Virus record (IMG/VR): IMGVR_UViG_3300032288_006150
Span: 1 to 53,279 of that record
Origin: a virus
Taxonomy: Duplodnaviria > Caudoviricetes
Reading direction: 5' to 3' (one strand)
DNA: 53,279 bases
Part shown: one piece after another, positions 1-53,279 of the stretch
Numbering within the stretch: the stretch's first letter is position 1
How the letters are laid out: each line of letters opens with the position of its first letter
The notes under the pieces: generated by a model
Seen by the model: the letters and a program-made list of their open reading frames with translations, nothing else
Told to the model about the DNA's origin: nothing
Databases searched by the model: none
Translations under genes and position numbers: made by a program

Positions 1-440
1 AGTATTGGTTCTTTCTTTCCCCAGTTATGATAAATCCCGTTTGAATCGAACTGTTCTTTTTTTAATTTAAGGAGATCATTTCTACTAGTGTGTGTTTTTA
101 TTTGAATATTAAGATCACCGAGGCGAAGATCACCATCATCAAATTGTCCTTTATCTCTAATTGTAGTCCAATCCGGCTCTTCCAGATCATAGCCTCTTCC
201 TCTTAACATTTTATAAACTGCAAACTCCCCTATTTTTCCTTGCGTAGCATCACACTTCCTTTGTCTAGGGGTTCTTCCTTCTTCATCATCATGAAAATAT
301 TTTTGCGAAAATGCCCACTTTACTGACTTTTCTACGTACTCGTTAACATCAAAAGTAGGTTTAAAATTCTTGCCGCTTCTCACATAAAGAGACCCGTTCT
401 TTTCTAGTAATTTATTAAAATTTTTTGCTTCTTGCCCCAA
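1..440 (-). CDS. PD-(D/E)xK-like nuclease, truncated by window edge (not in ORF track)
   Basis: Manual translation from TTG at 440 gives ...GKIGEFAVYKML...FDDGDLRLGDLNIQIKT..., an E...D...QxK pattern; promoter at 471-504. Confidence 0.55.
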   Translation of the reverse strand, partial: MGQEAKNFNKLLEKNGSLYVRSGKNFKPTFDVNEYVEKSVKWAFSQKYFHDDEEGRTPRQRKCDATQGKIGEFAVYKMLRGRGYDLEEPDWTTIRDKGQFDDGDLRLGDLNIQIKTHTSRNDLLKLKKEQFDSNGIYHNWGKKEPI

Positions 441-470
441 GGAGAGAAATTTAAGTATGTCTTATACTAA

Positions 471-504
471 CAAATGTAAAATAATTTCTCGGGTATTTAA
501 AATG
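471..504 (-). promoter_or_regulatory. CATTT-N8-CG-N11-TACATTTG promoter
   Basis: Bacteroidota -7 element TAnnTTTG with fixed-spacing CG and CATTT, as in about 9 other copies. Confidence 0.7.
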
Positions 505-507
505 AGA

Positions 508-1152
508 TTAGTAGTTCTCCCCGTCTATTTCACCATCCTCATCAAACACTATTTCATTAGATTGTATGGCATGAATTACCCCACTTTCCTCAAATTGTTC
601 GGAATAGCTATTTGAGATTCTAGTTAACACCCAATCCATGTGTTTTTTGAATTTTTCTTCTGCAGATTCAAAATAGGTATAAAGTTCGTCCACCCCCTCT
701 TTACCGAATTTTTCTATTAAGGATTCTTCATCATCTATCTCAAACTCTATCGAGGTATCGGTTGATCTGCCTGAATCTCTAAATGTGTAATATGTGAACT
801 TTCTAAATTTATTAGGAATTCCAAGCCATCTTAAAAAAAGATTATCATTGGAAACATCTAAGGCATCTGCACAATGAATATAATAATTAGGATCCTCTTT
901 ACTGACAAGGGATATATTTTTGCGGGTATTTTCGATCATATGTCGATTCCCATTATTCTCGTAATAATCTGGACCAAACAATGCAGTCATTTCCTCCTCC
1001 GATGGTTCAAATAATGAATCATCATCTATAACCCAATCCATATCGCCAATCCAGTTTCCTCTGTACATCTCCTCCCTGACGTTGTCGATAGCATTTTCCT
1101 TCGCTGAATTGGAAAGCTGATCAAATTCGTAGTATTCAAAAAGATGTCTCAT
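508..1152 (-). CDS. Acidic hypothetical protein with MRHLFEY leader
   Basis: Start moved to in-frame ATG at 1152, overlapping the upstream stop. Confidence 0.7.
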   Translation of the reverse strand: MRHLFEYYEFDQLSNSAKENAIDNVREEMYRGNWIGDMDWVIDDDSLFEPSEEEMTALFGPDYYENNGNRHMIENTRKNISLVSKEDPNYYIHCADALDVSNDNLFLRWLGIPNKFRKFTYYTFRDSGRSTDTSIEFEIDDEESLIEKFGKEGVDELYTYFESAEEKFKKHMDWVLTRISNSYSEQFEESGVIHAIQSNEIVFDEDGEIDGENY

Positions 1153-1406
1153 TAATAATCTACTGGATAATTTCCCCCGTGATACGTTCTTTGAATCACA
1201 TTCCATTGTTTTAATGAGGTTTTTCCGCCTTTCTTCTCAATGGAGTCCAAAACCTTACACGCATAATCAACTTCTCTAGCAGGTCTCAGCCTGAAAACCT
1301 GTCTATAGTGCTGGATTTGACCAGGATTTAAAATCTTATAATCTTTTGGATTATAATTGGGATCAAACCTGGGTTCAAAGTTCTCGTATATTTGTATATG
1401 TTTCAT
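1152..1406 (-). CDS. Hypothetical protein with MKHIQIYENF leader
   Basis: ORF track; AAATATATAG just upstream. Confidence 0.75.
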   Translation of the reverse strand: MKHIQIYENFEPRFDPNYNPKDYKILNPGQIQHYRQVFRLRPAREVDYACKVLDSIEKKGGKTSLKQWNVIQRTYHGGNYPVDY

Positions 1407-1410
1407 GATC

Positions 1411-1713
1411 CTATATATTTCTAGACAAAATGGATAAAGCCTTTTTTATTTCAGAACACGTTTCATAGTCTTCTATTTCTATCATTTCTTCTAGGCATTT
1501 GTTAAGAGCTTTCTCCCACTGATTTCTTGAAACGGAGAAAACTTTATTCTCATTCCCGACTTGAACCTCAAAGAGATCTACCTCTTCTAATCCTTTAGCT
1601 ATTCCATAAAATACCCCTCTAATGATCTCGTAAATCATTTCGGGATCTTTAACCTCCATGACAGCATCAACTGGATTTTCCTCTTCCTTAAACCTTCTGA
1701 TCATCCTTCCCAT
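1411..1713 (-). CDS. Hypothetical protein, C-terminal UVR-like motif
   Basis: EDYETCSEIKK resembles the UVR E-x-Y-E-x-A motif. Confidence 0.6.
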   Translation of the reverse strand: MGRMIRRFKEEENPVDAVMEVKDPEMIYEIIRGVFYGIAKGLEEVDLFEVQVGNENKVFSVSRNQWEKALNKCLEEMIEIEDYETCSEIKKALSILSRNI

Positions 1714-2419
1714 AAAAACTTAAAAAATAAGATTCAAACTCATGAGGTACTAAGCCCTTGGAGATTTTAATATTCCTATCTATATCATGCATTGCATCAA
1801 TAAAATTCTCCCAGTCCTCTACCGCTCCATCAATAAGCTTGATTGTTTCTTTACAAGTATCATAGAGATCCCTCACAATCTGTGGTTTGTCAGCTAAACC
1901 GAGATCGTATAAAGATTTGTTACTCTCTAAATAAAAATTGATATCATCCATTTCTTCCTCGCTAAGAGGAAAATCATACTGGTCCTTTATCGAGGAATAA
2001 TCGTCAGTTAAATATTCAATATCGTTTAAAATCTCATCAGGATCTTTTGATGTCTCTATTACTAGCCATCCACCTGATCTACCATCTTGACTTATATTTT
2101 CTATCCAATCATACTCCTGTTCAAGATCTTCGATGAATCCTTCTAGCCTATCTGAAATAAATTGGTTGTATTCATCATAAATAAAATCCTCACTTTTCCC
2201 TGTTTTTAATGCAAGTTTTTGCAAATCAAAACCTTCATATATTTTGATATTAAATCTATATGTTCCTGATCCTACTTCTGTGTTTTCTAATTCGTCCTTT
2301 ATGTCCAAAAGACGCTTGATCCCATTATTAAGATCTTCTTCCCAGGGGAGATCATTGAATTCTTCTGGGCTAGAATTAGACTCGTTTAAAAACTGGGCAT
2401 ATTTTAAAAGCTTAATCAC
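1688..2419 (-). CDS. Acidic hypothetical protein with KYAQFLNE leader
   Basis: ORF track; GTG start overlapping the upstream stop. Confidence 0.7.
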   Translation of the reverse strand: MIKLLKYAQFLNESNSSPEEFNDLPWEEDLNNGIKRLLDIKDELENTEVGSGTYRFNIKIYEGFDLQKLALKTGKSEDFIYDEYNQFISDRLEGFIEDLEQEYDWIENISQDGRSGGWLVIETSKDPDEILNDIEYLTDDYSSIKDQYDFPLSEEEMDDINFYLESNKSLYDLGLADKPQIVRDLYDTCKETIKLIDGAVEDWENFIDAMHDIDRNIKISKGLVPHEFESYFLSFYGKDDQKV

Positions 2420-2895
2420 AATGTATTTATCCCAAAACCGGATATTTCCTGGACTCTCATAATAGCAGATTCCCAGGTAGGAAATTGTTCGCTAAAGATC
2501 TTAATCCAAATTCCCTCAAACATCCTTTGATTTGCATTATCTTGGTCGTCAATAAGGATTCTTCCTTTTAGCAGAGATTTGTCACCGCAAAGAATTAATT
2601 TCTTTTGCATCTCATATCCAAAATGTGATTTAACCCATTCGGCTTTTTCTGTATAGGAATGTGTGTTCTTAAATGAGGGTCTGCTTAAAAACCATACATC
2701 ATATTTAGATGCTAGCTCGTTAACAGATTGGATTGCTGATGGTAAAGGACTTAGGTTCAAAAAAAATCCTGGATCTGACCAGGGATATTTAAATTTGATA
2801 CTTTCTTTGTGAAGATCTTTATTATCTTCTCTAAAACGTTGGACTGCTGAGTTTAAATCGCACACTGTTCCATCTAGATCAACATAAATTTTCAT
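2416..2895 (-). CDS. 5'(3')-deoxyribonucleotidase (NT5C, HAD superfamily)
   Basis: IYVDLDGT motif I, EKxxWV, DKSLLKG-x-ILIDD. Confidence 0.9.
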   Translation of the reverse strand: MKIYVDLDGTVCDLNSAVQRFREDNKDLHKESIKFKYPWSDPGFFLNLSPLPSAIQSVNELASKYDVWFLSRPSFKNTHSYTEKAEWVKSHFGYEMQKKLILCGDKSLLKGRILIDDQDNANQRMFEGIWIKIFSEQFPTWESAIMRVQEISGFGINTL

Positions 2896-2924
2896 ATGTA
2901 TATTTATCTGATTATTGATGCAAT

Positions 2925-3647
2925 TTAAGACATTTTTTCCTTAATCATTAGATCTTTGGCTCTTATTAAATCTTCCGGTGTATCGATAGCAATTGTTTCC
3001 TTATAAGAAAGTGTGTATTTCATTCTATATCCTTCTTCCATCCATCTAATCTGTTCCAATTGTTCAGCAAGAGAACCAGGAGAAGGCTGTAGCTTTGAAA
3101 TTTCTAATATATCGGATTTATGAAACCCGTATATTCCAACATGCTTAAAAATCTTTTTAGACTTTCCGAAAAAGGGAGATCTAGTAAAACATAATATATC
3201 ATCACCGGAGATCATCATTTTTACTGTTGATCTATTAAGCATATCCTCTTCTTTTAATTCGGTCGCTCCTGTTAATATTGTACCTCCTCTGAAGAAAATT
3301 AAATGATTTATTAGCCTATCTAAAAAGTTAGGATCTATAAAAGGTTCATCGCCTTGAACGTTAATAAAATAATCAAATTGATTTACAAGGGTTTCTGCAA
3401 CGTGACAAACCCTTAATGTTCCATTCGGAAGATCTGGTGTCATCATACATTCACCGAAACTAGAAACATGATCGTAAATCCTTGAATCGTCTGTTGCAAC
3501 TATTATTCTTCCAGCTTCCGTTTCTTGACATCTCTCATAAACTCTTTGAATCATAGTTTTACCACCTATATCAGCCATAGGTTTTCCAACAAATCTGGAG
3601 CTATTCCATCTAGAAGGTATAATGATACAAACTTTTCTTCCTTTCAT
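2925..3647 (-). CDS. kdsB: CMP-KDO synthetase (3-deoxy-manno-octulosonate cytidylyltransferase)
   Basis: IPSRWNSSRFVGKPM, NGTLR, INVQGDEP, KHVGIYGF, EQLEQIR, IDTPEDL; start moved to MKGRK. Confidence 0.9.
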   Translation of the reverse strand: MKGRKVCIIIPSRWNSSRFVGKPMADIGGKTMIQRVYERCQETEAGRIIVATDDSRIYDHVSSFGECMMTPDLPNGTLRVCHVAETLVNQFDYFINVQGDEPFIDPNFLDRLINHLIFFRGGTILTGATELKEEDMLNRSTVKMMISGDDILCFTRSPFFGKSKKIFKHVGIYGFHKSDILEISKLQPSPGSLAEQLEQIRWMEEGYRMKYTLSYKETIAIDTPEDLIRAKDLMIKEKMS

Positions 3648-3649
3648 AA

Positions 3650-4054
3650 TCAATAATGTAAATCGATAAATAAAATTTCCTTTCCATCGTCCTCGTAAAG
3701 AACAGGACACCAAGCAGGATGATATTGAGCACTAGCTTCGATTATTTGTTCTTCAGTAAACTTTATTCTCATTTCCTCTTTGAAATTTGGATATTTTTCC
3801 TTGTCGTCAAATTCACCTCTATCCAGTGCAGCATTGTATGACCTCATCCAATTAGATCCTTCTGCTTCTTTTAAATAAACTTTCCAAGAATGATCCTCAT
3901 AATAAAAATCTTCAACTCTTTGAACAACAACTATAGCATCATCAGGGATTTCATGTGTTTCTATGAATTTCTTAAGATTTCCTACTGTCATATATCCATG
4001 ATTTAGATAAGAAAGCAGTTCTTCTTTATTCATTGGTGTTATCTTCTTTTCCAT
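3650..4054 (-). CDS. Hypothetical protein
   Basis: ORF track, tiles with neighbours. Confidence 0.7.
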   Translation of the reverse strand: MEKKITPMNKEELLSYLNHGYMTVGNLKKFIETHEIPDDAIVVVQRVEDFYYEDHSWKVYLKEAEGSNWMRSYNAALDRGEFDDKEKYPNFKEEMRIKFTEEQIIEASAQYHPAWCPVLYEDDGKEILFIDLHY

Positions 4055-4259
4055 TTTTTAAGATATATTTTTTACCGCTCTTGACATATCCGGACGAAAG
4101 TAAAAGAATAACAATTCCCGCTTCAAAAGAAATTCTGTGACTTCTAAGATCTATTTCAGAATCAGAAGCTTCTCTTAAATTGCAATATCCAAATCTTTCC
4201 TTAACAAACTTGAGCGACATAGCTTTTAAATCACTCTCAGTTATCACTTCTTTTACCAT
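4026..4259 (-). CDS. Hypothetical protein
   Basis: ORF track. Confidence 0.55.
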   Translation of the reverse strand: MVKEVITESDLKAMSLKFVKERFGYCNLREASDSEIDLRSHRISFEAGIVILLLSSGYVKSGKKYILKNGKEDNTNE

Positions 4260-4500
4260 CCATATATTTCATATTCTCAATCTCCTTTTTAAGAGCTTCT
4301 ATAGATGATTTTAAATTAACAATAGAACTAGAAACGGGATTTGTCGGGCGCATCTCGTATTTTTCCTCTATTTTCTCGAGTACTCTTTCTAGATCTAAAA
4401 GTTCCTTCTTATAATCAACCTTCTTCTTAGTCTTAGTCTCATCCTTGATGATTTCAGATTTCTTTGCGGGGCTATTTCCAGACCAAGTTAAATTATTCAT
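4237..4500 (-). CDS. Coiled-coil hypothetical protein
   Basis: ORF track; TATAAATA upstream. Confidence 0.65.
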   Translation of the reverse strand: MNNLTWSGNSPAKKSEIIKDETKTKKKVDYKKELLDLERVLEKIEEKYEMRPTNPVSSSIVNLKSSIEALKKEIENMKYMDGKRSDN

Positions 4501-4557
4501 CTTTACTTTTTATTTATATAGACATAAAATTCAATTTTATTTCGGATAAATAGGGAT

Positions 4558-5007
4558 ATGAGAATTAAAAAATTCCAGGATTTTATTCAATTGAATGAGT
4601 CGTATGACGATGACGAAGGTTTAGAAATTGGCCCTTCTAAAAAAGCCAAATATAAAATATTTGAAATCGTTAAAAACTGGGACAAGGACGGGGCAGCAGT
4701 TGTAAGAAACACCAGCACCAAAAAGCTTTATTTTTTCTATTATGCTGATATTGAGGAAAGCGAATTTTATGATTATGCTTGGCTTCCTGCTTACATGGAA
4801 CATGACGAGGATGGGGTATCAAGGGTTCCAATAACAGATGATTTCAGATTTGAAGATGATACAGTAGAAGAGTATCTAAACGATAATACAGCTAACCTGG
4901 AATATGGGGAAGGACTTGAAGACTATGAAATAGGGGAATGCGAACTTATTCTAATGGACGAAGCACTAAGGGAAGAGATCGAAAAAGTGTTCGGAAAATT
5001 TGACTAA
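4558..5007 (+). CDS. Acidic hypothetical protein with MRIKKFQDFIQLNE leader
   Basis: ORF track; GATAAATA upstream. Confidence 0.75.
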   Translation: MRIKKFQDFIQLNESYDDDEGLEIGPSKKAKYKIFEIVKNWDKDGAAVVRNTSTKKLYFFYYADIEESEFYDYAWLPAYMEHDEDGVSRVPITDDFRFEDDTVEEYLNDNTANLEYGEGLEDYEIGECELILMDEALREEIEKVFGKFD

Positions 5008-5008
5008 T

Positions 5009-5452
5009 CTATTTTAATTTTAGTCTCTCCATTTCTTTTTTGCCTTCCTCGGTAACAAAATATAGGGTTTCACCACTCTCGTCTTCTATACAATCTAATA
5101 ATTTTCTGTCGCTTAATCTCTTAATATCTGATTCTATAATAGATCTATTAAGGATATCGCTAAATTCTTCTTCCGGAAAATCCTCCATGTCTTCTCCATT
5201 AACCCAACGGGTAAGGAAAAAATCTGCAAATCTTTTAAATGTAACGTCGTAATCTGCTCCTTCTTTTTCAAAGAATTCAGCTTCTTCTAGCCCTTCTAAA
5301 AGTCTTTCGGTAACATCAGAGACCGAAGATGGGTAGGTTTCATAGTGTGTGGATCTTTTCAATTTGATTCTTACGTAATTATTATACGCAAGAATCAGAT
5401 TTAGTTTCACTAGGATTTGATCTGCTCCGTTCCTATTTTCTGATCTACCCAC
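5009..5452 (-). CDS. Hypothetical protein, possible C-terminal winged-helix
   Basis: YFVTEEGK ending; true start uncertain. Confidence 0.6.
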   Translation of the reverse strand: MGRSENRNGADQILVKLNLILAYNNYVRIKLKRSTHYETYPSSVSDVTERLLEGLEEAEFFEKEGADYDVTFKRFADFFLTRWVNGEDMEDFPEEEFSDILNRSIIESDIKRLSDRKLLDCIEDESGETLYFVTEEGKKEMERLKLK

Positions 5453-5649
5453 TTCATAAACTTGTCTCTTTCTTCTTCGATTTCAAAGTCGATAGAAACT
5501 AAATGTTTGCCATTGGAAATAAAATCTAAAGAGTAAATGTCTTTATATTCTTCGGAGGGATTTTCTGACATTCTTCGGTACTCCTTCTCTATAATAAAGG
5601 CTACTTCCTCAAGATTAATTCTCTTTTTACCGTGCTTTATAAAATTCAT
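5410..5649 (-). CDS. Hypothetical protein
   Basis: Start moved to MNFIKHG to remove overlap with the upstream gene. Confidence 0.6.
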   Translation of the reverse strand: MNFIKHGKKRINLEEVAFIIEKEYRRMSENPSEEYKDIYSLDFISNGKHLVSIDFEIEEERDKFMKWVDQKIGTEQIKS

Positions 5650-5653
5650 ATCT

Positions 5654-6043
5654 TTATTTTTTAGATAATAAATATTCTTCTCTCTTTTTAAAATAATTGG
5701 ATTTAGCTGTTTCTGGGTCATCCCCTCTTTTAATATAAATAGTTGTTTTCCTATCAATGTGCACAGCTATCATCTCTACTGTAGGTTTAGATTCAAAAAC
5801 TTTAGGCTTTCTTCTATAAACTTTAGCAGGAACGGAAGATTTTCCAACTAATGGTTTTAAAATCAAATTATTTCTCCCGTCTTTCTTGTTTGCTGGCTCT
5901 TTTGATAGATTCATCCTTTTAAGCTTGGACCTGATCCCCTCTATGCTTCTTTCTAAAGCCTCAGAAAGTTCCTTAAAGGATAATGATTGATAATTTGCAA
6001 GTAAAAAATCTTCCTTTTCCTTTGTCCATCTTTTTCCGTCCAT
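5654..6043 (-). CDS. Myb/SANT-like HTH DNA-binding protein
   Basis: RWTKEKEDFLLANY...ELSEALERSIEGIRSKLKRM. Confidence 0.65.
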   Translation of the reverse strand: MDGKRWTKEKEDFLLANYQSLSFKELSEALERSIEGIRSKLKRMNLSKEPANKKDGRNNLILKPLVGKSSVPAKVYRRKPKVFESKPTVEMIAVHIDRKTTIYIKRGDDPETAKSNYFKKREEYLLSKK

Positions 6044-6114
6044 TTGGTTTCTTTTTTAACGGGGTCCCAGCCCCTAAATCCGATGTTTACCCCGTAAATG
6101 TAAGGGATTTTTGC

Positions 6115-6486
6115 CTAATTTGAAAAAAGATCCTTCCTGCACTTTTTCTTGAGGATGTCTGCTACTAGATTCGACGAGTGCTCCATCGGGTGCTTGTCAT
6201 AGCCTGTTATCTCCATTATTTGATCATAAAATCTGAGACCCTGTAAAAAGTGAGTGTATTCATGTATTACGGTGTCTATAAACTCATTAAAGCTCCGATG
6301 TCTGTCTGGATTAATATAAATTTTACTAGCCTCGCCATCCTCCTCGTAAAGGCCTTTACAGTTAACCTTTCTAGAGATTGAGATAGTTAATTTAGAATTG
6401 TTACGGCATTTAGATTTCCCCAAATTATTGGAGCACCAACTTACTATGGCCCTAGCATTTCTTAAATTAATATCCGAGGTATTCAT
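6115..6486 (-). CDS. HExxH metallopeptidase-like protein
   Basis: TVIHEYTH and YDKHPME. Confidence 0.7.
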   Translation of the reverse strand: MNTSDINLRNARAIVSWCSNNLGKSKCRNNSKLTISISRKVNCKGLYEEDGEASKIYINPDRHRSFNEFIDTVIHEYTHFLQGLRFYDQIMEITGYDKHPMEHSSNLVADILKKKCRKDLFSN

Positions 6487-6489
6487 ATA

Positions 6490-6879
6490 TTATTCACCGG
6501 AATCACCCGATCCTTTTTTAGCTTTTTTTATCGCTTTATAAATCATTTCTATCTCCTCGATGGTAATGTCAGTTTTTTTACGGTTGATTTCAACAGTGCA
6601 AGCTACCACATTTCCATCAATGTATCCTATTTTATTATCTATTCTGTCTATGCTTAATGCATAATCTCCCTTCCCATCAAAAACCCTTCCTGTATAGAAA
6701 CACTTCTTTTGTTCCATTAGGTTTTTAAGTACAAGAAAAGATAGATCAAATTTGATGTTCCTGGAATCTGCGCTCTGCTTAAGATTTAGCATTTTTTTGG
6801 CGACATCAAGATCTGTGATCTTTCCTCTTTCTTCAACCTCTGGAGAAACTGTTGTTTCTTTAATTTCATTCTCTTCCAT
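6490..6879 (-). CDS. HNH-like (beta-beta-alpha-Me) endonuclease
   Basis: CFYTG...SIDRIDNKIGYIDGNVVAC...INRKK. Confidence 0.7.
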   Translation of the reverse strand: MEENEIKETTVSPEVEERGKITDLDVAKKMLNLKQSADSRNIKFDLSFLVLKNLMEQKKCFYTGRVFDGKGDYALSIDRIDNKIGYIDGNVVACTVEINRKKTDITIEEIEMIYKAIKKAKKGSGDSGE

Positions 6880-6887
6880 TCTATATT

Positions 6888-7667
6888 TTATATAAGCCCA
6901 AAATCTTTTAGCTCTCTGAGATTTCCTATTTCTATTTTTTCAAAGATATTTTCAGGAATGTATTTTACTGTTCCTGGAAAATAATCTATGAAATCCTTTA
7001 AAATAGGGATTTCGGGATGTTCTAGAGGCCCTTCTTTTATTGCGGTTTCCCAAGTGTCCGTGGTAAGATGGTTTTGATATCCATAGGATAAAACCTCGAC
7101 GGATGGGGTTCCGCACAGAAAATCCGAATAAACCGGATCTTTCGGCGACAACGGCTGGGGGTCGAAGGAAACCCAGCATTTGTCTGGTCTTTTGGATGCT
7201 AAGAATCTTTTAAACGGGACGTAGTAATAGTTGAAGCAGTCTTTTAAATACTCATAAAAGCCTATCCATATTATCTCATCCCGGTCATATCCGGACTCGA
7301 GCATTTTTCTGTGATATATTCCAGCTGGGGAAAAACTGTTTAAAAACCAGTCAAATCTTGAAATAAGAGAGAGATAAAAATACCGATTAAAAAGACTTAT
7401 GCAGATTGCTGCTTCTTCGTAGCTCGAAACGTAAATCCCAACAAAAGGCTTTCTGTGATATCTCTGCTTAGATGTTTGTTTGATGATAGAGGGATATAAA
7501 TCTCTCCACAAATAGCCATACTTTTCTCTCTGAGGATCATTAAATAATTCTCTAATGTCTAATGGATTTTTTTCCGAATAGATCTCATAAAAAGGAAATA
7601 TAACATTTATTCCCGGGGTTTTTCCTAATATCATCCATAGTCTTAGATTAGACCAAAACCATGACAT
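6888..7667 (-). CDS. Hypothetical protein, paralogue of 7643-8329
   Basis: Shared PxREKxGYxW, WE...GPLE and FGLI C-terminus. Confidence 0.7.
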   Translation of the reverse strand: MSWFWSNLRLWMILGKTPGINVIFPFYEIYSEKNPLDIRELFNDPQREKYGYLWRDLYPSIIKQTSKQRYHRKPFVGIYVSSYEEAAICISLFNRYFYLSLISRFDWFLNSFSPAGIYHRKMLESGYDRDEIIWIGFYEYLKDCFNYYYVPFKRFLASKRPDKCWVSFDPQPLSPKDPVYSDFLCGTPSVEVLSYGYQNHLTTDTWETAIKEGPLEHPEIPILKDFIDYFPGTVKYIPENIFEKIEIGNLRELKDFGLI

Positions 7668-8329
7668 TGGTCAAGAAAATCAATTCCCGATTTTTGCCTG
7701 GTTTCTTCATCTATATACTTCACTAAATTAGGATAGGAAAAAGAAAGCTCCTGCCAAGCCATTTCCGGCTCAAATTCTAGGGGACCTAGCAAATCTACTT
7801 CTTCCCAGACGTCCTTTCTATTCATGATCGAAAAATCGTCAGGAAGTGTTTTAATTTCAACCCAATTCCCCCAAAAGCCTTCAATATCCTTTTTAACCAA
7901 CATGCTCCAATAATTATTGGTAGCTATCCAAATGTTACCATTTTTCAAAGAACTATTTAAAGAAGATAAAAAATTCTTTCTTTCTTTTATTCTATCGGAG
8001 AATTGTAATTTAATTTCGGCAACCGTATTTTTTTCTAAATTCTTCACAAGATCCGAATTCCAAAGAATAAAATCAGAGAGTGCATTCTTAATAACAGATC
8101 CCATGGAGAATGTTAAAAATGCCCGGTCAAACATTTTTACGAAATTAGAAAGATCCTCCTCAGAGGAGATCATAAATCCCTGTAAAACCAGCCCCTTACC
8201 CTTTTGATGCTCAACGATAAAATCCTCAAAATCCCAATAATATCCTAATTTTTCGCGGTCAGGATGCAAGAGATCTGCCTTTTTTAAAGGATAGATCCCA
8301 GAGAAATTCTCATAAAAATCGAAGATCAT
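7643..8329 (-). CDS. Hypothetical protein, paralogue of 6888-7667
   Basis: Shared PxREKxGYxW, WE...GPLE and FGLI C-terminus. Confidence 0.7.
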   Translation of the reverse strand: MIFDFYENFSGIYPLKKADLLHPDREKLGYYWDFEDFIVEHQKGKGLVLQGFMISSEEDLSNFVKMFDRAFLTFSMGSVIKNALSDFILWNSDLVKNLEKNTVAEIKLQFSDRIKERKNFLSSLNSSLKNGNIWIATNNYWSMLVKKDIEGFWGNWVEIKTLPDDFSIMNRKDVWEEVDLLGPLEFEPEMAWQELSFSYPNLVKYIDEETRQKSGIDFLDQCHGFGLI

Positions 8330-8351
8330 TGAGCAAATTTAATGATAAAAC

Positions 8352-8382
8352 AAAAAAGGACCCCTTTAAAAAAGGAGTCCTT
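8352..8382 (-). terminator. Intrinsic terminator
   Basis: AAAGGAC...GTCCTTT inverted repeat with a minus-strand T tract after 8400-8615. Confidence 0.6.
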
Positions 8383-8399
8383 TCGATAATTTAGACGTC

Positions 8400-8615
8400 T
8401 TAGACAGTCTGCCAACGGAAACCACCAGCACTCTGAAGAACTCCGCGGGTAACTTTTGAAATGCTGCTAGGATCTACTCCTGTGGTTAAACCAGCCTGAC
8501 GGATAGAGCTATATTTCTTTAGCTTTCTACCACCAGCGGTCATTTGCATTACTGACTTAGAACGGGGATTTGTTGTTGCTTTTTTGCTTTTAGCAGTGTT
8601 TTTTGAATTTGACAT
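8400..8615 (-). CDS. Stand-alone NUMOD1-type DNA-binding protein
   Basis: YSSIRQAG...SSISKVTRG...SAGGFRW. Confidence 0.75.
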   Translation of the reverse strand: MSNSKNTAKSKKATTNPRSKSVMQMTAGGRKLKKYSSIRQAGLTTGVDPSSISKVTRGVLQSAGGFRWQTV

Positions 8616-8708
8616 TTTTTTGAAATTTAGGTTTTTAAATAATTAATATACACATATTATAGACCCAAAATTCAAAAAGGTTCCAAAAAATATGAAAAAA
8701 TCAAGGTT

Positions 8709-9131
8709 TTAAGCAAACTGTATTACGACGTCCCCCTTTCCTTGGAGAGCCCCTATGAATCTTTCCACGTCAGCCAAAGCCTCAGTATCAAGATTTATTC
8801 TAATATCTTCCTGTTTGCTTTTGGTGCCTATCGCTCTTAATACCCTACTAAAAATCCCCCTTGCATTTTTACATGGAGACGATGATTCCACAGTATATTT
8901 AATATCATCGACAGGCTCTCCTTTTAGATAATTAAACTTGGAAAGAGAAATTCTAAGCTGATCCTCTGACAAAACAGCAGAACCTCCATTTCCGGATACA
9001 CCTGTATTAAAATCTGTACAGTTTAGGGATTCATATAATATCCAGGATTTACCTTGATTAAAGGCACCTATAGAAATGAAAGAAATTCTTTCACCAGATC
9101 TTTTACATTTTGCAATTATATCGTGAGCCAA
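8709..9131 (-). CDS. Hypothetical protein
   Basis: ORF track; promoter at 9147-9180. Confidence 0.65.
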   Translation of the reverse strand: MAHDIIAKCKRSGERISFISIGAFNQGKSWILYESLNCTDFNTGVSGNGGSAVLSEDQLRISLSKFNYLKGEPVDDIKYTVESSSPCKNARGIFSRVLRAIGTKSKQEDIRINLDTEALADVERFIGALQGKGDVVIQFA

Positions 9132-9146
9132 TTTTTGTAATTTTTA

Positions 9147-9180
9147 CAAATATAAAATCAAGAATGCGTAATAAAAAATG
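9147..9180 (-). promoter_or_regulatory. CATTT-N21-TATATTTG promoter
   Basis: Same 21-nt spacing; CG shifted by one base. Confidence 0.65.
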
Positions 9181-9182
9181 TT

Positions 9183-9734
9183 TTAAATGAATTTCCCAAA
9201 TCTTATCCAAATAACTGCAATATACTTCGTTCCTGAAATGACCGGCAGTCCCGCGTGAAGACTATCATAATCTGGGTTGCCATCTTCAAAGGTATTGTCC
9301 CACAAAACAAGTTTACCTTTCTGTGGGCTTACTCTGATATTAATTTTTGGAAATTCTGTCTCGCCTCCAGTAAAATCATCGTTTAAATAGACAAGAGCAC
9401 TTTTAGCTCTTTGTCCGCCTCTTTTCATTTCACTTTCATAATAGCCTTCACCCGGATGAAAGAAATCGTGATGTGTTTTATACTCCCCACCTATTTCATA
9501 TTTAACAATATGAATTAATTCCATATTCTCTACAGGAAATCCGGAGGCCTCAGAAATCCTCTTTCTATAATTTTTAATAATCTCTGAGCTATCATTTAAC
9601 CATGCTCCATCAGCTACTCGGTATCCCTCAATTTCTTTTCCAAGAGTAGTTGTTCTCATGAATTGCTTTTGCGCAGCTTCTATCATAAACTGGCATTCCT
9701 CGTCAGTTATAAAATTTTCATATTCTTTTACCAT
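9183..9734 (-). CDS. 2OG-Fe(II) oxygenase, prolyl 4-hydroxylase family
   Basis: HHD, YLNDDFTGGETEF, LHAGLPV, GTKY. Confidence 0.9.
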   Translation of the reverse strand: MVKEYENFITDEECQFMIEAAQKQFMRTTTLGKEIEGYRVADGAWLNDSSEIIKNYRKRISEASGFPVENMELIHIVKYEIGGEYKTHHDFFHPGEGYYESEMKRGGQRAKSALVYLNDDFTGGETEFPKINIRVSPQKGKLVLWDNTFEDGNPDYDSLHAGLPVISGTKYIAVIWIRFGKFI

Positions 9735-9744
9735 AGAATAAAAA

Positions 9745-10023
9745 TTATATTGCAGGATCTAATCTGACACCCTCAGATTGAGGCATAACCTTTGTATCAC
9801 CAGGATCTTCTGAATCATCATACGTAATTATATACTTCTGAAGCATATATTCAGTTACTAATGAAATAAGATTCTCGTCTGTGATTTGTGATCCCTCGTA
9901 AAAGATTTTAACCTTAACATCATTTGTTGAGAGATCCTGTTCTAATTCTACGTTGAGTTTTTTGTCGTCGCAATCGACATCGAAGAATAAAATACAGCGG
10001 GTTGGGTTTGATACGATCCTCAT
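9745..10023 (-). CDS. Hypothetical protein
   Basis: ORF track. Confidence 0.6.
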   Translation of the reverse strand: MRIVSNPTRCILFFDVDCDDKKLNVELEQDLSTNDVKVKIFYEGSQITDENLISLVTEYMLQKYIITYDDSEDPGDTKVMPQSEGVRLDPAI

Positions 10024-10139
10024 ACGTTTTTTTAAACTATAGTACCAAACCCGGGAAAAATTACAAATTAACCTTCCTTTTACGGAAATAAATTCGCAAG
10101 AAAATGGTCCCTACCCGCTGTATAAGTCTAAGAATGATT

Positions 10140-10778
10140 TTAATTCTTCTTAGGCTTTAAATTAAGTTTCCAATAAACTCCCCCATGGATATAGGGAATA
10201 AATTGACCATACACCCCATCATCTGTCTTGTTCCACACCCCTATACCGATTTGGTAAATTCTACTATTTGGAGTTTGATAAAGTAAAGATGTCCCTAAGG
10301 AGTACATATAATTTGGTTTATCAAATCCCCCATTGAGTCCAAGATAAAAATTAGATGTAGGTTCCTCCTTTACTGTTTGTATTCTTTCCTTAACTGGAAC
10401 TTTAAATTTAGGTATAAAATTTCTGGAAACTATAGAACTTCCAGAAACACTGTCAGTAATAGCAACATACCCATATTCAAATCTTAGCGTGTCTCTGAAT
10501 ATTTTTTTATCCATAAACATTTTTAAAATTGCTAGGGTGTCAATCGGATTACTTACATAAATGATTGAGTCCTTAGTAACAATGTAAGGAACTGGTGTTT
10601 CTATATAAATAGTGTCCTGTGCAAGCAGAAGGGTGTCGTGTATAGTTTCTGGTTGTATTTTAGACATTACCTGTTTGTCTTTTTCCTTTTTAGAATACTT
10701 GCACCCGGTAAATGCCAGTAAGGAAAGAGACAACATAACCATCTGAAGGAATACAACTCCTTTTCTTTTTAAATTCAT
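10140..10778 (-). CDS. Lipoprotein with DT/S-I repeats and C-terminal amphipathic beta-strands
   Basis: Lipobox AFTGC; HDTLL/QDTIY/KDSII/RDTLR; ends GGVYWKL. Confidence 0.7.
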   Translation of the reverse strand: MNLKRKGVVFLQMVMLSLSLLAFTGCKYSKKEKDKQVMSKIQPETIHDTLLLAQDTIYIETPVPYIVTKDSIIYVSNPIDTLAILKMFMDKKIFRDTLRFEYGYVAITDSVSGSSIVSRNFIPKFKVPVKERIQTVKEEPTSNFYLGLNGGFDKPNYMYSLGTSLLYQTPNSRIYQIGIGVWNKTDDGVYGQFIPYIHGGVYWKLNLKPKKN

Positions 10779-10826
10779 TTTAATACTTTACTTTAGGTCG
10801 TGTAACTAAAGAATAGTCTTAAACAC

Positions 10827-11555
10827 TTACTTTGTGAAAACCCCTTTCTTTACCATCTTGCCAAGAATATTAGCGCAAGCTATATCCAAAGCTTTTTTAG
10901 TTGCTATACTAATTGTTGACTGATTAAATTTAACTGGATCAACAGTAGCATCAGAAACAAATGTTAATTCTCTTGTCGTCTTAGCTTCCCCCAATCCTGA
11001 AGCAGCTATAATAGCTCCAGTCTCAGCATTGGTGAATCTAACTTGCAAACCGATACGAGTAACTAATAAATTCTTTACTCCGTCTTTAAGATTTACTGTT
11101 TCATCTTCAGAAACAGAATAATCATAACACTCAATTTCAACAAAATAATCGGCAAGTTTGATCTTTCCTCTGCCATCTAGTTTGTTTTCAGAAATACCAG
11201 CTTGTGATGCTTGGAATTGCTTAACCATTCTGTTTTTAATTTCAGTTTTATCTTCTGTAAATTCAAAACGATTTAGATTGTCTAGGTATTCTAATACGAT
11301 ATTGGTTACACCAAGTCCTACTCTCTTTTCTTTCAATTCTGGATATGCTTCGTATGTTTCATCATTGATGCCACACTTTAACAACTGAATGTTCTTTTTA
11401 GGTCCTTCGTAATCTAGATATTGAGAGATGTCAGCTTTTTTTTCAAAGTCTGCTTTAAAATCTTCAGTTTGAGTTTTCCCTATAGTTTGTGCAATTGCAT
11501 TTTCTGAAATTAAACAACTTACTAGGAATGCTGGTATAAGTACAAGTCCTTTCAT
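10827..11555 (-). CDS. CsgG/HfaB-like exported protein (curli assembly pore fold)
   Basis: Signal peptide; GLGVTNIVLEYL..NRFEFTE, GLQVRFTNAETGAIIAASG, ATKKALD. Confidence 0.65.
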   Translation of the reverse strand: MKGLVLIPAFLVSCLISENAIAQTIGKTQTEDFKADFEKKADISQYLDYEGPKKNIQLLKCGINDETYEAYPELKEKRVGLGVTNIVLEYLDNLNRFEFTEDKTEIKNRMVKQFQASQAGISENKLDGRGKIKLADYFVEIECYDYSVSEDETVNLKDGVKNLLVTRIGLQVRFTNAETGAIIAASGLGEAKTTRELTFVSDATVDPVKFNQSTISIATKKALDIACANILGKMVKKGVFTK

Positions 11556-11567
11556 CCTTAATATTTT

Positions 11568-11798
11568 TTATTTTGCAGGTCCCTCGTAAAAGATGTTGCC
11601 TGGGGTATTTTTAAAACTACCATCAAATTTCCATGCAAGGTGATTTGATATTTTTAGGGTTCTTTCTTGTTGACCTGTAACTTCCAGATAAACAAAAAAT
11701 AATTGGAACGCCAATGCGCAAACTGTCCAGGTCACACATAGGTATAAGAATCCTTTGATCATTGAATCACTTATTCTATCTAATGTTAATGTTTTCAT
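11568..11798 (-). CDS. Small membrane protein
   Basis: One long hydrophobic segment. Confidence 0.7.
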   Translation of the reverse strand: MKTLTLDRISDSMIKGFLYLCVTWTVCALAFQLFFVYLEVTGQQERTLKISNHLAWKFDGSFKNTPGNIFYEGPAK

Positions 11799-11820
11799 GT
11801 TTTTTATTATATTAATTTAA

Positions 11821-11850
11821 GAAAGAGCGGAGTCGTGTTTCCGCCCTTTC
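11821..11850 (-). promoter_or_regulatory. Intergenic hairpin displaying ACACGAC in the loop
   Basis: GAAAGGGCGGA-AACACGAC-TCCGCTCTTTC on the minus strand. Confidence 0.6.
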
Positions 11851-11861
11851 TTTCTTTTGAA

Positions 11862-12113
11862 TTAAGACTCTGAAGAATCATCTTTCTTCTTGTGCGAGAA
11901 CTTATCCAAAGTATCTGCACCCATTCCAATAGCAGTGATAAGCATTACTGCATTAACTAATTCAGGCGCAGGTGCAAAATCCGCATGCGAAAACGAATTT
12001 GCTAACATTGTTCCGCAAAGAAACAAAGCGCCAATAAGTGCAATAACCGGTTTGATTGAGGTAGATCCTCTTTCGTCTTTAAAAAGGTCTAAGACCCATT
12101 GTTTGAAGTTCAT
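11862..12113 (-). CDS. Two-TM small membrane protein (holin-like topology)
   Basis: Two hydrophobic helices; charged C-terminus. Confidence 0.7.
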   Translation of the reverse strand: MNFKQWVLDLFKDERGSTSIKPVIALIGALFLCGTMLANSFSHADFAPAPELVNAVMLITAIGMGADTLDKFSHKKKDDSSES

Positions 12114-12145
12114 AGTCGTGTATTTTATATTCTTTATGACTTATT

Positions 12146-12775
12146 TTACTCTCCCGAGTTTGCTCTAAGCAATCCACAAATTTGGCATTCTTCTTCACCG
12201 TCATTATTTGCATCTCCCCAAACGTGTTGACAATAACGATGTGGAAAATATTCATCGATTGTTCCGTCTCCGTCATAGTCTAAACCATCTGCTAAGCCGT
12301 CACCGTCTTCGTCGATTTCAACTCCTTTCTTTTTGTCATTAACCGGCTCGGTGGATTCCACTACTTCAGCATCATAAGTTGCTGGTTTATCCTTGGAATT
12401 GGAAATAGCTTGTGAAAAATCTGCAGGGATCAATGGAGTTGGTGGTACGGGATTATTAGGCATGTCTGCAGTATTAGACAAAGAAGTTCCGTCTTCCTCA
12501 TCCATTTTCTGAACTAACATTTTATCTTTATCCGTATCACTGAACCAATAATCGATAATTTTTCCATAACTCCCAATAAATGCTCCAAGTAAAAGAAGCA
12601 GAAGTTCTTTCCACTCTCCGGCTATTTCAGATTTATTTAAAATAGCGAAAAACATTCCCCCTATAATTAACATAAATCCTCCTAATACCAACGCAGTAAT
12701 ATACCATCTGCGTTTCATCATTGCGTTTAAAAGATCCTTAAATCCACTTGGTGTTTGTTGATTGTTATTCATCAT
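12146..12775 (-). CDS. Two-TM protein with DxDGDG Ca-binding repeats and a Cys/His cluster
   Basis: DEDGDG...DYDGDG; CQHVW...CQIC. Confidence 0.7.
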   Translation of the reverse strand: MMNNNQQTPSGFKDLLNAMMKRRWYITALVLGGFMLIIGGMFFAILNKSEIAGEWKELLLLLLGAFIGSYGKIIDYWFSDTDKDKMLVQKMDEEDGTSLSNTADMPNNPVPPTPLIPADFSQAISNSKDKPATYDAEVVESTEPVNDKKKGVEIDEDGDGLADGLDYDGDGTIDEYFPHRYCQHVWGDANNDGEEECQICGLLRANSGE

Positions 12776-12787
12776 TCAATTTTAATA

Positions 12788-13108
12788 TTACCACTGAGCT
12801 GGTTTTTCTTTAAATTCATCGCCATCTTTCTTTTTAGTTGCAGGTGCTGGTTTAGCTGGTTCCGCAGCTTTCTCTTTAATGATAACAGTTTTACCACCAC
12901 CTGCAGCTTGTTGAGCTTGCTGGTTAGAGTTAGTGATGTTGATTACAGGGGCTGGTGCTGGAGCTGGAGCTGCTTCTTTGTCTCCTCCACCTAATAGTGT
13001 TGAGACCCAAACGCCTCCTGCTGTTACAGCTGTTGTAATAACCCCGATGATAGTTTTCTTTAGACCTGACCAGGTTCCGTCGTTGTGGTCTTGTGTTTCT
13101 TCTGACAT
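12788..13108 (-). CDS. Single-TM Pro/Ala-rich protein
   Basis: TM segment then APAPAPAP. Confidence 0.7.
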   Translation of the reverse strand: MSEETQDHNDGTWSGLKKTIIGVITTAVTAGGVWVSTLLGGGDKEAAPAPAPAPVINITNSNQQAQQAAGGGKTVIIKEKAAEPAKPAPATKKKDGDEFKEKPAQW

Positions 13109-13130
13109 TTTTTAAAAATTATATTCAATG

Positions 13131-13271
13131 TTCAGAAAAGACCCTCAAAACTTAGAATTCGCTTTTGGAATATTTCGAAAGACGTTACTTACCCGAATCC
13201 TTTCAAGAATCAAGACGGGCTTGTCGTGTTTTTCTTTCGAACAGTATGAGGATTTTTTCATCTTATATATC
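13131..13271 (-). ncRNA. Putative structured 5' leader RNA, copy 1
   Basis: AAAAUCCUCAUAC...GAAAGA...CACGACAA...UGAGGG-UUUUCUGAA shared with 19957-20031; P1 and P2 pairing. Confidence 0.55.
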
Positions 13272-13275
13272 TTTT

Positions 13276-14646
13276 TTACAGCATAATTCTGGATCCGATC
13301 ATGAAATTGTGCAATATTTTTGTTCCTGGCTGGGTACCCCCTGAAAATCTATAATTAAGATTTAACCCAAATCTTTGAGTTAATTTATAATCATACGAGA
13401 AACCAGACATGAATCCAAATTGTCGATTAACTATCGTTTGATTGGCGGAAGGGTTCCATGCTATGGGTGAGCTAGTAATAAATACCTGGGGAGAGATGGA
13501 CACCTTTCGATTTACTTGATAAACTTTCGTCCAAAATCCAATAGATGATACTGACATGGAATAATCATATTTGTTCCCATTCTTTAAGAATAAACTAACC
13601 ACTCCGATGTTATATCCATATGTTCCCATCTTAGGATCTGGTTTAATGTACGTATAACCCTGCATAAGCATATAATTTCCCTGTAGGTAAGCTGCAGTAA
13701 AGGAATAAGAATTAATGCTGCTTAAAGCTCCCTTTTTAAAATTCATCTTAGTGTAACCACCGTTCAAAGCAAATTGATCGAATGTTGTCCAGATCATAGA
13801 GGTTAAGCCCCAGCTTTCTGCTCCTGTCATAGAGGATTTGCTTATTCCGGTAGAAATCATAGCTGAATATCTTCCGTCCTTATTTTCAGTTACTGCAAGA
13901 TCTGACGCAACCAAAGTGGGATTGCTCATAGATTGTCTCTTCTTCTTTTCTTCCTCCTTCTTTTTCTTTTCCTCTTCTTTTTTCTTTTCCTCCTCTTTCT
14001 TCTTTTCCTCCTTGCTCTCTGATTTTTCTTCCTTATTTTCCGATTTTTTTTCTTCTTGTTTGCTCTCGGATTTTTCTTCACTCTTACTTTCAGATTTGGA
14101 TTCAGATTTTTGCTCGGAAGAAGTGCTGCTCTCTTTCTTTGTTTCCCCGCCAGAGCTGGATCCTCCAGAACTAGAACTACTTGAACCTCCTGAAGACTGT
14201 GAACCCCCGCTGGAACTAGCAGGGGTAGAAGAAGCTGCTGATGAACTTGCAGAGGTGCTAGCAGACGAAGATGCTGCAGAAGACGCAGAACTACTCGCAG
14301 CGCTACTCGCTGCAGAAGATGCAGCTTGTGAAGCTGCCGCGGAAGCCGCTTGTGAAACCGTTTGTTGAACTGTTTGTTGAACTATCGTTGTTGCCGGACA
14401 AGGTCTGGAGTTATAATCAGCATACACCTGATTCAGCCATGCCTGCACAGTTCCGTTATTAACTTCAGCAGTGGTAAAAGTCTTTATTTGATTATAAAAA
14501 GCAACTACAACCATTCCGTTTCCCATTGGGGTGGTTACAACTGTTTTTATTTCTCCAGTACACTTATCTACGTAGGTTTGTGTAAATATTTGTGCTTTTG
14601 CTTTGACTGAAAAAATCAACAAGAGGATTATTAATAATCTCTTCAT
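13276..14646 (-). CDS. Exported protein: Cys-pair N-domain, Ser/Ala and Glu/Lys linker, C-terminal outer-membrane beta-barrel
   Basis: Signal peptide AKA-Q; low-complexity linker; alternating Gly/aromatic strands ending NFMIGSRIML. Confidence 0.7.
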   Translation of the reverse strand: MKRLLIILLLIFSVKAKAQIFTQTYVDKCTGEIKTVVTTPMGNGMVVVAFYNQIKTFTTAEVNNGTVQAWLNQVYADYNSRPCPATTIVQQTVQQTVSQAASAAASQAASSAASSAASSSASSAASSSASTSASSSAASSTPASSSGGSQSSGGSSSSSSGGSSSGGETKKESSTSSEQKSESKSESKSEEKSESKQEEKKSENKEEKSESKEEKKKEEEKKKEEEKKKKEEEKKKRQSMSNPTLVASDLAVTENKDGRYSAMISTGISKSSMTGAESWGLTSMIWTTFDQFALNGGYTKMNFKKGALSSINSYSFTAAYLQGNYMLMQGYTYIKPDPKMGTYGYNIGVVSLFLKNGNKYDYSMSVSSIGFWTKVYQVNRKVSISPQVFITSSPIAWNPSANQTIVNRQFGFMSGFSYDYKLTQRFGLNLNYRFSGGTQPGTKILHNFMIGSRIML

Positions 14647-14678
14647 TTTTGTCGTGTGCCGTATTTTTATTTTTGGTT

Positions 14679-15047
14679 TTACAGTTTGTTAAAATCTGTA
14701 ATACCAAGTTGATTTCCTTTCGAATCAAATAAGCCTATTCTGTAAGCAGAAGAGGGTAAAGCTGACGTGTAAACTTTTAAAATGTTATCACCAGCATTAA
14801 CTCTCATTACCTCTTTAGAAACTGTTTTATTAGAAATGTCAAAAATTCTAATTGTAACATCCTGTGCAATGTCGCTTTTAACATTCATAGACACCTCTGT
14901 AGTTACGAACGGGTTTTCTAATTTTATACCAACAGTAGAATTTATTTGTAAAGAATTTGGAACTGTTGGCGGTTCAATTACATTAAAAGGATCTTTTGTA
15001 CATCCTATAAGAGATGTAACAATTAAAAGGGAGATTAGCTTTTTCAT
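14679..15047 (-). CDS. Lipoprotein consisting of a T9SS-CTD-like beta-sandwich
   Basis: Lipobox LIGC; ENPF...IRIFDISNKTV...SALPSSAYRI. Confidence 0.65.
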   Translation of the reverse strand: MKKLISLLIVTSLIGCTKDPFNVIEPPTVPNSLQINSTVGIKLENPFVTTEVSMNVKSDIAQDVTIRIFDISNKTVSKEVMRVNAGDNILKVYTSALPSSAYRIGLFDSKGNQLGITDFNKL

Positions 15048-15052
15048 TTTTT

Positions 15053-15403
15053 TTATTTTATTATTATTTTGGTTCTCTTGACTTCGTTCTTATTTAAATC
15101 GTCTAAGATCAAATATAAAACTCCGACAGGAAGAGATTTTGTGTATATTTTAACAGAATTGTTTCCTGTTATCAAATTTATTTTTTCTTTACTTAAGATT
15201 TGTCCGGTATTATAATCTTGTATCTTTAATATAAAAGATCCCTCTTTTTCCATGTTAAAAGATAGTTGATCTGAATCGGAAACTGAAACTTCAGAAACCG
15301 AAAAAATATCCACTACCGGTTTGGGTAAGGGCTCGATATTCTCTTTATAACAAGAAGTTAATGAAAGAGAAAAAATTAATAATACAATCCTAATAAATTT
15401 CAT
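15053..15403 (-). CDS. Lipoprotein, T9SS-CTD-like, paralogue of 14679-15047
   Basis: Lipobox LTSC; GNNSVKIYTKSLPVGVLYLIL...KIIIK. Confidence 0.65.
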   Translation of the reverse strand: MKFIRIVLLIFSLSLTSCYKENIEPLPKPVVDIFSVSEVSVSDSDQLSFNMEKEGSFILKIQDYNTGQILSKEKINLITGNNSVKIYTKSLPVGVLYLILDDLNKNEVKRTKIIIK

Positions 15404-17682
15404 TATTGAACTTTTACTTTTAATTGTTTAGAATCAGTTCCTATTGTCTCTATGCTTTCAACAGAAACTAATCCAAGTATATTTTTTAAATCCGATTTTG
15501 ATTTAAATACTATTTTATAACCTAGATTACTTACAGGATTACCGTTGGTGTTTAGTGTTCCTACATTTATTAAGGAAGACTCTTTTCTTGAAAAATTTAT
15601 ATCATTTTTGTTGGTGAATTCCGTTTTGTTGTGATCCAAAATTGAATTATCAAATTTCACAATAAATTGAGTTGCACCAATCTGATTTTGACCAGGATCT
15701 ACAGATATTGTAACTTCTACCATTCCATCTTTTATCTCCATCCAGATATCAGCAATAACATCACCAGTAGAGGAATTTGTTCTAACAGCCATCGACTGTA
15801 TTCCGATTTCTTGTTTGTTACTTAAAGAATTAGGTTGGGAAACCCCAGTAGGTAATGCTGAATGAGAAAGATTTACATCGCCTTTCCACGTAACTGCAAC
15901 ATTGTAAGAGTTTAATTGATTATCAACTATAGATGGTAAATAATAAGATCCGGAGGTAAATCTATAGTCCTGCCAATTATTTGATGCTATAGCATCATAA
16001 TCTGATTTTTTTATCAGTTTAATCATGCTAGTTAACTCGTTACTGCTGTTCCAGATTGTTGATTGTCCAAGTAAATGTTGAAGAAGAATGAAACAATCTT
16101 GCTCATTAAAAGCTCCACTTGAATCAACGTCAGCATTTGCAAACTGTACAGGGGTTGTAAACCAAACGTTGGAATTTCCAAATATCCCATTATCAGACAA
16201 TTGCTTAAATGCTAAATAAACATCTCCGACAGTTACAATACTACTATACAGTCCAGAATAACTAGATCCGTAATATTTAATATCAGAGAAATGTGGTTTA
16301 AAAATTTGATTCTGAGTGAATCCAATGCTACAAGAGAATGCCCAGTTATTATATCCAGCATTTCTTATGTTAGCATTGAAAGATGAAGAACCATCTGTTA
16401 CTTTAGTTAGAGTCGATGGAATAATGTAATGAGCCCAATATGTTGAGGTTTGTTGATATGTTACTGGTCCGTCATAACAATCTAATATGGAAACTCTTTT
16501 TATAGTTGATGGGGAAACACTGCCAAAAGTTGATAAATCAATATAGAGGGTAGTAACACCATTAGAAATATTAACATAAGAATACTCAACCTGTCCTGCA
16601 GAAATTGAACTCTTATATCCATCATTTATTTTATTTTGATCAATATTAGGAGTCATATCAATCTTTCCTAGCGAGTTAAGAGCAGCATAATCACCTGATC
16701 CCTGAACGATTCCCTGGTGGTCAGTAAACATCTTTGTTCTAAATAATGTCTCGTTCACATTAGCACCAAAATCATAAACAAATTGAGCTCTCAATACATT
16801 TCCGTTTGAATGGTTAACTGAATTAGAATAGAATTCTGTAAATGTCTGATCATCGGGATTTGTCCAGGTTCCAAATTCAACAACATACGGATTTGAAAAA
16901 TTGGCTGGTAAATCGTTCCACTGCGAGCCATTCCATTTTGTTACCGCGTAATCTTCGTTACCGCTATTGTTTGGTTCCCCGCCCGCCCAGTTATTATATT
17001 GGCCAACAACATTTCCTGCCGTTTGTCCATTCGAAGTTTTAATGAGAGTTCCGTTTTCAGGTCCAGCATCGATTCTCCATTGACCTTCAACAACTTCATC
17101 AGTTAGAGCAAACCATATTTGATTTTGGGGTACATTATTATAAATAAAATTATCTTCATCTGATGATGTGATTGTTACCAAATATCCTTGTTGACCCTTG
17201 AATGTTTGCTGTGCAGAAAGGGATTTAGCATTTGGATATGTTGCACCTGCTGATATTGGTCTATAAAAGTGACCATTTGATGGATTGTAAAAATATCCGG
17301 TCGGATTCACGGTTGCAGATACTGATATCTGAACATTACCCGAAGTTGCAGTAGTGTTTATTTTTAATGTTGCTAGAGCGGCATTTATGTTAGACATTGT
17401 TCCCGTAAAAGCTAAACGGGTTTTGTTACCACTTAAAGTGTATCCACTTGCAGGGGTTAATCCTGTTGTGGTTGTCATATAAAACGTTGTTCCTGAAGGA
17501 GAGACTGGTAATCCAATAGCACAAAGTAAAATTGAAGTAGAATTAAATCCGCCAAGAGAAAATCCGCTCGCATCTTGTGCAGAAGTACTTAATGCAAAGG
17601 ATTTAGCTTCTGGTGCATTGACTTGTTGTCCATACACACCAGAAGCTAAAAGTAGTAATATTGATACGAATAGATTTCTCAT
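15403..17682 (-). CDS. Exported protein with C-type lectin, dockerin-like and cohesin-like domains
   Basis: YLVTITS.DEDNFI, NWAGGEPNN, WNDL; ADVDSSGAFNEQD; IGATQFIVKFDNSIL. Confidence 0.75.
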   Translation of the reverse strand: MRNLFVSILLLLASGVYGQQVNAPEAKSFALSTSAQDASGFSLGGFNSTSILLCAIGLPVSPSGTTFYMTTTTGLTPASGYTLSGNKTRLAFTGTMSNINAALATLKINTTATSGNVQISVSATVNPTGYFYNPSNGHFYRPISAGATYPNAKSLSAQQTFKGQQGYLVTITSSDEDNFIYNNVPQNQIWFALTDEVVEGQWRIDAGPENGTLIKTSNGQTAGNVVGQYNNWAGGEPNNSGNEDYAVTKWNGSQWNDLPANFSNPYVVEFGTWTNPDDQTFTEFYSNSVNHSNGNVLRAQFVYDFGANVNETLFRTKMFTDHQGIVQGSGDYAALNSLGKIDMTPNIDQNKINDGYKSSISAGQVEYSYVNISNGVTTLYIDLSTFGSVSPSTIKRVSILDCYDGPVTYQQTSTYWAHYIIPSTLTKVTDGSSSFNANIRNAGYNNWAFSCSIGFTQNQIFKPHFSDIKYYGSSYSGLYSSIVTVGDVYLAFKQLSDNGIFGNSNVWFTTPVQFANADVDSSGAFNEQDCFILLQHLLGQSTIWNSSNELTSMIKLIKKSDYDAIASNNWQDYRFTSGSYYLPSIVDNQLNSYNVAVTWKGDVNLSHSALPTGVSQPNSLSNKQEIGIQSMAVRTNSSTGDVIADIWMEIKDGMVEVTISVDPGQNQIGATQFIVKFDNSILDHNKTEFTNKNDINFSRKESSLINVGTLNTNGNPVSNLGYKIVFKSKSDLKNILGLVSVESIETIGTDSKQLKVKVQ

Positions 17683-17687
17683 TCATC

Positions 17688-19352
17688 TTAGTCTATAATT
17701 AAATCTATTTTGTTTCCTGCTGCATCAACAGCATCGGATAAAACAAAGTAGAATAATCCTGCTGTGTTAGTTAAACTAACCTTAGGTGTGAAAATTAACT
17801 TATAAGGTGTTCCTGTTTTAATTCTAGCTGTCTTTAATTGATCGATTGAACCAAAGGTTAATCTACCATTATCGTGGGTTGAAAAGTTTGTAATGGTTGA
17901 CCCTGCATCAAATACAACATTATCTAAAGTTAATTTTGAATTGTCATAGTTCATAATAACTTCCAGACCTGCTAATCCTTCTTTTGTTAGTGTTGTAGTT
18001 AAAACTACTTTTCCGTTTTCTAGTTTGGAAGATACACTCAGGGTTGCTTGTTCATTAGCTTTCGCTTGATATAAACCAACCATCTGGGATGCTTCTGTTG
18101 TTATGTTCCCAAAAGAAGCAGTAACGTTTCTGTTTGCTGAGTTAGTAACTATGCCGTTTTGAATATTCTGTGCAATAACTGCAGGATCTGTTGAGTGTGA
18201 CCAGTTTAAATCTCCACCCCAAGCAAATACAGCATTTGCGGTTTGGTTGTTAGCTGTAACGAGAACTCTGTATTTGGGGGTTCCATCTAACCAGCTTTGG
18301 TTTAATAATCCACTATACCATCTAACTTGAGTAGCTGTCGAAGTTGGGATGAACGCAGTTGCTGAAACGTCCTGTCCCATAACATGAGCGAAAAGACTGT
18401 ATGAGTCTGACTCGTTAAACACATTATCATTCTTTGTTACGTTACCAACTTTTCTTTCAAAAGTTGGATATGTGAAATAGGTAGGATTTCCGGAAATATC
18501 AGTTTGTGAGTGTCCTAAAAAAGCCTTGTAAGCATCAGACACAGTAATAACGTTGTTCATCCAAGCTTTCTGGAATGATGCTCCAACAAAAACACCAACG
18601 GAGTCTCCGATTTTTAACTGGGTGAAAGTTGCCTCTCCTGCAGCATCTAGTGGTGCGGTGTAAAGAGGTTGCTGTGACCAATCTATGTCTCCGGTTCCGT
18701 CATTTTTCAATCTCATAAGTTGAACATTATGATCGGTAATTGGATATCCATTAGGAAATGCAACTTTAACTTTAAATAAAGAAGATCCACCCGTTACATT
18801 TCCAAGTGAAACGGCATTACCAGATGTTGTGATTGGAGCTATAAAAGCACCGGCAGCATCATTAGAATATGAAAGATTTAGCTGATGTATGTTAGTATAA
18901 TCAGTGTGGTCTTTAACAATAAATTTCTGAGTAGCAAAATCCCCGCTAAGAGAGGCATCCGCTCTTTGAATTGATAATTGGCCAACATTCCAATCACCAT
19001 TAACAGCGTAGTTCCATGGAGTTAATTGATACTGCTCATAAAGTGAAGTGGACGCTTTAGTTGCATTTGGAGTAAACTTATAGTTGTTCCACTCAGTATT
19101 ATATGTTTGTACCTGATTGCCTTGGGTAAAAGCAGTAGTTCCTGCTAACGGAAGCAAAGCCTTATTATTATATTGATATCTTAACCAAAAATATCTCGGA
19201 GTAGTAGTTCCCCTGTCAATATTGTACTTAACTGTAAGGGTATCTCCAACTCTATATGGTCCTGCTGGAGTGACAGTTCTATTTACGGTCAACTGTGCAA
19301 AGACTGACGTGGCCGCCAAAATTAGTGTGGCCAGGGTAATTAGCTTTTTCAT
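17688..19352 (-). CDS. Exported protein with cohesin-like and dockerin-like domains
   Basis: Signal peptide VFA-Q; VGDTLTV..; ITVSDAY...FNESDSY; LAGLEVIMNYDNSKL; start moved to MKKLIT. Confidence 0.7.
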   Translation of the reverse strand: MKKLITLATLILAATSVFAQLTVNRTVTPAGPYRVGDTLTVKYNIDRGTTTPRYFWLRYQYNNKALLPLAGTTAFTQGNQVQTYNTEWNNYKFTPNATKASTSLYEQYQLTPWNYAVNGDWNVGQLSIQRADASLSGDFATQKFIVKDHTDYTNIHQLNLSYSNDAAGAFIAPITTSGNAVSLGNVTGGSSLFKVKVAFPNGYPITDHNVQLMRLKNDGTGDIDWSQQPLYTAPLDAAGEATFTQLKIGDSVGVFVGASFQKAWMNNVITVSDAYKAFLGHSQTDISGNPTYFTYPTFERKVGNVTKNDNVFNESDSYSLFAHVMGQDVSATAFIPTSTATQVRWYSGLLNQSWLDGTPKYRVLVTANNQTANAVFAWGGDLNWSHSTDPAVIAQNIQNGIVTNSANRNVTASFGNITTEASQMVGLYQAKANEQATLSVSSKLENGKVVLTTTLTKEGLAGLEVIMNYDNSKLTLDNVVFDAGSTITNFSTHDNGRLTFGSIDQLKTARIKTGTPYKLIFTPKVSLTNTAGLFYFVLSDAVDAAGNKIDLIID

Positions 19353-19882
19353 TGTGTTAATAATTGTTTTATTGCGTTTCCACATACCTTTTTAATAACG
19401 GTAGAGACAGATTGCTGATTCATCTTACCACCTTCGTCAACTATCAAGGTTGACACGGAAATTTCGGAGGCTTTCTCTGTTATCAAGCACTCTTTTATTT
19501 TTTTCCCCTTATTATCAAGAAGATATGCCTTTATTTTTAAAACTGTTTCTGCATTATTCTTATGAAACACTGCCACACTAGATTTGGTGGTCTCAACGTC
19601 AAAGAAAAGAAGATCTATGTTGATTTTATAATCAAATTTGGTCTCGTCTTCTACAATTTCAAAATCATTTTCCTGCAAATATTCCTCTAGAAGATTTCTA
19701 AAACCGAATGTTAATGGTCTAGATCCAGCTAAGCTTCCTATAACGATTTTGTTGTTTATGTCACCAATCAGAACATACTTGCTTTGGCCAATAGCCTGAT
19801 TAAACGAAAGCACCAAAAGGATGCTAAAAATTACCAATATTTTTTGTGGAATCTTGCTTATAATTTTTTCCAGTAGCTTCAT
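19349..19882 (-). CDS. Exported protein, possible CsgG/LpoB-like fold
   Basis: Signal peptide; FGFRNLLEEYLQE and STVIKK echo motifs of 10827-11555. Confidence 0.55.
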   Translation of the reverse strand: MKLLEKIISKIPQKILVIFSILLVLSFNQAIGQSKYVLIGDINNKIVIGSLAGSRPLTFGFRNLLEEYLQENDFEIVEDETKFDYKINIDLLFFDVETTKSSVAVFHKNNAETVLKIKAYLLDNKGKKIKECLITEKASEISVSTLIVDEGGKMNQQSVSTVIKKVCGNAIKQLLTQ

Positions 19883-19956
19883 AATTTTAAGTTATGTTGG
19901 AAAAAATCATCACAGCCCATGATCTGGGCATCAATTAAACGGGTCTTCCGAAATCA

Positions 19957-20031
19957 TTCAGAAAACCCTCAGAATTGTCGTGCAAAGATATAACTCTTTC
20001 ACGGTATGAGGATTTTTCGATATTATATATC
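19957..20031 (-). ncRNA. Putative structured 5' leader RNA, copy 2
   Basis: GAAAAAUCCUCA pairs with UGAGGGUUUUC; CGUGAAAGA pairs with UCUUUGCACG; follows ATATATAA. Confidence 0.55.
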
Positions 20032-20080
20032 TAGCATCCTCCCCGGAAATCAATGCAGTAAAAGAAACTTAAAAAAAATT

Positions 20081-20494
20081 TTACAGAGATATTTCGAACC
20101 GATTTCTCATCTCATTTATCTTAGAATCTGGAACACCGTGCACATTTTTACCCCCGTGACGATTCTCAATAATTAGAGAAACAACCTTGTAGCAGTATTT
20201 ATTGGCTAGTTTGAAATATTCTTCCATCTCCCATTCTCTGGTAAAAGTATTAGAGACAATTATTTCTGGATAAAATTGTGGATTTTTTTCGTTGTCGAGC
20301 ATAAAGGATTCAACCTTATCCCTACAATATTTATGTGCTTCTTTTAATTTGGATGGATCAAAATTGTAATTCCCTTCAGCATCATAAAAAAATTGATCAG
20401 CTTCACATATAACAAAGCTAGACCAAATTAAATTAGCAAAAGAAGATTTTCCAGATCCTGGAAGTCCTCTCAGAAGAACCAAAACTTTTCCCAT
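20081..20494 (-). CDS. P-loop kinase (AAA_33/polynucleotide kinase-like)
   Basis: RGLPGSGKS, EADQFF, VSNTF, NVHGVP. Confidence 0.85.
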   Translation of the reverse strand: MGKVLVLLRGLPGSGKSSFANLIWSSFVICEADQFFYDAEGNYNFDPSKLKEAHKYCRDKVESFMLDNEKNPQFYPEIIVSNTFTREWEMEEYFKLANKYCYKVVSLIIENRHGGKNVHGVPDSKINEMRNRFEISL

Positions 20495-20514
20495 TGCCTA
20501 AATTTTTATTTAGA

Positions 20515-20548
20515 CAAATATAGAGGTATTATTCGGTAAACAAAAATG
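20515..20548 (-). promoter_or_regulatory. CATTT-N8-CG-N11-TATATTTG promoter
   Basis: Exact consensus match. Confidence 0.7.
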
Positions 20549-20549
20549 A

Positions 20550-20678
20550 TTATCTACCCTGTCCTCTATAATTTCTTTCCTTCCTATCGTGCTTGTTGTG
20601 ATTTTTTTTTGCTTTTCCGTTTCTTCTTTTACCGAAGGTAACTTTTTGACTGCCTGTTGTTCCTTTTGCCTTTGCCAT
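20550..20678 (-). CDS. 42-aa highly basic peptide ending YRGQGR (not in ORF track)
   Basis: MAKAKGTTGSQKVTFGKRRNGKAKKNHNKHDRKERNYRGQGR; AATATATAA upstream. Confidence 0.75.
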   Translation of the reverse strand: MAKAKGTTGSQKVTFGKRRNGKAKKNHNKHDRKERNYRGQGR

Positions 20679-20718
20679 TTTCTGGGGTTTTCATTATATA
20701 TTCCCAGAATTCAATTTT

Positions 20719-21180
20719 TTAATGGCCAAATGGAACAACATAAATGTTTCTTCCCCAGGCGGAAGATGTGAATTCATTCAGAAGTGCTTGAGCAATTTTA
20801 AATCTTCTGTAATCATCGTACTTAAGCTCCTCGTTTATTGCTGCAAGTACGTGGTCTAACGGAATAGCAGGAAGGGGATCCCCGTATAGATCTTCTCCAA
20901 TCTTAACCTCTCCCTCCCATATTTCAACGTTCATGTAGTCCATTCCAAGATCAAAAAAATCAGAGGAAGCTGCGTCTACCCCCAGATGATCCCCCTTAAT
21001 ATCCTTAAGAAATTTAAAATCCTTAAATTCAACTGGAACTGATTTTCCCTTACCGAACTGAATAAGATGATTTAATGGGCCGGTTCCTATCTTAGAAACG
21101 TCAACACATGCTATCTCTAAAAATGTTTTCTGATCAACTGAAGAAATTTCTCCCACGTGTAATTTTATCTCGTATCCCAT
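20719..21180 (-). CDS. Hypothetical protein
   Basis: ORF track. Confidence 0.7.
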   Translation of the reverse strand: MGYEIKLHVGEISSVDQKTFLEIACVDVSKIGTGPLNHLIQFGKGKSVPVEFKDFKFLKDIKGDHLGVDAASSDFFDLGMDYMNVEIWEGEVKIGEDLYGDPLPAIPLDHVLAAINEELKYDDYRRFKIAQALLNEFTSSAWGRNIYVVPFGH

Positions 21181-21193
21181 GGTTTATATATTT

Positions 21194-21400
21194 TTATTCA
21201 AAATACTCCTTACTGAATATGGACGATACCTTTTCATCAGAATGGATGATTCTGACATATCTTTTGGTATCTATTGATTCCTGATTTGGATGAATATAAA
21301 CAATCTCCTCTGGCAATAATGGATTAGGTAAATGCTTATTCCAATCCTTATCTGCAATTCCTCTTTTTAATTTTTTTCTTTCTAATTTTTCTACTTCCAT
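21194..21400 (-). CDS. Hypothetical protein
   Basis: ORF track. Confidence 0.6.
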   Translation of the reverse strand: MEVEKLERKKLKRGIADKDWNKHLPNPLLPEEIVYIHPNQESIDTKRYVRIIHSDEKVSSIFSKEYFE

Positions 21401-21401
21401 A

Positions 21402-21626
21402 TTAATATGTGTTATGATCTCTGAATAATGGATCTATTTTGTGTTGGATTGTTTGAGTTTCGGTTTGTTTTCTTTTCATGTAATCAATTGCAGCCTTTCC
21501 AGTGTAATCCATTACATCAAAATCATCTTTTAAATTATTAGCAGCCTGTGGATTGAATCCGTTAATCTTGTTAAGAGCATCTAATTTCTTAGCAATATTT
21601 TCCATGTATTCTTTATTGGGTACCAT
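21402..21626 (-). CDS. Hypothetical protein
   Basis: ORF track; ATATATAA upstream. Confidence 0.6.
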   Translation of the reverse strand: MVPNKEYMENIAKKLDALNKINGFNPQAANNLKDDFDVMDYTGKAAIDYMKRKQTETQTIQHKIDPLFRDHNTY

Positions 21627-21646
21627 AATTTATATATGCTTTTTTA

Positions 21647-22345
21647 TTATCGATAGCTTCGAAAATTTTTCTCAAAGTTCTTAATATACTTTTTGAGAGA
21701 TGCAACATCAAATCTATCAATCAATCCGGTTGACATATAAGCTTGTATTTCATCGTCGATTATTTTTACATCGTCTGCATATCCGATCTTGATTAATACT
21801 TTTTTCATTTTGTTATAGTCTGCTTTCTTCATTTCTGAAATAAGAGAATCACACTTTTTCCTATATTCCTTATTGGTGTAGTATAATCCATGAGCTACCT
21901 CGTGATCCATAATCGACGAATCAAAACTATCAGCACCCAAAAGGTACCATTTTTTAACTCTGGGTTTTCCCGATCTAAGCGGATAATTTTCACAACAATG
22001 AATAATCAACGACATTATTTCATCATATTCTCCTCTCCCCTTTTTGCTAAATGTATCAAGAGCTTTCCACAACTTTTCTGATGGAATATTATACCCAGAC
22101 CAGTCCCCGGGGTACGTAAAAAATTTTTCGCCGTTTTTCTCCCGGTAGAGATCCATATATTTTTCCATACTGAAATACTTACCACGAATTTCTTTATAAG
22201 GGGACTCATAAAATTCTTGGTATCTACAAAAGAGCATCGCCCTCTGGTATCTGTCCTTTATAATAACACCGAATATATTGGGTGCAATCTCTCTAACCTC
22301 CCCTTTTACTAGGGGCTTTTTCAGGGAAATTATTGGTTTTTTCAT
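21647..22345 (-). CDS. HExxH metallopeptidase-like protein
   Basis: DHEVAHG and DEIQAY. Confidence 0.65.
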   Translation of the reverse strand: MKKPIISLKKPLVKGEVREIAPNIFGVIIKDRYQRAMLFCRYQEFYESPYKEIRGKYFSMEKYMDLYREKNGEKFFTYPGDWSGYNIPSEKLWKALDTFSKKGRGEYDEIMSLIIHCCENYPLRSGKPRVKKWYLLGADSFDSSIMDHEVAHGLYYTNKEYRKKCDSLISEMKKADYNKMKKVLIKIGYADDVKIIDDEIQAYMSTGLIDRFDVASLKKYIKNFEKNFRSYR

Positions 22346-22454
22346 ATTCGATCATAGTCATTTTCCTCCTAAAATTACAAAAAAAGGACGGAAATCCAAA
22401 GATGACTCAGTTTTTGGCCTTTTTTTGAATATATAAATCAAATAAGTACAAATC

Positions 22455-22730
22455 ATGAAAATATTATTAGCAGTAGCAGCAGTAGTTTTAGTCTATCTTG
22501 GCTACAAGAAATTTTCTAAAAAGAAAGAATCCCCTGTAGAAGAGCCAAAGAAAGACATCGAAACTAAGGTTGAAGTAAAGGAAGAAGCTCCGATTCTAGA
22601 AGTTGTGGTTGAATCTAAGCCAGCTAGAAAGCCAGCAGCTAAAAAGCCAGCAGCTAAAAAGCCAGCGACAACTAAAGCAACTAAAAAAGTAAAGGAAGAA
22701 ACTAAAAAGGTTACAAAGGCTAAAAAATAA
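22455..22730 (+). CDS. Membrane-anchored Lys/Ala-rich (histone H1-like tail) protein
   Basis: N-terminal TM; KPARKPAAKKPAAKKPA. Confidence 0.7.
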   Translation: MKILLAVAAVVLVYLGYKKFSKKKESPVEEPKKDIETKVEVKEEAPILEVVVESKPARKPAAKKPAAKKPATTKATKKVKEETKKVTKAKK

Positions 22731-22752
22731 AAGCCCCTAAAAATAAAATCAT

Positions 22753-22779
22753 CAACGACTGGGCATCCAGTCGTTTTTT
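22753..22779 (+). terminator. Intrinsic terminator
   Basis: AACGACTGG-GCAT-CCAGTCGTT followed by a T tract. Confidence 0.7.
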
Positions 22780-22782
22780 GTT

Positions 22783-22983
22783 ATGGCTATAGTTCAACTA
22801 ATGCAATCTGACCTAACCTACAATGTTACCACCGAAAATGGTAACGAATACACTGTTCTTATAATGGAGGATTTTTTCAGTGGCCATTTCTCAATAGACA
22901 TATTTGATGAAAAAGAGGAAATTGTAGAAGACGAGGAAATAATTCTAGAAATTAGTAACTTAATAGAAAGTAAGAGGGATTAA
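22783..22983 (+). CDS. Acidic hypothetical protein
   Basis: ORF track. Confidence 0.55.
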   Translation: MAIVQLMQSDLTYNVTTENGNEYTVLIMEDFFSGHFSIDIFDEKEEIVEDEEIILEISNLIESKRD

Positions 22984-23577
22984 TTAAATACTCCAGTATC
23001 CGTCCTCTCCCTTAGGTTTTGAGTAATAAATCAGTTTACCTTTTCCCCCTTTAAGATCCCTAAACGTAAAACCCAGTTGATAATCAAACTGCTTTCCCCC
23101 GTGTGGAACCTTTTTAAATAAACTAACAAATTCTTCCCATGAAATTTTAGATCTTACGGAATCTTTAGTTATTTTGATCTGTGTTTGCCAGCCAGTCTTT
23201 CCTATAGTTTCTATTTTCCGATCAAAAGCCGAAGGATCTATTTCTTTCACTTTATCAAAAACTTGCTTTTTTAATTTATTAACAGAATCCGATTCTAACT
23301 CTATATCATTATGGTTAAACTCTTCAAAGTGCCCATCTATAACATCAACGCTCGAATACCACATTAATTCGTCATCGCTGTAAGCTTCCACTGCCCATGT
23401 TACTACATGGTCGTGGGTTTCCACTATATCAGTCTTCTCCCAATCTAAATCCTTAGGATCGTGAATGATTTTATAACTATCAAATACTATATCGGTCCAA
23501 AGATCAAACATATCCCTGGCAGAATCCGGAATGTCATCTTCCTCGTTATAGGATTCAAAGGTTTTGACGTGTTTCAT
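22984..23577 (-). CDS. Hypothetical protein with MKHVKTFESY leader
   Basis: ORF track; GATATATAA upstream. Confidence 0.75.
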   Translation of the reverse strand: MKHVKTFESYNEEDDIPDSARDMFDLWTDIVFDSYKIIHDPKDLDWEKTDIVETHDHVVTWAVEAYSDDELMWYSSVDVIDGHFEEFNHNDIELESDSVNKLKKQVFDKVKEIDPSAFDRKIETIGKTGWQTQIKITKDSVRSKISWEEFVSLFKKVPHGGKQFDYQLGFTFRDLKGGKGKLIYYSKPKGEDGYWSI

Positions 23578-23580
23578 ATT

Positions 23581-24753
23581 TTATATATCATCATCAAAGA
23601 TCCCCGATGAGATCAGATCAGAAACATTTTGGAGTGTTTGATTAAATTCTTTAGGTTCTTCGATGGATTTTTTGATTTGATCTATTACCTTTTTTCTAAT
23701 ATGAACTGGGATACGATCATAGATTTTGGTTATCCCGATAGGATCATCAGTATACATTTTTATAATAAATTCAGAAACCTCCTTATAATCTAGAAAATGA
23801 CTAAGATTTTCTTGGTCACTGTAATCAAGCAAATCCCAAGATAAAGCAAGAGAAACCTTATAGGGTATTCCTTTAACAACCTCTTTAGCAATAATATAAA
23901 AGGACTTATCTGATATTTTGTTTGATTGAATAATAACATCTTCTATATCAACTGAAGGAAGCCCGTCTAACGAGATAAGAAAATTATTGGAAGCATTAAA
24001 TCCCCCACCGACAAATTCAGAACATCCAGAAAGAGATTCAAGTTTATTGTTTCTACAATCGAATCCTCCTGATACTTTTTTTGGGGATCCTTCCAGCGAA
24101 TCTATCAAATTATTAGAACAACAAAAATTTCCTCCTACAGAATTAGGAGATCCTTTAAGATCCCTAAGATAATTTTGAGAGCAACTATAATTCTTCAAAA
24201 CATTTTTAGGACCATTTAATAAGGACTCCAGATTATTATTCTCGCATATAAAAGATCCTCCAATTCCAACAGGAGAACCCGACAAAGAATTTAGTTTATT
24301 GGTAGATACCCTATAATCTCCTCCTACATGTGTAGGACCATTTTCTAAATTTTTTAATTCATTGAAATCCAAAAGCAGATTTCCATAAATTGTATCAGGA
24401 CATCCTAATAGACTTTCTATCTGATTGTACATACAATCAAGATTTGATCCAATATAAGATGGACAAAAATCTAGGGATTTTAGATTATTGGAATAACATT
24501 TGAAAGATCCCCCGATAGATTTGGGGCTATGCTCAAGAGAAATCAAATCGTTATTTGAGCAATTGAAGTCACCCGAAACTGATTCTATTTTGATCTTGGG
24601 TAAAAATCCGGTGTTTAATTTTTTGGACGATTTTAAAAAAAAGGAGCAGTCTAAATTACCGTCGATCGAGATAGATCCGTCGGAATTAAAGCTCCAGGTT
24701 CCGGTAACACATTTATTAAGAAAATCTTCAAAATCTTTCTTTATTTTAGACAT
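23581..24753 (-). CDS. Leucine-rich-repeat-like protein (22-aa repeats)
   Basis: About nine copies of VGGxFxCxxNxLxSLxGxP. Confidence 0.8.
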   Translation of the reverse strand: MSKIKKDFEDFLNKCVTGTWSFNSDGSISIDGNLDCSFFLKSSKKLNTGFLPKIKIESVSGDFNCSNNDLISLEHSPKSIGGSFKCYSNNLKSLDFCPSYIGSNLDCMYNQIESLLGCPDTIYGNLLLDFNELKNLENGPTHVGGDYRVSTNKLNSLSGSPVGIGGSFICENNNLESLLNGPKNVLKNYSCSQNYLRDLKGSPNSVGGNFCCSNNLIDSLEGSPKKVSGGFDCRNNKLESLSGCSEFVGGGFNASNNFLISLDGLPSVDIEDVIIQSNKISDKSFYIIAKEVVKGIPYKVSLALSWDLLDYSDQENLSHFLDYKEVSEFIIKMYTDDPIGITKIYDRIPVHIRKKVIDQIKKSIEEPKEFNQTLQNVSDLISSGIFDDDI

Positions 24754-25024
24754 TTACATCATTCGCATTTTCCCACTTTAAATCTGGCGTTACATTAATG
24801 GATTCGAAAAATATACTTCGAACCTTTGCACCTAACTCCATATCATTCGGAGTGTCTATAATAGTTCTATGATCTATTAAAATTTGTTTTCTTGAAGATC
24901 CGGTAGAATAGCAATTAAAACATAATTGCCCAACTCCTTCGATATATCCTGATCTTAAATCTATATGGGTCGAAAAGTCATATTGTGTTTCATCGCTACA
25001 CATGACGCATTTATCCTTTCCCAT
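24746..25024 (-). CDS. Small zinc-finger protein
   Basis: CVMC...YIEGVGQLCFNC. Confidence 0.7.
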   Translation of the reverse strand: MGKDKCVMCSDETQYDFSTHIDLRSGYIEGVGQLCFNCYSTGSSRKQILIDHRTIIDTPNDMELGAKVRSIFFESINVTPDLKWENANDVNV

Positions 25025-25034
25025 GGGGTACTTT

Positions 25035-25229
25035 TTATTTTTCTAATCCTTTGGTGATCTTCTCTCTGTATCTCGCATCGAGGATCTCCTTTCTTCTCTT
25101 GATAGAAGGTTTAGTAAAAGTTTGCCTTTCTCTAAGCTGTTTTACTAGATTAGTCTTTGCTGTTTTGTTCTTAAAAAATTTAAGAGCTTGCTCGATTGAT
25201 GAGCATTCTTGTACGTTTACTATAATCAT
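25035..25229 (-). CDS. rpsU: Ribosomal protein bS21
   Basis: IEQALKFFKNK...LRERQTFTKPSIKRR; 64 aa, Bacteroidota-like length and N-terminus. Confidence 0.9.
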   Translation of the reverse strand: MIIVNVQECSSIEQALKFFKNKTAKTNLVKQLRERQTFTKPSIKRRKEILDARYREKITKGLEK

Positions 25230-25295
25230 ATTATATTTTTTATTGCAATTTAAGGAAAGTGTTTCAGTATATATAGATGTAAATAACCAGGAAAA

Positions 25296-25676
25296 ATGGA
25301 AGACCTATTAGAGGTTGACTGGTACTTCCAATCGCCTATTGATTTTGAGCATAAGCAGTACAAGCTTTTCTCCTACCTACAAAAATGCGATAGTGCATTT
25401 TATGAAAGAATTTTTTCCCCTTATTTGCTCCACACAGAAAAAATAGTAGTTGAGATGGAAACAACCCTCCAGAACATTAAAAATTTCGAAAAGGGAGTTA
25501 CAAAAAAATCCCTATTTTTTAGTCTAGAAGGGGTTTATATAAAGGAAAAGGGGATTCCTAAAATAGATGAGATTCAGATCGTGGAAGAGGTAATCGAATT
25601 TTCTTTGCCCCTTTTATTTCAAAGGATAGAATTGGGATCTAAGTTGTCTAAAAAATACCCAAGAATTCTCTATTAG
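25296..25676 (+). CDS. Hypothetical protein
   Basis: W...PIDFEHKQYKLFSYLQ; ORF track. Confidence 0.7.
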   Translation: MEDLLEVDWYFQSPIDFEHKQYKLFSYLQKCDSAFYERIFSPYLLHTEKIVVEMETTLQNIKNFEKGVTKKSLFFSLEGVYIKEKGIPKIDEIQIVEEVIEFSLPLLFQRIELGSKLSKKYPRILY

Positions 25677-25677
25677 A

Positions 25678-27084
25678 TTATTTAAAAAAGATTTCCTTTA
25701 CCTTTTTAGCATACGGATCAAGCTCGTAGAAGTCTTTTTCAATAAACTTATTACCAGATCTAATAAAAACCGATTTTTTTATTAGATCGTTATTTGGATC
25801 CCCCGATGGCATAACACCGGAATCAATGTATCCTATATCTTTTTTCCCGTCAGAATTAAAATCAGTATAGATTAAACTCCATTTTGAATTTGGTCTCTTT
25901 GAAGAATTTATTGTGTATTCAATCCAGCTGTTATCCAATATGAATGATCCGTCTTTGCGTTGGACGTATACCTTTATTTCCCATTTTTGATCCCCTGATT
26001 GTCCTGTAATGCAATCTAAAGCTACTAAATCTTTAATCCCGTCTTGATTTAAATCGTCCGCCACGTAATCAATTCTTTCCTGATTAAAAATTCCAGTCAA
26101 TGGGAGATTAGTCAAAGAGCTTTGATTAAATCTCCCGCCACCCAGATTTAATAAAAATCTATTGGGGGAATTTGGAGATTCACCTGTTCCTAGCAATAGA
26201 TCATTCTTAGAATCTTCGTTTAGATCCATTGCCCATGCACGAAAAACAAGACCAGCACCATTAGGAACGCTCTCTCCAAAGCTATTGTTAGATGGAAAGT
26301 TTACAACATCAGAAGAGAAGTGTGCAAAATTTCGGTTGGAAAAATAAGGATATGAAGGTATCCCCCAGAAAATATAGGTGTGAGAATTTGCAGCAACGAT
26401 TAAATCAGGGAGATTATCCCCGTTCATATCTCCAACATCACCACCGCAGTAAGTAAACATATTGAAAAGGGATTGGGGTTCTAGATCTAACTGAGAAATG
26501 GTATATTTTCCATTGCCATCACTAAGCAGAATAGTACATTTTTCATTTGGACCTTGTGAGCACTCATCATTGTGACCAATAACAACAATATCGACAAAAT
26601 TATCAGAATTCAAATAAAGGGAAATTGATCTAATAGGACCACCGATAAAGTTCGTTCCATCGTTGATTAGATTTTTCTCCTCAAAAGTTTTATTTGAAGG
26701 ATTCCATAACAGGAAAGAAAGATTAGCAGCTTTACCACGACATGCTCCACCTCCATTAAAAATATCGACCCATCCATCATTATTGAAGTCTCCCAATGAA
26801 AGGGCAAACGTGTTTGATGAATATTCATATTTTCCATTACCGTATGGACCTGTTAAAATCTTAACTCCTTTTTGATAAGCACCAACAAAAAGGTCCGCCA
26901 TAACTGGAAGATTCTTCCAATAGCTTGCACCCATGCTCTTTGCATCAGGACTAACCTTGTATCCTTGAAAATCTTCGGAATTGAATGAAGACGAGGAAGA
27001 GATCACCGATTTTTCTGGCTCTAATACATCCTCCTTGTAACAGGACGAAAGAAAAATTAAAAATATAAAGAGGCCTTTTTTCAT
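25678..27084 (-). CDS. FG-GAP/VCBS repeat lipoprotein
   Basis: Lipobox LSSC; GDFNNDGWVD, GDMNGDNLPD, DLNQDGIKD, DFNSDGKKD. Confidence 0.85.
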   Translation of the reverse strand: MKKGLFIFLIFLSSCYKEDVLEPEKSVISSSSSFNSEDFQGYKVSPDAKSMGASYWKNLPVMADLFVGAYQKGVKILTGPYGNGKYEYSSNTFALSLGDFNNDGWVDIFNGGGACRGKAANLSFLLWNPSNKTFEEKNLINDGTNFIGGPIRSISLYLNSDNFVDIVVIGHNDECSQGPNEKCTILLSDGNGKYTISQLDLEPQSLFNMFTYCGGDVGDMNGDNLPDLIVAANSHTYIFWGIPSYPYFSNRNFAHFSSDVVNFPSNNSFGESVPNGAGLVFRAWAMDLNEDSKNDLLLGTGESPNSPNRFLLNLGGGRFNQSSLTNLPLTGIFNQERIDYVADDLNQDGIKDLVALDCITGQSGDQKWEIKVYVQRKDGSFILDNSWIEYTINSSKRPNSKWSLIYTDFNSDGKKDIGYIDSGVMPSGDPNNDLIKKSVFIRSGNKFIEKDFYELDPYAKKVKEIFFK

Positions 27085-27150
27085 TGTTTGATTTTATACC
27101 CAAATATACTGGGAAAAATCGAAACATTTACGCTGAAATGTGAAACTTTT

Positions 27151-27597
27151 TTAAACAGCGGACGACTTACTGGGAATCCAATTTTCGAAATAGAATTTAC
27201 GAAGGGAATCAAAATTTGATAATGAGGAGATGGACCACCCCGCATAATCTTTTAATTCTTCACCGTTTATCACTATTTTAAGAAAACCGAATTGCTCTCT
27301 AAGCTGATCTCTATGTATTGTATTCTGTATTTGCTTATAGGTTGCAAGGATATGATCGTTATTACTCATTTTAGCTTCAAATACGAGCTTAAATTCTGCT
27401 CCCCTAATATAAGTCTTGGCCTTGAGATAAGTCGGAGCTATGGTGTGTTTCTGTACGCCAAAAATCTCTTGTGCAAGGGGGGAGAGCTCATTGTTTAATC
27501 TAAAATCTACTACCTCCCCAGTCCAAGCCTTGATCTGGTCCTGAGAATAATCGGAAATCATAGTCTCCCATCTACTAAGAATTATTTGATTTATCAA
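27151..27597 (-). CDS. Hypothetical protein
   Basis: ORF track. Confidence 0.6.
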   Translation of the reverse strand: MINQIILSRWETMISDYSQDQIKAWTGEVVDFRLNNELSPLAQEIFGVQKHTIAPTYLKAKTYIRGAEFKLVFEAKMSNNDHILATYKQIQNTIHRDQLREQFGFLKIVINGEELKDYAGWSISSLSNFDSLRKFYFENWIPSKSSAV

Positions 27598-27608
27598 AAA
27601 GGTCTATT

Positions 27609-27776
27609 TTAATTGTAATATCTATTTGTTCTCTTCATTCCCTCCAATTCTCTCTCCAATCCTTTTGCGATTCTTCTTACCTCCCTTAGAAGGTCCCTTT
27701 CGTCTATCCGTATTAAGTGATTCTCCAATCCCTTCAGATTTCCTATTCTGGTTTGGATTTGTTCCCTTCTGTTCAT
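27609..27776 (-). CDS. 55-aa helical hypothetical protein (not in ORF track)
   Basis: MNRREQIQTRIGNLKGLENHLIRIDERDLLREVRRIAKGLERELEGMKRTNRYYN fills the gap. Confidence 0.55.
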   Translation of the reverse strand: MNRREQIQTRIGNLKGLENHLIRIDERDLLREVRRIAKGLERELEGMKRTNRYYN

Positions 27777-27785
27777 TTTCTGCTT

Positions 27786-29465
27786 TTATCTTTTGGAAAT
27801 TATGAAATTACCTAAAATTAAATAATCCATTTCAGAATCTAAAAATCTGATTATGGCGTCTTCTGGATGCAAAGTTATGGTTTGATCTTTAAAATTAAAT
27901 GATGTATTCAGAATAACCGGTATTCCTGTTAGTTCTCCGAATTTTTTAATCAGGTGGTAATATCTAGGATTGTCATATCGGTTTACGGTCTGAACTCTGG
28001 CAGTTCCGTCTATATGGGTAACAGCGGGTAAATCCCATCCTGGTTTAACCTTGACCACCATATTCATATACGGAACATCACCAGAAATATCAAAGAACTT
28101 GTCTGCACTTTCTTCCGTCACTGAAGGAGCAAAGGGTCTAAATGTTTCTCTTTTCTTGATAACTAGATTTATTCTATCCTGCATATCTTTTATAAGTGGA
28201 GACGCTATGATGGATCTATTACCTAATGCTCTTGATCCGAATTCCATTTTTCCCTGGAACCATCCAATAACTTTCCCATCAGCTAGTTTTTTTGCTACGT
28301 CATTTATAAGCTCAGATGTTTCCATTTTAGAGAAGCTTATGTTGTCAAATTTTTCTATTGACGAAAGAATTCTGTGCTCGTTAAAGTCTGGACCTTGATA
28401 AGGTGATATTGGGCCTTTTCTCTTTTGTCTTCTGATTACATTTATATAAAATAAACATGCACCTATAGCAGAACCCCCGTCTGAAGGAGAAAAGGGAATC
28501 CAGATTTTTTTATAATTACTTCTTTGCTTTATTAATCCATTAGCTAATCCATTATAAGCACATCCTCCTCCTAAACAAATATTCTCTGATGCATTTAATG
28601 AAAAACTGAAATTAACAAATTCTAAAAATATATCCTCATAGACCTTTTGAACAGCAGCAGCAAGATCTTTGTGTTCTTTTAGAATTGGATCTCCAGGAAT
28701 ACGTGGATGAATTCCTAGATAATCTAAAAGATTCTCGTTGAACATTATTCGGTCAGAAACGTGCCAAGAGAAATATTTCATATTGATCTTTAGATCTCCG
28801 TTATTGAAATCCATTAAATCTCTAAGTTTTTGGTAAAAGATTTTAGAATCACCATACGCGGCAAGACCCATTAATTTATACTCCCCCTCGTTTGGTTTAA
28901 ATCCGATGAATGCGGTGAAAGCGGAATAAAAAAGTCCCAATGAATGGGGATAATTTACCGAATGCAATTTGGATATTTTATTTCCAATTGCTTTGGAAAT
29001 TGTTAACGTCTCCTTTTCCCCTACTCCGTCAACTGTAATGATATTAGATTCTTCAAAATCAGAGGTGAAGAACGAAAGAGAGGAATGCGAAAGATGATGG
29101 TCAACAATTTTTAGTGTTTTTTTAAATCCAATCTCTTGTCTAAGAAAATTCTTTAAGTCAAACTGTGGTCCTTTATTAAAAATCCATTTTATAATTCTGG
29201 CAAAATTTTTAATTGGATATTTTTTAAAATTATCTACTATCCTTTCTTTCTTTAAATCAGGATTTTCGTACCAACAAACAACACTAACATCGTCAATGGA
29301 AATTCCATTTGTTCTGAGAAGCCATTTTATAGTATTAAGGGGAAAAGATGAATCACCCTTTATACCAGTAAATCTTTCCTCCTCCGCAGCACCCATCAGA
29401 GTATTATTTCTAAATAGACATGCAGCTGAATCGTGGTAAAATGCAGAAATTCCTAGGATGTACAT
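27786..29465 (-). CDS. O-carbamoyltransferase (NodU/CmcH family)
   Basis: GISAFYHDSAA, EEERF, HHLSH, DGVGE, EYKLMGLAAYG, GSRALGNRS, FRPFAP, NTSFN. Confidence 0.95.
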   Translation of the reverse strand: MYILGISAFYHDSAACLFRNNTLMGAAEEERFTGIKGDSSFPLNTIKWLLRTNGISIDDVSVVCWYENPDLKKERIVDNFKKYPIKNFARIIKWIFNKGPQFDLKNFLRQEIGFKKTLKIVDHHLSHSSLSFFTSDFEESNIITVDGVGEKETLTISKAIGNKISKLHSVNYPHSLGLFYSAFTAFIGFKPNEGEYKLMGLAAYGDSKIFYQKLRDLMDFNNGDLKINMKYFSWHVSDRIMFNENLLDYLGIHPRIPGDPILKEHKDLAAAVQKVYEDIFLEFVNFSFSLNASENICLGGGCAYNGLANGLIKQRSNYKKIWIPFSPSDGGSAIGACLFYINVIRRQKRKGPISPYQGPDFNEHRILSSIEKFDNISFSKMETSELINDVAKKLADGKVIGWFQGKMEFGSRALGNRSIIASPLIKDMQDRINLVIKKRETFRPFAPSVTEESADKFFDISGDVPYMNMVVKVKPGWDLPAVTHIDGTARVQTVNRYDNPRYYHLIKKFGELTGIPVILNTSFNFKDQTITLHPEDAIIRFLDSEMDYLILGNFIISKR

Positions 29466-29493
29466 TATTATCTTTAGTGGTTTATATTATCTC

Positions 29494-29700
29494 TTAAGAT
29501 TGAAGATGTTTCCATCTTTCTTTGTTAATAACCGCTGAAATACTTCTCCTAGACATTCCAAATTTTTCTGCCAATTGGATCATTGTAAAAGACCCAGTCT
29601 TGTAAAGGTCTCTTATCTCCTGAACTTGATCTTCTGTTAATTTGGAATTTGGGTTCTTTTCCCCACTTAAAAAGGGATTGATTGATTTTTCGTCTTTCAT
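29494..29700 (-). CDS. Stand-alone HTH resembling the C-terminus of HNH homing endonucleases
   Basis: GEKNPNSKLTEDQVQEIR...LAEKFGMSRRSIS...WKH. Confidence 0.75.
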   Translation of the reverse strand: MKDEKSINPFLSGEKNPNSKLTEDQVQEIRDLYKTGSFTMIQLAEKFGMSRRSISAVINKERWKHLQS

Positions 29701-29733
29701 ATCCCTTATATATCAATAACGCGAATACGCGTG

Positions 29734-29886
29734 TTATTCTTCTTCCTCAGAGGATTCTTCTTCGCTATCATCGGGGGTTTCTATGTGTCCTTCCTGCTTT
29801 AATTTTTCGCCCATGACTTTAGCTGCTTCCCTCCTAATTTCTCTCTTCTCCTCTAATGAAAGCTTTTTATGTTCTCTCCATTTCAT
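29734..29886 (-). CDS. 50-aa basic/acidic peptide (not in ORF track)
   Basis: MKWREHKKLSLEEKREIRREAAK...DDSEEESSEEEE; ATATATAG upstream. Confidence 0.5.
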   Translation of the reverse strand: MKWREHKKLSLEEKREIRREAAKVMGEKLKQEGHIETPDDSEEESSEEEE

Positions 29887-29915
29887 AATCAAGTTTATAT
29901 TATCTATATATTTGA

Positions 29916-31112
29916 TTAATTACCCTTTGCTGGAAACCGGGTCCACCCATTTGTCCAAGCTGGAGTACTTAGTTCCGGTATTACTGAATCTATTTCTTTG
30001 TTACCTTTGCCTAATGATAATGTTTTTAATTGATCGCTGGTTAGTATCGTTGTTGCCCTGCTTATAAAATTAAGAGAAGGCGAAAATGCTCCTACTGAAT
30101 TGTTTTCAAATACAGAAATACCATCCTTAACAAACTGAGCAGTTTCGTTGCTTTCCAAACTTAGTCCTCCTTTCATCCATCCCCAGATTACGCTATTCTT
30201 GATCGTGAATTGTGTTGCTCTTCTAAATCTTAAACCCAAATTATGGTTAGCTAGTGCTGAAGCGTTATTAGGACCAACTAAAATCATATTTTCTAATTTA
30301 GGATGGGTGAAAGGCTGGGCAGATGAACCTGTTCCATCATTGTCACATTCTACCCCATTTCCAGCATCACCGTTATCTACAAATTGTGGATCTCTTCTTG
30401 ATACACCATTTGTAATAGTTCCAGTATATCCAAAATCGAAATCGAAATCATCATCTGCAGTTGAAAATGCGTATATGTTTTTAGCATTTACTGTTCCTCC
30501 AAAAAATTCAAAAGCATCATCATTAGCGTAAATAGTTTGAACATTCTCGATGATTGTTCCATTACCAACACCACCTAATGTTAATGCGTTAATTTCAGAG
30601 TTTGGCATTGCTGCAATACCAGCATATTCAATCCTTACATATTTTAGAATACCACTATTATCTAAATCATTAGTACCACCATACGGTCTACCAATCCCAC
30701 CCTCGATAGTCGGTTCTGAGGTTCTGTTGGTTTTTGCCCTTCCCAATATTACAATCCCACCCCAATCACCAGGGGCTCTTTCTCCGGCTGCTCTACCAGA
30801 TGTAAATATTATTGGTTTTGATACAGTTCCCTCCGCAATTATTTGTGCACCCCTTTCGATACACAATGCTCCCTTTTCAGCTATATCAGAAACAATTGTT
30901 GTACCAGGCTGAATAATAAGTTTAGCACCATCTGTTACATAAACATATCCTTTTAATGTCCAAACTTTATCTGACGTTAAAGTAGTGGTAGTGTTGATGT
31001 TTCCAGTTAATGTCGTTGTTAATGGGATGTTTATAGGAGCATCATCTCCACCCAATTCTTTTTGGCAACTAAATAGTCCAAAAATTAAAATACCTGCTAA
31101 TAGCTTTTTCAT
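29916..31112 (-). CDS. Beta-helix lipoprotein partner of the TonB-dependent receptor
   Basis: Lipobox LFSC; PIIFTS, GDWGGIVILG, DNSGILKYVRIEYAG, DDAFEFFGG. Confidence 0.85.
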   Translation of the reverse strand: MKKLLAGILIFGLFSCQKELGGDDAPINIPLTTTLTGNINTTTTLTSDKVWTLKGYVYVTDGAKLIIQPGTTIVSDIAEKGALCIERGAQIIAEGTVSKPIIFTSGRAAGERAPGDWGGIVILGRAKTNRTSEPTIEGGIGRPYGGTNDLDNSGILKYVRIEYAGIAAMPNSEINALTLGGVGNGTIIENVQTIYANDDAFEFFGGTVNAKNIYAFSTADDDFDFDFGYTGTITNGVSRRDPQFVDNGDAGNGVECDNDGTGSSAQPFTHPKLENMILVGPNNASALANHNLGLRFRRATQFTIKNSVIWGWMKGGLSLESNETAQFVKDGISVFENNSVGAFSPSLNFISRATTILTSDQLKTLSLGKGNKEIDSVIPELSTPAWTNGWTRFPAKGN

Positions 31113-33589
31113 AGTGTTAAGTTTAATATTAGGGAAATCGTTTGTTCGTTATTTGTTTTTATTAAATTTCTATTTTGTAATTTTTGATAATAGATCGATG
31201 ATTGTCCAAATACATCGCCTATTGCCATTTTAATTTCTCCGTTTTTGATTTTACGTAAAAAAGTTATGTCTAATACATCTCTACTATTTTCAAAGATGTC
31301 TGGATATCCTTGAAATCCAACAGCAGATATTCTATCTCCTACTCTATTGTAAGTTATGTTAAGTGTATTTTTTTCTTTGTGGAGATTAAATCCTCCATTT
31401 AATACATAATTTGATTGACCCTGTAATTGCCTTTTAGATCCATTTACATTTACTTCAGAATTCATTATTGAAGTGTTGGTGTACAGATCTAACCAATCTG
31501 TTACCTTTTTACGGAATTCTAATTCAACCCCATAAAGAATAGCATTATCAGGATTTGTGTAGGTTAATAATAAATTGGACGGAACTGAACCATCTGCTAC
31601 TATCTGTTCGATAGGCTTAATGAATTTTTTACCAAATAACGATACGGAAATGTTCTCTCCTGCCTTCTGATAAAATTCCCATTTTAAATCTAAGTTATAG
31701 ATATCCGATTTTTCCAATTTTGAATTACCTAATATCTGTGCATTTCTTACAAAATCATAATAAGCAAAATTAGCAACCTCTCTAAATTCAGGTCTTGCTA
31801 ATGTTTTACTCAGTGAAAATCTATATTTTACTTTATCTAAATTATATGAAAGGTTTAATGACGGAAGAAGGTCTAAATACTCTCTGTCTACGTTTACTTT
31901 TTGTCCGCTAAAATCTGCGGTATTAACATTGAATAGGTTGTACTCCCCTCTTAAACCTGTGTTTAATTTTAACTTGCCCCATTCATTTTCATACATTGAG
32001 TAAACTGATCCTAAATCAAAATCTGCAGTGTACCTGTCTGTATTATTTGTTATTTCATCCAGCATATCAGTTGAAAGATATCTGAAGATTCTTGCGTTAA
32101 ATCCCCTAATCTTTTTTAGATAACTTCCCCCAATCTTAATATTACCAAAATCTTTGTTTATGTTACCATTAAAACTGTTTTCGTCCATTACACTCCAAAA
32201 ACGATACGTGTCTCTCCATGCAATAGAATATGGTTCGTTGACACCTAATGATTTTGTGATCGGGTTTACCCTATAATCGGGTTGTTCTCTGAATATAAAA
32301 TTATATCCCAAATTAAAATCCCAATTCTTGAGCTTCCCATCAAATTGGGAATTGATAACAACATTATTAATATGATTAGAAGAATTGCTTAAAACGTTTT
32401 GTACATTATCAAAGTTATTACCATTTCGTGTTAGATAGCTATCATCCTTTTGGTAGTTTAGTAGGGTTTTCCAGCTATATCGATTTTCTCCTAAATAAGT
32501 TAAATTTAATAAACCGCTCGTGGAAAATCTTTTCGTGTATAGAATCTCTTTATAATCATAAGCTAACTCAGTTGATGATTGATAGTCTTTCCTTTCGATC
32601 TTATTTAAGGTGAAAGAATTTCTTACGGTTGAACTGAATAGAGAATTAAATTTACCCTTAGTATATCCAAACGAAAGACCTCCGCTTAAATTTGGAATTG
32701 ACTGAAAAATATTTTCCTGGGGATTACCAAATTGTTTAGTGAATAATCTTTTATCACCGTTGCTACTGATACGATATTTGTATGTGGATGGAAAGGTTGA
32801 TGGAAACTCTGTAGATTTAACTGTCTTAAAATCTCTGAATGTAGAAACTGATCCAGCACCACTTCCTAAAGAGATATTAAAAAAATTATCTGAAACCTCC
32901 TTTGTTGTAATCTGAACCAAACCACCACTCCAATCCCCTGGTAAATTTGCTGATGCTGATTTAGCAACTATGATATTATCAATCAATCCGGTTGGAATTA
33001 TATCAAAAGAAAAAGCCCTCCTATCTGGCTCAGTTGATGGAAGTATAGTTTTGTTTAAAAAAGCAGAATTATATCGATCTGCTAATCCCCTTACTAACAC
33101 AAACTTATCATTCTGTATTGTTACCCCGCTTACTCTTTTAAGGGCATCGCCAACGTTTCTATCTGGAGTTTTTTTAATGAATTCTATTGATACACCATCA
33201 GATACAACATTGCTATTTCTAACTGATCTAATTATCGAAACATCTGTTGTTTTTTGAGGAATAGCTCTAACTACAACCTCATTCAATCCCGTTACATTCT
33301 CCTCGAGCAAAACATTAAATAAAGTATCGGATGTAAAATTTACGGTCTTAATTAAATCCTTGTATCCAACAAAAGTTGCTTTAATATCATATTTTCCTGA
33401 TGGAATTTGAATCTCATAGTTTCCAAATTCGTTAGAAATTGCAGAAAAGGATTTTTGATTTGCATCCTTAAATATGATATGGACGAAATATAATTTTTCG
33501 GTAGGTGACTCTGTTTTACCTGATATTTTAATTTGAGAAAAGGATAGAAGGGGTAATAAAACAAATAATAATAGAATGGATTTTTTCAT
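31109..33589 (-). CDS. TonB-dependent outer-membrane receptor
   Basis: CarboxypepD-like N-domain, LNEVVV, DALKRVSGV..VRGL..RYN plug, LPSLNL, ARPEFRE. Confidence 0.92.
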   Translation of the reverse strand: MKKSILLLFVLLPLLSFSQIKISGKTESPTEKLYFVHIIFKDANQKSFSAISNEFGNYEIQIPSGKYDIKATFVGYKDLIKTVNFTSDTLFNVLLEENVTGLNEVVVRAIPQKTTDVSIIRSVRNSNVVSDGVSIEFIKKTPDRNVGDALKRVSGVTIQNDKFVLVRGLADRYNSAFLNKTILPSTEPDRRAFSFDIIPTGLIDNIIVAKSASANLPGDWSGGLVQITTKEVSDNFFNISLGSGAGSVSTFRDFKTVKSTEFPSTFPSTYKYRISSNGDKRLFTKQFGNPQENIFQSIPNLSGGLSFGYTKGKFNSLFSSTVRNSFTLNKIERKDYQSSTELAYDYKEILYTKRFSTSGLLNLTYLGENRYSWKTLLNYQKDDSYLTRNGNNFDNVQNVLSNSSNHINNVVINSQFDGKLKNWDFNLGYNFIFREQPDYRVNPITKSLGVNEPYSIAWRDTYRFWSVMDENSFNGNINKDFGNIKIGGSYLKKIRGFNARIFRYLSTDMLDEITNNTDRYTADFDLGSVYSMYENEWGKLKLNTGLRGEYNLFNVNTADFSGQKVNVDREYLDLLPSLNLSYNLDKVKYRFSLSKTLARPEFREVANFAYYDFVRNAQILGNSKLEKSDIYNLDLKWEFYQKAGENISVSLFGKKFIKPIEQIVADGSVPSNLLLTYTNPDNAILYGVELEFRKKVTDWLDLYTNTSIMNSEVNVNGSKRQLQGQSNYVLNGGFNLHKEKNTLNITYNRVGDRISAVGFQGYPDIFENSRDVLDITFLRKIKNGEIKMAIGDVFGQSSIYYQKLQNRNLIKTNNEQTISLILNLTL

Positions 33590-33711
33590 ATGAGTTTTTT
33601 GTCGAACTATTTACCCTCTAGGGTCTGACAAAAAACAAATAAAACCCCCCGTTTCTGAGATATTTTACGCAAAGTTAATATTAGAACAATCGCAAGATAA
33701 TATATGAAAAA

Positions 33712-33975
33712 CTAGTCCCACTCTCTAATCTGGAGGACAAGATCATTCTCTCCTTTTATGAGACGATGCCAAACTTTCTTGGGAATGAAAAAAGAATCTA
33801 TTTCGGCGGGCAGTTCGTTGTCTATTTGTATTTTCCAGCCAGATCCCTCTAGTAATTTAATTTCCCGGTTTTTTAAATCTCTGTGCCATAACAATTCAGT
33901 AGGATCTATGTCCTGTGAAAATTTTCTGACTATTAAACCGTTAATCTCTTCTTGTGTATATGGATTCATTACCAA
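33712..33975 (-). CDS. Small cupin-like protein
   Basis: WHRD...R and FIPKKVWHRLIKG. Confidence 0.7.
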   Translation of the reverse strand: MVMNPYTQEEINGLIVRKFSQDIDPTELLWHRDLKNREIKLLEGSGWKIQIDNELPAEIDSFFIPKKVWHRLIKGENDLVLQIREWD

Positions 33976-34499
33976 TATCCTGGATAAGTTTTACCTCCCC
34001 AAAGATGAGCATATCTATTAGCTCTACATGCCCAATATCCAGGTTTAGTTTTATCTTTCTTTTTGTGGCACTGATGTCTAGCAGCAAAACTCTTTCTACG
34101 TTCAGGATCACTAACCTTAGCTCTCATACCAGGTATTCCAAATTGAACCTTAATGATATTTCCAGCAGGATTTTTAACATACACGTAGAATTTTTTGGAA
34201 CCACCTCTCATTGGATAACCAAGCTTTACTTTCTTACCGCGATACTCAGCTTCCTCCAGAATTTCTAGAGGCATATCCAGTGGTACAATTTCTCCTTCGT
34301 ATAATCCAGTTAAGCCAAGATCTGTTGCTTCAAATAGAAGAGCAGTGGATCTATCGACTGTTAAATTTCCTTCTAAATAAAGAGAACGTGCCTCTGATAA
34401 TAGGGAGACATGAGATTCACTACCCGGTCTGAAAATAGATTCTGCTATACAGATTCTATTGTTAATGTGAAATTGGAGGTGTTCAGATATTAAAAACAT
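33969..34499 (-). CDS. Conserved phage protein, basic C-terminal domain
   Basis: KKFYVYVK...KVQFG...RRKSFAARHQC...GYWAC. Confidence 0.75.
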   Translation of the reverse strand: MFLISEHLQFHINNRICIAESIFRPGSESHVSLLSEARSLYLEGNLTVDRSTALLFEATDLGLTGLYEGEIVPLDMPLEILEEAEYRGKKVKLGYPMRGGSKKFYVYVKNPAGNIIKVQFGIPGMRAKVSDPERRKSFAARHQCHKKKDKTKPGYWACRANRYAHLWGGKTYPGYW

Positions 34500-34500
34500 A

Positions 34501-35430
34501 TTAAACCATATTTTTAGCTAGCATGTCGTCTCTAAATGCAGTAGATTTTGCTAGGGTCTCTTGGAAGATAGGTCTACTTAAATCATTACCTAAACCTGAG
34601 TTAACATGGAAGACTGCTTTAAGTGCTGCATCTTTATCTGGAAATCCGTTAGGATCGTTAGATCCATAAAGAGATTTAACTTTAGGATTTTTTAAATTCT
34701 CAATAAAATATAAAACAGCAACTTCAGCAGCAATATCAAGATCGTTCAATGCATCTGGATTACTTACAAAGTTAACGCTCTTGCCTAGTTTTCCGTCCTT
34801 GTCATAAATCTTCTGCATTTTTTCATAACCTGCCTTGAAAGTTATCCCGTTGAATCCTCTTCCTAGATATTTAGCTCCATCACCTGGTTGGGTGTTTCCC
34901 ATTTTTTGAGATGCTCCGGTCGGATCATCAGGTCCGTAAACTCTATCCCAGAATTTAGATGGATCTGCCTTGAGTGCGTTTATTTCAGCATCACTTAAAG
35001 TGGAAACTCTTTTTCCGAAAATCTTTCTGATCCTGTCGTTACTAGTATTGGTATATGGCTCTTCGTTCTGAGGTGCCCAACCACATTCTTTACCTATAAC
35101 TCCTTGGATAGAAGCTCTCATATTTTTATCAGTAATTTCGTGTCTATCCATTGCTTTGTTCACCGCTTCTACACCCTTTTTAACATCTTCTGCGGTGGGG
35201 ACCTTAGCTCCACTTCCTTGTAATCTTTCTCCCCATGTAGAACCACCTCCTTCTGCGTCTGCAGGGATAAATCCAGCATCTCCGAGAATCTTTCCTGCGG
35301 ATTTTAATAAATCGCCGAAGGAATCAAAACCTCCCCCCGATGCGGGTGCCGGTGCTGGAGCAGGTGCTGGAGCAGGAGGTTTAGTCTCTTGCTCGTTAAT
35401 AAATTTTAAAAAGGGATGTATGTGTTTCAT
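34501..35430 (-). CDS. GH19 (lysozyme-like) peptidoglycan hydrolase with MKHI leader
   Basis: KECG, GNTQPGDGAKYLGRGFNGIT, VSNPDAL. Confidence 0.8.
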   Translation of the reverse strand: MKHIHPFLKFINEQETKPPAPAPAPAPAPASGGGFDSFGDLLKSAGKILGDAGFIPADAEGGGSTWGERLQGSGAKVPTAEDVKKGVEAVNKAMDRHEITDKNMRASIQGVIGKECGWAPQNEEPYTNTSNDRIRKIFGKRVSTLSDAEINALKADPSKFWDRVYGPDDPTGASQKMGNTQPGDGAKYLGRGFNGITFKAGYEKMQKIYDKDGKLGKSVNFVSNPDALNDLDIAAEVAVLYFIENLKNPKVKSLYGSNDPNGFPDKDAALKAVFHVNSGLGNDLSRPIFQETLAKSTAFRDDMLAKNMV

Positions 35431-35433
35431 ATC

Positions 35434-35748
35434 TTAATTTCTGAATTTATGTGGGAACATCATTCTTAATTCGTGTCCCTGAGGAATATCTTTCTTTCTA
35501 ATACCAAAAATCTTTTCCTCTGGACAAGGATCTTCTCCATTCCATTTGAAACCATTATTACAAGCCCAGGTTTTCATGCCTTGATTATAACTCTGACCTG
35601 TGGAATATGGAAATCTAATTCCAGCATCATTTTGAATGGAATCTATACGTCCACCTTTAACAGTAAAAATAATTTCCCTTCCCTGTCTAGAGGTTAGTTT
35701 TATTTCCTGTGTGTCAGAATAAGATTCGTATACTTGTAAATGCTTCAT
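35434..35748 (-). CDS. Hypothetical protein with MKHLQVYESY leader
   Basis: ORF track. Confidence 0.75.
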   Translation of the reverse strand: MKHLQVYESYSDTQEIKLTSRQGREIIFTVKGGRIDSIQNDAGIRFPYSTGQSYNQGMKTWACNNGFKWNGEDPCPEEKIFGIRKKDIPQGHELRMMFPHKFRN

Positions 35749-35751
35749 TTT

Positions 35752-36741
35752 TTATATATCTTGCTTAAATGGACCTATTGTTTTACACATAATGATAAGA
35801 CCATCTCTTTTAGAGACAAGAACCGAGGTTATTTCGGAAACATAATCTCTATATCCAATTTCATCCGTTCCTCTCTCTGATATTATCTTGGTGCCAACAT
35901 CAAATACTTTGAAACTAGGAAGTCCTCCAATAGGGGGCTTAAATTCCATTCTAATCCCTCCAAAACTATCACGATTTGATGCTAATTGAAAATCCTTTAT
36001 CTCTTTTGTTACTTTTTGTCCATCCTTATTAAGATATGAAATTTTATTTCCTGTTTTAATACCTATTTGGAATTCTGGTCTAAGTTTATTAAAAAGTTCA
36101 GGATTCCTCGTTACCGTAATTTCAGACCTAGTATTCTCTTTATATCTCTCTGGGTCATCCAGATCTATCATCTTTATTTTTGGGGATACTGCTATATCAT
36201 TTCCGTCTTTGTCAGTCTCCTCGGCATTAACAATTCTGTAGCTTCTAAGATTTTTCTTTGCAGATTGATGAATCATATCACGCCCAGCTGTAGCGAGCAT
36301 TTCCTCTTTCGGGATAGGATTTTGGCATCCTTCGCATCTTCTAGGAAATAACATCAAAGTATAGGTTACGTCACCGTGTGAAACGGCTCCATAAACAGAT
36401 CCAGAATAGGTTTCCCTTACAGTCTCCTCTTTTGGAACAGAAAGAATTGGATAATATAAGATATCACCTTTTTTTAAAACTATATCTCCAAAATGGAAAA
36501 CTGTAGTGTATGCATAATCTATCCTAGGGTATTTGTATTTAAGAATATTTACAGAGCATTCTTTTAAGTGTTCCTCGATTTTTTTCCTAGCGAATGATAA
36601 ATCCTCTTCTGATAACCCATCTACCCCACCAATAAACTGGAAATTCTTTCTCAAGTCCATCCTGCTCTTGAAGTGGTCATGATGCTTGTTTTCCCACAGC
36701 AACGAAGATTCAAAAAGTTTAAAGCTTAAAAGAAATTTCAT
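35752..36741 (-). CDS. Hypothetical protein with MKFLLSFKLFE leader
   Basis: ORF track; AATATATAA upstream. Confidence 0.75.
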   Translation of the reverse strand: MKFLLSFKLFESSLLWENKHHDHFKSRMDLRKNFQFIGGVDGLSEEDLSFARKKIEEHLKECSVNILKYKYPRIDYAYTTVFHFGDIVLKKGDILYYPILSVPKEETVRETYSGSVYGAVSHGDVTYTLMLFPRRCEGCQNPIPKEEMLATAGRDMIHQSAKKNLRSYRIVNAEETDKDGNDIAVSPKIKMIDLDDPERYKENTRSEITVTRNPELFNKLRPEFQIGIKTGNKISYLNKDGQKVTKEIKDFQLASNRDSFGGIRMEFKPPIGGLPSFKVFDVGTKIISERGTDEIGYRDYVSEITSVLVSKRDGLIIMCKTIGPFKQDI

Positions 36742-36788
36742 ATAAGGCGATTCCCCTTATATATTCAAAAGATTACAAGGAGTTTTCG

Positions 36789-37961
36789 TTATTTATTAAC
36801 GAAAAGATTTTGCATATGGTCGACAGAGCAAATGCTAAAGCAATAAAGCATTTTATCCTTCCCTTCCCATCTCTTAGCAAAAACGTCGTCCAGATACCGG
36901 CTATCTAAAATCCTGTCTAGAGAATGGTTTTTCAGACTAATGTTATCCATGCCATATTCATAGAGATATTTTTTAATCTGGACAGGATCGTTATAATTGT
37001 ATTCACCATTAAACATGGTACCCACAAAACAGCAGGGAAACACGTTACCTTTGCAATCAACGTAGATTTCTTTGCCTTCGGGATGACACGATTTACAACT
37101 TATAGACTTATTATCTAGATGACTAGTATCTAATTCTAATGGTAATTTGTCAGCTATCTCCTGCCATCTTTTTCTAGATTCTTGCTGATTCTTCTTCTTA
37201 TTTTCAGGAAGAAAAATTTGGGTTTGATCTGATTCAATTTTTTTGGTTGCTCCGTTTAATCTCCAGGGAAGGCTTCCCGCTTCTATCTTATATGCGAGCT
37301 TTCCCTTCTCATCATAAACGTGCATATCCTGATATTCTTCAGGATTCTGTCTTTCAAATCCGAAAGGTCTTTTCGGTTGGAAATAAGTAACACCTATTTT
37401 CTTGGCAAGTGCTTCTGCTTCTTGGATTTGATGTTCATTATGTTTAAAGATTAAAAAATCCCAAGCGCTCTCTGCTCCAGTTGAGCAATACGCTTTCATA
37501 TTTGCCATTAATCTTTTCCAATTAACATTTCTTCTATAAATATGATTGGTGTCTTCTAATCCATCAACAGAGAAGGTAACATATCTTCTACCTTGAGAAT
37601 TTTCTTTAAACATCTTCCCCAGCTTAGTCCAGAAATCTGGACTTCTCATTGATCCATTAGTATTGACCTGAATCTTAGCAGAAGAATTAGAAGCAACATA
37701 TTCCAGAATTTGATATGCATCTTTTGCCATCATTGGATCTCCGTTAGTTCCACAGAAAACCCATCCGGTTGATTTTTCAACAAAGTCTAGAGGAAACCAT
37801 TTTTTAAATTGTTCTAGAGTGACACTACCAAGCTCCAATTCAGGATTGACCATTAAAGATCCACCGATATAACGGGGGCAGATCGGGCATGCTGCATTAC
37901 ACTGATTAGACAGTTCAATATGAACTAATGAAGTGTTTTTATAATTCCAAATACTTTCCAT
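36789..37961 (-). CDS. Radical SAM enzyme with SPASM/twitch domain
   Basis: CNAACPIC; C-terminal C...GNVFPCC...C. Confidence 0.9.
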   Translation of the reverse strand: MESIWNYKNTSLVHIELSNQCNAACPICPRYIGGSLMVNPELELGSVTLEQFKKWFPLDFVEKSTGWVFCGTNGDPMMAKDAYQILEYVASNSSAKIQVNTNGSMRSPDFWTKLGKMFKENSQGRRYVTFSVDGLEDTNHIYRRNVNWKRLMANMKAYCSTGAESAWDFLIFKHNEHQIQEAEALAKKIGVTYFQPKRPFGFERQNPEEYQDMHVYDEKGKLAYKIEAGSLPWRLNGATKKIESDQTQIFLPENKKKNQQESRKRWQEIADKLPLELDTSHLDNKSISCKSCHPEGKEIYVDCKGNVFPCCFVGTMFNGEYNYNDPVQIKKYLYEYGMDNISLKNHSLDRILDSRYLDDVFAKRWEGKDKMLYCFSICSVDHMQNLFVNK

Positions 37962-38051
37962 AATAATTCTATTATCGATCAGGATAAAAATTCCAAGAAA
38001 AAGCCCCTAATTTCTTAGAGGCAATTTCCGTTGGTAGAGGATTCAAGGATA

Positions 38052-38888
38052 TTATCTCAAATCATCTAAAACGTTCTTTACATCACCTGGTGTTTTAATA
38101 TCGGCAGGTGGTTTAGCCCCGGTGGCACCTCCTCCTGACAATATATCAGTCAGTGCTTGTTGCATAAACTTAGCTCCTGGATTATCAGGTGCATCACCAA
38201 GTCCTGATCCTACTGTGTTATCGTCTGGATAAGCATCCTGACCTGTTAAAGGTGAAAGCTTAGAGGCTTCCCCTGTTAATGCTTTAGAAATATCAGTTTC
38301 AAACTCGGGGGTTCTTGTATTTTTAAAATAATCAATAAATCCAACTAAATTTGTACCGTCTATCTTTCTTTTATTTGTTCCCACTCTATTTCCCTCTCCG
38401 CTCAGCTGATCGTTGGTGTTACCTTCCATTGAGGTGAATGTTCTGGCTTTTTCATCCACTGCAACCACTATACCGGTGTGTCCTAGTCCTTTTCCTGGAC
38501 GGGTCATGATAAAAATCTGTCCAGGACGGATTAAACTTGGATTAGATTTAACTTGATCTATAGAAATCTTTGCATCCGTTGGTGCTTGACTCCAGTGATT
38601 CATACAGCCTCCAGTTTTAACAATCGTATTGGGTTTACCCAATCTTTTGCAAACCTCATCAAAGATGTAGTAAACAAAGCTCATGCACCAGGGTAATCCT
38701 GGGGAAAGACCAACAGATTGTAAATATTTATTTACCTCTGGTCCTTTGTTGCTACCTTTTGGCGATTCTTCTACGTCTTTATTAGCTGCTAAAACCCCAG
38801 CAAAAGTCTCACCATCAGTAGATGGATTCCCAAGTGGTATTTGCTGAGCTTCTTGTAAAAAGCCTTTAAAATCTTTAATTCTTTTCAT
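38052..38888 (-). CDS. CHAP-domain peptidoglycan amidase/peptidase with leader
   Basis: PWCMSFV, GHTGIV, EGNT. Confidence 0.85.
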   Translation of the reverse strand: MKRIKDFKGFLQEAQQIPLGNPSTDGETFAGVLAANKDVEESPKGSNKGPEVNKYLQSVGLSPGLPWCMSFVYYIFDEVCKRLGKPNTIVKTGGCMNHWSQAPTDAKISIDQVKSNPSLIRPGQIFIMTRPGKGLGHTGIVVAVDEKARTFTSMEGNTNDQLSGEGNRVGTNKRKIDGTNLVGFIDYFKNTRTPEFETDISKALTGEASKLSPLTGQDAYPDDNTVGSGLGDAPDNPGAKFMQQALTDILSGGGATGAKPPADIKTPGDVKNVLDDLR

Positions 38889-38889
38889 A

Positions 38890-39207
38890 TTATTTAGGTG
38901 TTACGTCTTTTATTCTTTGTAGAATTTGGTCCCCTGTTAATTTCGTATATAAATCAGGTTGGGCTTCCTTAATGTCCTGTAAGATTTCTTGTACGAAGTG
39001 TAGGAGTACAACTGAATTTGTGGGTTGGTCGGGTTTAGCTTTCTTTTTTAAAAAGGGTGTTAATTCTGACATAGATCCAGAATCAGCGCTCTTTGTGACC
39101 AATCCTAAATACTCAGCAACAATCGGATATCTCGGAGCTCCTGAAAATGTCCTAGTTCGGATCTGAGCTTCTTGCTCAAATATTGAGAAATCTTCTATGT
39201 GCTTCAT
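38890..39207 (-). CDS. Hypothetical protein with MKHIEDFSIFE leader
   Basis: ORF track; AATATATAC upstream. Confidence 0.75.
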   Translation of the reverse strand: MKHIEDFSIFEQEAQIRTRTFSGAPRYPIVAEYLGLVTKSADSGSMSELTPFLKKKAKPDQPTNSVVLLHFVQEILQDIKEAQPDLYTKLTGDQILQRIKDVTPK

Positions 39208-39261
39208 ATTGTATATATTATCGAGGAAATCATTTTTTATTTGATCTATCTATCCTCAAAG

Positions 39262-39285
39262 AAAAACCAGACCTAAGTCTGGTTT
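39262..39285 (-). terminator. Intrinsic terminator
   Basis: AAACCAGAC-TTAG-GTCTGGTTTTT on the minus strand. Confidence 0.7.
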
Positions 39286-39288
39286 AAA

Positions 39289-39363
39289 TTAATCAGTTTC
39301 ACATTTGGCAATGTACCAAATAATAATCACAGCAATCAAAATGCAGAGAATTCCGGCAATCAT
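39289..39363 (-). CDS. 24-aa membrane micropeptide (not in ORF track)
   Basis: MIAGILCILIAVIIIWYIAKCETD; ATGA overlap with the hldD stop; terminator directly after. Confidence 0.5.
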   Translation of the reverse strand: MIAGILCILIAVIIIWYIAKCETD

Positions 39364-40340
39364 TCGTTCAATAAATATTTAGAAACGTAATCGTCAACAC
39401 CTTCTTCTAGAGTCATAAATTTTCTATTGTACCCAACACCTCTTAATTTGTTCATTTCAGCTTTAGTAAAGTACTGATATTTAGATCTTAGCTTTTCCGG
39501 CATTTCTATGAATTTGATGTTTGGCTTCATGGATAATGATTTAAAGAGAGCATTAGAAAGATCTAAAAAACTTCTGGGTTTTCCAGTTCCTAGGTTAAAT
39601 AATCCATTGTCAATTCCCACCCAATTACCGGATATCATCATTACCATAATCCAGTATATAACGTTCACTACATCATCCACATAAATAAAATCCCTTACTT
39701 GTTCACCGTCTTTAAAATTGGGATTATAACTTTTAAAAAGTTCGATAGCACCAGTTTCTTTGATCTGATTGAATCCGTGCCATACCACGGAAGCCATCCT
39801 TTCCTTATGTGCTTCCCCTGGCCCATAAACATTAAAGAACTTCAGACCTACCCAATTTTTAGGTGAGTATGGATTTTCAATTGCCCAGAGGTCAAAATCA
39901 TTCTTACTTTGTCCGTAGGGATTAAGCGGTTTTAAATTGGGAATTAATTCTGGTGTGTCTGAATATCCCAAACCTCCATCACCATAGGTAGCTGCAGAGG
40001 AAGCATAGATCAAAGGGATATTTTTCTGACTACAAAAATCCCAAATGGTTTTAGAATATTCAACATTCCATTTTCTATGTACTTCATAATCTAGTTCTAA
40101 TGTGTCTGTTCTAGCTCCTAAATGAATCACAGCTAATATTTCAAGACTGCTATTTAAAAGACCAGATATGTCGCTTCTGTCAATTCTTTCAAGACATTTA
40201 AGTCCTGCCCAATTGGATGTTTTGGAGGCATCCGAAAAATCGTCCACAAGAATTAGATTTTCCATTCCCAATTCATTGAGTTTTTTTGCAAATCTAGTAG
40301 CAATAAAACCTGCAGCTCCTGTTATTACAATATAAGGCAT
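39360..40340 (-). CDS. hldD: ADP-L-glycero-D-manno-heptose 6-epimerase
   Basis: ITGAAGFIA, HLGA, YASSAATYG, PLNPYGQSK, FFNVYGPGEAHK, YQYFTKA; start moved to MPYIV. Confidence 0.92.
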   Translation of the reverse strand: MPYIVITGAAGFIATRFAKKLNELGMENLILVDDFSDASKTSNWAGLKCLERIDRSDISGLLNSSLEILAVIHLGARTDTLELDYEVHRKWNVEYSKTIWDFCSQKNIPLIYASSAATYGDGGLGYSDTPELIPNLKPLNPYGQSKNDFDLWAIENPYSPKNWVGLKFFNVYGPGEAHKERMASVVWHGFNQIKETGAIELFKSYNPNFKDGEQVRDFIYVDDVVNVIYWIMVMMISGNWVGIDNGLFNLGTGKPRSFLDLSNALFKSLSMKPNIKFIEMPEKLRSKYQYFTKAEMNKLRGVGYNRKFMTLEEGVDDYVSKYLLNE

Positions 40341-40419
40341 GTCTTTCCGTTTATCCAAATATAAAACAAAATCACGCAAATCAGAAACGATTCTCGCGAT
40401 TCTTTTATACATTGCAGTT

Positions 40420-40569
40420 ATGCAAAAATACGAATATAAAATATTACCCTTCCTTTACACTGAGCTCGAAGATCTAGAGCTGATCCTTAAAGCAATGGGC
40501 AATAAGGGATGGGAATTGGCTGCTATCCGGGATAATTATTACATCTTCAAAAGACCTCAGAGTAATTAA
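40420..40569 (+). CDS. DUF4177-like small protein
   Basis: KYEYK...MGNKGWEL...FKRP; start moved to MQKYEY. Confidence 0.7.
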   Translation: MQKYEYKILPFLYTELEDLELILKAMGNKGWELAAIRDNYYIFKRPQSN

Positions 40570-40594
40570 TATATAGTGCAAATAAAATCACTAT

Positions 40595-40729
40595 ATGGGA
40601 ACAGCAGCTCCAAAGCCAAAGCCAATGAGATCTCGCAGATCCGGCAAAAAATCTTCCAAGCGATATCAAGCTAACGTGGAGATTATTAATCGACTGATTA
40701 AAGAATCTAAAGCCAACAAAAAAGCCTAA
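40595..40729 (+). CDS. 44-aa basic peptide (not in ORF track)
   Basis: MGTAAPKPKPMRSRRSGKKSSKRYQANVEIINRLIKESKANKKA; AATATATAG upstream, terminator downstream. Confidence 0.65.
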   Translation: MGTAAPKPKPMRSRRSGKKSSKRYQANVEIINRLIKESKANKKA

Positions 40730-40750
40730 GCATTAGCTCAGGCTTTTTTT
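40718..40750. terminator. Bidirectional intrinsic terminator
   Basis: AAAAAAGCCT...AGGCTTTTTTT between convergent genes. Confidence 0.7.
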
Positions 40751-40766
40751 ATGAAAAAATTATGAT

Positions 40767-41069
40767 TTAATATTCTCCTCCGTTAAAAAGACCTTGGGTC
40801 ACGATGGGATTTCCCATTTGCTGGGAAAATGCTTCAAGATCCTCAATTTTTCCTATTAAAGTGTATCCATATTCATCTACTCTTGGATCTCCATTAGGTA
40901 AAGAAGCCACTTTTAGACCTAAAGCACCAAGTTCAGATTCGTCAGGTAGCTCTCCGTGAAAATCTGCAAAGGCTATTGGGGAATCTGATGTTTCTCCTCC
41001 TGCTGGCTGATCCATTGGCATTTGTGACTCTCCATCCATCCAGCTTTCGAATAATTTTATGTGTTTCAT
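40767..41069 (-). CDS. Hypothetical protein with MKHIKLFESW leader
   Basis: ORF track. Confidence 0.75.
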   Translation of the reverse strand: MKHIKLFESWMDGESQMPMDQPAGGETSDSPIAFADFHGELPDESELGALGLKVASLPNGDPRVDEYGYTLIGKIEDLEAFSQQMGNPIVTQGLFNGGEY

Positions 41070-41095
41070 CTGGTATTATTTATTTTATATATCAA

Positions 41096-41467
41096 TCAAT
41101 TGCTGGAATATCTGCTCCATTTTTTATTAATCCAATAGTAAAAGTAGTATCCCAGCCCTTCTAAAGTCTCCGCTGTATCTAAATTATCCCAAATAACATC
41201 TTCTATATCAATTTCATTTATGTATTCCCCCTCCTGGCCTTTTAAATTCTCCAGTTTGGTCACTGCATCTTGAAGCTTTTGCATCAGGGGTAGAGCTAAA
41301 TGATAGTTTTCGGCAGGTCCTTTTATTTGACTATGAATGGCTTCCCGGTCTCCTCTGGGGCTTGCCTCAGTATATTTAATCTCAAAGGTCTTGTACAAAT
41401 CAAAGAGATCCCTAGCCATATCAGGTAGGTCGTCCTCATAATTCTCATAAAGAAGGAGATGTTTCAT
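41096..41467 (-). CDS. Hypothetical protein with MKHLLLYENY leader
   Basis: ORF track; AATATATAA upstream. Confidence 0.75.
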   Translation of the reverse strand: MKHLLLYENYEDDLPDMARDLFDLYKTFEIKYTEASPRGDREAIHSQIKGPAENYHLALPLMQKLQDAVTKLENLKGQEGEYINEIDIEDVIWDNLDTAETLEGLGYYFYYWINKKWSRYSSN

Positions 41468-41505
41468 CTTATCCTTATATATTCATGGGAAATGTTTCAT
41501 TCTTA

Positions 41506-41539
41506 CATTTTTTTGTTTCGAAAGATCCCTGTATATTTG
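41506..41539 (+). promoter_or_regulatory. CATTT-N8-CG-N11-TATATTTG promoter
   Basis: Exact consensus on the plus strand, 5 nt before the ATG at 41545. Confidence 0.7.
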
Positions 41540-41544
41540 GATCT

Positions 41545-42168
41545 ATGCAAAGATTTATGTTAATTATTTTCTGCTTGGCGTCAATTAGAGCAAATTCGCA
41601 GGTAGTAATTATTGGGGGGGATCTTATCAGAGCAGGGGATCTTATAGACAATAGAATAGTCTACGATAATAAACTTGGATGGAGAATAGATTGTAAAAAA
41701 CTAGAGGATATTATTAGCTCGGATTTAAATAGGTTCAGAAGGAAAAACAATCTTAATAGATTAAAGATTTCAGAGAGATGCGACAGTGTGGCTAGAGAAC
41801 AAACGAGATACATGGTAAAGAGCGGCAATTTTTCACACGAGAGAGATTCATTAAATTTCACGCAAAGAATAAGACTAGTCATAGGAAAGGGGCACTTTGG
41901 GGAAAATCTATTTCATGAAGAAACCCCTGCTCCCTTAGATCTTTACAGAGAAAATTACGAGAAGATAAAATCGAAGTATCCGGGATTTAATTTTATATGG
42001 GAAGCAGATAGGGCAACATACACTTTGCTTGCAAATGAGATCATAAAAAAGTGGATTGATTCTCCTTCTCATTATAAGAATTTGATCAATCCACTTTGGA
42101 ATTATTTTTCGGTTCGCTCAGTTTCGACAGGTAAAGAAATTTATGTTACCCTTGTCTTTGAAGAATGA
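41545..42168 (+). CDS. Exported CAP/SCP-domain protein
   Basis: LNRFR...FSH...GENL...WIDSPSHYKNL; start moved to MQRFML. Confidence 0.8.
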   Translation: MQRFMLIIFCLASIRANSQVVIIGGDLIRAGDLIDNRIVYDNKLGWRIDCKKLEDIISSDLNRFRRKNNLNRLKISERCDSVAREQTRYMVKSGNFSHERDSLNFTQRIRLVIGKGHFGENLFHEETPAPLDLYRENYEKIKSKYPGFNFIWEADRATYTLLANEIIKKWIDSPSHYKNLINPLWNYFSVRSVSTGKEIYVTLVFEE

Positions 42169-42190
42169 TTAAAACTTAGAATAAACAATT

Positions 42191-43480
42191 TTACCAAAAC
42201 TTAGGACAAGCCATGCTGCCCCAATTTTTCTTACTTTCCAGTTTGTAAAATAACATGTTCCAATCAATATTAAGCCTAATTTTTAGCTTAAATTTAGGTT
42301 TTTTATGAGCTGTAATCGTTACAAAAAAAGCTTTTTCCTTAACCTCTATTGGTTTTTCAGGATCTATCTTAATTGGTTCTGGTTTAGTTTCCGCACCCTT
42401 AACAGGTTCTTCCTTTTTAGTGTCATTAAAAATTATCCCAGCTTCTACAGAAACTTTCTGATATTTCTTCAGAGCTTGTTTATTTGCGTCAGTTTTATCC
42501 CATTCTTCACCAGACGTACCAGTTAAATCTGTTCCAACAGGCTGGGATGCATAAGCAACTGTGGATTTTTTACCTGCATTGGTACCTTTAGTTGATTTTT
42601 CTATTTTGGTGTCACCATCAATTAGTACACCAATCTTAGCTAATTCTTCTTTTAAATACTTAATTGTAGATTCTGCTCTAAGATCCGAGAGTTCAGCAAA
42701 AGTATGTTTCTTTTTATCCTCAGGAGAAACCCCGTTTGGAATAGTAGAAGAAGAGGTTGTAACCTTCAAAGAATTAAGATAGGATTTAGGTTTGCCGTCT
42801 GGTGGATTTAATTTAGAGATTGCTTCCTTGGAAGGATTTATCACATTTTCATTTAACCACGTTTTAAATTTCTCAGAAAGTGTCCAGCTATTAAACTCAA
42901 AGAAATCTGAAGTGTCGATATCTTGAGGAATTTCTAGTTTAACTTCTGGATATAATATCGGAGGGGTGCCAGATGATTTAGGATCTGTTGATTCCCCAGG
43001 AGTCCCTGTGGTTCCTCTATTATTATAAAAATCAGCAGCATATATTTTTAAATTCTTACCTAGATCTAATGGTGCGGTTCTCTGTACTGGATCATCTTTA
43101 TATTCCTTTGGAAATTTATCATGAGTTGCAAACACAACAAACATAGCATATTTCTCGGGGAATTTCTCTTTAAAGTTTTCAAGTACTGTTCTTGATTCAT
43201 CATCAGCAATAGCTGCTTGAACCCTTTTTTCGCATTTAGCAAATCCGTCTGTCTCCATCCAGTCTAAAAGACTCATATCTTGGGTTAGACCTTTTGCTGA
43301 TGGATATTCACCAGTTGCTCTGTAATTATTAAATCCTTTCAATGATTCAAACCCAAATTTACCTGCTCCACTAGCATCAACATCGTTTGCTTTGAATCCC
43401 CATACATAGTAAGAGGTTAGGTTTTGTTCATTAATCGAATCTGGATCCTTCCATGATTTAAATTCTACTAAATACTTCAT
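42191..43480 (-). CDS. Hypothetical protein with leader; possible degenerate OmpA-like domain
   Basis: MKYLVEF...INE start; FEFNSWTL and LSDLRAES..YL motifs. Confidence 0.65.
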   Translation of the reverse strand: MKYLVEFKSWKDPDSINEQNLTSYYVWGFKANDVDASGAGKFGFESLKGFNNYRATGEYPSAKGLTQDMSLLDWMETDGFAKCEKRVQAAIADDESRTVLENFKEKFPEKYAMFVVFATHDKFPKEYKDDPVQRTAPLDLGKNLKIYAADFYNNRGTTGTPGESTDPKSSGTPPILYPEVKLEIPQDIDTSDFFEFNSWTLSEKFKTWLNENVINPSKEAISKLNPPDGKPKSYLNSLKVTTSSSTIPNGVSPEDKKKHTFAELSDLRAESTIKYLKEELAKIGVLIDGDTKIEKSTKGTNAGKKSTVAYASQPVGTDLTGTSGEEWDKTDANKQALKKYQKVSVEAGIIFNDTKKEEPVKGAETKPEPIKIDPEKPIEVKEKAFFVTITAHKKPKFKLKIRLNIDWNMLFYKLESKKNWGSMACPKFW

Positions 43481-43516
43481 GATTTTCTTATTTCCCTTAT
43501 ATATCATTAGAACCAC

Positions 43517-43948
43517 TTAAAGCTGTTCCATCGAAGTGATTTCGTCACCCATAGTGATAGCATCTAAGACATCCAATCCTTGAGACAGCTTACCAAAGCA
43601 AGTGTGATTGCGATCTAGGTGTTGAGTGTTCTGACGATTGTGACAGATAAAGAATTGACTACCTCCGGTGTTGCGTCCAGCATGAGCCATCGAAAGTACA
43701 CCCCGATCATGATATTGTAGATCCCCTCCAGTCTCACAAGGGATGTTCCATCCTGGTCCGCCGTCGCCTCTTTTATTGGGGCATCCCCCTTGAATCACAA
43801 AATTAGGAATCACTCGATGAAAGTTCAATCCATTATAAAAACCAGAATTAACTAGCTTGAGAAAATTGGCAACAGTACCCGGTGCAGCTTCATCGTAAAG
43901 ATCTGCAATCATTTCACCCTTAGGTGTAGTAATTTTAACTTGAGACAT
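43517..43948 (-). CDS. Cyclophilin-type peptidyl-prolyl isomerase
   Basis: FHRVIPNFVIQGG, LSMAHAG, GGSQFFI, HLD..HTCFG. Confidence 0.95.
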   Translation of the reverse strand: MSQVKITTPKGEMIADLYDEAAPGTVANFLKLVNSGFYNGLNFHRVIPNFVIQGGCPNKRGDGGPGWNIPCETGGDLQYHDRGVLSMAHAGRNTGGSQFFICHNRQNTQHLDRNHTCFGKLSQGLDVLDAITMGDEITSMEQL

Positions 43949-43963
43949 AGTAGTGTATTTTAT

Positions 43964-44539
43964 TTATTTTAAATCATAATATTCTGCGACTTCTTCTAAT
44001 TGTTTAGGATCAGCTAGCCACATCTCCCAATCGTCAGGAGCCACTTCTTTTTCAACCACATTCAAATAGAAGGTCTTAGGAGTGAAAGGAAAGGATTTAA
44101 TCCAACCAGAAGGACGCATCATTAACTCCCTGTTACCTGTGAGATAATCTTCTTCGGTTCTCCAGAAACCTCCATGCCAACGAGATCCATCCGGACATTC
44201 CTTAATAATCGCTTCAATGAAATAAGCTCTTCCATGAGAATCTTTAAACACCCGACTATCTCGCAAATTCTGATATTCCATTGATTCATCCGCTCCAACT
44301 CGTCCCCATTCATCATCCTCACCAGTCAATGGGGCAATCGTTTCAAACAGACAAAGTTTTCGAACTGCAGAGGAAAGAGCTGATGCCACATAAGGAGCAG
44401 AACCCCCGCTTTGACCACTTTGACCAAATTTTTCACACAGAGCTAGCAACTCGTCTTTGAATTCTAGGATCAGTGCATCCGGAACAGTCTGAGCCAGGAT
44501 CTCTAATTCCCGTTGAGCGTGGGATTGAGTATTAGTCAT
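43964..44539 (-). CDS. Hypothetical phage protein
   Basis: GQSGGSA, PLTGEDDEW, YQNLR..RVFK. Confidence 0.75.
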   Translation of the reverse strand: MTNTQSHAQRELEILAQTVPDALILEFKDELLALCEKFGQSGQSGGSAPYVASALSSAVRKLCLFETIAPLTGEDDEWGRVGADESMEYQNLRDSRVFKDSHGRAYFIEAIIKECPDGSRWHGGFWRTEEDYLTGNRELMMRPSGWIKSFPFTPKTFYLNVVEKEVAPDDWEMWLADPKQLEEVAEYYDLK

Positions 44540-44615
44540 ATTATTTTTATTTGTTTATAGAGGGTAATTCTCTAAAAGATTCAAAAAATTCTCACATTAA
44601 GTCCCGACAAGAGTC

Positions 44616-44644
44616 CACAAAAAACCCAGCTAATCAGCTGGGTT
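44616..44644 (-). terminator. Intrinsic terminator with TTTTTTGTG tail
   Basis: AACCCAGCTGATTAGCTGGGTTTTTTGTG. Confidence 0.75.
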
Positions 44645-44653
44645 AAAAAAAAA

Positions 44654-45022
44654 TTAAAAAGTTTCTTTGGAAGACTGGAGTTTTAATAAAGCATTGAAGA
44701 GAGATTCCACTTCTTCCTCGATATTATGCAGATCTAATTCTTTGCCTTGATAGAGAATTTCTTGTTCATTGCGGTTCACTGTCACGGGATTGCTATTGAT
44801 CCAAGCAATCACCACTCCTGGTTGGATCTCTCTGATGTTACTAACCCAGTCATACTGATAATCATCTCTGATGTAACGATAGATGGTTGCTAGAGATTTG
44901 CGATCGGCCTCGCTCTCAAAACCCATTGAGTGCTTAGCACCCTTAGCTAAACGCGAAAATAAGCCAGCTGGCTTTTTCATGGGTCCGGTTTGGAAGTCTT
45001 CAAAAATTTGAATGTGTTTCAT
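44654..45022 (-). CDS. Hypothetical protein with MKHIQIFEDF leader
   Basis: ORF track. Confidence 0.75.
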   Translation of the reverse strand: MKHIQIFEDFQTGPMKKPAGLFSRLAKGAKHSMGFESEADRKSLATIYRYIRDDYQYDWVSNIREIQPGVVIAWINSNPVTVNRNEQEILYQGKELDLHNIEEEVESLFNALLKLQSSKETF

Positions 45023-45027
45023 TGTAG

Positions 45028-45273
45028 TTAATTAGATTTAAGTCCGCACATGGTAAAAAACTCGGAGTAATCGAAATCGATATTCTCTCGTTTAAACTGA
45101 CGGATCATGTGGTCGGCAATTTCTTGACGGTTAGTCAAGTCCTTTACCCTTTTAATAAGATCAATAATCCCATATACCATGCCTTGCTGATCTTGATCTA
45201 GATCTTGATCGATTTTGGGATTACCTGTGATCTCCTCGTTCAGAAAGGAAGTATAGGGATGTAAGTGTTGCAT
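45028..45273 (-). CDS. Hypothetical protein with MQHLHPYTSFLNE leader
   Basis: ORF track. Confidence 0.7.
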   Translation of the reverse strand: MQHLHPYTSFLNEEITGNPKIDQDLDQDQQGMVYGIIDLIKRVKDLTNRQEIADHMIRQFKRENIDFDYSEFFTMCGLKSN

Positions 45274-45281
45274 AATTTTTT

Positions 45282-45770
45282 TTAGATTTTACGGAAACCG
45301 CAGCCTCCTCCATAACTGGGATTATAAATGATGTCATGTAAAGCCTCGGTGTTAGTATCTCTATATCCTTCATTCACATACCAATCGTAGCAGGCATCGT
45401 ACACAAGACCCTGTAGGGTCTCAATGAATTCTTCCAGATCATTGAATTCTCCAGCTAGGGATTGGATTTTCTCCTCGTTGAAAACTTCGTCAATTTCGTC
45501 GCAGAAACCAGAATCTGCCAATACAAATTTACCCTCGATGAGATGTTGCAGAAGAGTTTCTTCCACCTCTTCATAATCGAGAATGTCTCTAACTATTATT
45601 TCCAAAGGATAAATCTTCCAATTGCCGGGATTGCCTCCATCAGCCGTGGGTTCACAGGAGGTAACATAAATTTTGTAATTGCTAACACCCACAATCCCAA
45701 ATGAACCTGCTGCCAGTAGATCCTCTCTTTCCTGATCTGAAAAATTTTCAAAGAGTTTAAGATATCTCAT
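45282..45770 (-). CDS. Acidic hypothetical protein with MRYLKLFENF leader
   Basis: ORF track; AATATATAA upstream. Confidence 0.75.
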   Translation of the reverse strand: MRYLKLFENFSDQEREDLLAAGSFGIVGVSNYKIYVTSCEPTADGGNPGNWKIYPLEIIVRDILDYEEVEETLLQHLIEGKFVLADSGFCDEIDEVFNEEKIQSLAGEFNDLEEFIETLQGLVYDACYDWYVNEGYRDTNTEALHDIIYNPSYGGGCGFRKI

Positions 45771-45802
45771 GATACCTTTATATATTCAAGCCAGGAATTT
45801 AA

Positions 45803-46342
45803 TTAAGGTAACAATTGCAAACGAATGCGGCGAGCTAAATCTGCCTGTTGAGCGAAAGCTTCTTGCTCCCAAGGACGTTCATTGTAAGTCATTTGCAGAA
45901 CATCATAGGGTACACCTAGCCAAAGCACCTCAGTGGTGTTACCTACAACTAAGCGTCCCTTTTGATACTGAGCCAGATGTAACAGTTCATGAGCCATGAT
46001 CTCAATCGCACGGGAACGTCCCAGATCTTTATTAACACAAATAGTATAACCCTCCATCCACTCGGCAATGTAAGCTTCCAATTCCATGCCTTCACTGGAT
46101 TCAAACCGACTGCGCATGCGTTCATTCATCGGTTGGATCAGCACCGGGGTGCCTTTGACATTCAGTTCATCCAGACCCACGCTGACCACGGTGTCTAGAT
46201 AAGTCCAGGTGGTAGTGTTCGTGATTTCGTTGTTACCTGATAGGACAACAGGTTCATAAACCTGAGGCTTGGCGGAATTTAGCAGCCAGATAAGCCAACC
46301 TAACAGAAGTAGGACGGCGAGAACGAGGAGGATCTTTTTCAT
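45803..46342 (-). CDS. Membrane-anchored HExxH metallopeptidase-like protein
   Basis: N-terminal TM; AHELLHLAQ; YNERPWEQEA. Confidence 0.75.
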   Translation of the reverse strand: MKKILLVLAVLLLLGWLIWLLNSAKPQVYEPVVLSGNNEITNTTTWTYLDTVVSVGLDELNVKGTPVLIQPMNERMRSRFESSEGMELEAYIAEWMEGYTICVNKDLGRSRAIEIMAHELLHLAQYQKGRLVVGNTTEVLWLGVPYDVLQMTYNERPWEQEAFAQQADLARRIRLQLLP

Positions 46343-46359
46343 ATCCCTATTTATCCGGG

Positions 46360-47436
46360 TTAAAAGAATTCGCCTAGAATCGGAGCGTATTTCACACCCT
46401 CAGCATCTGGGTGATTGTCCACATAGGCTTGCCAGATTTCAGGGATGGCATTTCGAATTGTTTTGGCTTGAGCGAAGGTGAATTCTCGACCTTGCATAGC
46501 TTTCAGAATCACATCATTAAAATCACCTAGAGATTGGCCGGATGCAACATTCTTTAGCACCTCCGCCCCTATTTGACGAATTAAATACCATCGATCTAGC
46601 ACACCCTGATCATTTTTCCAAAAACTATTTTCTTTATCCACCAGGGCCTTGTGTAATTTTTTACTCGACCAAACACTATCGGCAAAAGCAGATAAACCTC
46701 CGTCTTCTCCCCCGATATCTATGGTTATTCCAGTGTAGTCAATACTACTTTTTAAAATGGGATAAGGATGCAACTTGATGGCAACACCATAGGTCAGAGC
46801 GTTTTTTAAATAATTATTACCTTCTAGTTCCTCAGGGGAAAAGAAAATTTGGACTAAAGCAGAATCATCCGAGAACAATTGATAATATTGCTGAGTTTTA
46901 TATTGAAGCATCTTCAGTCCTAGCAATTGCAAAGCAGGATACCATTTAGGCAACTTTATAAATTGATCCGCACTCACAATAGGGGTTTTCATCCCTCGAT
47001 GCATGATCTCAACGCTCTTGTCTCGGAGGTCCGCGATTCCTAACGCCTGCCCGGCAAACTCACTGAGGTTGGCATTAACTAGATCTCGGAATGCTTCCAT
47101 GTTCATGCCCTTGGGACGGATAGACGTGCTGTTTAGCAGAAAATCCATCCAACAACCACGCAGACACTCCTCGAGAGTGGGATGAACCCCCTGGCCATAA
47201 ACTCGACCAGTGGCTAACACCCAATGCTCCCAAGATCCGTCCGCCCTTTGTTGAATATAAGTGCGACCTCGTAAACCTTCAATGACTAACTTGCCTTTCG
47301 AGTCCACTCGGTAACGGTTATTACAAACCGCAGCTAAGTCCTGACCCTCCACGGTGTTCTGCATCGCATTCATCAGAATGTCTTCTAGAGGATGTTTCTT
47401 AGCTTCATACAGACCAAAGGCTTTTAAATATCTCAT
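46360..47436 (-). CDS. Hypothetical protein with MRYLKAFGLYE leader
   Basis: Start moved to the ATG following GATATATAA. Confidence 0.7.
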   Translation of the reverse strand: MRYLKAFGLYEAKKHPLEDILMNAMQNTVEGQDLAAVCNNRYRVDSKGKLVIEGLRGRTYIQQRADGSWEHWVLATGRVYGQGVHPTLEECLRGCWMDFLLNSTSIRPKGMNMEAFRDLVNANLSEFAGQALGIADLRDKSVEIMHRGMKTPIVSADQFIKLPKWYPALQLLGLKMLQYKTQQYYQLFSDDSALVQIFFSPEELEGNNYLKNALTYGVAIKLHPYPILKSSIDYTGITIDIGGEDGGLSAFADSVWSSKKLHKALVDKENSFWKNDQGVLDRWYLIRQIGAEVLKNVASGQSLGDFNDVILKAMQGREFTFAQAKTIRNAIPEIWQAYVDNHPDAEGVKYAPILGEFF

Positions 47437-47440
47437 TGTG

Positions 47441-48022
47441 TTATATATCAGCGGGTTCCTCTGTGTCTTCACTCCACTCTGGATTGAGATATAATTGGTT
47501 CAAGTTGCCATCCACAGAAGCCTTCATCATCGAAGCAACCGTGCGGGATTGTTCGAAATGATCCATGTACCATTCAATCGGTGGATTCTCTTCCTGGATT
47601 TGATGCCCTAACTCCGTGTAGCCTAAAAGGCCAGCAATAAAATCATCAAAAGCGATCTGAGTGTCATTCACCTCGGCATAGTCCATTCCATAGCGTTCGT
47701 AATCCTCCTGAGCTAAGGGATCAACATCATCTCGGTCCTCCACCGAATCAAAATAGTCATCGTAATCCGAAAAAGTGACAAGATTGGCCCAAGCGGGTTC
47801 ATTCTGTTGTAACAATTCAGGAAAGGTCACCAAGGAGCTGAGATGTTGCCAGATCAAATTATCCAGATCGATCTCCGATTCCTGCAAAGGGGCATTATTG
47901 TGTCCGCATTTGTGACACATATAAGGATCATGGCCACCCTGGTCCTTGCGCCAGATCCAACCACACACTGAGCAGTGAATACTGTCACCCTCAAATTCTT
48001 CAAATAGTTGCAGGTATTTCAT
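47441..48022 (-). CDS. Zinc-ribbon acidic protein with MKYLQLFEEF leader
   Basis: CSVCGWIW...DPYMCHKCG. Confidence 0.75.
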   Translation of the reverse strand: MKYLQLFEEFEGDSIHCSVCGWIWRKDQGGHDPYMCHKCGHNNAPLQESEIDLDNLIWQHLSSLVTFPELLQQNEPAWANLVTFSDYDDYFDSVEDRDDVDPLAQEDYERYGMDYAEVNDTQIAFDDFIAGLLGYTELGHQIQEENPPIEWYMDHFEQSRTVASMMKASVDGNLNQLYLNPEWSEDTEEPADI

Positions 48023-48027
48023 TGCTT

Positions 48028-48420
48028 TTAGCTAACCCCTGCTATCCTTCTTACAAAATCTTCTCTGCCTATTTGACCTGATTCAAAGGCATCTAATAGA
48101 TCTGAGGCTGCTTGAATCTTTGCCTGTTGATTTGCTGCTGATTTCATTCTTGCTTCCGCTCCGGCAGGATCGAATTCATTTTTTAATACCATCCTGTCAT
48201 CATCGGTTAGGGAATTTACTAAAGGGGCAAGATCTTTCAGAGACGTTGGATCATTCTTTAGGTGAGGATTGTCGTCTATGACTTTTTTGAGGTATCGGAT
48301 TGCATCAGCAGGACTTTTAGACTGCATTGCATCCGCAATAGCTTGTTGGAATTGTTCGGGGGTCATTTTGAAATCCAGTTCGGTCTGATCCCATCCTTCG
48401 AATAATTGAATGTGCTTCAT
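48028..48420 (-). CDS. Hypothetical protein with MKHIQLFEGW leader
   Basis: ORF track; GATATATAA upstream. Confidence 0.75.
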   Translation of the reverse strand: MKHIQLFEGWDQTELDFKMTPEQFQQAIADAMQSKSPADAIRYLKKVIDDNPHLKNDPTSLKDLAPLVNSLTDDDRMVLKNEFDPAGAEARMKSAANQQAKIQAASDLLDAFESGQIGREDFVRRIAGVS

Positions 48421-48511
48421 GGCTTTTTTATTTCCTTTATATATCTTTGTTCATCTGAGCCAAAACGCGGATCGAGGCCCTTGAACCGTCATAGTGACAT
48501 GGGAGGTGCTC

Positions 48512-48940
48512 TCAGAGTCCCCTGCTACCTTGGTTCACCACTTGGAGGCCGTGATTGCGATCGATATACATCCACTCACAATCAACCAAACCAAATTGAT
48601 CGAAGTGATCGAGGACTTCATCCGCCGCAAAGCACGAACAGGAATAGATGTCAAATTGAAAGAAGGCAGGTTCTAGGCGATCCCAGACATGAATAGCCGC
48701 ATGGGAGGTTGCTAAGGTCACTGTGCCTGTAATGCCTTCATTGCCAGGTTCATCCACGTAAACAGAGGTCGGTCCAGCTACAACAACCATCCGAACTTTT
48801 TCGACTAGGTCTCGGAGCCATTGATTAAGAACCGTCTCCTCACGGGGTGGATTTTGTAAATGACCTCGCACTAGAAGGTGGAGGTGATTGGGCACGAAGC
48901 CCTGGGGTGTTTCTGCTGTTAACTGTGTAATCTCTGTCAT
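48512..48940 (-). CDS. speD: S-adenosylmethionine decarboxylase-family pyruvoyl proenzyme
   Basis: HLHLLV, GITGTVTLATSHAAIHVW, QFDIYSC. Confidence 0.8.
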   Translation of the reverse strand: MTEITQLTAETPQGFVPNHLHLLVRGHLQNPPREETVLNQWLRDLVEKVRMVVVAGPTSVYVDEPGNEGITGTVTLATSHAAIHVWDRLEPAFFQFDIYSCSCFAADEVLDHFDQFGLVDCEWMYIDRNHGLQVVNQGSRGL

Positions 48941-48973
48941 GCCACTATATATGAACGTATAGGCAAGGTTTTA

Positions 48974-49576
48974 TTAAATTAACTTCACTTTTTTACGTGG
49001 CACAGACAAAGTGGAATCTCCGTCTCTTAGTCTTCTTTTGGGATGAATGATATCCAACCATTGCGGATCATAGATCCCGAGAAAATCGAGGATAAGCGGG
49101 ATATCCTCTCCTGAGACATAGACACCTTCATATGAGGTCAGAATAAACTCAGGGACACATTGATGGGATTGCTCTAAGATCTCCCTTTGAATCCGAGTTA
49201 GCTCAGACTCCATGCTAGAGATCTCCTCCTGATAGGTCTCCAGCCAATCCGGATCTAATTCATAAGGCAAATGAGACTCTCCAGTTTGATGCTGTCGGAT
49301 TAGACTAATACTGCAATCTCGTAGATTTCTCCGAACATGAAAGATCACCCGGTCAAACGAATTGATAAAGGACAGGGGGTCTAAGCCCGCAGCAATGATA
49401 CTCTGCAGGTGCTCTTTCACAATGACATGAGGATTAGACAGGGTGTCTAGGAAATCATCACAGAGCGGTCCATGATGCAAAGGCTCATGATAGGATCTTT
49501 GATCAGTTTCACTTGTAAGCCAGGAAAGCAGGGAGAATCCTCCAGAACGAGGATGAGTGAGTATTAAGATCCTCAT
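48974..49576 (-). CDS. Sulfotransferase-fold protein (Stf0-like)
   Basis: HPRSGG 5'-PSB-like loop, HEP, RRNL..IS, SYE. Confidence 0.65.
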   Translation of the reverse strand: MRILILTHPRSGGFSLLSWLTSETDQRSYHEPLHHGPLCDDFLDTLSNPHVIVKEHLQSIIAAGLDPLSFINSFDRVIFHVRRNLRDCSISLIRQHQTGESHLPYELDPDWLETYQEEISSMESELTRIQREILEQSHQCVPEFILTSYEGVYVSGEDIPLILDFLGIYDPQWLDIIHPKRRLRDGDSTLSVPRKKVKLI

Positions 49577-49598
49577 AGTGATCTTATATATGGGCAGA

Positions 49599-49856
49599 CT
49601 AATAAGCTTGCTGCCAAGATCTTTCTAGACGCCAAGTCACCTCATCACACATCACTCGATGGGCATCACTAATAGCATTCATGGGACCAAAGGTGAATCG
49701 GTCCTCCAGGTGTTTAATGATATTGAGCAGGTGTTCATCCCCGAGATCTTTGATCAAGGTGTCAATTGGGGGATCAGTGCCATCCTTCCCATAAGAACGC
49801 CAGGTCTTAATCTCACGGAGCTCTGAGTGGGGAACATCAAATTCATCAATTATCAT
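49599..49856 (-). CDS. Hypothetical phage protein
   Basis: WRSYGKDG...IKDL.DEHL.NI. Confidence 0.7.
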   Translation of the reverse strand: MIIDEFDVPHSELREIKTWRSYGKDGTDPPIDTLIKDLGDEHLLNIIKHLEDRFTFGPMNAISDAHRVMCDEVTWRLERSWQQAY

Positions 49857-49860
49857 GGAA

Positions 49861-49894
49861 CAAATATAAGCAAGAAGAACGAGAAAGGAAAATG
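49861..49894 (-). promoter_or_regulatory. CATTT-N8-CG-N11-TATATTTG promoter
   Basis: Exact consensus, 4 nt before the ATG at 49856. Confidence 0.7.
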
Positions 49895-49984
49895 TAATAC
49901 AAGAAGGATCTGAATATGGGAATCTGAACCGAACAGCCCGGAAGAATATGTTTAAAATATCCGAATGGATAGGCTAGTCGAATC

Positions 49985-50083
49985 GCGTACGCGCATTGGT
50001 TAGAGCTTGTATACGTGCGCGGGCTCGCACGTGTTTCTTATATAGTATATGATTTAGCCATGAGCGTACGCGCATTGCTAGAG
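49985..50083. repeat. Direct repeat GCGTACGCGCATTG(g/c)..AGAG, two copies
   Basis: Copies start at 49985 and 50064. Confidence 0.7.
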
Positions 50084-50395
50084 GCTAATTACTCTGCGAA
50101 AGAAAAACGAGAAGGAAGAAGGGACCCCCTGGACTAAATTCCTATCTATATTTCATCTTATCCACTCAAGAGTCCCTCCCCTAAAAAACATTAAAAACAA
50201 GCCCTATACGGCCCCCCTTTTTAGCCCCCTATTTTAGGGCCCTTTTTAGGGGGATTCCCCCAAGGGTCCCCTCCCCTTTTTTACCCCCTCTACGGTCCCC
50301 CTATTTTAGGCCTGTTTTACCCCCTCTTTTTAGCCCCTTATTTAACCCCCTCCCGGATCCCCTTTTTACTAGGTATTTACTAAATGAATTTGCCC

Positions 50396-50692
50396 GTGGG
50401 GGTTCCCCCGCAAGTGAGATCTCGCATTTACCTTTTTTTCTCCTAGTGAGGGTTCCCCCACCAGAAGAAGCAAAAACCCCAAGAAAACCCCAAATTCCTA
50501 TTTTTCCCTACTTCCCCGTGAGGGTTCCCCCACGAGAGAGAAATTGGATTTACCTTTTTTTCTCCTAGTGAGGGTTCCCCCGCGGAAAAAACCAAAAAAC
50601 AAAAAAAAACTATTTTTACTACTTTTCCGTGGAGGTGCCCTCGCAGGGATCGTCCTTTTTTAGAAAATTAGAACGTGGTGAAGTCACCCCAC
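50396..50692. repeat. Cluster of 16-bp imperfect palindromes GTGAGGGTTCCCCC(A/G)C
   Basis: Copies at 50396, 50446, 50518, 50568; degenerate copies at 50629 and 50675. Confidence 0.85.
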
Positions 50693-50722
50693 AAAAAAAC
50701 TCCCATCTTTTCAGATGAGAGT
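50690..50722 (-). terminator. Intrinsic terminator with TTTTTTTGTG tail
   Basis: ACTCTCATCTGAAAAGATGGGAGTTTTTTTGTG. Confidence 0.75.
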
Positions 50723-50746
50723 CTCGTTACACTATAAACACTCAAT

Positions 50747-50980
50747 TTAATTCAGTGCGAAATGCTGCAGATAACCTTGCAACATATCTATGCTACTACG
50801 TAGCATGCGGATTCGAGAAATGGTCTTATGTCTTTCGTCCTCAGAGTTAAAGCTCATATGCATTAGCTTGTTTCTTTCTCTTTCTAATTGGGTCTCTAGA
50901 TCTTGTAAGCTAGGATTGTTTAAGAATTTAGGAGTGACATCCCTTTCCATCATCATGTCTTGCGTTTGTATGTTTTCCAT
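50747..50980 (-). CDS. Hypothetical coiled-coil protein
   Basis: ORF track. Confidence 0.6.
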   Translation of the reverse strand: MENIQTQDMMMERDVTPKFLNNPSLQDLETQLERERNKLMHMSFNSEDERHKTISRIRMLRSSIDMLQGYLQHFALN

Positions 50981-51231
50981 ATCGCTAAATTATAAATTAA
51001 TCTTCGTAATGTGAAATGTTTTATTCCGGTTCTGGAAGTTTGTTCCTGCTCTCTTAGGATTCTTCTGACGATGGAACGATCTCTAGCTGACAGGCTATTG
51101 AACCAAGTTTGGGAGCAAGTGACCAATGGAGTGGCTGAATCCTTATCATAGCCACCTCTTTGATAAGCAGCGAACATATTAAAGGAATCGGTATCAATAT
51201 AAGAAGCAACGGAGGGTAGATGAATTAACAT
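50953..51231 (-). CDS. Hypothetical protein
   Basis: ORF track; promoter at 51257-51290. Confidence 0.6.
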   Translation of the reverse strand: MLIHLPSVASYIDTDSFNMFAAYQRGGYDKDSATPLVTCSQTWFNSLSARDRSIVRRILREQEQTSRTGIKHFTLRRLIYNLAIWKTYKRKT

Positions 51232-51256
51232 ATGGCTATTTGTTTTATTGCGTTAA

Positions 51257-51290
51257 TAAAATTATCAACATTTCCCGAAAAAGAGAAATG
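51257..51290 (-). promoter_or_regulatory. CATTT-N8-CG-N11-TAATTTTA promoter
   Basis: Consensus spacing. Confidence 0.6.
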
Positions 51291-51341
51291 TTCCTTAGTA
51301 AATATCCCTATGTCAACTTGGAAAGTTCCTATAGGATCTAT

Positions 51342-51357
51342 GTGAGGGTTCCCCCAC
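51342..51357. repeat. GTGAGGGTTCCCCCAC palindrome copy
   Basis: Exact match to the 50446 and 50518 copies. Confidence 0.85.
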
Positions 51358-51399
51358 CAGTGACAGATTTCTTGCCACGGTTTGTGCTTAACCTATCCC

Positions 51400-51436
51400 C
51401 ACAAAAAACCCTTGATCTTTTCAGACCAAAGGTTTT
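51400..51436 (-). terminator. Intrinsic terminator with TTTTTTGTG tail
   Basis: AAAACCTTTGGTCTGAAAAGATCAAGGGTTTTTTGTG. Confidence 0.75.
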
Positions 51437-51456
51437 GGTTTAAAGTGATTTATCTA

Positions 51457-51900
51457 TTAAAATTTTATATCCATTTCTTTACCAAATATTGGTTTAGGAT
51501 TAGTTCTAGGGGATTCCTTATAAAAAATAACATTCTCCATATAAGAGGTAGTATTAAAGAAGAGTTCTAAATTATTAAATCTATAAGCTCTCTTAGCATT
51601 CTTGATTTTTTCATTATCTGAATACTCTGGATTATACTTAAGCAATTCCTTCAATTCTTTGTCTGCTTTTTCTACCTCATTATAAGACATTTCATTAGAA
51701 CCTAAAATGAAGCTAATACTATCCGGCGTCATTTTATCAATGTCTTCCGGTTTAAACGAAAGGATTAGGCTATCTTTTTCGTTTACATTATCAACCTTCA
51801 TCTCGTACCAAGATAAAGCGTTTTCTATGTTAGTTGGTAATTTCTCTTGGCAGGAATAAAGGGAGAATACAATAAGAGATAGTGCAATTAATTTTTTCAT
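51457..51900 (-). CDS. Lipoprotein
   Basis: Lipobox LYSC; CACGAC abuts the ATG. Confidence 0.75.
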   Translation of the reverse strand: MKKLIALSLIVFSLYSCQEKLPTNIENALSWYEMKVDNVNEKDSLILSFKPEDIDKMTPDSISFILGSNEMSYNEVEKADKELKELLKYNPEYSDNEKIKNAKRAYRFNNLELFFNTTSYMENVIFYKESPRTNPKPIFGKEMDIKF

Positions 51901-51921
51901 GTCGTGTGTTTGTTTAGATTG

Positions 51922-51955
51922 TAAATATAGGGTATAACCGCGGAAATCAGGAATG
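51922..51955 (-). promoter_or_regulatory. CATTC-N8-CG-N11-TATATTTA promoter
   Basis: Consensus spacing, one mismatch. Confidence 0.55.
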
Positions 51956-52168
51956 CCTCCATCTTCCTCTGGAAACTATAAACATTCTGATACAAGTAAA
52001 GATCACTGCTATCTGAAGCAAGACTACCCAAGCTCCCAATACAATTTGGGTTCCTGAATCTAAATTTTTTAAATCAATTGGTCCGTCGTGACCGCAGACA
52101 ATTAAGAGGGTTAAGATACTGAAAAGTAACCAGGATAAATTCATTGTGTTTTGAATAAACTTTTGCAT
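51947..52168 (-). CDS. Two-TM membrane protein
   Basis: Two hydrophobic segments. Confidence 0.65.
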   Translation of the reverse strand: MQKFIQNTMNLSWLLFSILTLLIVCGHDGPIDLKNLDSGTQIVLGAWVVLLQIAVIFTCIRMFIVSRGRWRHS

Positions 52169-52186
52169 GTGTTTGTGTTTAGAATG

Positions 52187-52220
52187 TAAAAGTAAGGCTT
52201 CAGCCCGAGAAAGTGAAATG
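52187..52220 (-). promoter_or_regulatory. CATTT-N8-CG-N11-TACTTTTA promoter
   Basis: Consensus spacing. Confidence 0.6.
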
Positions 52221-52253
52221 CATTCCTAACTGAATCGAAACTGGATCCACCCG

Positions 52254-52354
52254 GTGAGGGCTCACCCACGAGGAAAATTGGACCAATCCAAGCCGGGGTG
52301 CCCCCGCGGGTTTGAAATAAAATTTCAAAAACATTAAATAGGGGTGCCCCCACG
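52254..52354. repeat. Three degenerate copies of the 16-bp palindrome
   Basis: GTGAGGGCTCACCCAC, GGGGTGCCCCCGC, GGGGTGCCCCCAC. Confidence 0.7.
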
Positions 52355-52397
52355 AAGTTACATGAAATTTTTATAAAAGTTAAGTGAAACCACCTCA

Positions 52398-52433
52398 CAC
52401 AAAAATCCCAGACCTGAAATCAGATCTGGGATT
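52398..52433 (-). terminator. Intrinsic terminator with TTTTTGTG tail
   Basis: AATCCCAGATCTGATTTCAGGTCTGGGATTTTTGTG. Confidence 0.75.
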
Positions 52434-52450
52434 ATTTTAACAACGTATGA

Positions 52451-52663
52451 TTACAAAATCTTAATGCCTAGTTCTTTAATGGCTTTACTAATCTTAGAAG
52501 TCAATTTACTTCTTCCTGAGGTAGTAAAAATAAAAGTGGGCCCTTGCAGAGATGTAATGTAATCCATGTATTCGAATCCATTGTCTCTGAGGATGTTTTT
52601 CCCCTCTTCAATTCTCATGGTTTGATGTGGGGAGAATAATGTTTGAATTTCCTGTGTGTTCAT
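52451..52663 (-). CDS. Hypothetical protein
   Basis: Start moved to MNTQEI, downstream of the promoter at 52683-52716. Confidence 0.6.
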   Translation of the reverse strand: MNTQEIQTLFSPHQTMRIEEGKNILRDNGFEYMDYITSLQGPTFIFTTSGRSKLTSKISKAIKELGIKIL

Positions 52664-52682
52664 GGTATATGGGTTTAGAATC

Positions 52683-52716
52683 CAAATGTAACAATATACT
52701 GCGGGTATCAAAAATG
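52683..52716 (-). promoter_or_regulatory. CATTT-N8-CG-N11-TACATTTG promoter
   Basis: Exact consensus. Confidence 0.7.
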
Positions 52717-52735
52717 CTCAGACCCCCTTCGCGAG

Positions 52736-52928
52736 CGCGGGGTCCTCCCCGGAGGGGGTTTTGCAGTGCAGATAGATTGCATCACAAAGTGAGGGTTCCC
52801 TCTCCCCGAATCATCGAGAACAAAAAAAAGTTTGAAAAAAAGTTACGTTTTCCGTTATACTCTCACAACTAACAGTTTTTTTGTAACGGATAGTAAACCT
52901 ATAGGTACCTATGTGTGGGCACCCTCAC
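52736..52928. repeat. Degenerate copies of the 16-bp palindrome, one inverted
   Basis: GTGAGGGTTCCCTCTC at 52789; 52913-52928 reads GTGAGGGTGCCCACAC on the minus strand. Confidence 0.65.
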
Positions 52929-52972
52929 CCCGTTCAGCATACGCTAGCAATTTTGGTTGCGAAACCTCCGCA

Positions 52973-53006
52973 CACAAAAAACCCTCTGACGAATCAGAGG
53001 GCTTTT
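52973..53006 (-). terminator. Intrinsic terminator with TTTTTTGTG tail
   Basis: AAAAGCCCTCTGATTCGTCAGAGGGTTTTTTGTG. Confidence 0.75.
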
Positions 53007-53025
53007 CAAAAATAAAATATGAAAC

Positions 53026-53211
53026 CTATGAAAATCTTGCTTTTACTTTTTGAAATAAGGAGGTGAATAAATCTTTGCCTCCTAAGTAAAAAATGTAAGC
53101 TAGTGTTCCGTAGAAAATTAGCACACAAATGGACCAGAAGGTAAAGCCGGCTTGTTCAATCCCATCCATTCTTTGGAATACCTGGATTGCTTCATTAATT
53201 TTTTCTTTCAT
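53026..53211 (-). CDS. Single-TM membrane protein
   Basis: Hydrophobic core; CACGAC 3 nt upstream of the ATG. Confidence 0.65.
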   Translation of the reverse strand: MKEKINEAIQVFQRMDGIEQAGFTFWSICVLIFYGTLAYIFYLGGKDLFTSLFQKVKARFS

Positions 53212-53279
53212 GTTGTCGTGTTTTTATTGAGTGGTAAATATCTGATGTAAACGAGGAAAGTTGAAATGCTTTCCTCAGA

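Follow-up and report, generated by a model that had tools for sequence, protein, structure and literature searches.

Putative structured leader RNAs, present as a pair ahead of envelope-type genes in uncultivated jumbo phages

Two related intergenic regions and the genes they head

The window, by which we mean the whole stretch of 53,279 bases analysed here, a fragment taken from an IMG/VR phage record, carries two related leader sequences on its minus strand. Copy 2 stands ahead of a 177-aa gene and copy 1 ahead of a 106-aa gene:

13276..19882, minus: gene cluster headed by copy 2, encoding proteins of 177, 565, 759, 116, 122 and 456 aa (ORFs; Pfam, PHROGs)
12146..13108, minus: first genes headed by copy 1, encoding 106 aa and 209 aa (ORFs)
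20023..20031, minus: copy 2 promoter-like box GATATATAA, 4 nt before the first paired G (20018)
13263..13271, minus: copy 1 promoter-like box GATATATAA, starting 4 nt past the stop codon of the 456-aa gene and ending 3 nt before G 13259

The 759-aa protein has a C-type lectin domain (Pfam/PHROGs), and conservation of the 209-aa protein extends over 515 viral stretches. The downstream proteins look secreted or envelope-type, as a previous, sequence-only reading of this DNA had proposed: inspection by eye shows signal-peptide-like N-termini and lipobox-like motifs. Since a terminator scan found no strong terminator inside 19882..13276, the two gene clusters may be halves of one operon.

The shared motifs described in the same reading are present in both intergenic regions, on the minus strand: GATATATAA, 3-4 nt, GAAAAA(A)TCCTCATAC(T/C)GT, GAAAGA, CACGACAA and TGAGGGT(C)TTTTCTGAA. 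The exact 13-mer AAAATCCTCATAC occurs at only two sites in the 53,279 bases, 13244-13256 and 20004-20016, both on the minus strand; each of the remaining 50 matches to it has 2-3 mismatches. Within copy 1 the element CACGACAA is found in the P2 loop, within copy 2 on the 3' side of this helix; it therefore does not mark one aligned structural position.

The window has nine exact GATATATAA boxes; each lies at a gene boundary and on the minus strand, and the motif shows strand bias in relatives too. It is a putative promoter, perhaps, as the earlier reading has it, a late one, from which transcription would start 3-4 nt downstream, at a conserved G; the spacer between box and G measures 3-4 nt in 15/15 leaders read. 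We infer this start site from box spacing alone, and with it the 5'-terminal character of the leader; the sequencing runs listed for the sequence are all of DNA.

Fold of copy 1

13135..13259, minus: copy 1 structured domain, 125 nt (MFE; model R1 match)
13259..13247 with 13147..13135, minus: P1 (MFE)
13241..13233 with 13182..13174, minus: P2 (MFE)
13229..13223 and 13220..13191, minus: contents of the P2 loop, ACACGAC and an inner hairpin, respectively (MFE)
13109..13134, minus: linker from the domain to the ATG (13108) of the 106-aa gene, with a conserved GAATATAA box at 13126..13119

Folding of 13262..13125 (-32 kcal/mol) recovers both P1 and P2 as first proposed, with a slight margin over shuffled sequences (z -1.8; equalled by 10/200 shuffles). 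Model R1, built from copy-1-type sequences only, matches the domain with 92.8 bits (E 3e-15). The GAATATAA box precedes the ATG in 8/8 copy-1 leaders read (7 + G006). It is a possible second promoter, in which case the leader would not be needed for expression of the 106-aa gene.

Fold of copy 2 and a corrected closing helix

19900..20018, minus: copy 2 structured domain, 119 nt (full-leader MFE; pair counts, 7 orthologues; RNAalifold)
20018..20011 with 19908..19901, minus: P1a (full-leader MFE; pair counts; RNAalifold)
20009..20005 with 19914..19910, minus: P1b (full-leader MFE; pair counts; RNAalifold)
20003..19979, minus: P2 (MFE; pair counts; RNAalifold)
19977..19932, minus: P3 (MFE; pair counts; RNAalifold)
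19929..19915, minus: P5 (MFE; pair counts; RNAalifold)
19941..19968, minus: P3 inner hairpin, 12 bp, then a U-rich tail (flagged terminator-like)
19883..19899, minus: A/U-rich linker from the domain to the ATG (19882) of the 177-aa gene

Copy 2 extends further than was initially read, with a structured domain of 20018..19900 and a leader that continues to the ATG at 19882. When the short stretch 20022..19950 is folded (-19.5 kcal/mol, z -3.6; equalled by 0/200 shuffles), P1 and P2 appear as claimed, but this proximal P1 is lost in the full-length RNA. There the distal partner 19914..19901 gives -46.4 kcal/mol, against -32.1 kcal/mol with the proximal P1 enforced. Rather than closing the domain, the proximal UGAGGG segment is the 5' strand of the P3 hairpin (19968..19941), which contains most of the partner originally assigned (19971..19962). 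We rejected the proximal partner: the distal one is favoured both by comparison with five orthologues and by pair 15-127, where U-A is replaced by A-U in a compensatory change. By this comparison, the ancestral P1 partner of copy 2 is a segment ~60 nt beyond the proximal one.

The P3 inner hairpin differs between the window and L104 by three substitutions, all pairing-preserving, and its position matches P3 of L105-L109. In these five leaders the U-run can pair alternatively with an A-run just before the ATG (P6).

A narrowly distributed RNA family

We read 15 leaders directly, from 8 genomes; metagenome contigs bring the family to 23 distinct sequences. R1 recovers 7/7 copy-2-type leaders at E <= 0.009. 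At E < 0.01, five related records each give exactly two R1 matches, on the same strand and separated by ~7-8 kb: G002 (245 kb, 86% complete), G004, G006, G010 and G011. Three more distant large relatives yielded no R1 match. One paralogue lies in the gap between a small ATPase gene and the 177-aa gene, the other between the 456-aa and 106-aa genes, and every genome has its leaders before this same pair of genes.

The leader core of the window is identical to that of L104 bar one loop insertion, while the flanking proteins are only 85-87% identical, which argues for purifying selection on the core, conserved more strongly than its neighbours. Both paralogues of the window and G011 lineages read CAUAC where the other six genomes read CAUUC, a pattern that argues for concerted evolution.

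Rfam 15 gave no match at gathering thresholds in the whole window, as had been expected of a new family, and only three chance-level matches at E <= 10 in 12900-20300. The lone match near the copy 2 tail (19852-19918) is to a miRNA model; it scores 24 bits, where the gathering score is 63. Nine loci of relatives, searched at E <= 1, gave seven matches, none at leader coordinates. The leader pair is a new RNA family. Tentatively, we describe it as a family of lineage-specific structured 5' leader RNAs in a sub-clade of uncultivated aquatic jumbo phages. The phage host probably belongs to the Bacteroidota, whose transcription and translation signals differ from those of model bacteria.

Evidence for pairing in the RNA

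The domain measures 119-141 nt in 15/15 leaders and has sharp limits, the G after the box and the C after the U-run. In P1, the first ~13 nt of each copy pair with a U-rich segment. Independent MFE folds close the domain by this A-run/U-run helix, starting at nt 1-5, in 13/15 leaders; L108 and L109 retain its inner part. The same count of folds, 13/15, places the helix start at the conserved G 3-4 nt past the box, the presumed 5' end.

Over the 23 sequences, 88.5% of 296 P1 cells are paired, a value reached by 0/500 shuffles, in an alignment that was fitted to the model and thus leans towards pairing; sliding the partner out of register lowers the figure to 45-73%. The A-run and U-run lengths match (5/5, 6/6 or 7/7) in 13/15 leaders and change together, the changes falling between close relatives (L191 vs L192/L198, L111 vs window copy 1, L197 vs L195). 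Two P1 pairs alternate between U-A and U-G across the 23 sequences; such wobbles fit an RNA of the minus strand and not duplex DNA. Two-sided change in P1 is confined to 2/13 pairs, both at run ends, and is equalled by 238/500 shuffles: with an invariant 5' strand, P1 by itself offers little substitution covariation.

Partial covariation is seen in the copy-2 type. In its seven sequences, 85.9% of cells at 38 pairs are paired and two-sided changes occur at six pairs (8 cells); paired fraction, two-sided cells and covariation score are each reached by 0/500 shuffles, though related sequences can beat shuffles without structure and those compared here are few and closely related. For the eight copy-1-type sequences, RNAalifold returns P1 as the sole consensus helix. 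Interior helices differ in number and arrangement between paralogues and between lineages. Overall, folds and pair counts bear out that P1 and P2 are kept in homologues, and the data support the core of the sequence-only reading: a structured, conserved minus-strand RNA with two paralogous copies, which each follow the box directly and precede a gene cluster.

Possible role as a 5'-terminal leader

The copies form a sequence family with a constant two-copy arrangement and a pairing potential accompanied by partial covariation. We propose, with some reserve, that each is a 5'-terminal module, protective or protein-binding, that acts in cis. A transcript begun at the conserved G, 3-4 nt past the GATATATAA box, would pair its first ~13 nt (G, A5-7, UCCUCA) with the segment ending in U5-7 C, ~105-130 nt downstream, so that P1 closes a compact domain holding P2 and one to three more hairpins, joined to the start codon by a 17-45-nt A-rich unpaired linker. 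Buried in a long helix, the mRNA 5' end could be shielded from 5'-end-dependent decay. Three features might be displayed to a trans-acting factor that would set the output of both operons: the invariant 5' strand, the UCAU(U/A)CNGU behind it, and P2. The analysis yielded no candidate for a protein that binds the leader. Formation of P1 would leave the A-rich region around the translation start open.

The ompA 5' UTR exemplifies the 5'-terminal stabilising stem-loops of bacterial and phage mRNAs. Like these, the leaders have a helix at, or within a few nt of, the (here presumed) 5' end, in cis and ahead of envelope or structural genes needed in abundance. Where the ompA type is a simple hairpin, the leader helix, with its putative 5' end and putative stabilising effect, encloses several hairpins in a domain of 119-141 nt; the 5' strand of the helix does not vary, and the leaders come as two conserved paralogues.

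To our knowledge, very little is known of gene regulation in uncultivated jumbo phages or of RNA-level control in Bacteroidota phages. The leader is a compact, experimentally tractable RNA domain with sharp limits, and its two-copy arrangement heads phage genes for secreted and outer-membrane-type proteins. Should it govern mRNA stability or read-through, we would learn how such phages time or dose proteins aimed at the host envelope, and RNA catalogues would gain a family; if it is merely a stabilising 5' structure, the addition is modest but well-defined. Phage genes for secreted and outer-membrane-type proteins are highlighted in a 2026 preprint (10.64898/2026.10.24.761521).

Alternative explanations

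An attenuator or antitermination element is conceivable but unlikely. The closing helix and U-run (in window copy 2, P3 and its U-rich tail) would terminate transcription unless a factor on the invariant 5' strand prevented it. The P1 3' strand is G-rich and followed by U5-7 C, and so resembles the 3' half of the phage's ordinary terminators; P3 of window copy 2, with its 12 pairs, was flagged as terminator-like, and the proximal pairing described above would compete with it. A protein-held anti-terminator would also be compatible with a 5' strand that never varies opposite a 3' strand that does. However, the terminator 'loop' would measure ~100 nt, the copy-2 type has only three G-C-type pairs adjoining the U-run, and the matching run lengths imply that the U-run is paired and not a free U-tract. 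A scan for intrinsic terminators (G+C-rich hairpin, loop 3-8, and U-tract) found none at the domain ends 13135 and 19900; within the two domains it flagged the internal copy 2 hairpin 19968..19941 only. Protein-dependent leader attenuators of the RAT/BglG and ANTAR types share with the leaders a conserved single strand and a small hairpin beside a segment able to pair with a U-run-flanked partner, but the competing helix of the leader spans ~110 nt, the leaders match no Rfam model, and no gene for an RNA-binding antiterminator turned up.

In the other form of this explanation, the folded RNA would modify its own polymerase for read-through of a long operon, like the put RNAs of phage HK022. 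The put elements consist of two stem-loops, take up ~70 nt and are not at the very 5' end. As with putL and putR (PMC9378689), there are two related copies per genome, each past a promoter or promoter-like box, and a nascent folded RNA would act in cis on a long operon; the likeness is one of arrangement, and we claim none in sequence or fold. Unlike the put RNAs, the leaders would have nothing to overcome in the cluster that copy 2 heads, given the lack of strong terminators there. For a phage-encoded factor of the RfaH/UpxY type, a search with PF02357 (NusG-like) found no ORF in three leader-bearing records, G002 (86% complete), G004 and G010; the sole match is in G008, a record without the leader. 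A factor from the host may serve instead.

A bolder proposal, which we consider doubtful, is that the pair represents a new class of promoter-proximal phage RNA switch, coupling two envelope-protein operons to one trans-acting signal, be it a small molecule or a protein of phage or host. By binding the invariant 5' strand, the signal would choose between closed P1 (stable, translatable, read-through) and an open state, where either the U-run is paired to the start region or P3 ends transcription. If true, put- or RAT-like logic would have been invented independently in Bacteroidota jumbo phages.

We think it improbable that the domain is a discrete small non-coding RNA of ~120-140 nt, with its own promoter, ending at the U-run and acting in trans while the downstream genes use other promoters. 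Its sharp, conserved limits would suit such an RNA, as would the GAATATAA box between every copy-1 leader read and the 106-aa gene. Copy 2 has no GAATATAA box between domain and ATG, though, the 3' end lacks a canonical terminator hairpin, and the constant place ahead of the same two genes speaks against a trans-acting RNA.

That the domain is a ligand-binding aptamer, with P1 or the U-run setting expression, seems very unlikely. Riboswitches likewise have a P1-closed, multi-helix 5' UTR domain with a possible alternative pairing of the 3' strand; here, a conserved junction sequence follows P1, and the copy-2-type U-run can pair with either the 5' A-run or the A-run before the ATG. Yet with interior helices that vary between paralogues and lineages, no common binding core is visible. 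Besides, the family is limited to one narrow phage sub-clade, no Rfam riboswitch matches, and the downstream genes share no metabolic theme (Pfam, PHROGs) that would suggest a ligand logic.

We regard as equally improbable a DNA-level element, in which the invariant 16-20 bp past the box would be an operator or a transcription factor loading site and the pairing incidental. The 5' strand is indeed invariant well past pairing needs while its partner varies; this stretch follows only 2/27 GATATATAA boxes in G002, as for a gene-specific operator, and both paralogues change together at one position. A DNA site would not be expected to match A-run to U-run, to alternate wobbles or to undergo two-sided changes in P1b, P3 and P5, and it leaves the constant domain length unexplained.

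Finally, a conserved upstream ORF or a functionless duplication remnant is most improbable: an ATG right after the box opens 38 codons in window copy 1 but is missing in the other 14 leaders, open frames across the 15 run to 7-48 codons in differing frames with unrelated peptides, so that coding is not behind the similarity, single-base indels between close relatives shift the frame, and the leaders are conserved across at least 8 genomes, more than their flanking genes.

Two predicted structured leaders in one window

The motifs that a sequence-only reading had described as shared by 13271..13131 and 20031..19957 on the minus strand are indeed common to both stretches when the sequences are read directly. 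The window contains exactly two copies of the 13-mer AAAATCCTCATAC, both at the leader sites. The resemblance is real and not due to chance. Folding of the two stretches also recovered the helices proposed there, P1 and P2. The elements discussed below are:

13259..13135, minus strand: leader domain of copy 1, before a 106-aa gene
20018..19900, minus strand: leader domain of copy 2, before a 177-aa gene
19968..19941, minus strand: 12-bp hairpin within copy 2
13119-13126, minus strand: GAATATAA box, 10-15 nt before the ATG of the 106-aa gene

Detailed reading covered 15 leaders, all of which start 3-4 nt after the promoter-like word GATATATAA, with G, A5-7 and UCCUCAU(U/A)CNGU. From the initial G to the C after the U5-7 run, the domain measures 119-141 nt. 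The closing helix P1, formed by the first nucleotides with the U-run segment, is present in 13 of the 15 MFE folds, each computed independently; the P2 hairpin follows a conserved junction in every fold, and the domain is completed by one to three further hairpins. These folds were run without shuffles, and z-scores cover the two window stretches only. The U-run of two leaders, L108 and L109, pairs instead with an A-run before the ATG, and the closing helix keeps its inner portion. An open, A-rich linker connects the domain to the ATG. Within a genome, both paralogues change together.

Evidence for pairing

The best argument for the predicted P1 helix is the matched length of its A-run and U-run, 5/5, 6/6 or 7/7 in 13 of 15 leaders, with three length changes, each between close relatives. 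A joint MAFFT alignment of the 15 leaders misplaced these runs and the 3' strands of P2, so P1 was counted on model-fitted alignments. Across 23 sequences, 88.5% of its cells are paired, a value reached by none of 500 shuffles, against 45-73% when the partner is slid; fitting to the model biases these figures, and the sequences are few and related. Two-sided changes occur at only two pairs in this set, because the 5' strand is invariant, and two P1 pairs alternate between U-A and U-G.

The copy-2 type was counted on a plain MAFFT alignment (7 sequences, 38 pairs). Here 85.9% of cells are paired, compared with 42-61% for slid partners; two-sided changes fall in six pairs (eight cells), and three of five measures were reached by 0 of 500 shuffles; these sequences, too, are few and related. 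For this type RNAalifold independently returned P2, P3 and P5, together with a hairpin that precedes the ATG. It returned P1 only for the copy-1 type, since the interiors differ.

The closure of copy 2 needs correction. The proximal partner previously assigned to P1, 19971..19962, constitutes most of the 5' strand of the 12-bp hairpin 19968..19941. This hairpin matches P3 of five orthologues in position, and its three differences from L104, the copy-2-type leader of a related genome, all keep the pairing. When the leader is folded at full length, its 5' end instead pairs with 19914..19901, at -46.4 kcal/mol versus -32.1 kcal/mol with the proximal pairing enforced. Pair 15-127, U-A in five genomes and A-U in the window and L104, supports this distal closure. 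The proximal pairing is the one preferred by R1, a covariance model of eight copy-1-type sequences with P1 alone, and it could form in nascent RNA before the 3' strand of P3 is made. On these two grounds it is a possible kinetic alternative in copy 2.

Distribution of the leader pair

Scanning viral contigs for exact 15-mers gave 93 stretches, almost all due to chance; the full motif set, with both copies, was present in a single related contig. Searching with the 177-aa protein identified five further genomes (81-91% identity), each with a leader 162-173 nt long from box to ATG. A pattern search of the same five records located the other copy in every one, at a distance of 7.7-8.1 kb and always between the homologues of the 456-aa and 106-aa genes. 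Leaders occupy the same two positions in a third contig group (L206 and others). R1 recovers all seven copy-2-type leaders at E <= 0.009 and yields exactly two same-strand matches below E 0.01 in each of five records searched with it, one of which is 245 kb long and 86% complete. With sequences from a metagenome scan added, the family numbers at least 23 distinct members.

Beyond this group, the best R1 matches in three more distant large relatives (G007, G008 and G009, two of them complete) have E-values of 0.46-0.95. The element is absent from 78 of 80 loci around homologues of the widely conserved 209-aa protein, and no leader precedes the 177-aa homologue at seven distant loci that show 57-67% identity to the 565-aa protein. 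Ahead of the 177-aa homologue, more distant relatives have only a terminator and an A/T-rich box, and their 122-aa and 106-aa genes abut. With two copies in related records and none in the distant relatives searched, the leader pair is to all appearances an innovation of one sub-clade, kept there.

Nature of the element and possible functions

Neither gathering thresholds nor permissive E-values yield a match in Rfam, as the sequence-only reading had expected of a new RNA. Literature searches with the core words AAAATCCTCAT and AAAAUCCUCAU and the reverse complement gave primer or unrelated titles among the matches listed; by topic, no such element was found in titles and abstracts, and supplements might list RNA motifs. 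A terminator scan ruled out a canonical terminator for the leader, and no NusG-like factor was found in the leader-bearing records searched. Nor is the leader a general part of the GATATATAA box: the large related record G002 has 27 boxes but only two leaders. The RNA family is new, although its kind is familiar.

We tentatively favour a cis-acting 5' leader RNA, which would bury the 5' end of the mRNA and might offer a fixed recognition surface to a factor. Attenuation or antitermination seems unlikely. More doubtful still is a discrete small RNA, which the GAATATAA box, conserved before the 106-aa gene in all eight copy-1 leaders read, would suit. This box may be a second promoter between leader and gene, and it is the main unexplained point favouring a small-RNA or two-promoter reading of copy 1. 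A riboswitch is improbable, and a DNA operator equally so. A switch or antitermination function, if true, would make the element of higher interest. A uORF, or a functionless duplication remnant, is very hard to credit. The leader encodes no conserved uORF: an ATG follows the box only in copy 1 of the window, and frames and peptides differ across the 15 leaders.

Promoter-like boxes and other short signals

The nine exact GATATATAA copies of the window all lie at gene boundaries and on the coding strand, often with an ATG 3-16 nt further on. Seven lie outside the leader sites:

23581-23589, minus strand: GATATATAA box
29706-29714, minus strand: GATATATAA box
35752-35760, minus strand: GATATATAA box
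41085-41093, minus strand: GATATATAA box
43497-43505, minus strand: GATATATAA box
47441-47449, minus strand: GATATATAA box
48437-48445, minus strand: GATATATAA box

Several of these seven overlap a stop codon, 3-16 nt before the next ATG. The word is strand-biased in relatives, and two ORFs of G002 carry a sigma-70 region 2 domain. The box can reasonably be read as a phage-specific promoter, which would imply very short 5' UTRs at these genes; its 'late' class is a guess. Of 22 sequencing runs listed as containing the sequence, none is of RNA.

The word ACACGAC occurs eight times in the window, always on the coding strand, versus 1.2 expected; seven occurrences lie outside ORFs and four are 0-4 nt before start codons. 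The positions of seven of the eight are:

10797-10803, minus strand: ACACGAC
11832-11838, minus strand: ACACGAC
12115-12121, minus strand: ACACGAC
13223-13229, minus strand: ACACGAC
14651-14657, minus strand: ACACGAC
51901-51907, minus strand: ACACGAC
53215-53221, minus strand: ACACGAC

Those at 11832 and 10797 occupy hairpin loops of 8-9 nt, each conserved in a relative, and many leaders of the family also carry the word in hairpin loops. It may signal protein binding or a start site. As a genome-wide signal ACACGA was rejected, AACACGA being no commoner than its reversed control in five relatives. A metagenome variant nearly identical to copy 2 (L314, 6905-6965) reads CATGAC for CACGAC, a change that leaves the P2 pair intact as G-U; what is conserved in copy 2 thus seems to be the helix rather than the ACACGAC word.

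Phage, host and neighbouring genes

The 53,279-base IMG/VR record has an estimated completeness of 16%, and related contigs reach 335 kb; we read the window as part of the genome of an uncultivated jumbo phage. Nearly all of its genes lie on the minus strand. Domain matches comprise:

31109-33589: SusC-type TonB-dependent receptor architecture (CarboxypepD_reg, Plug and beta-barrel domains)
elsewhere in the window: carbamoyltransferase; radical SAM protein; CHAP and lysozyme-like lysis proteins; 2OG-Fe(II) oxygenase; C-type lectin domain

The phage-encoded receptor is kept at 76-80% identity in the L199/L206 group. Such matches, with A-rich start contexts lacking Shine-Dalgarno sequences, point to a host that is probably a member of the Bacteroidota. 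The lectin domain of the 759-aa protein matches, among annotated phages, only four Flavobacterium phage records; in the same collection, neither the DNA of 12700-20500 nor the 456-aa protein has a match.

By eye, signal-peptide-like N-termini are seen in the 177-, 565-, 759-, 116-, 122- and 456-aa products and in several after copy 1, three of them with lipobox-like motifs, which makes the earlier 'envelope' label for the operon products plausible. The 565- and 759-aa proteins have a common C-terminal region (about 24% identity). The 456-aa gene (13276-14646), with a Ser-rich middle and a beta-rich C-terminal part, stands at different places in related genomes (L097, L099, L100 and L102).

Near the other end of the window, 49857-50746 comprises 890 nt without ORFs, rich in G/C-rich direct repeats (the GTGAGGGTTCCCCCAC family, six copies, and CCCC..TTTTTAG units); G+C rises to 44-45% just before it. 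This may be an origin, a terminal/packaging region or a regulatory array. What follows, 50747-53279, resembles an early-gene region in which signals recur: short ORFs (61-147 aa), a canonical terminator in four of six listed intergenic regions, GTGAGGG..CCCAC repeat copies and, ahead of the ATG, a ..TCTAAAC.. box that is found repeatedly.
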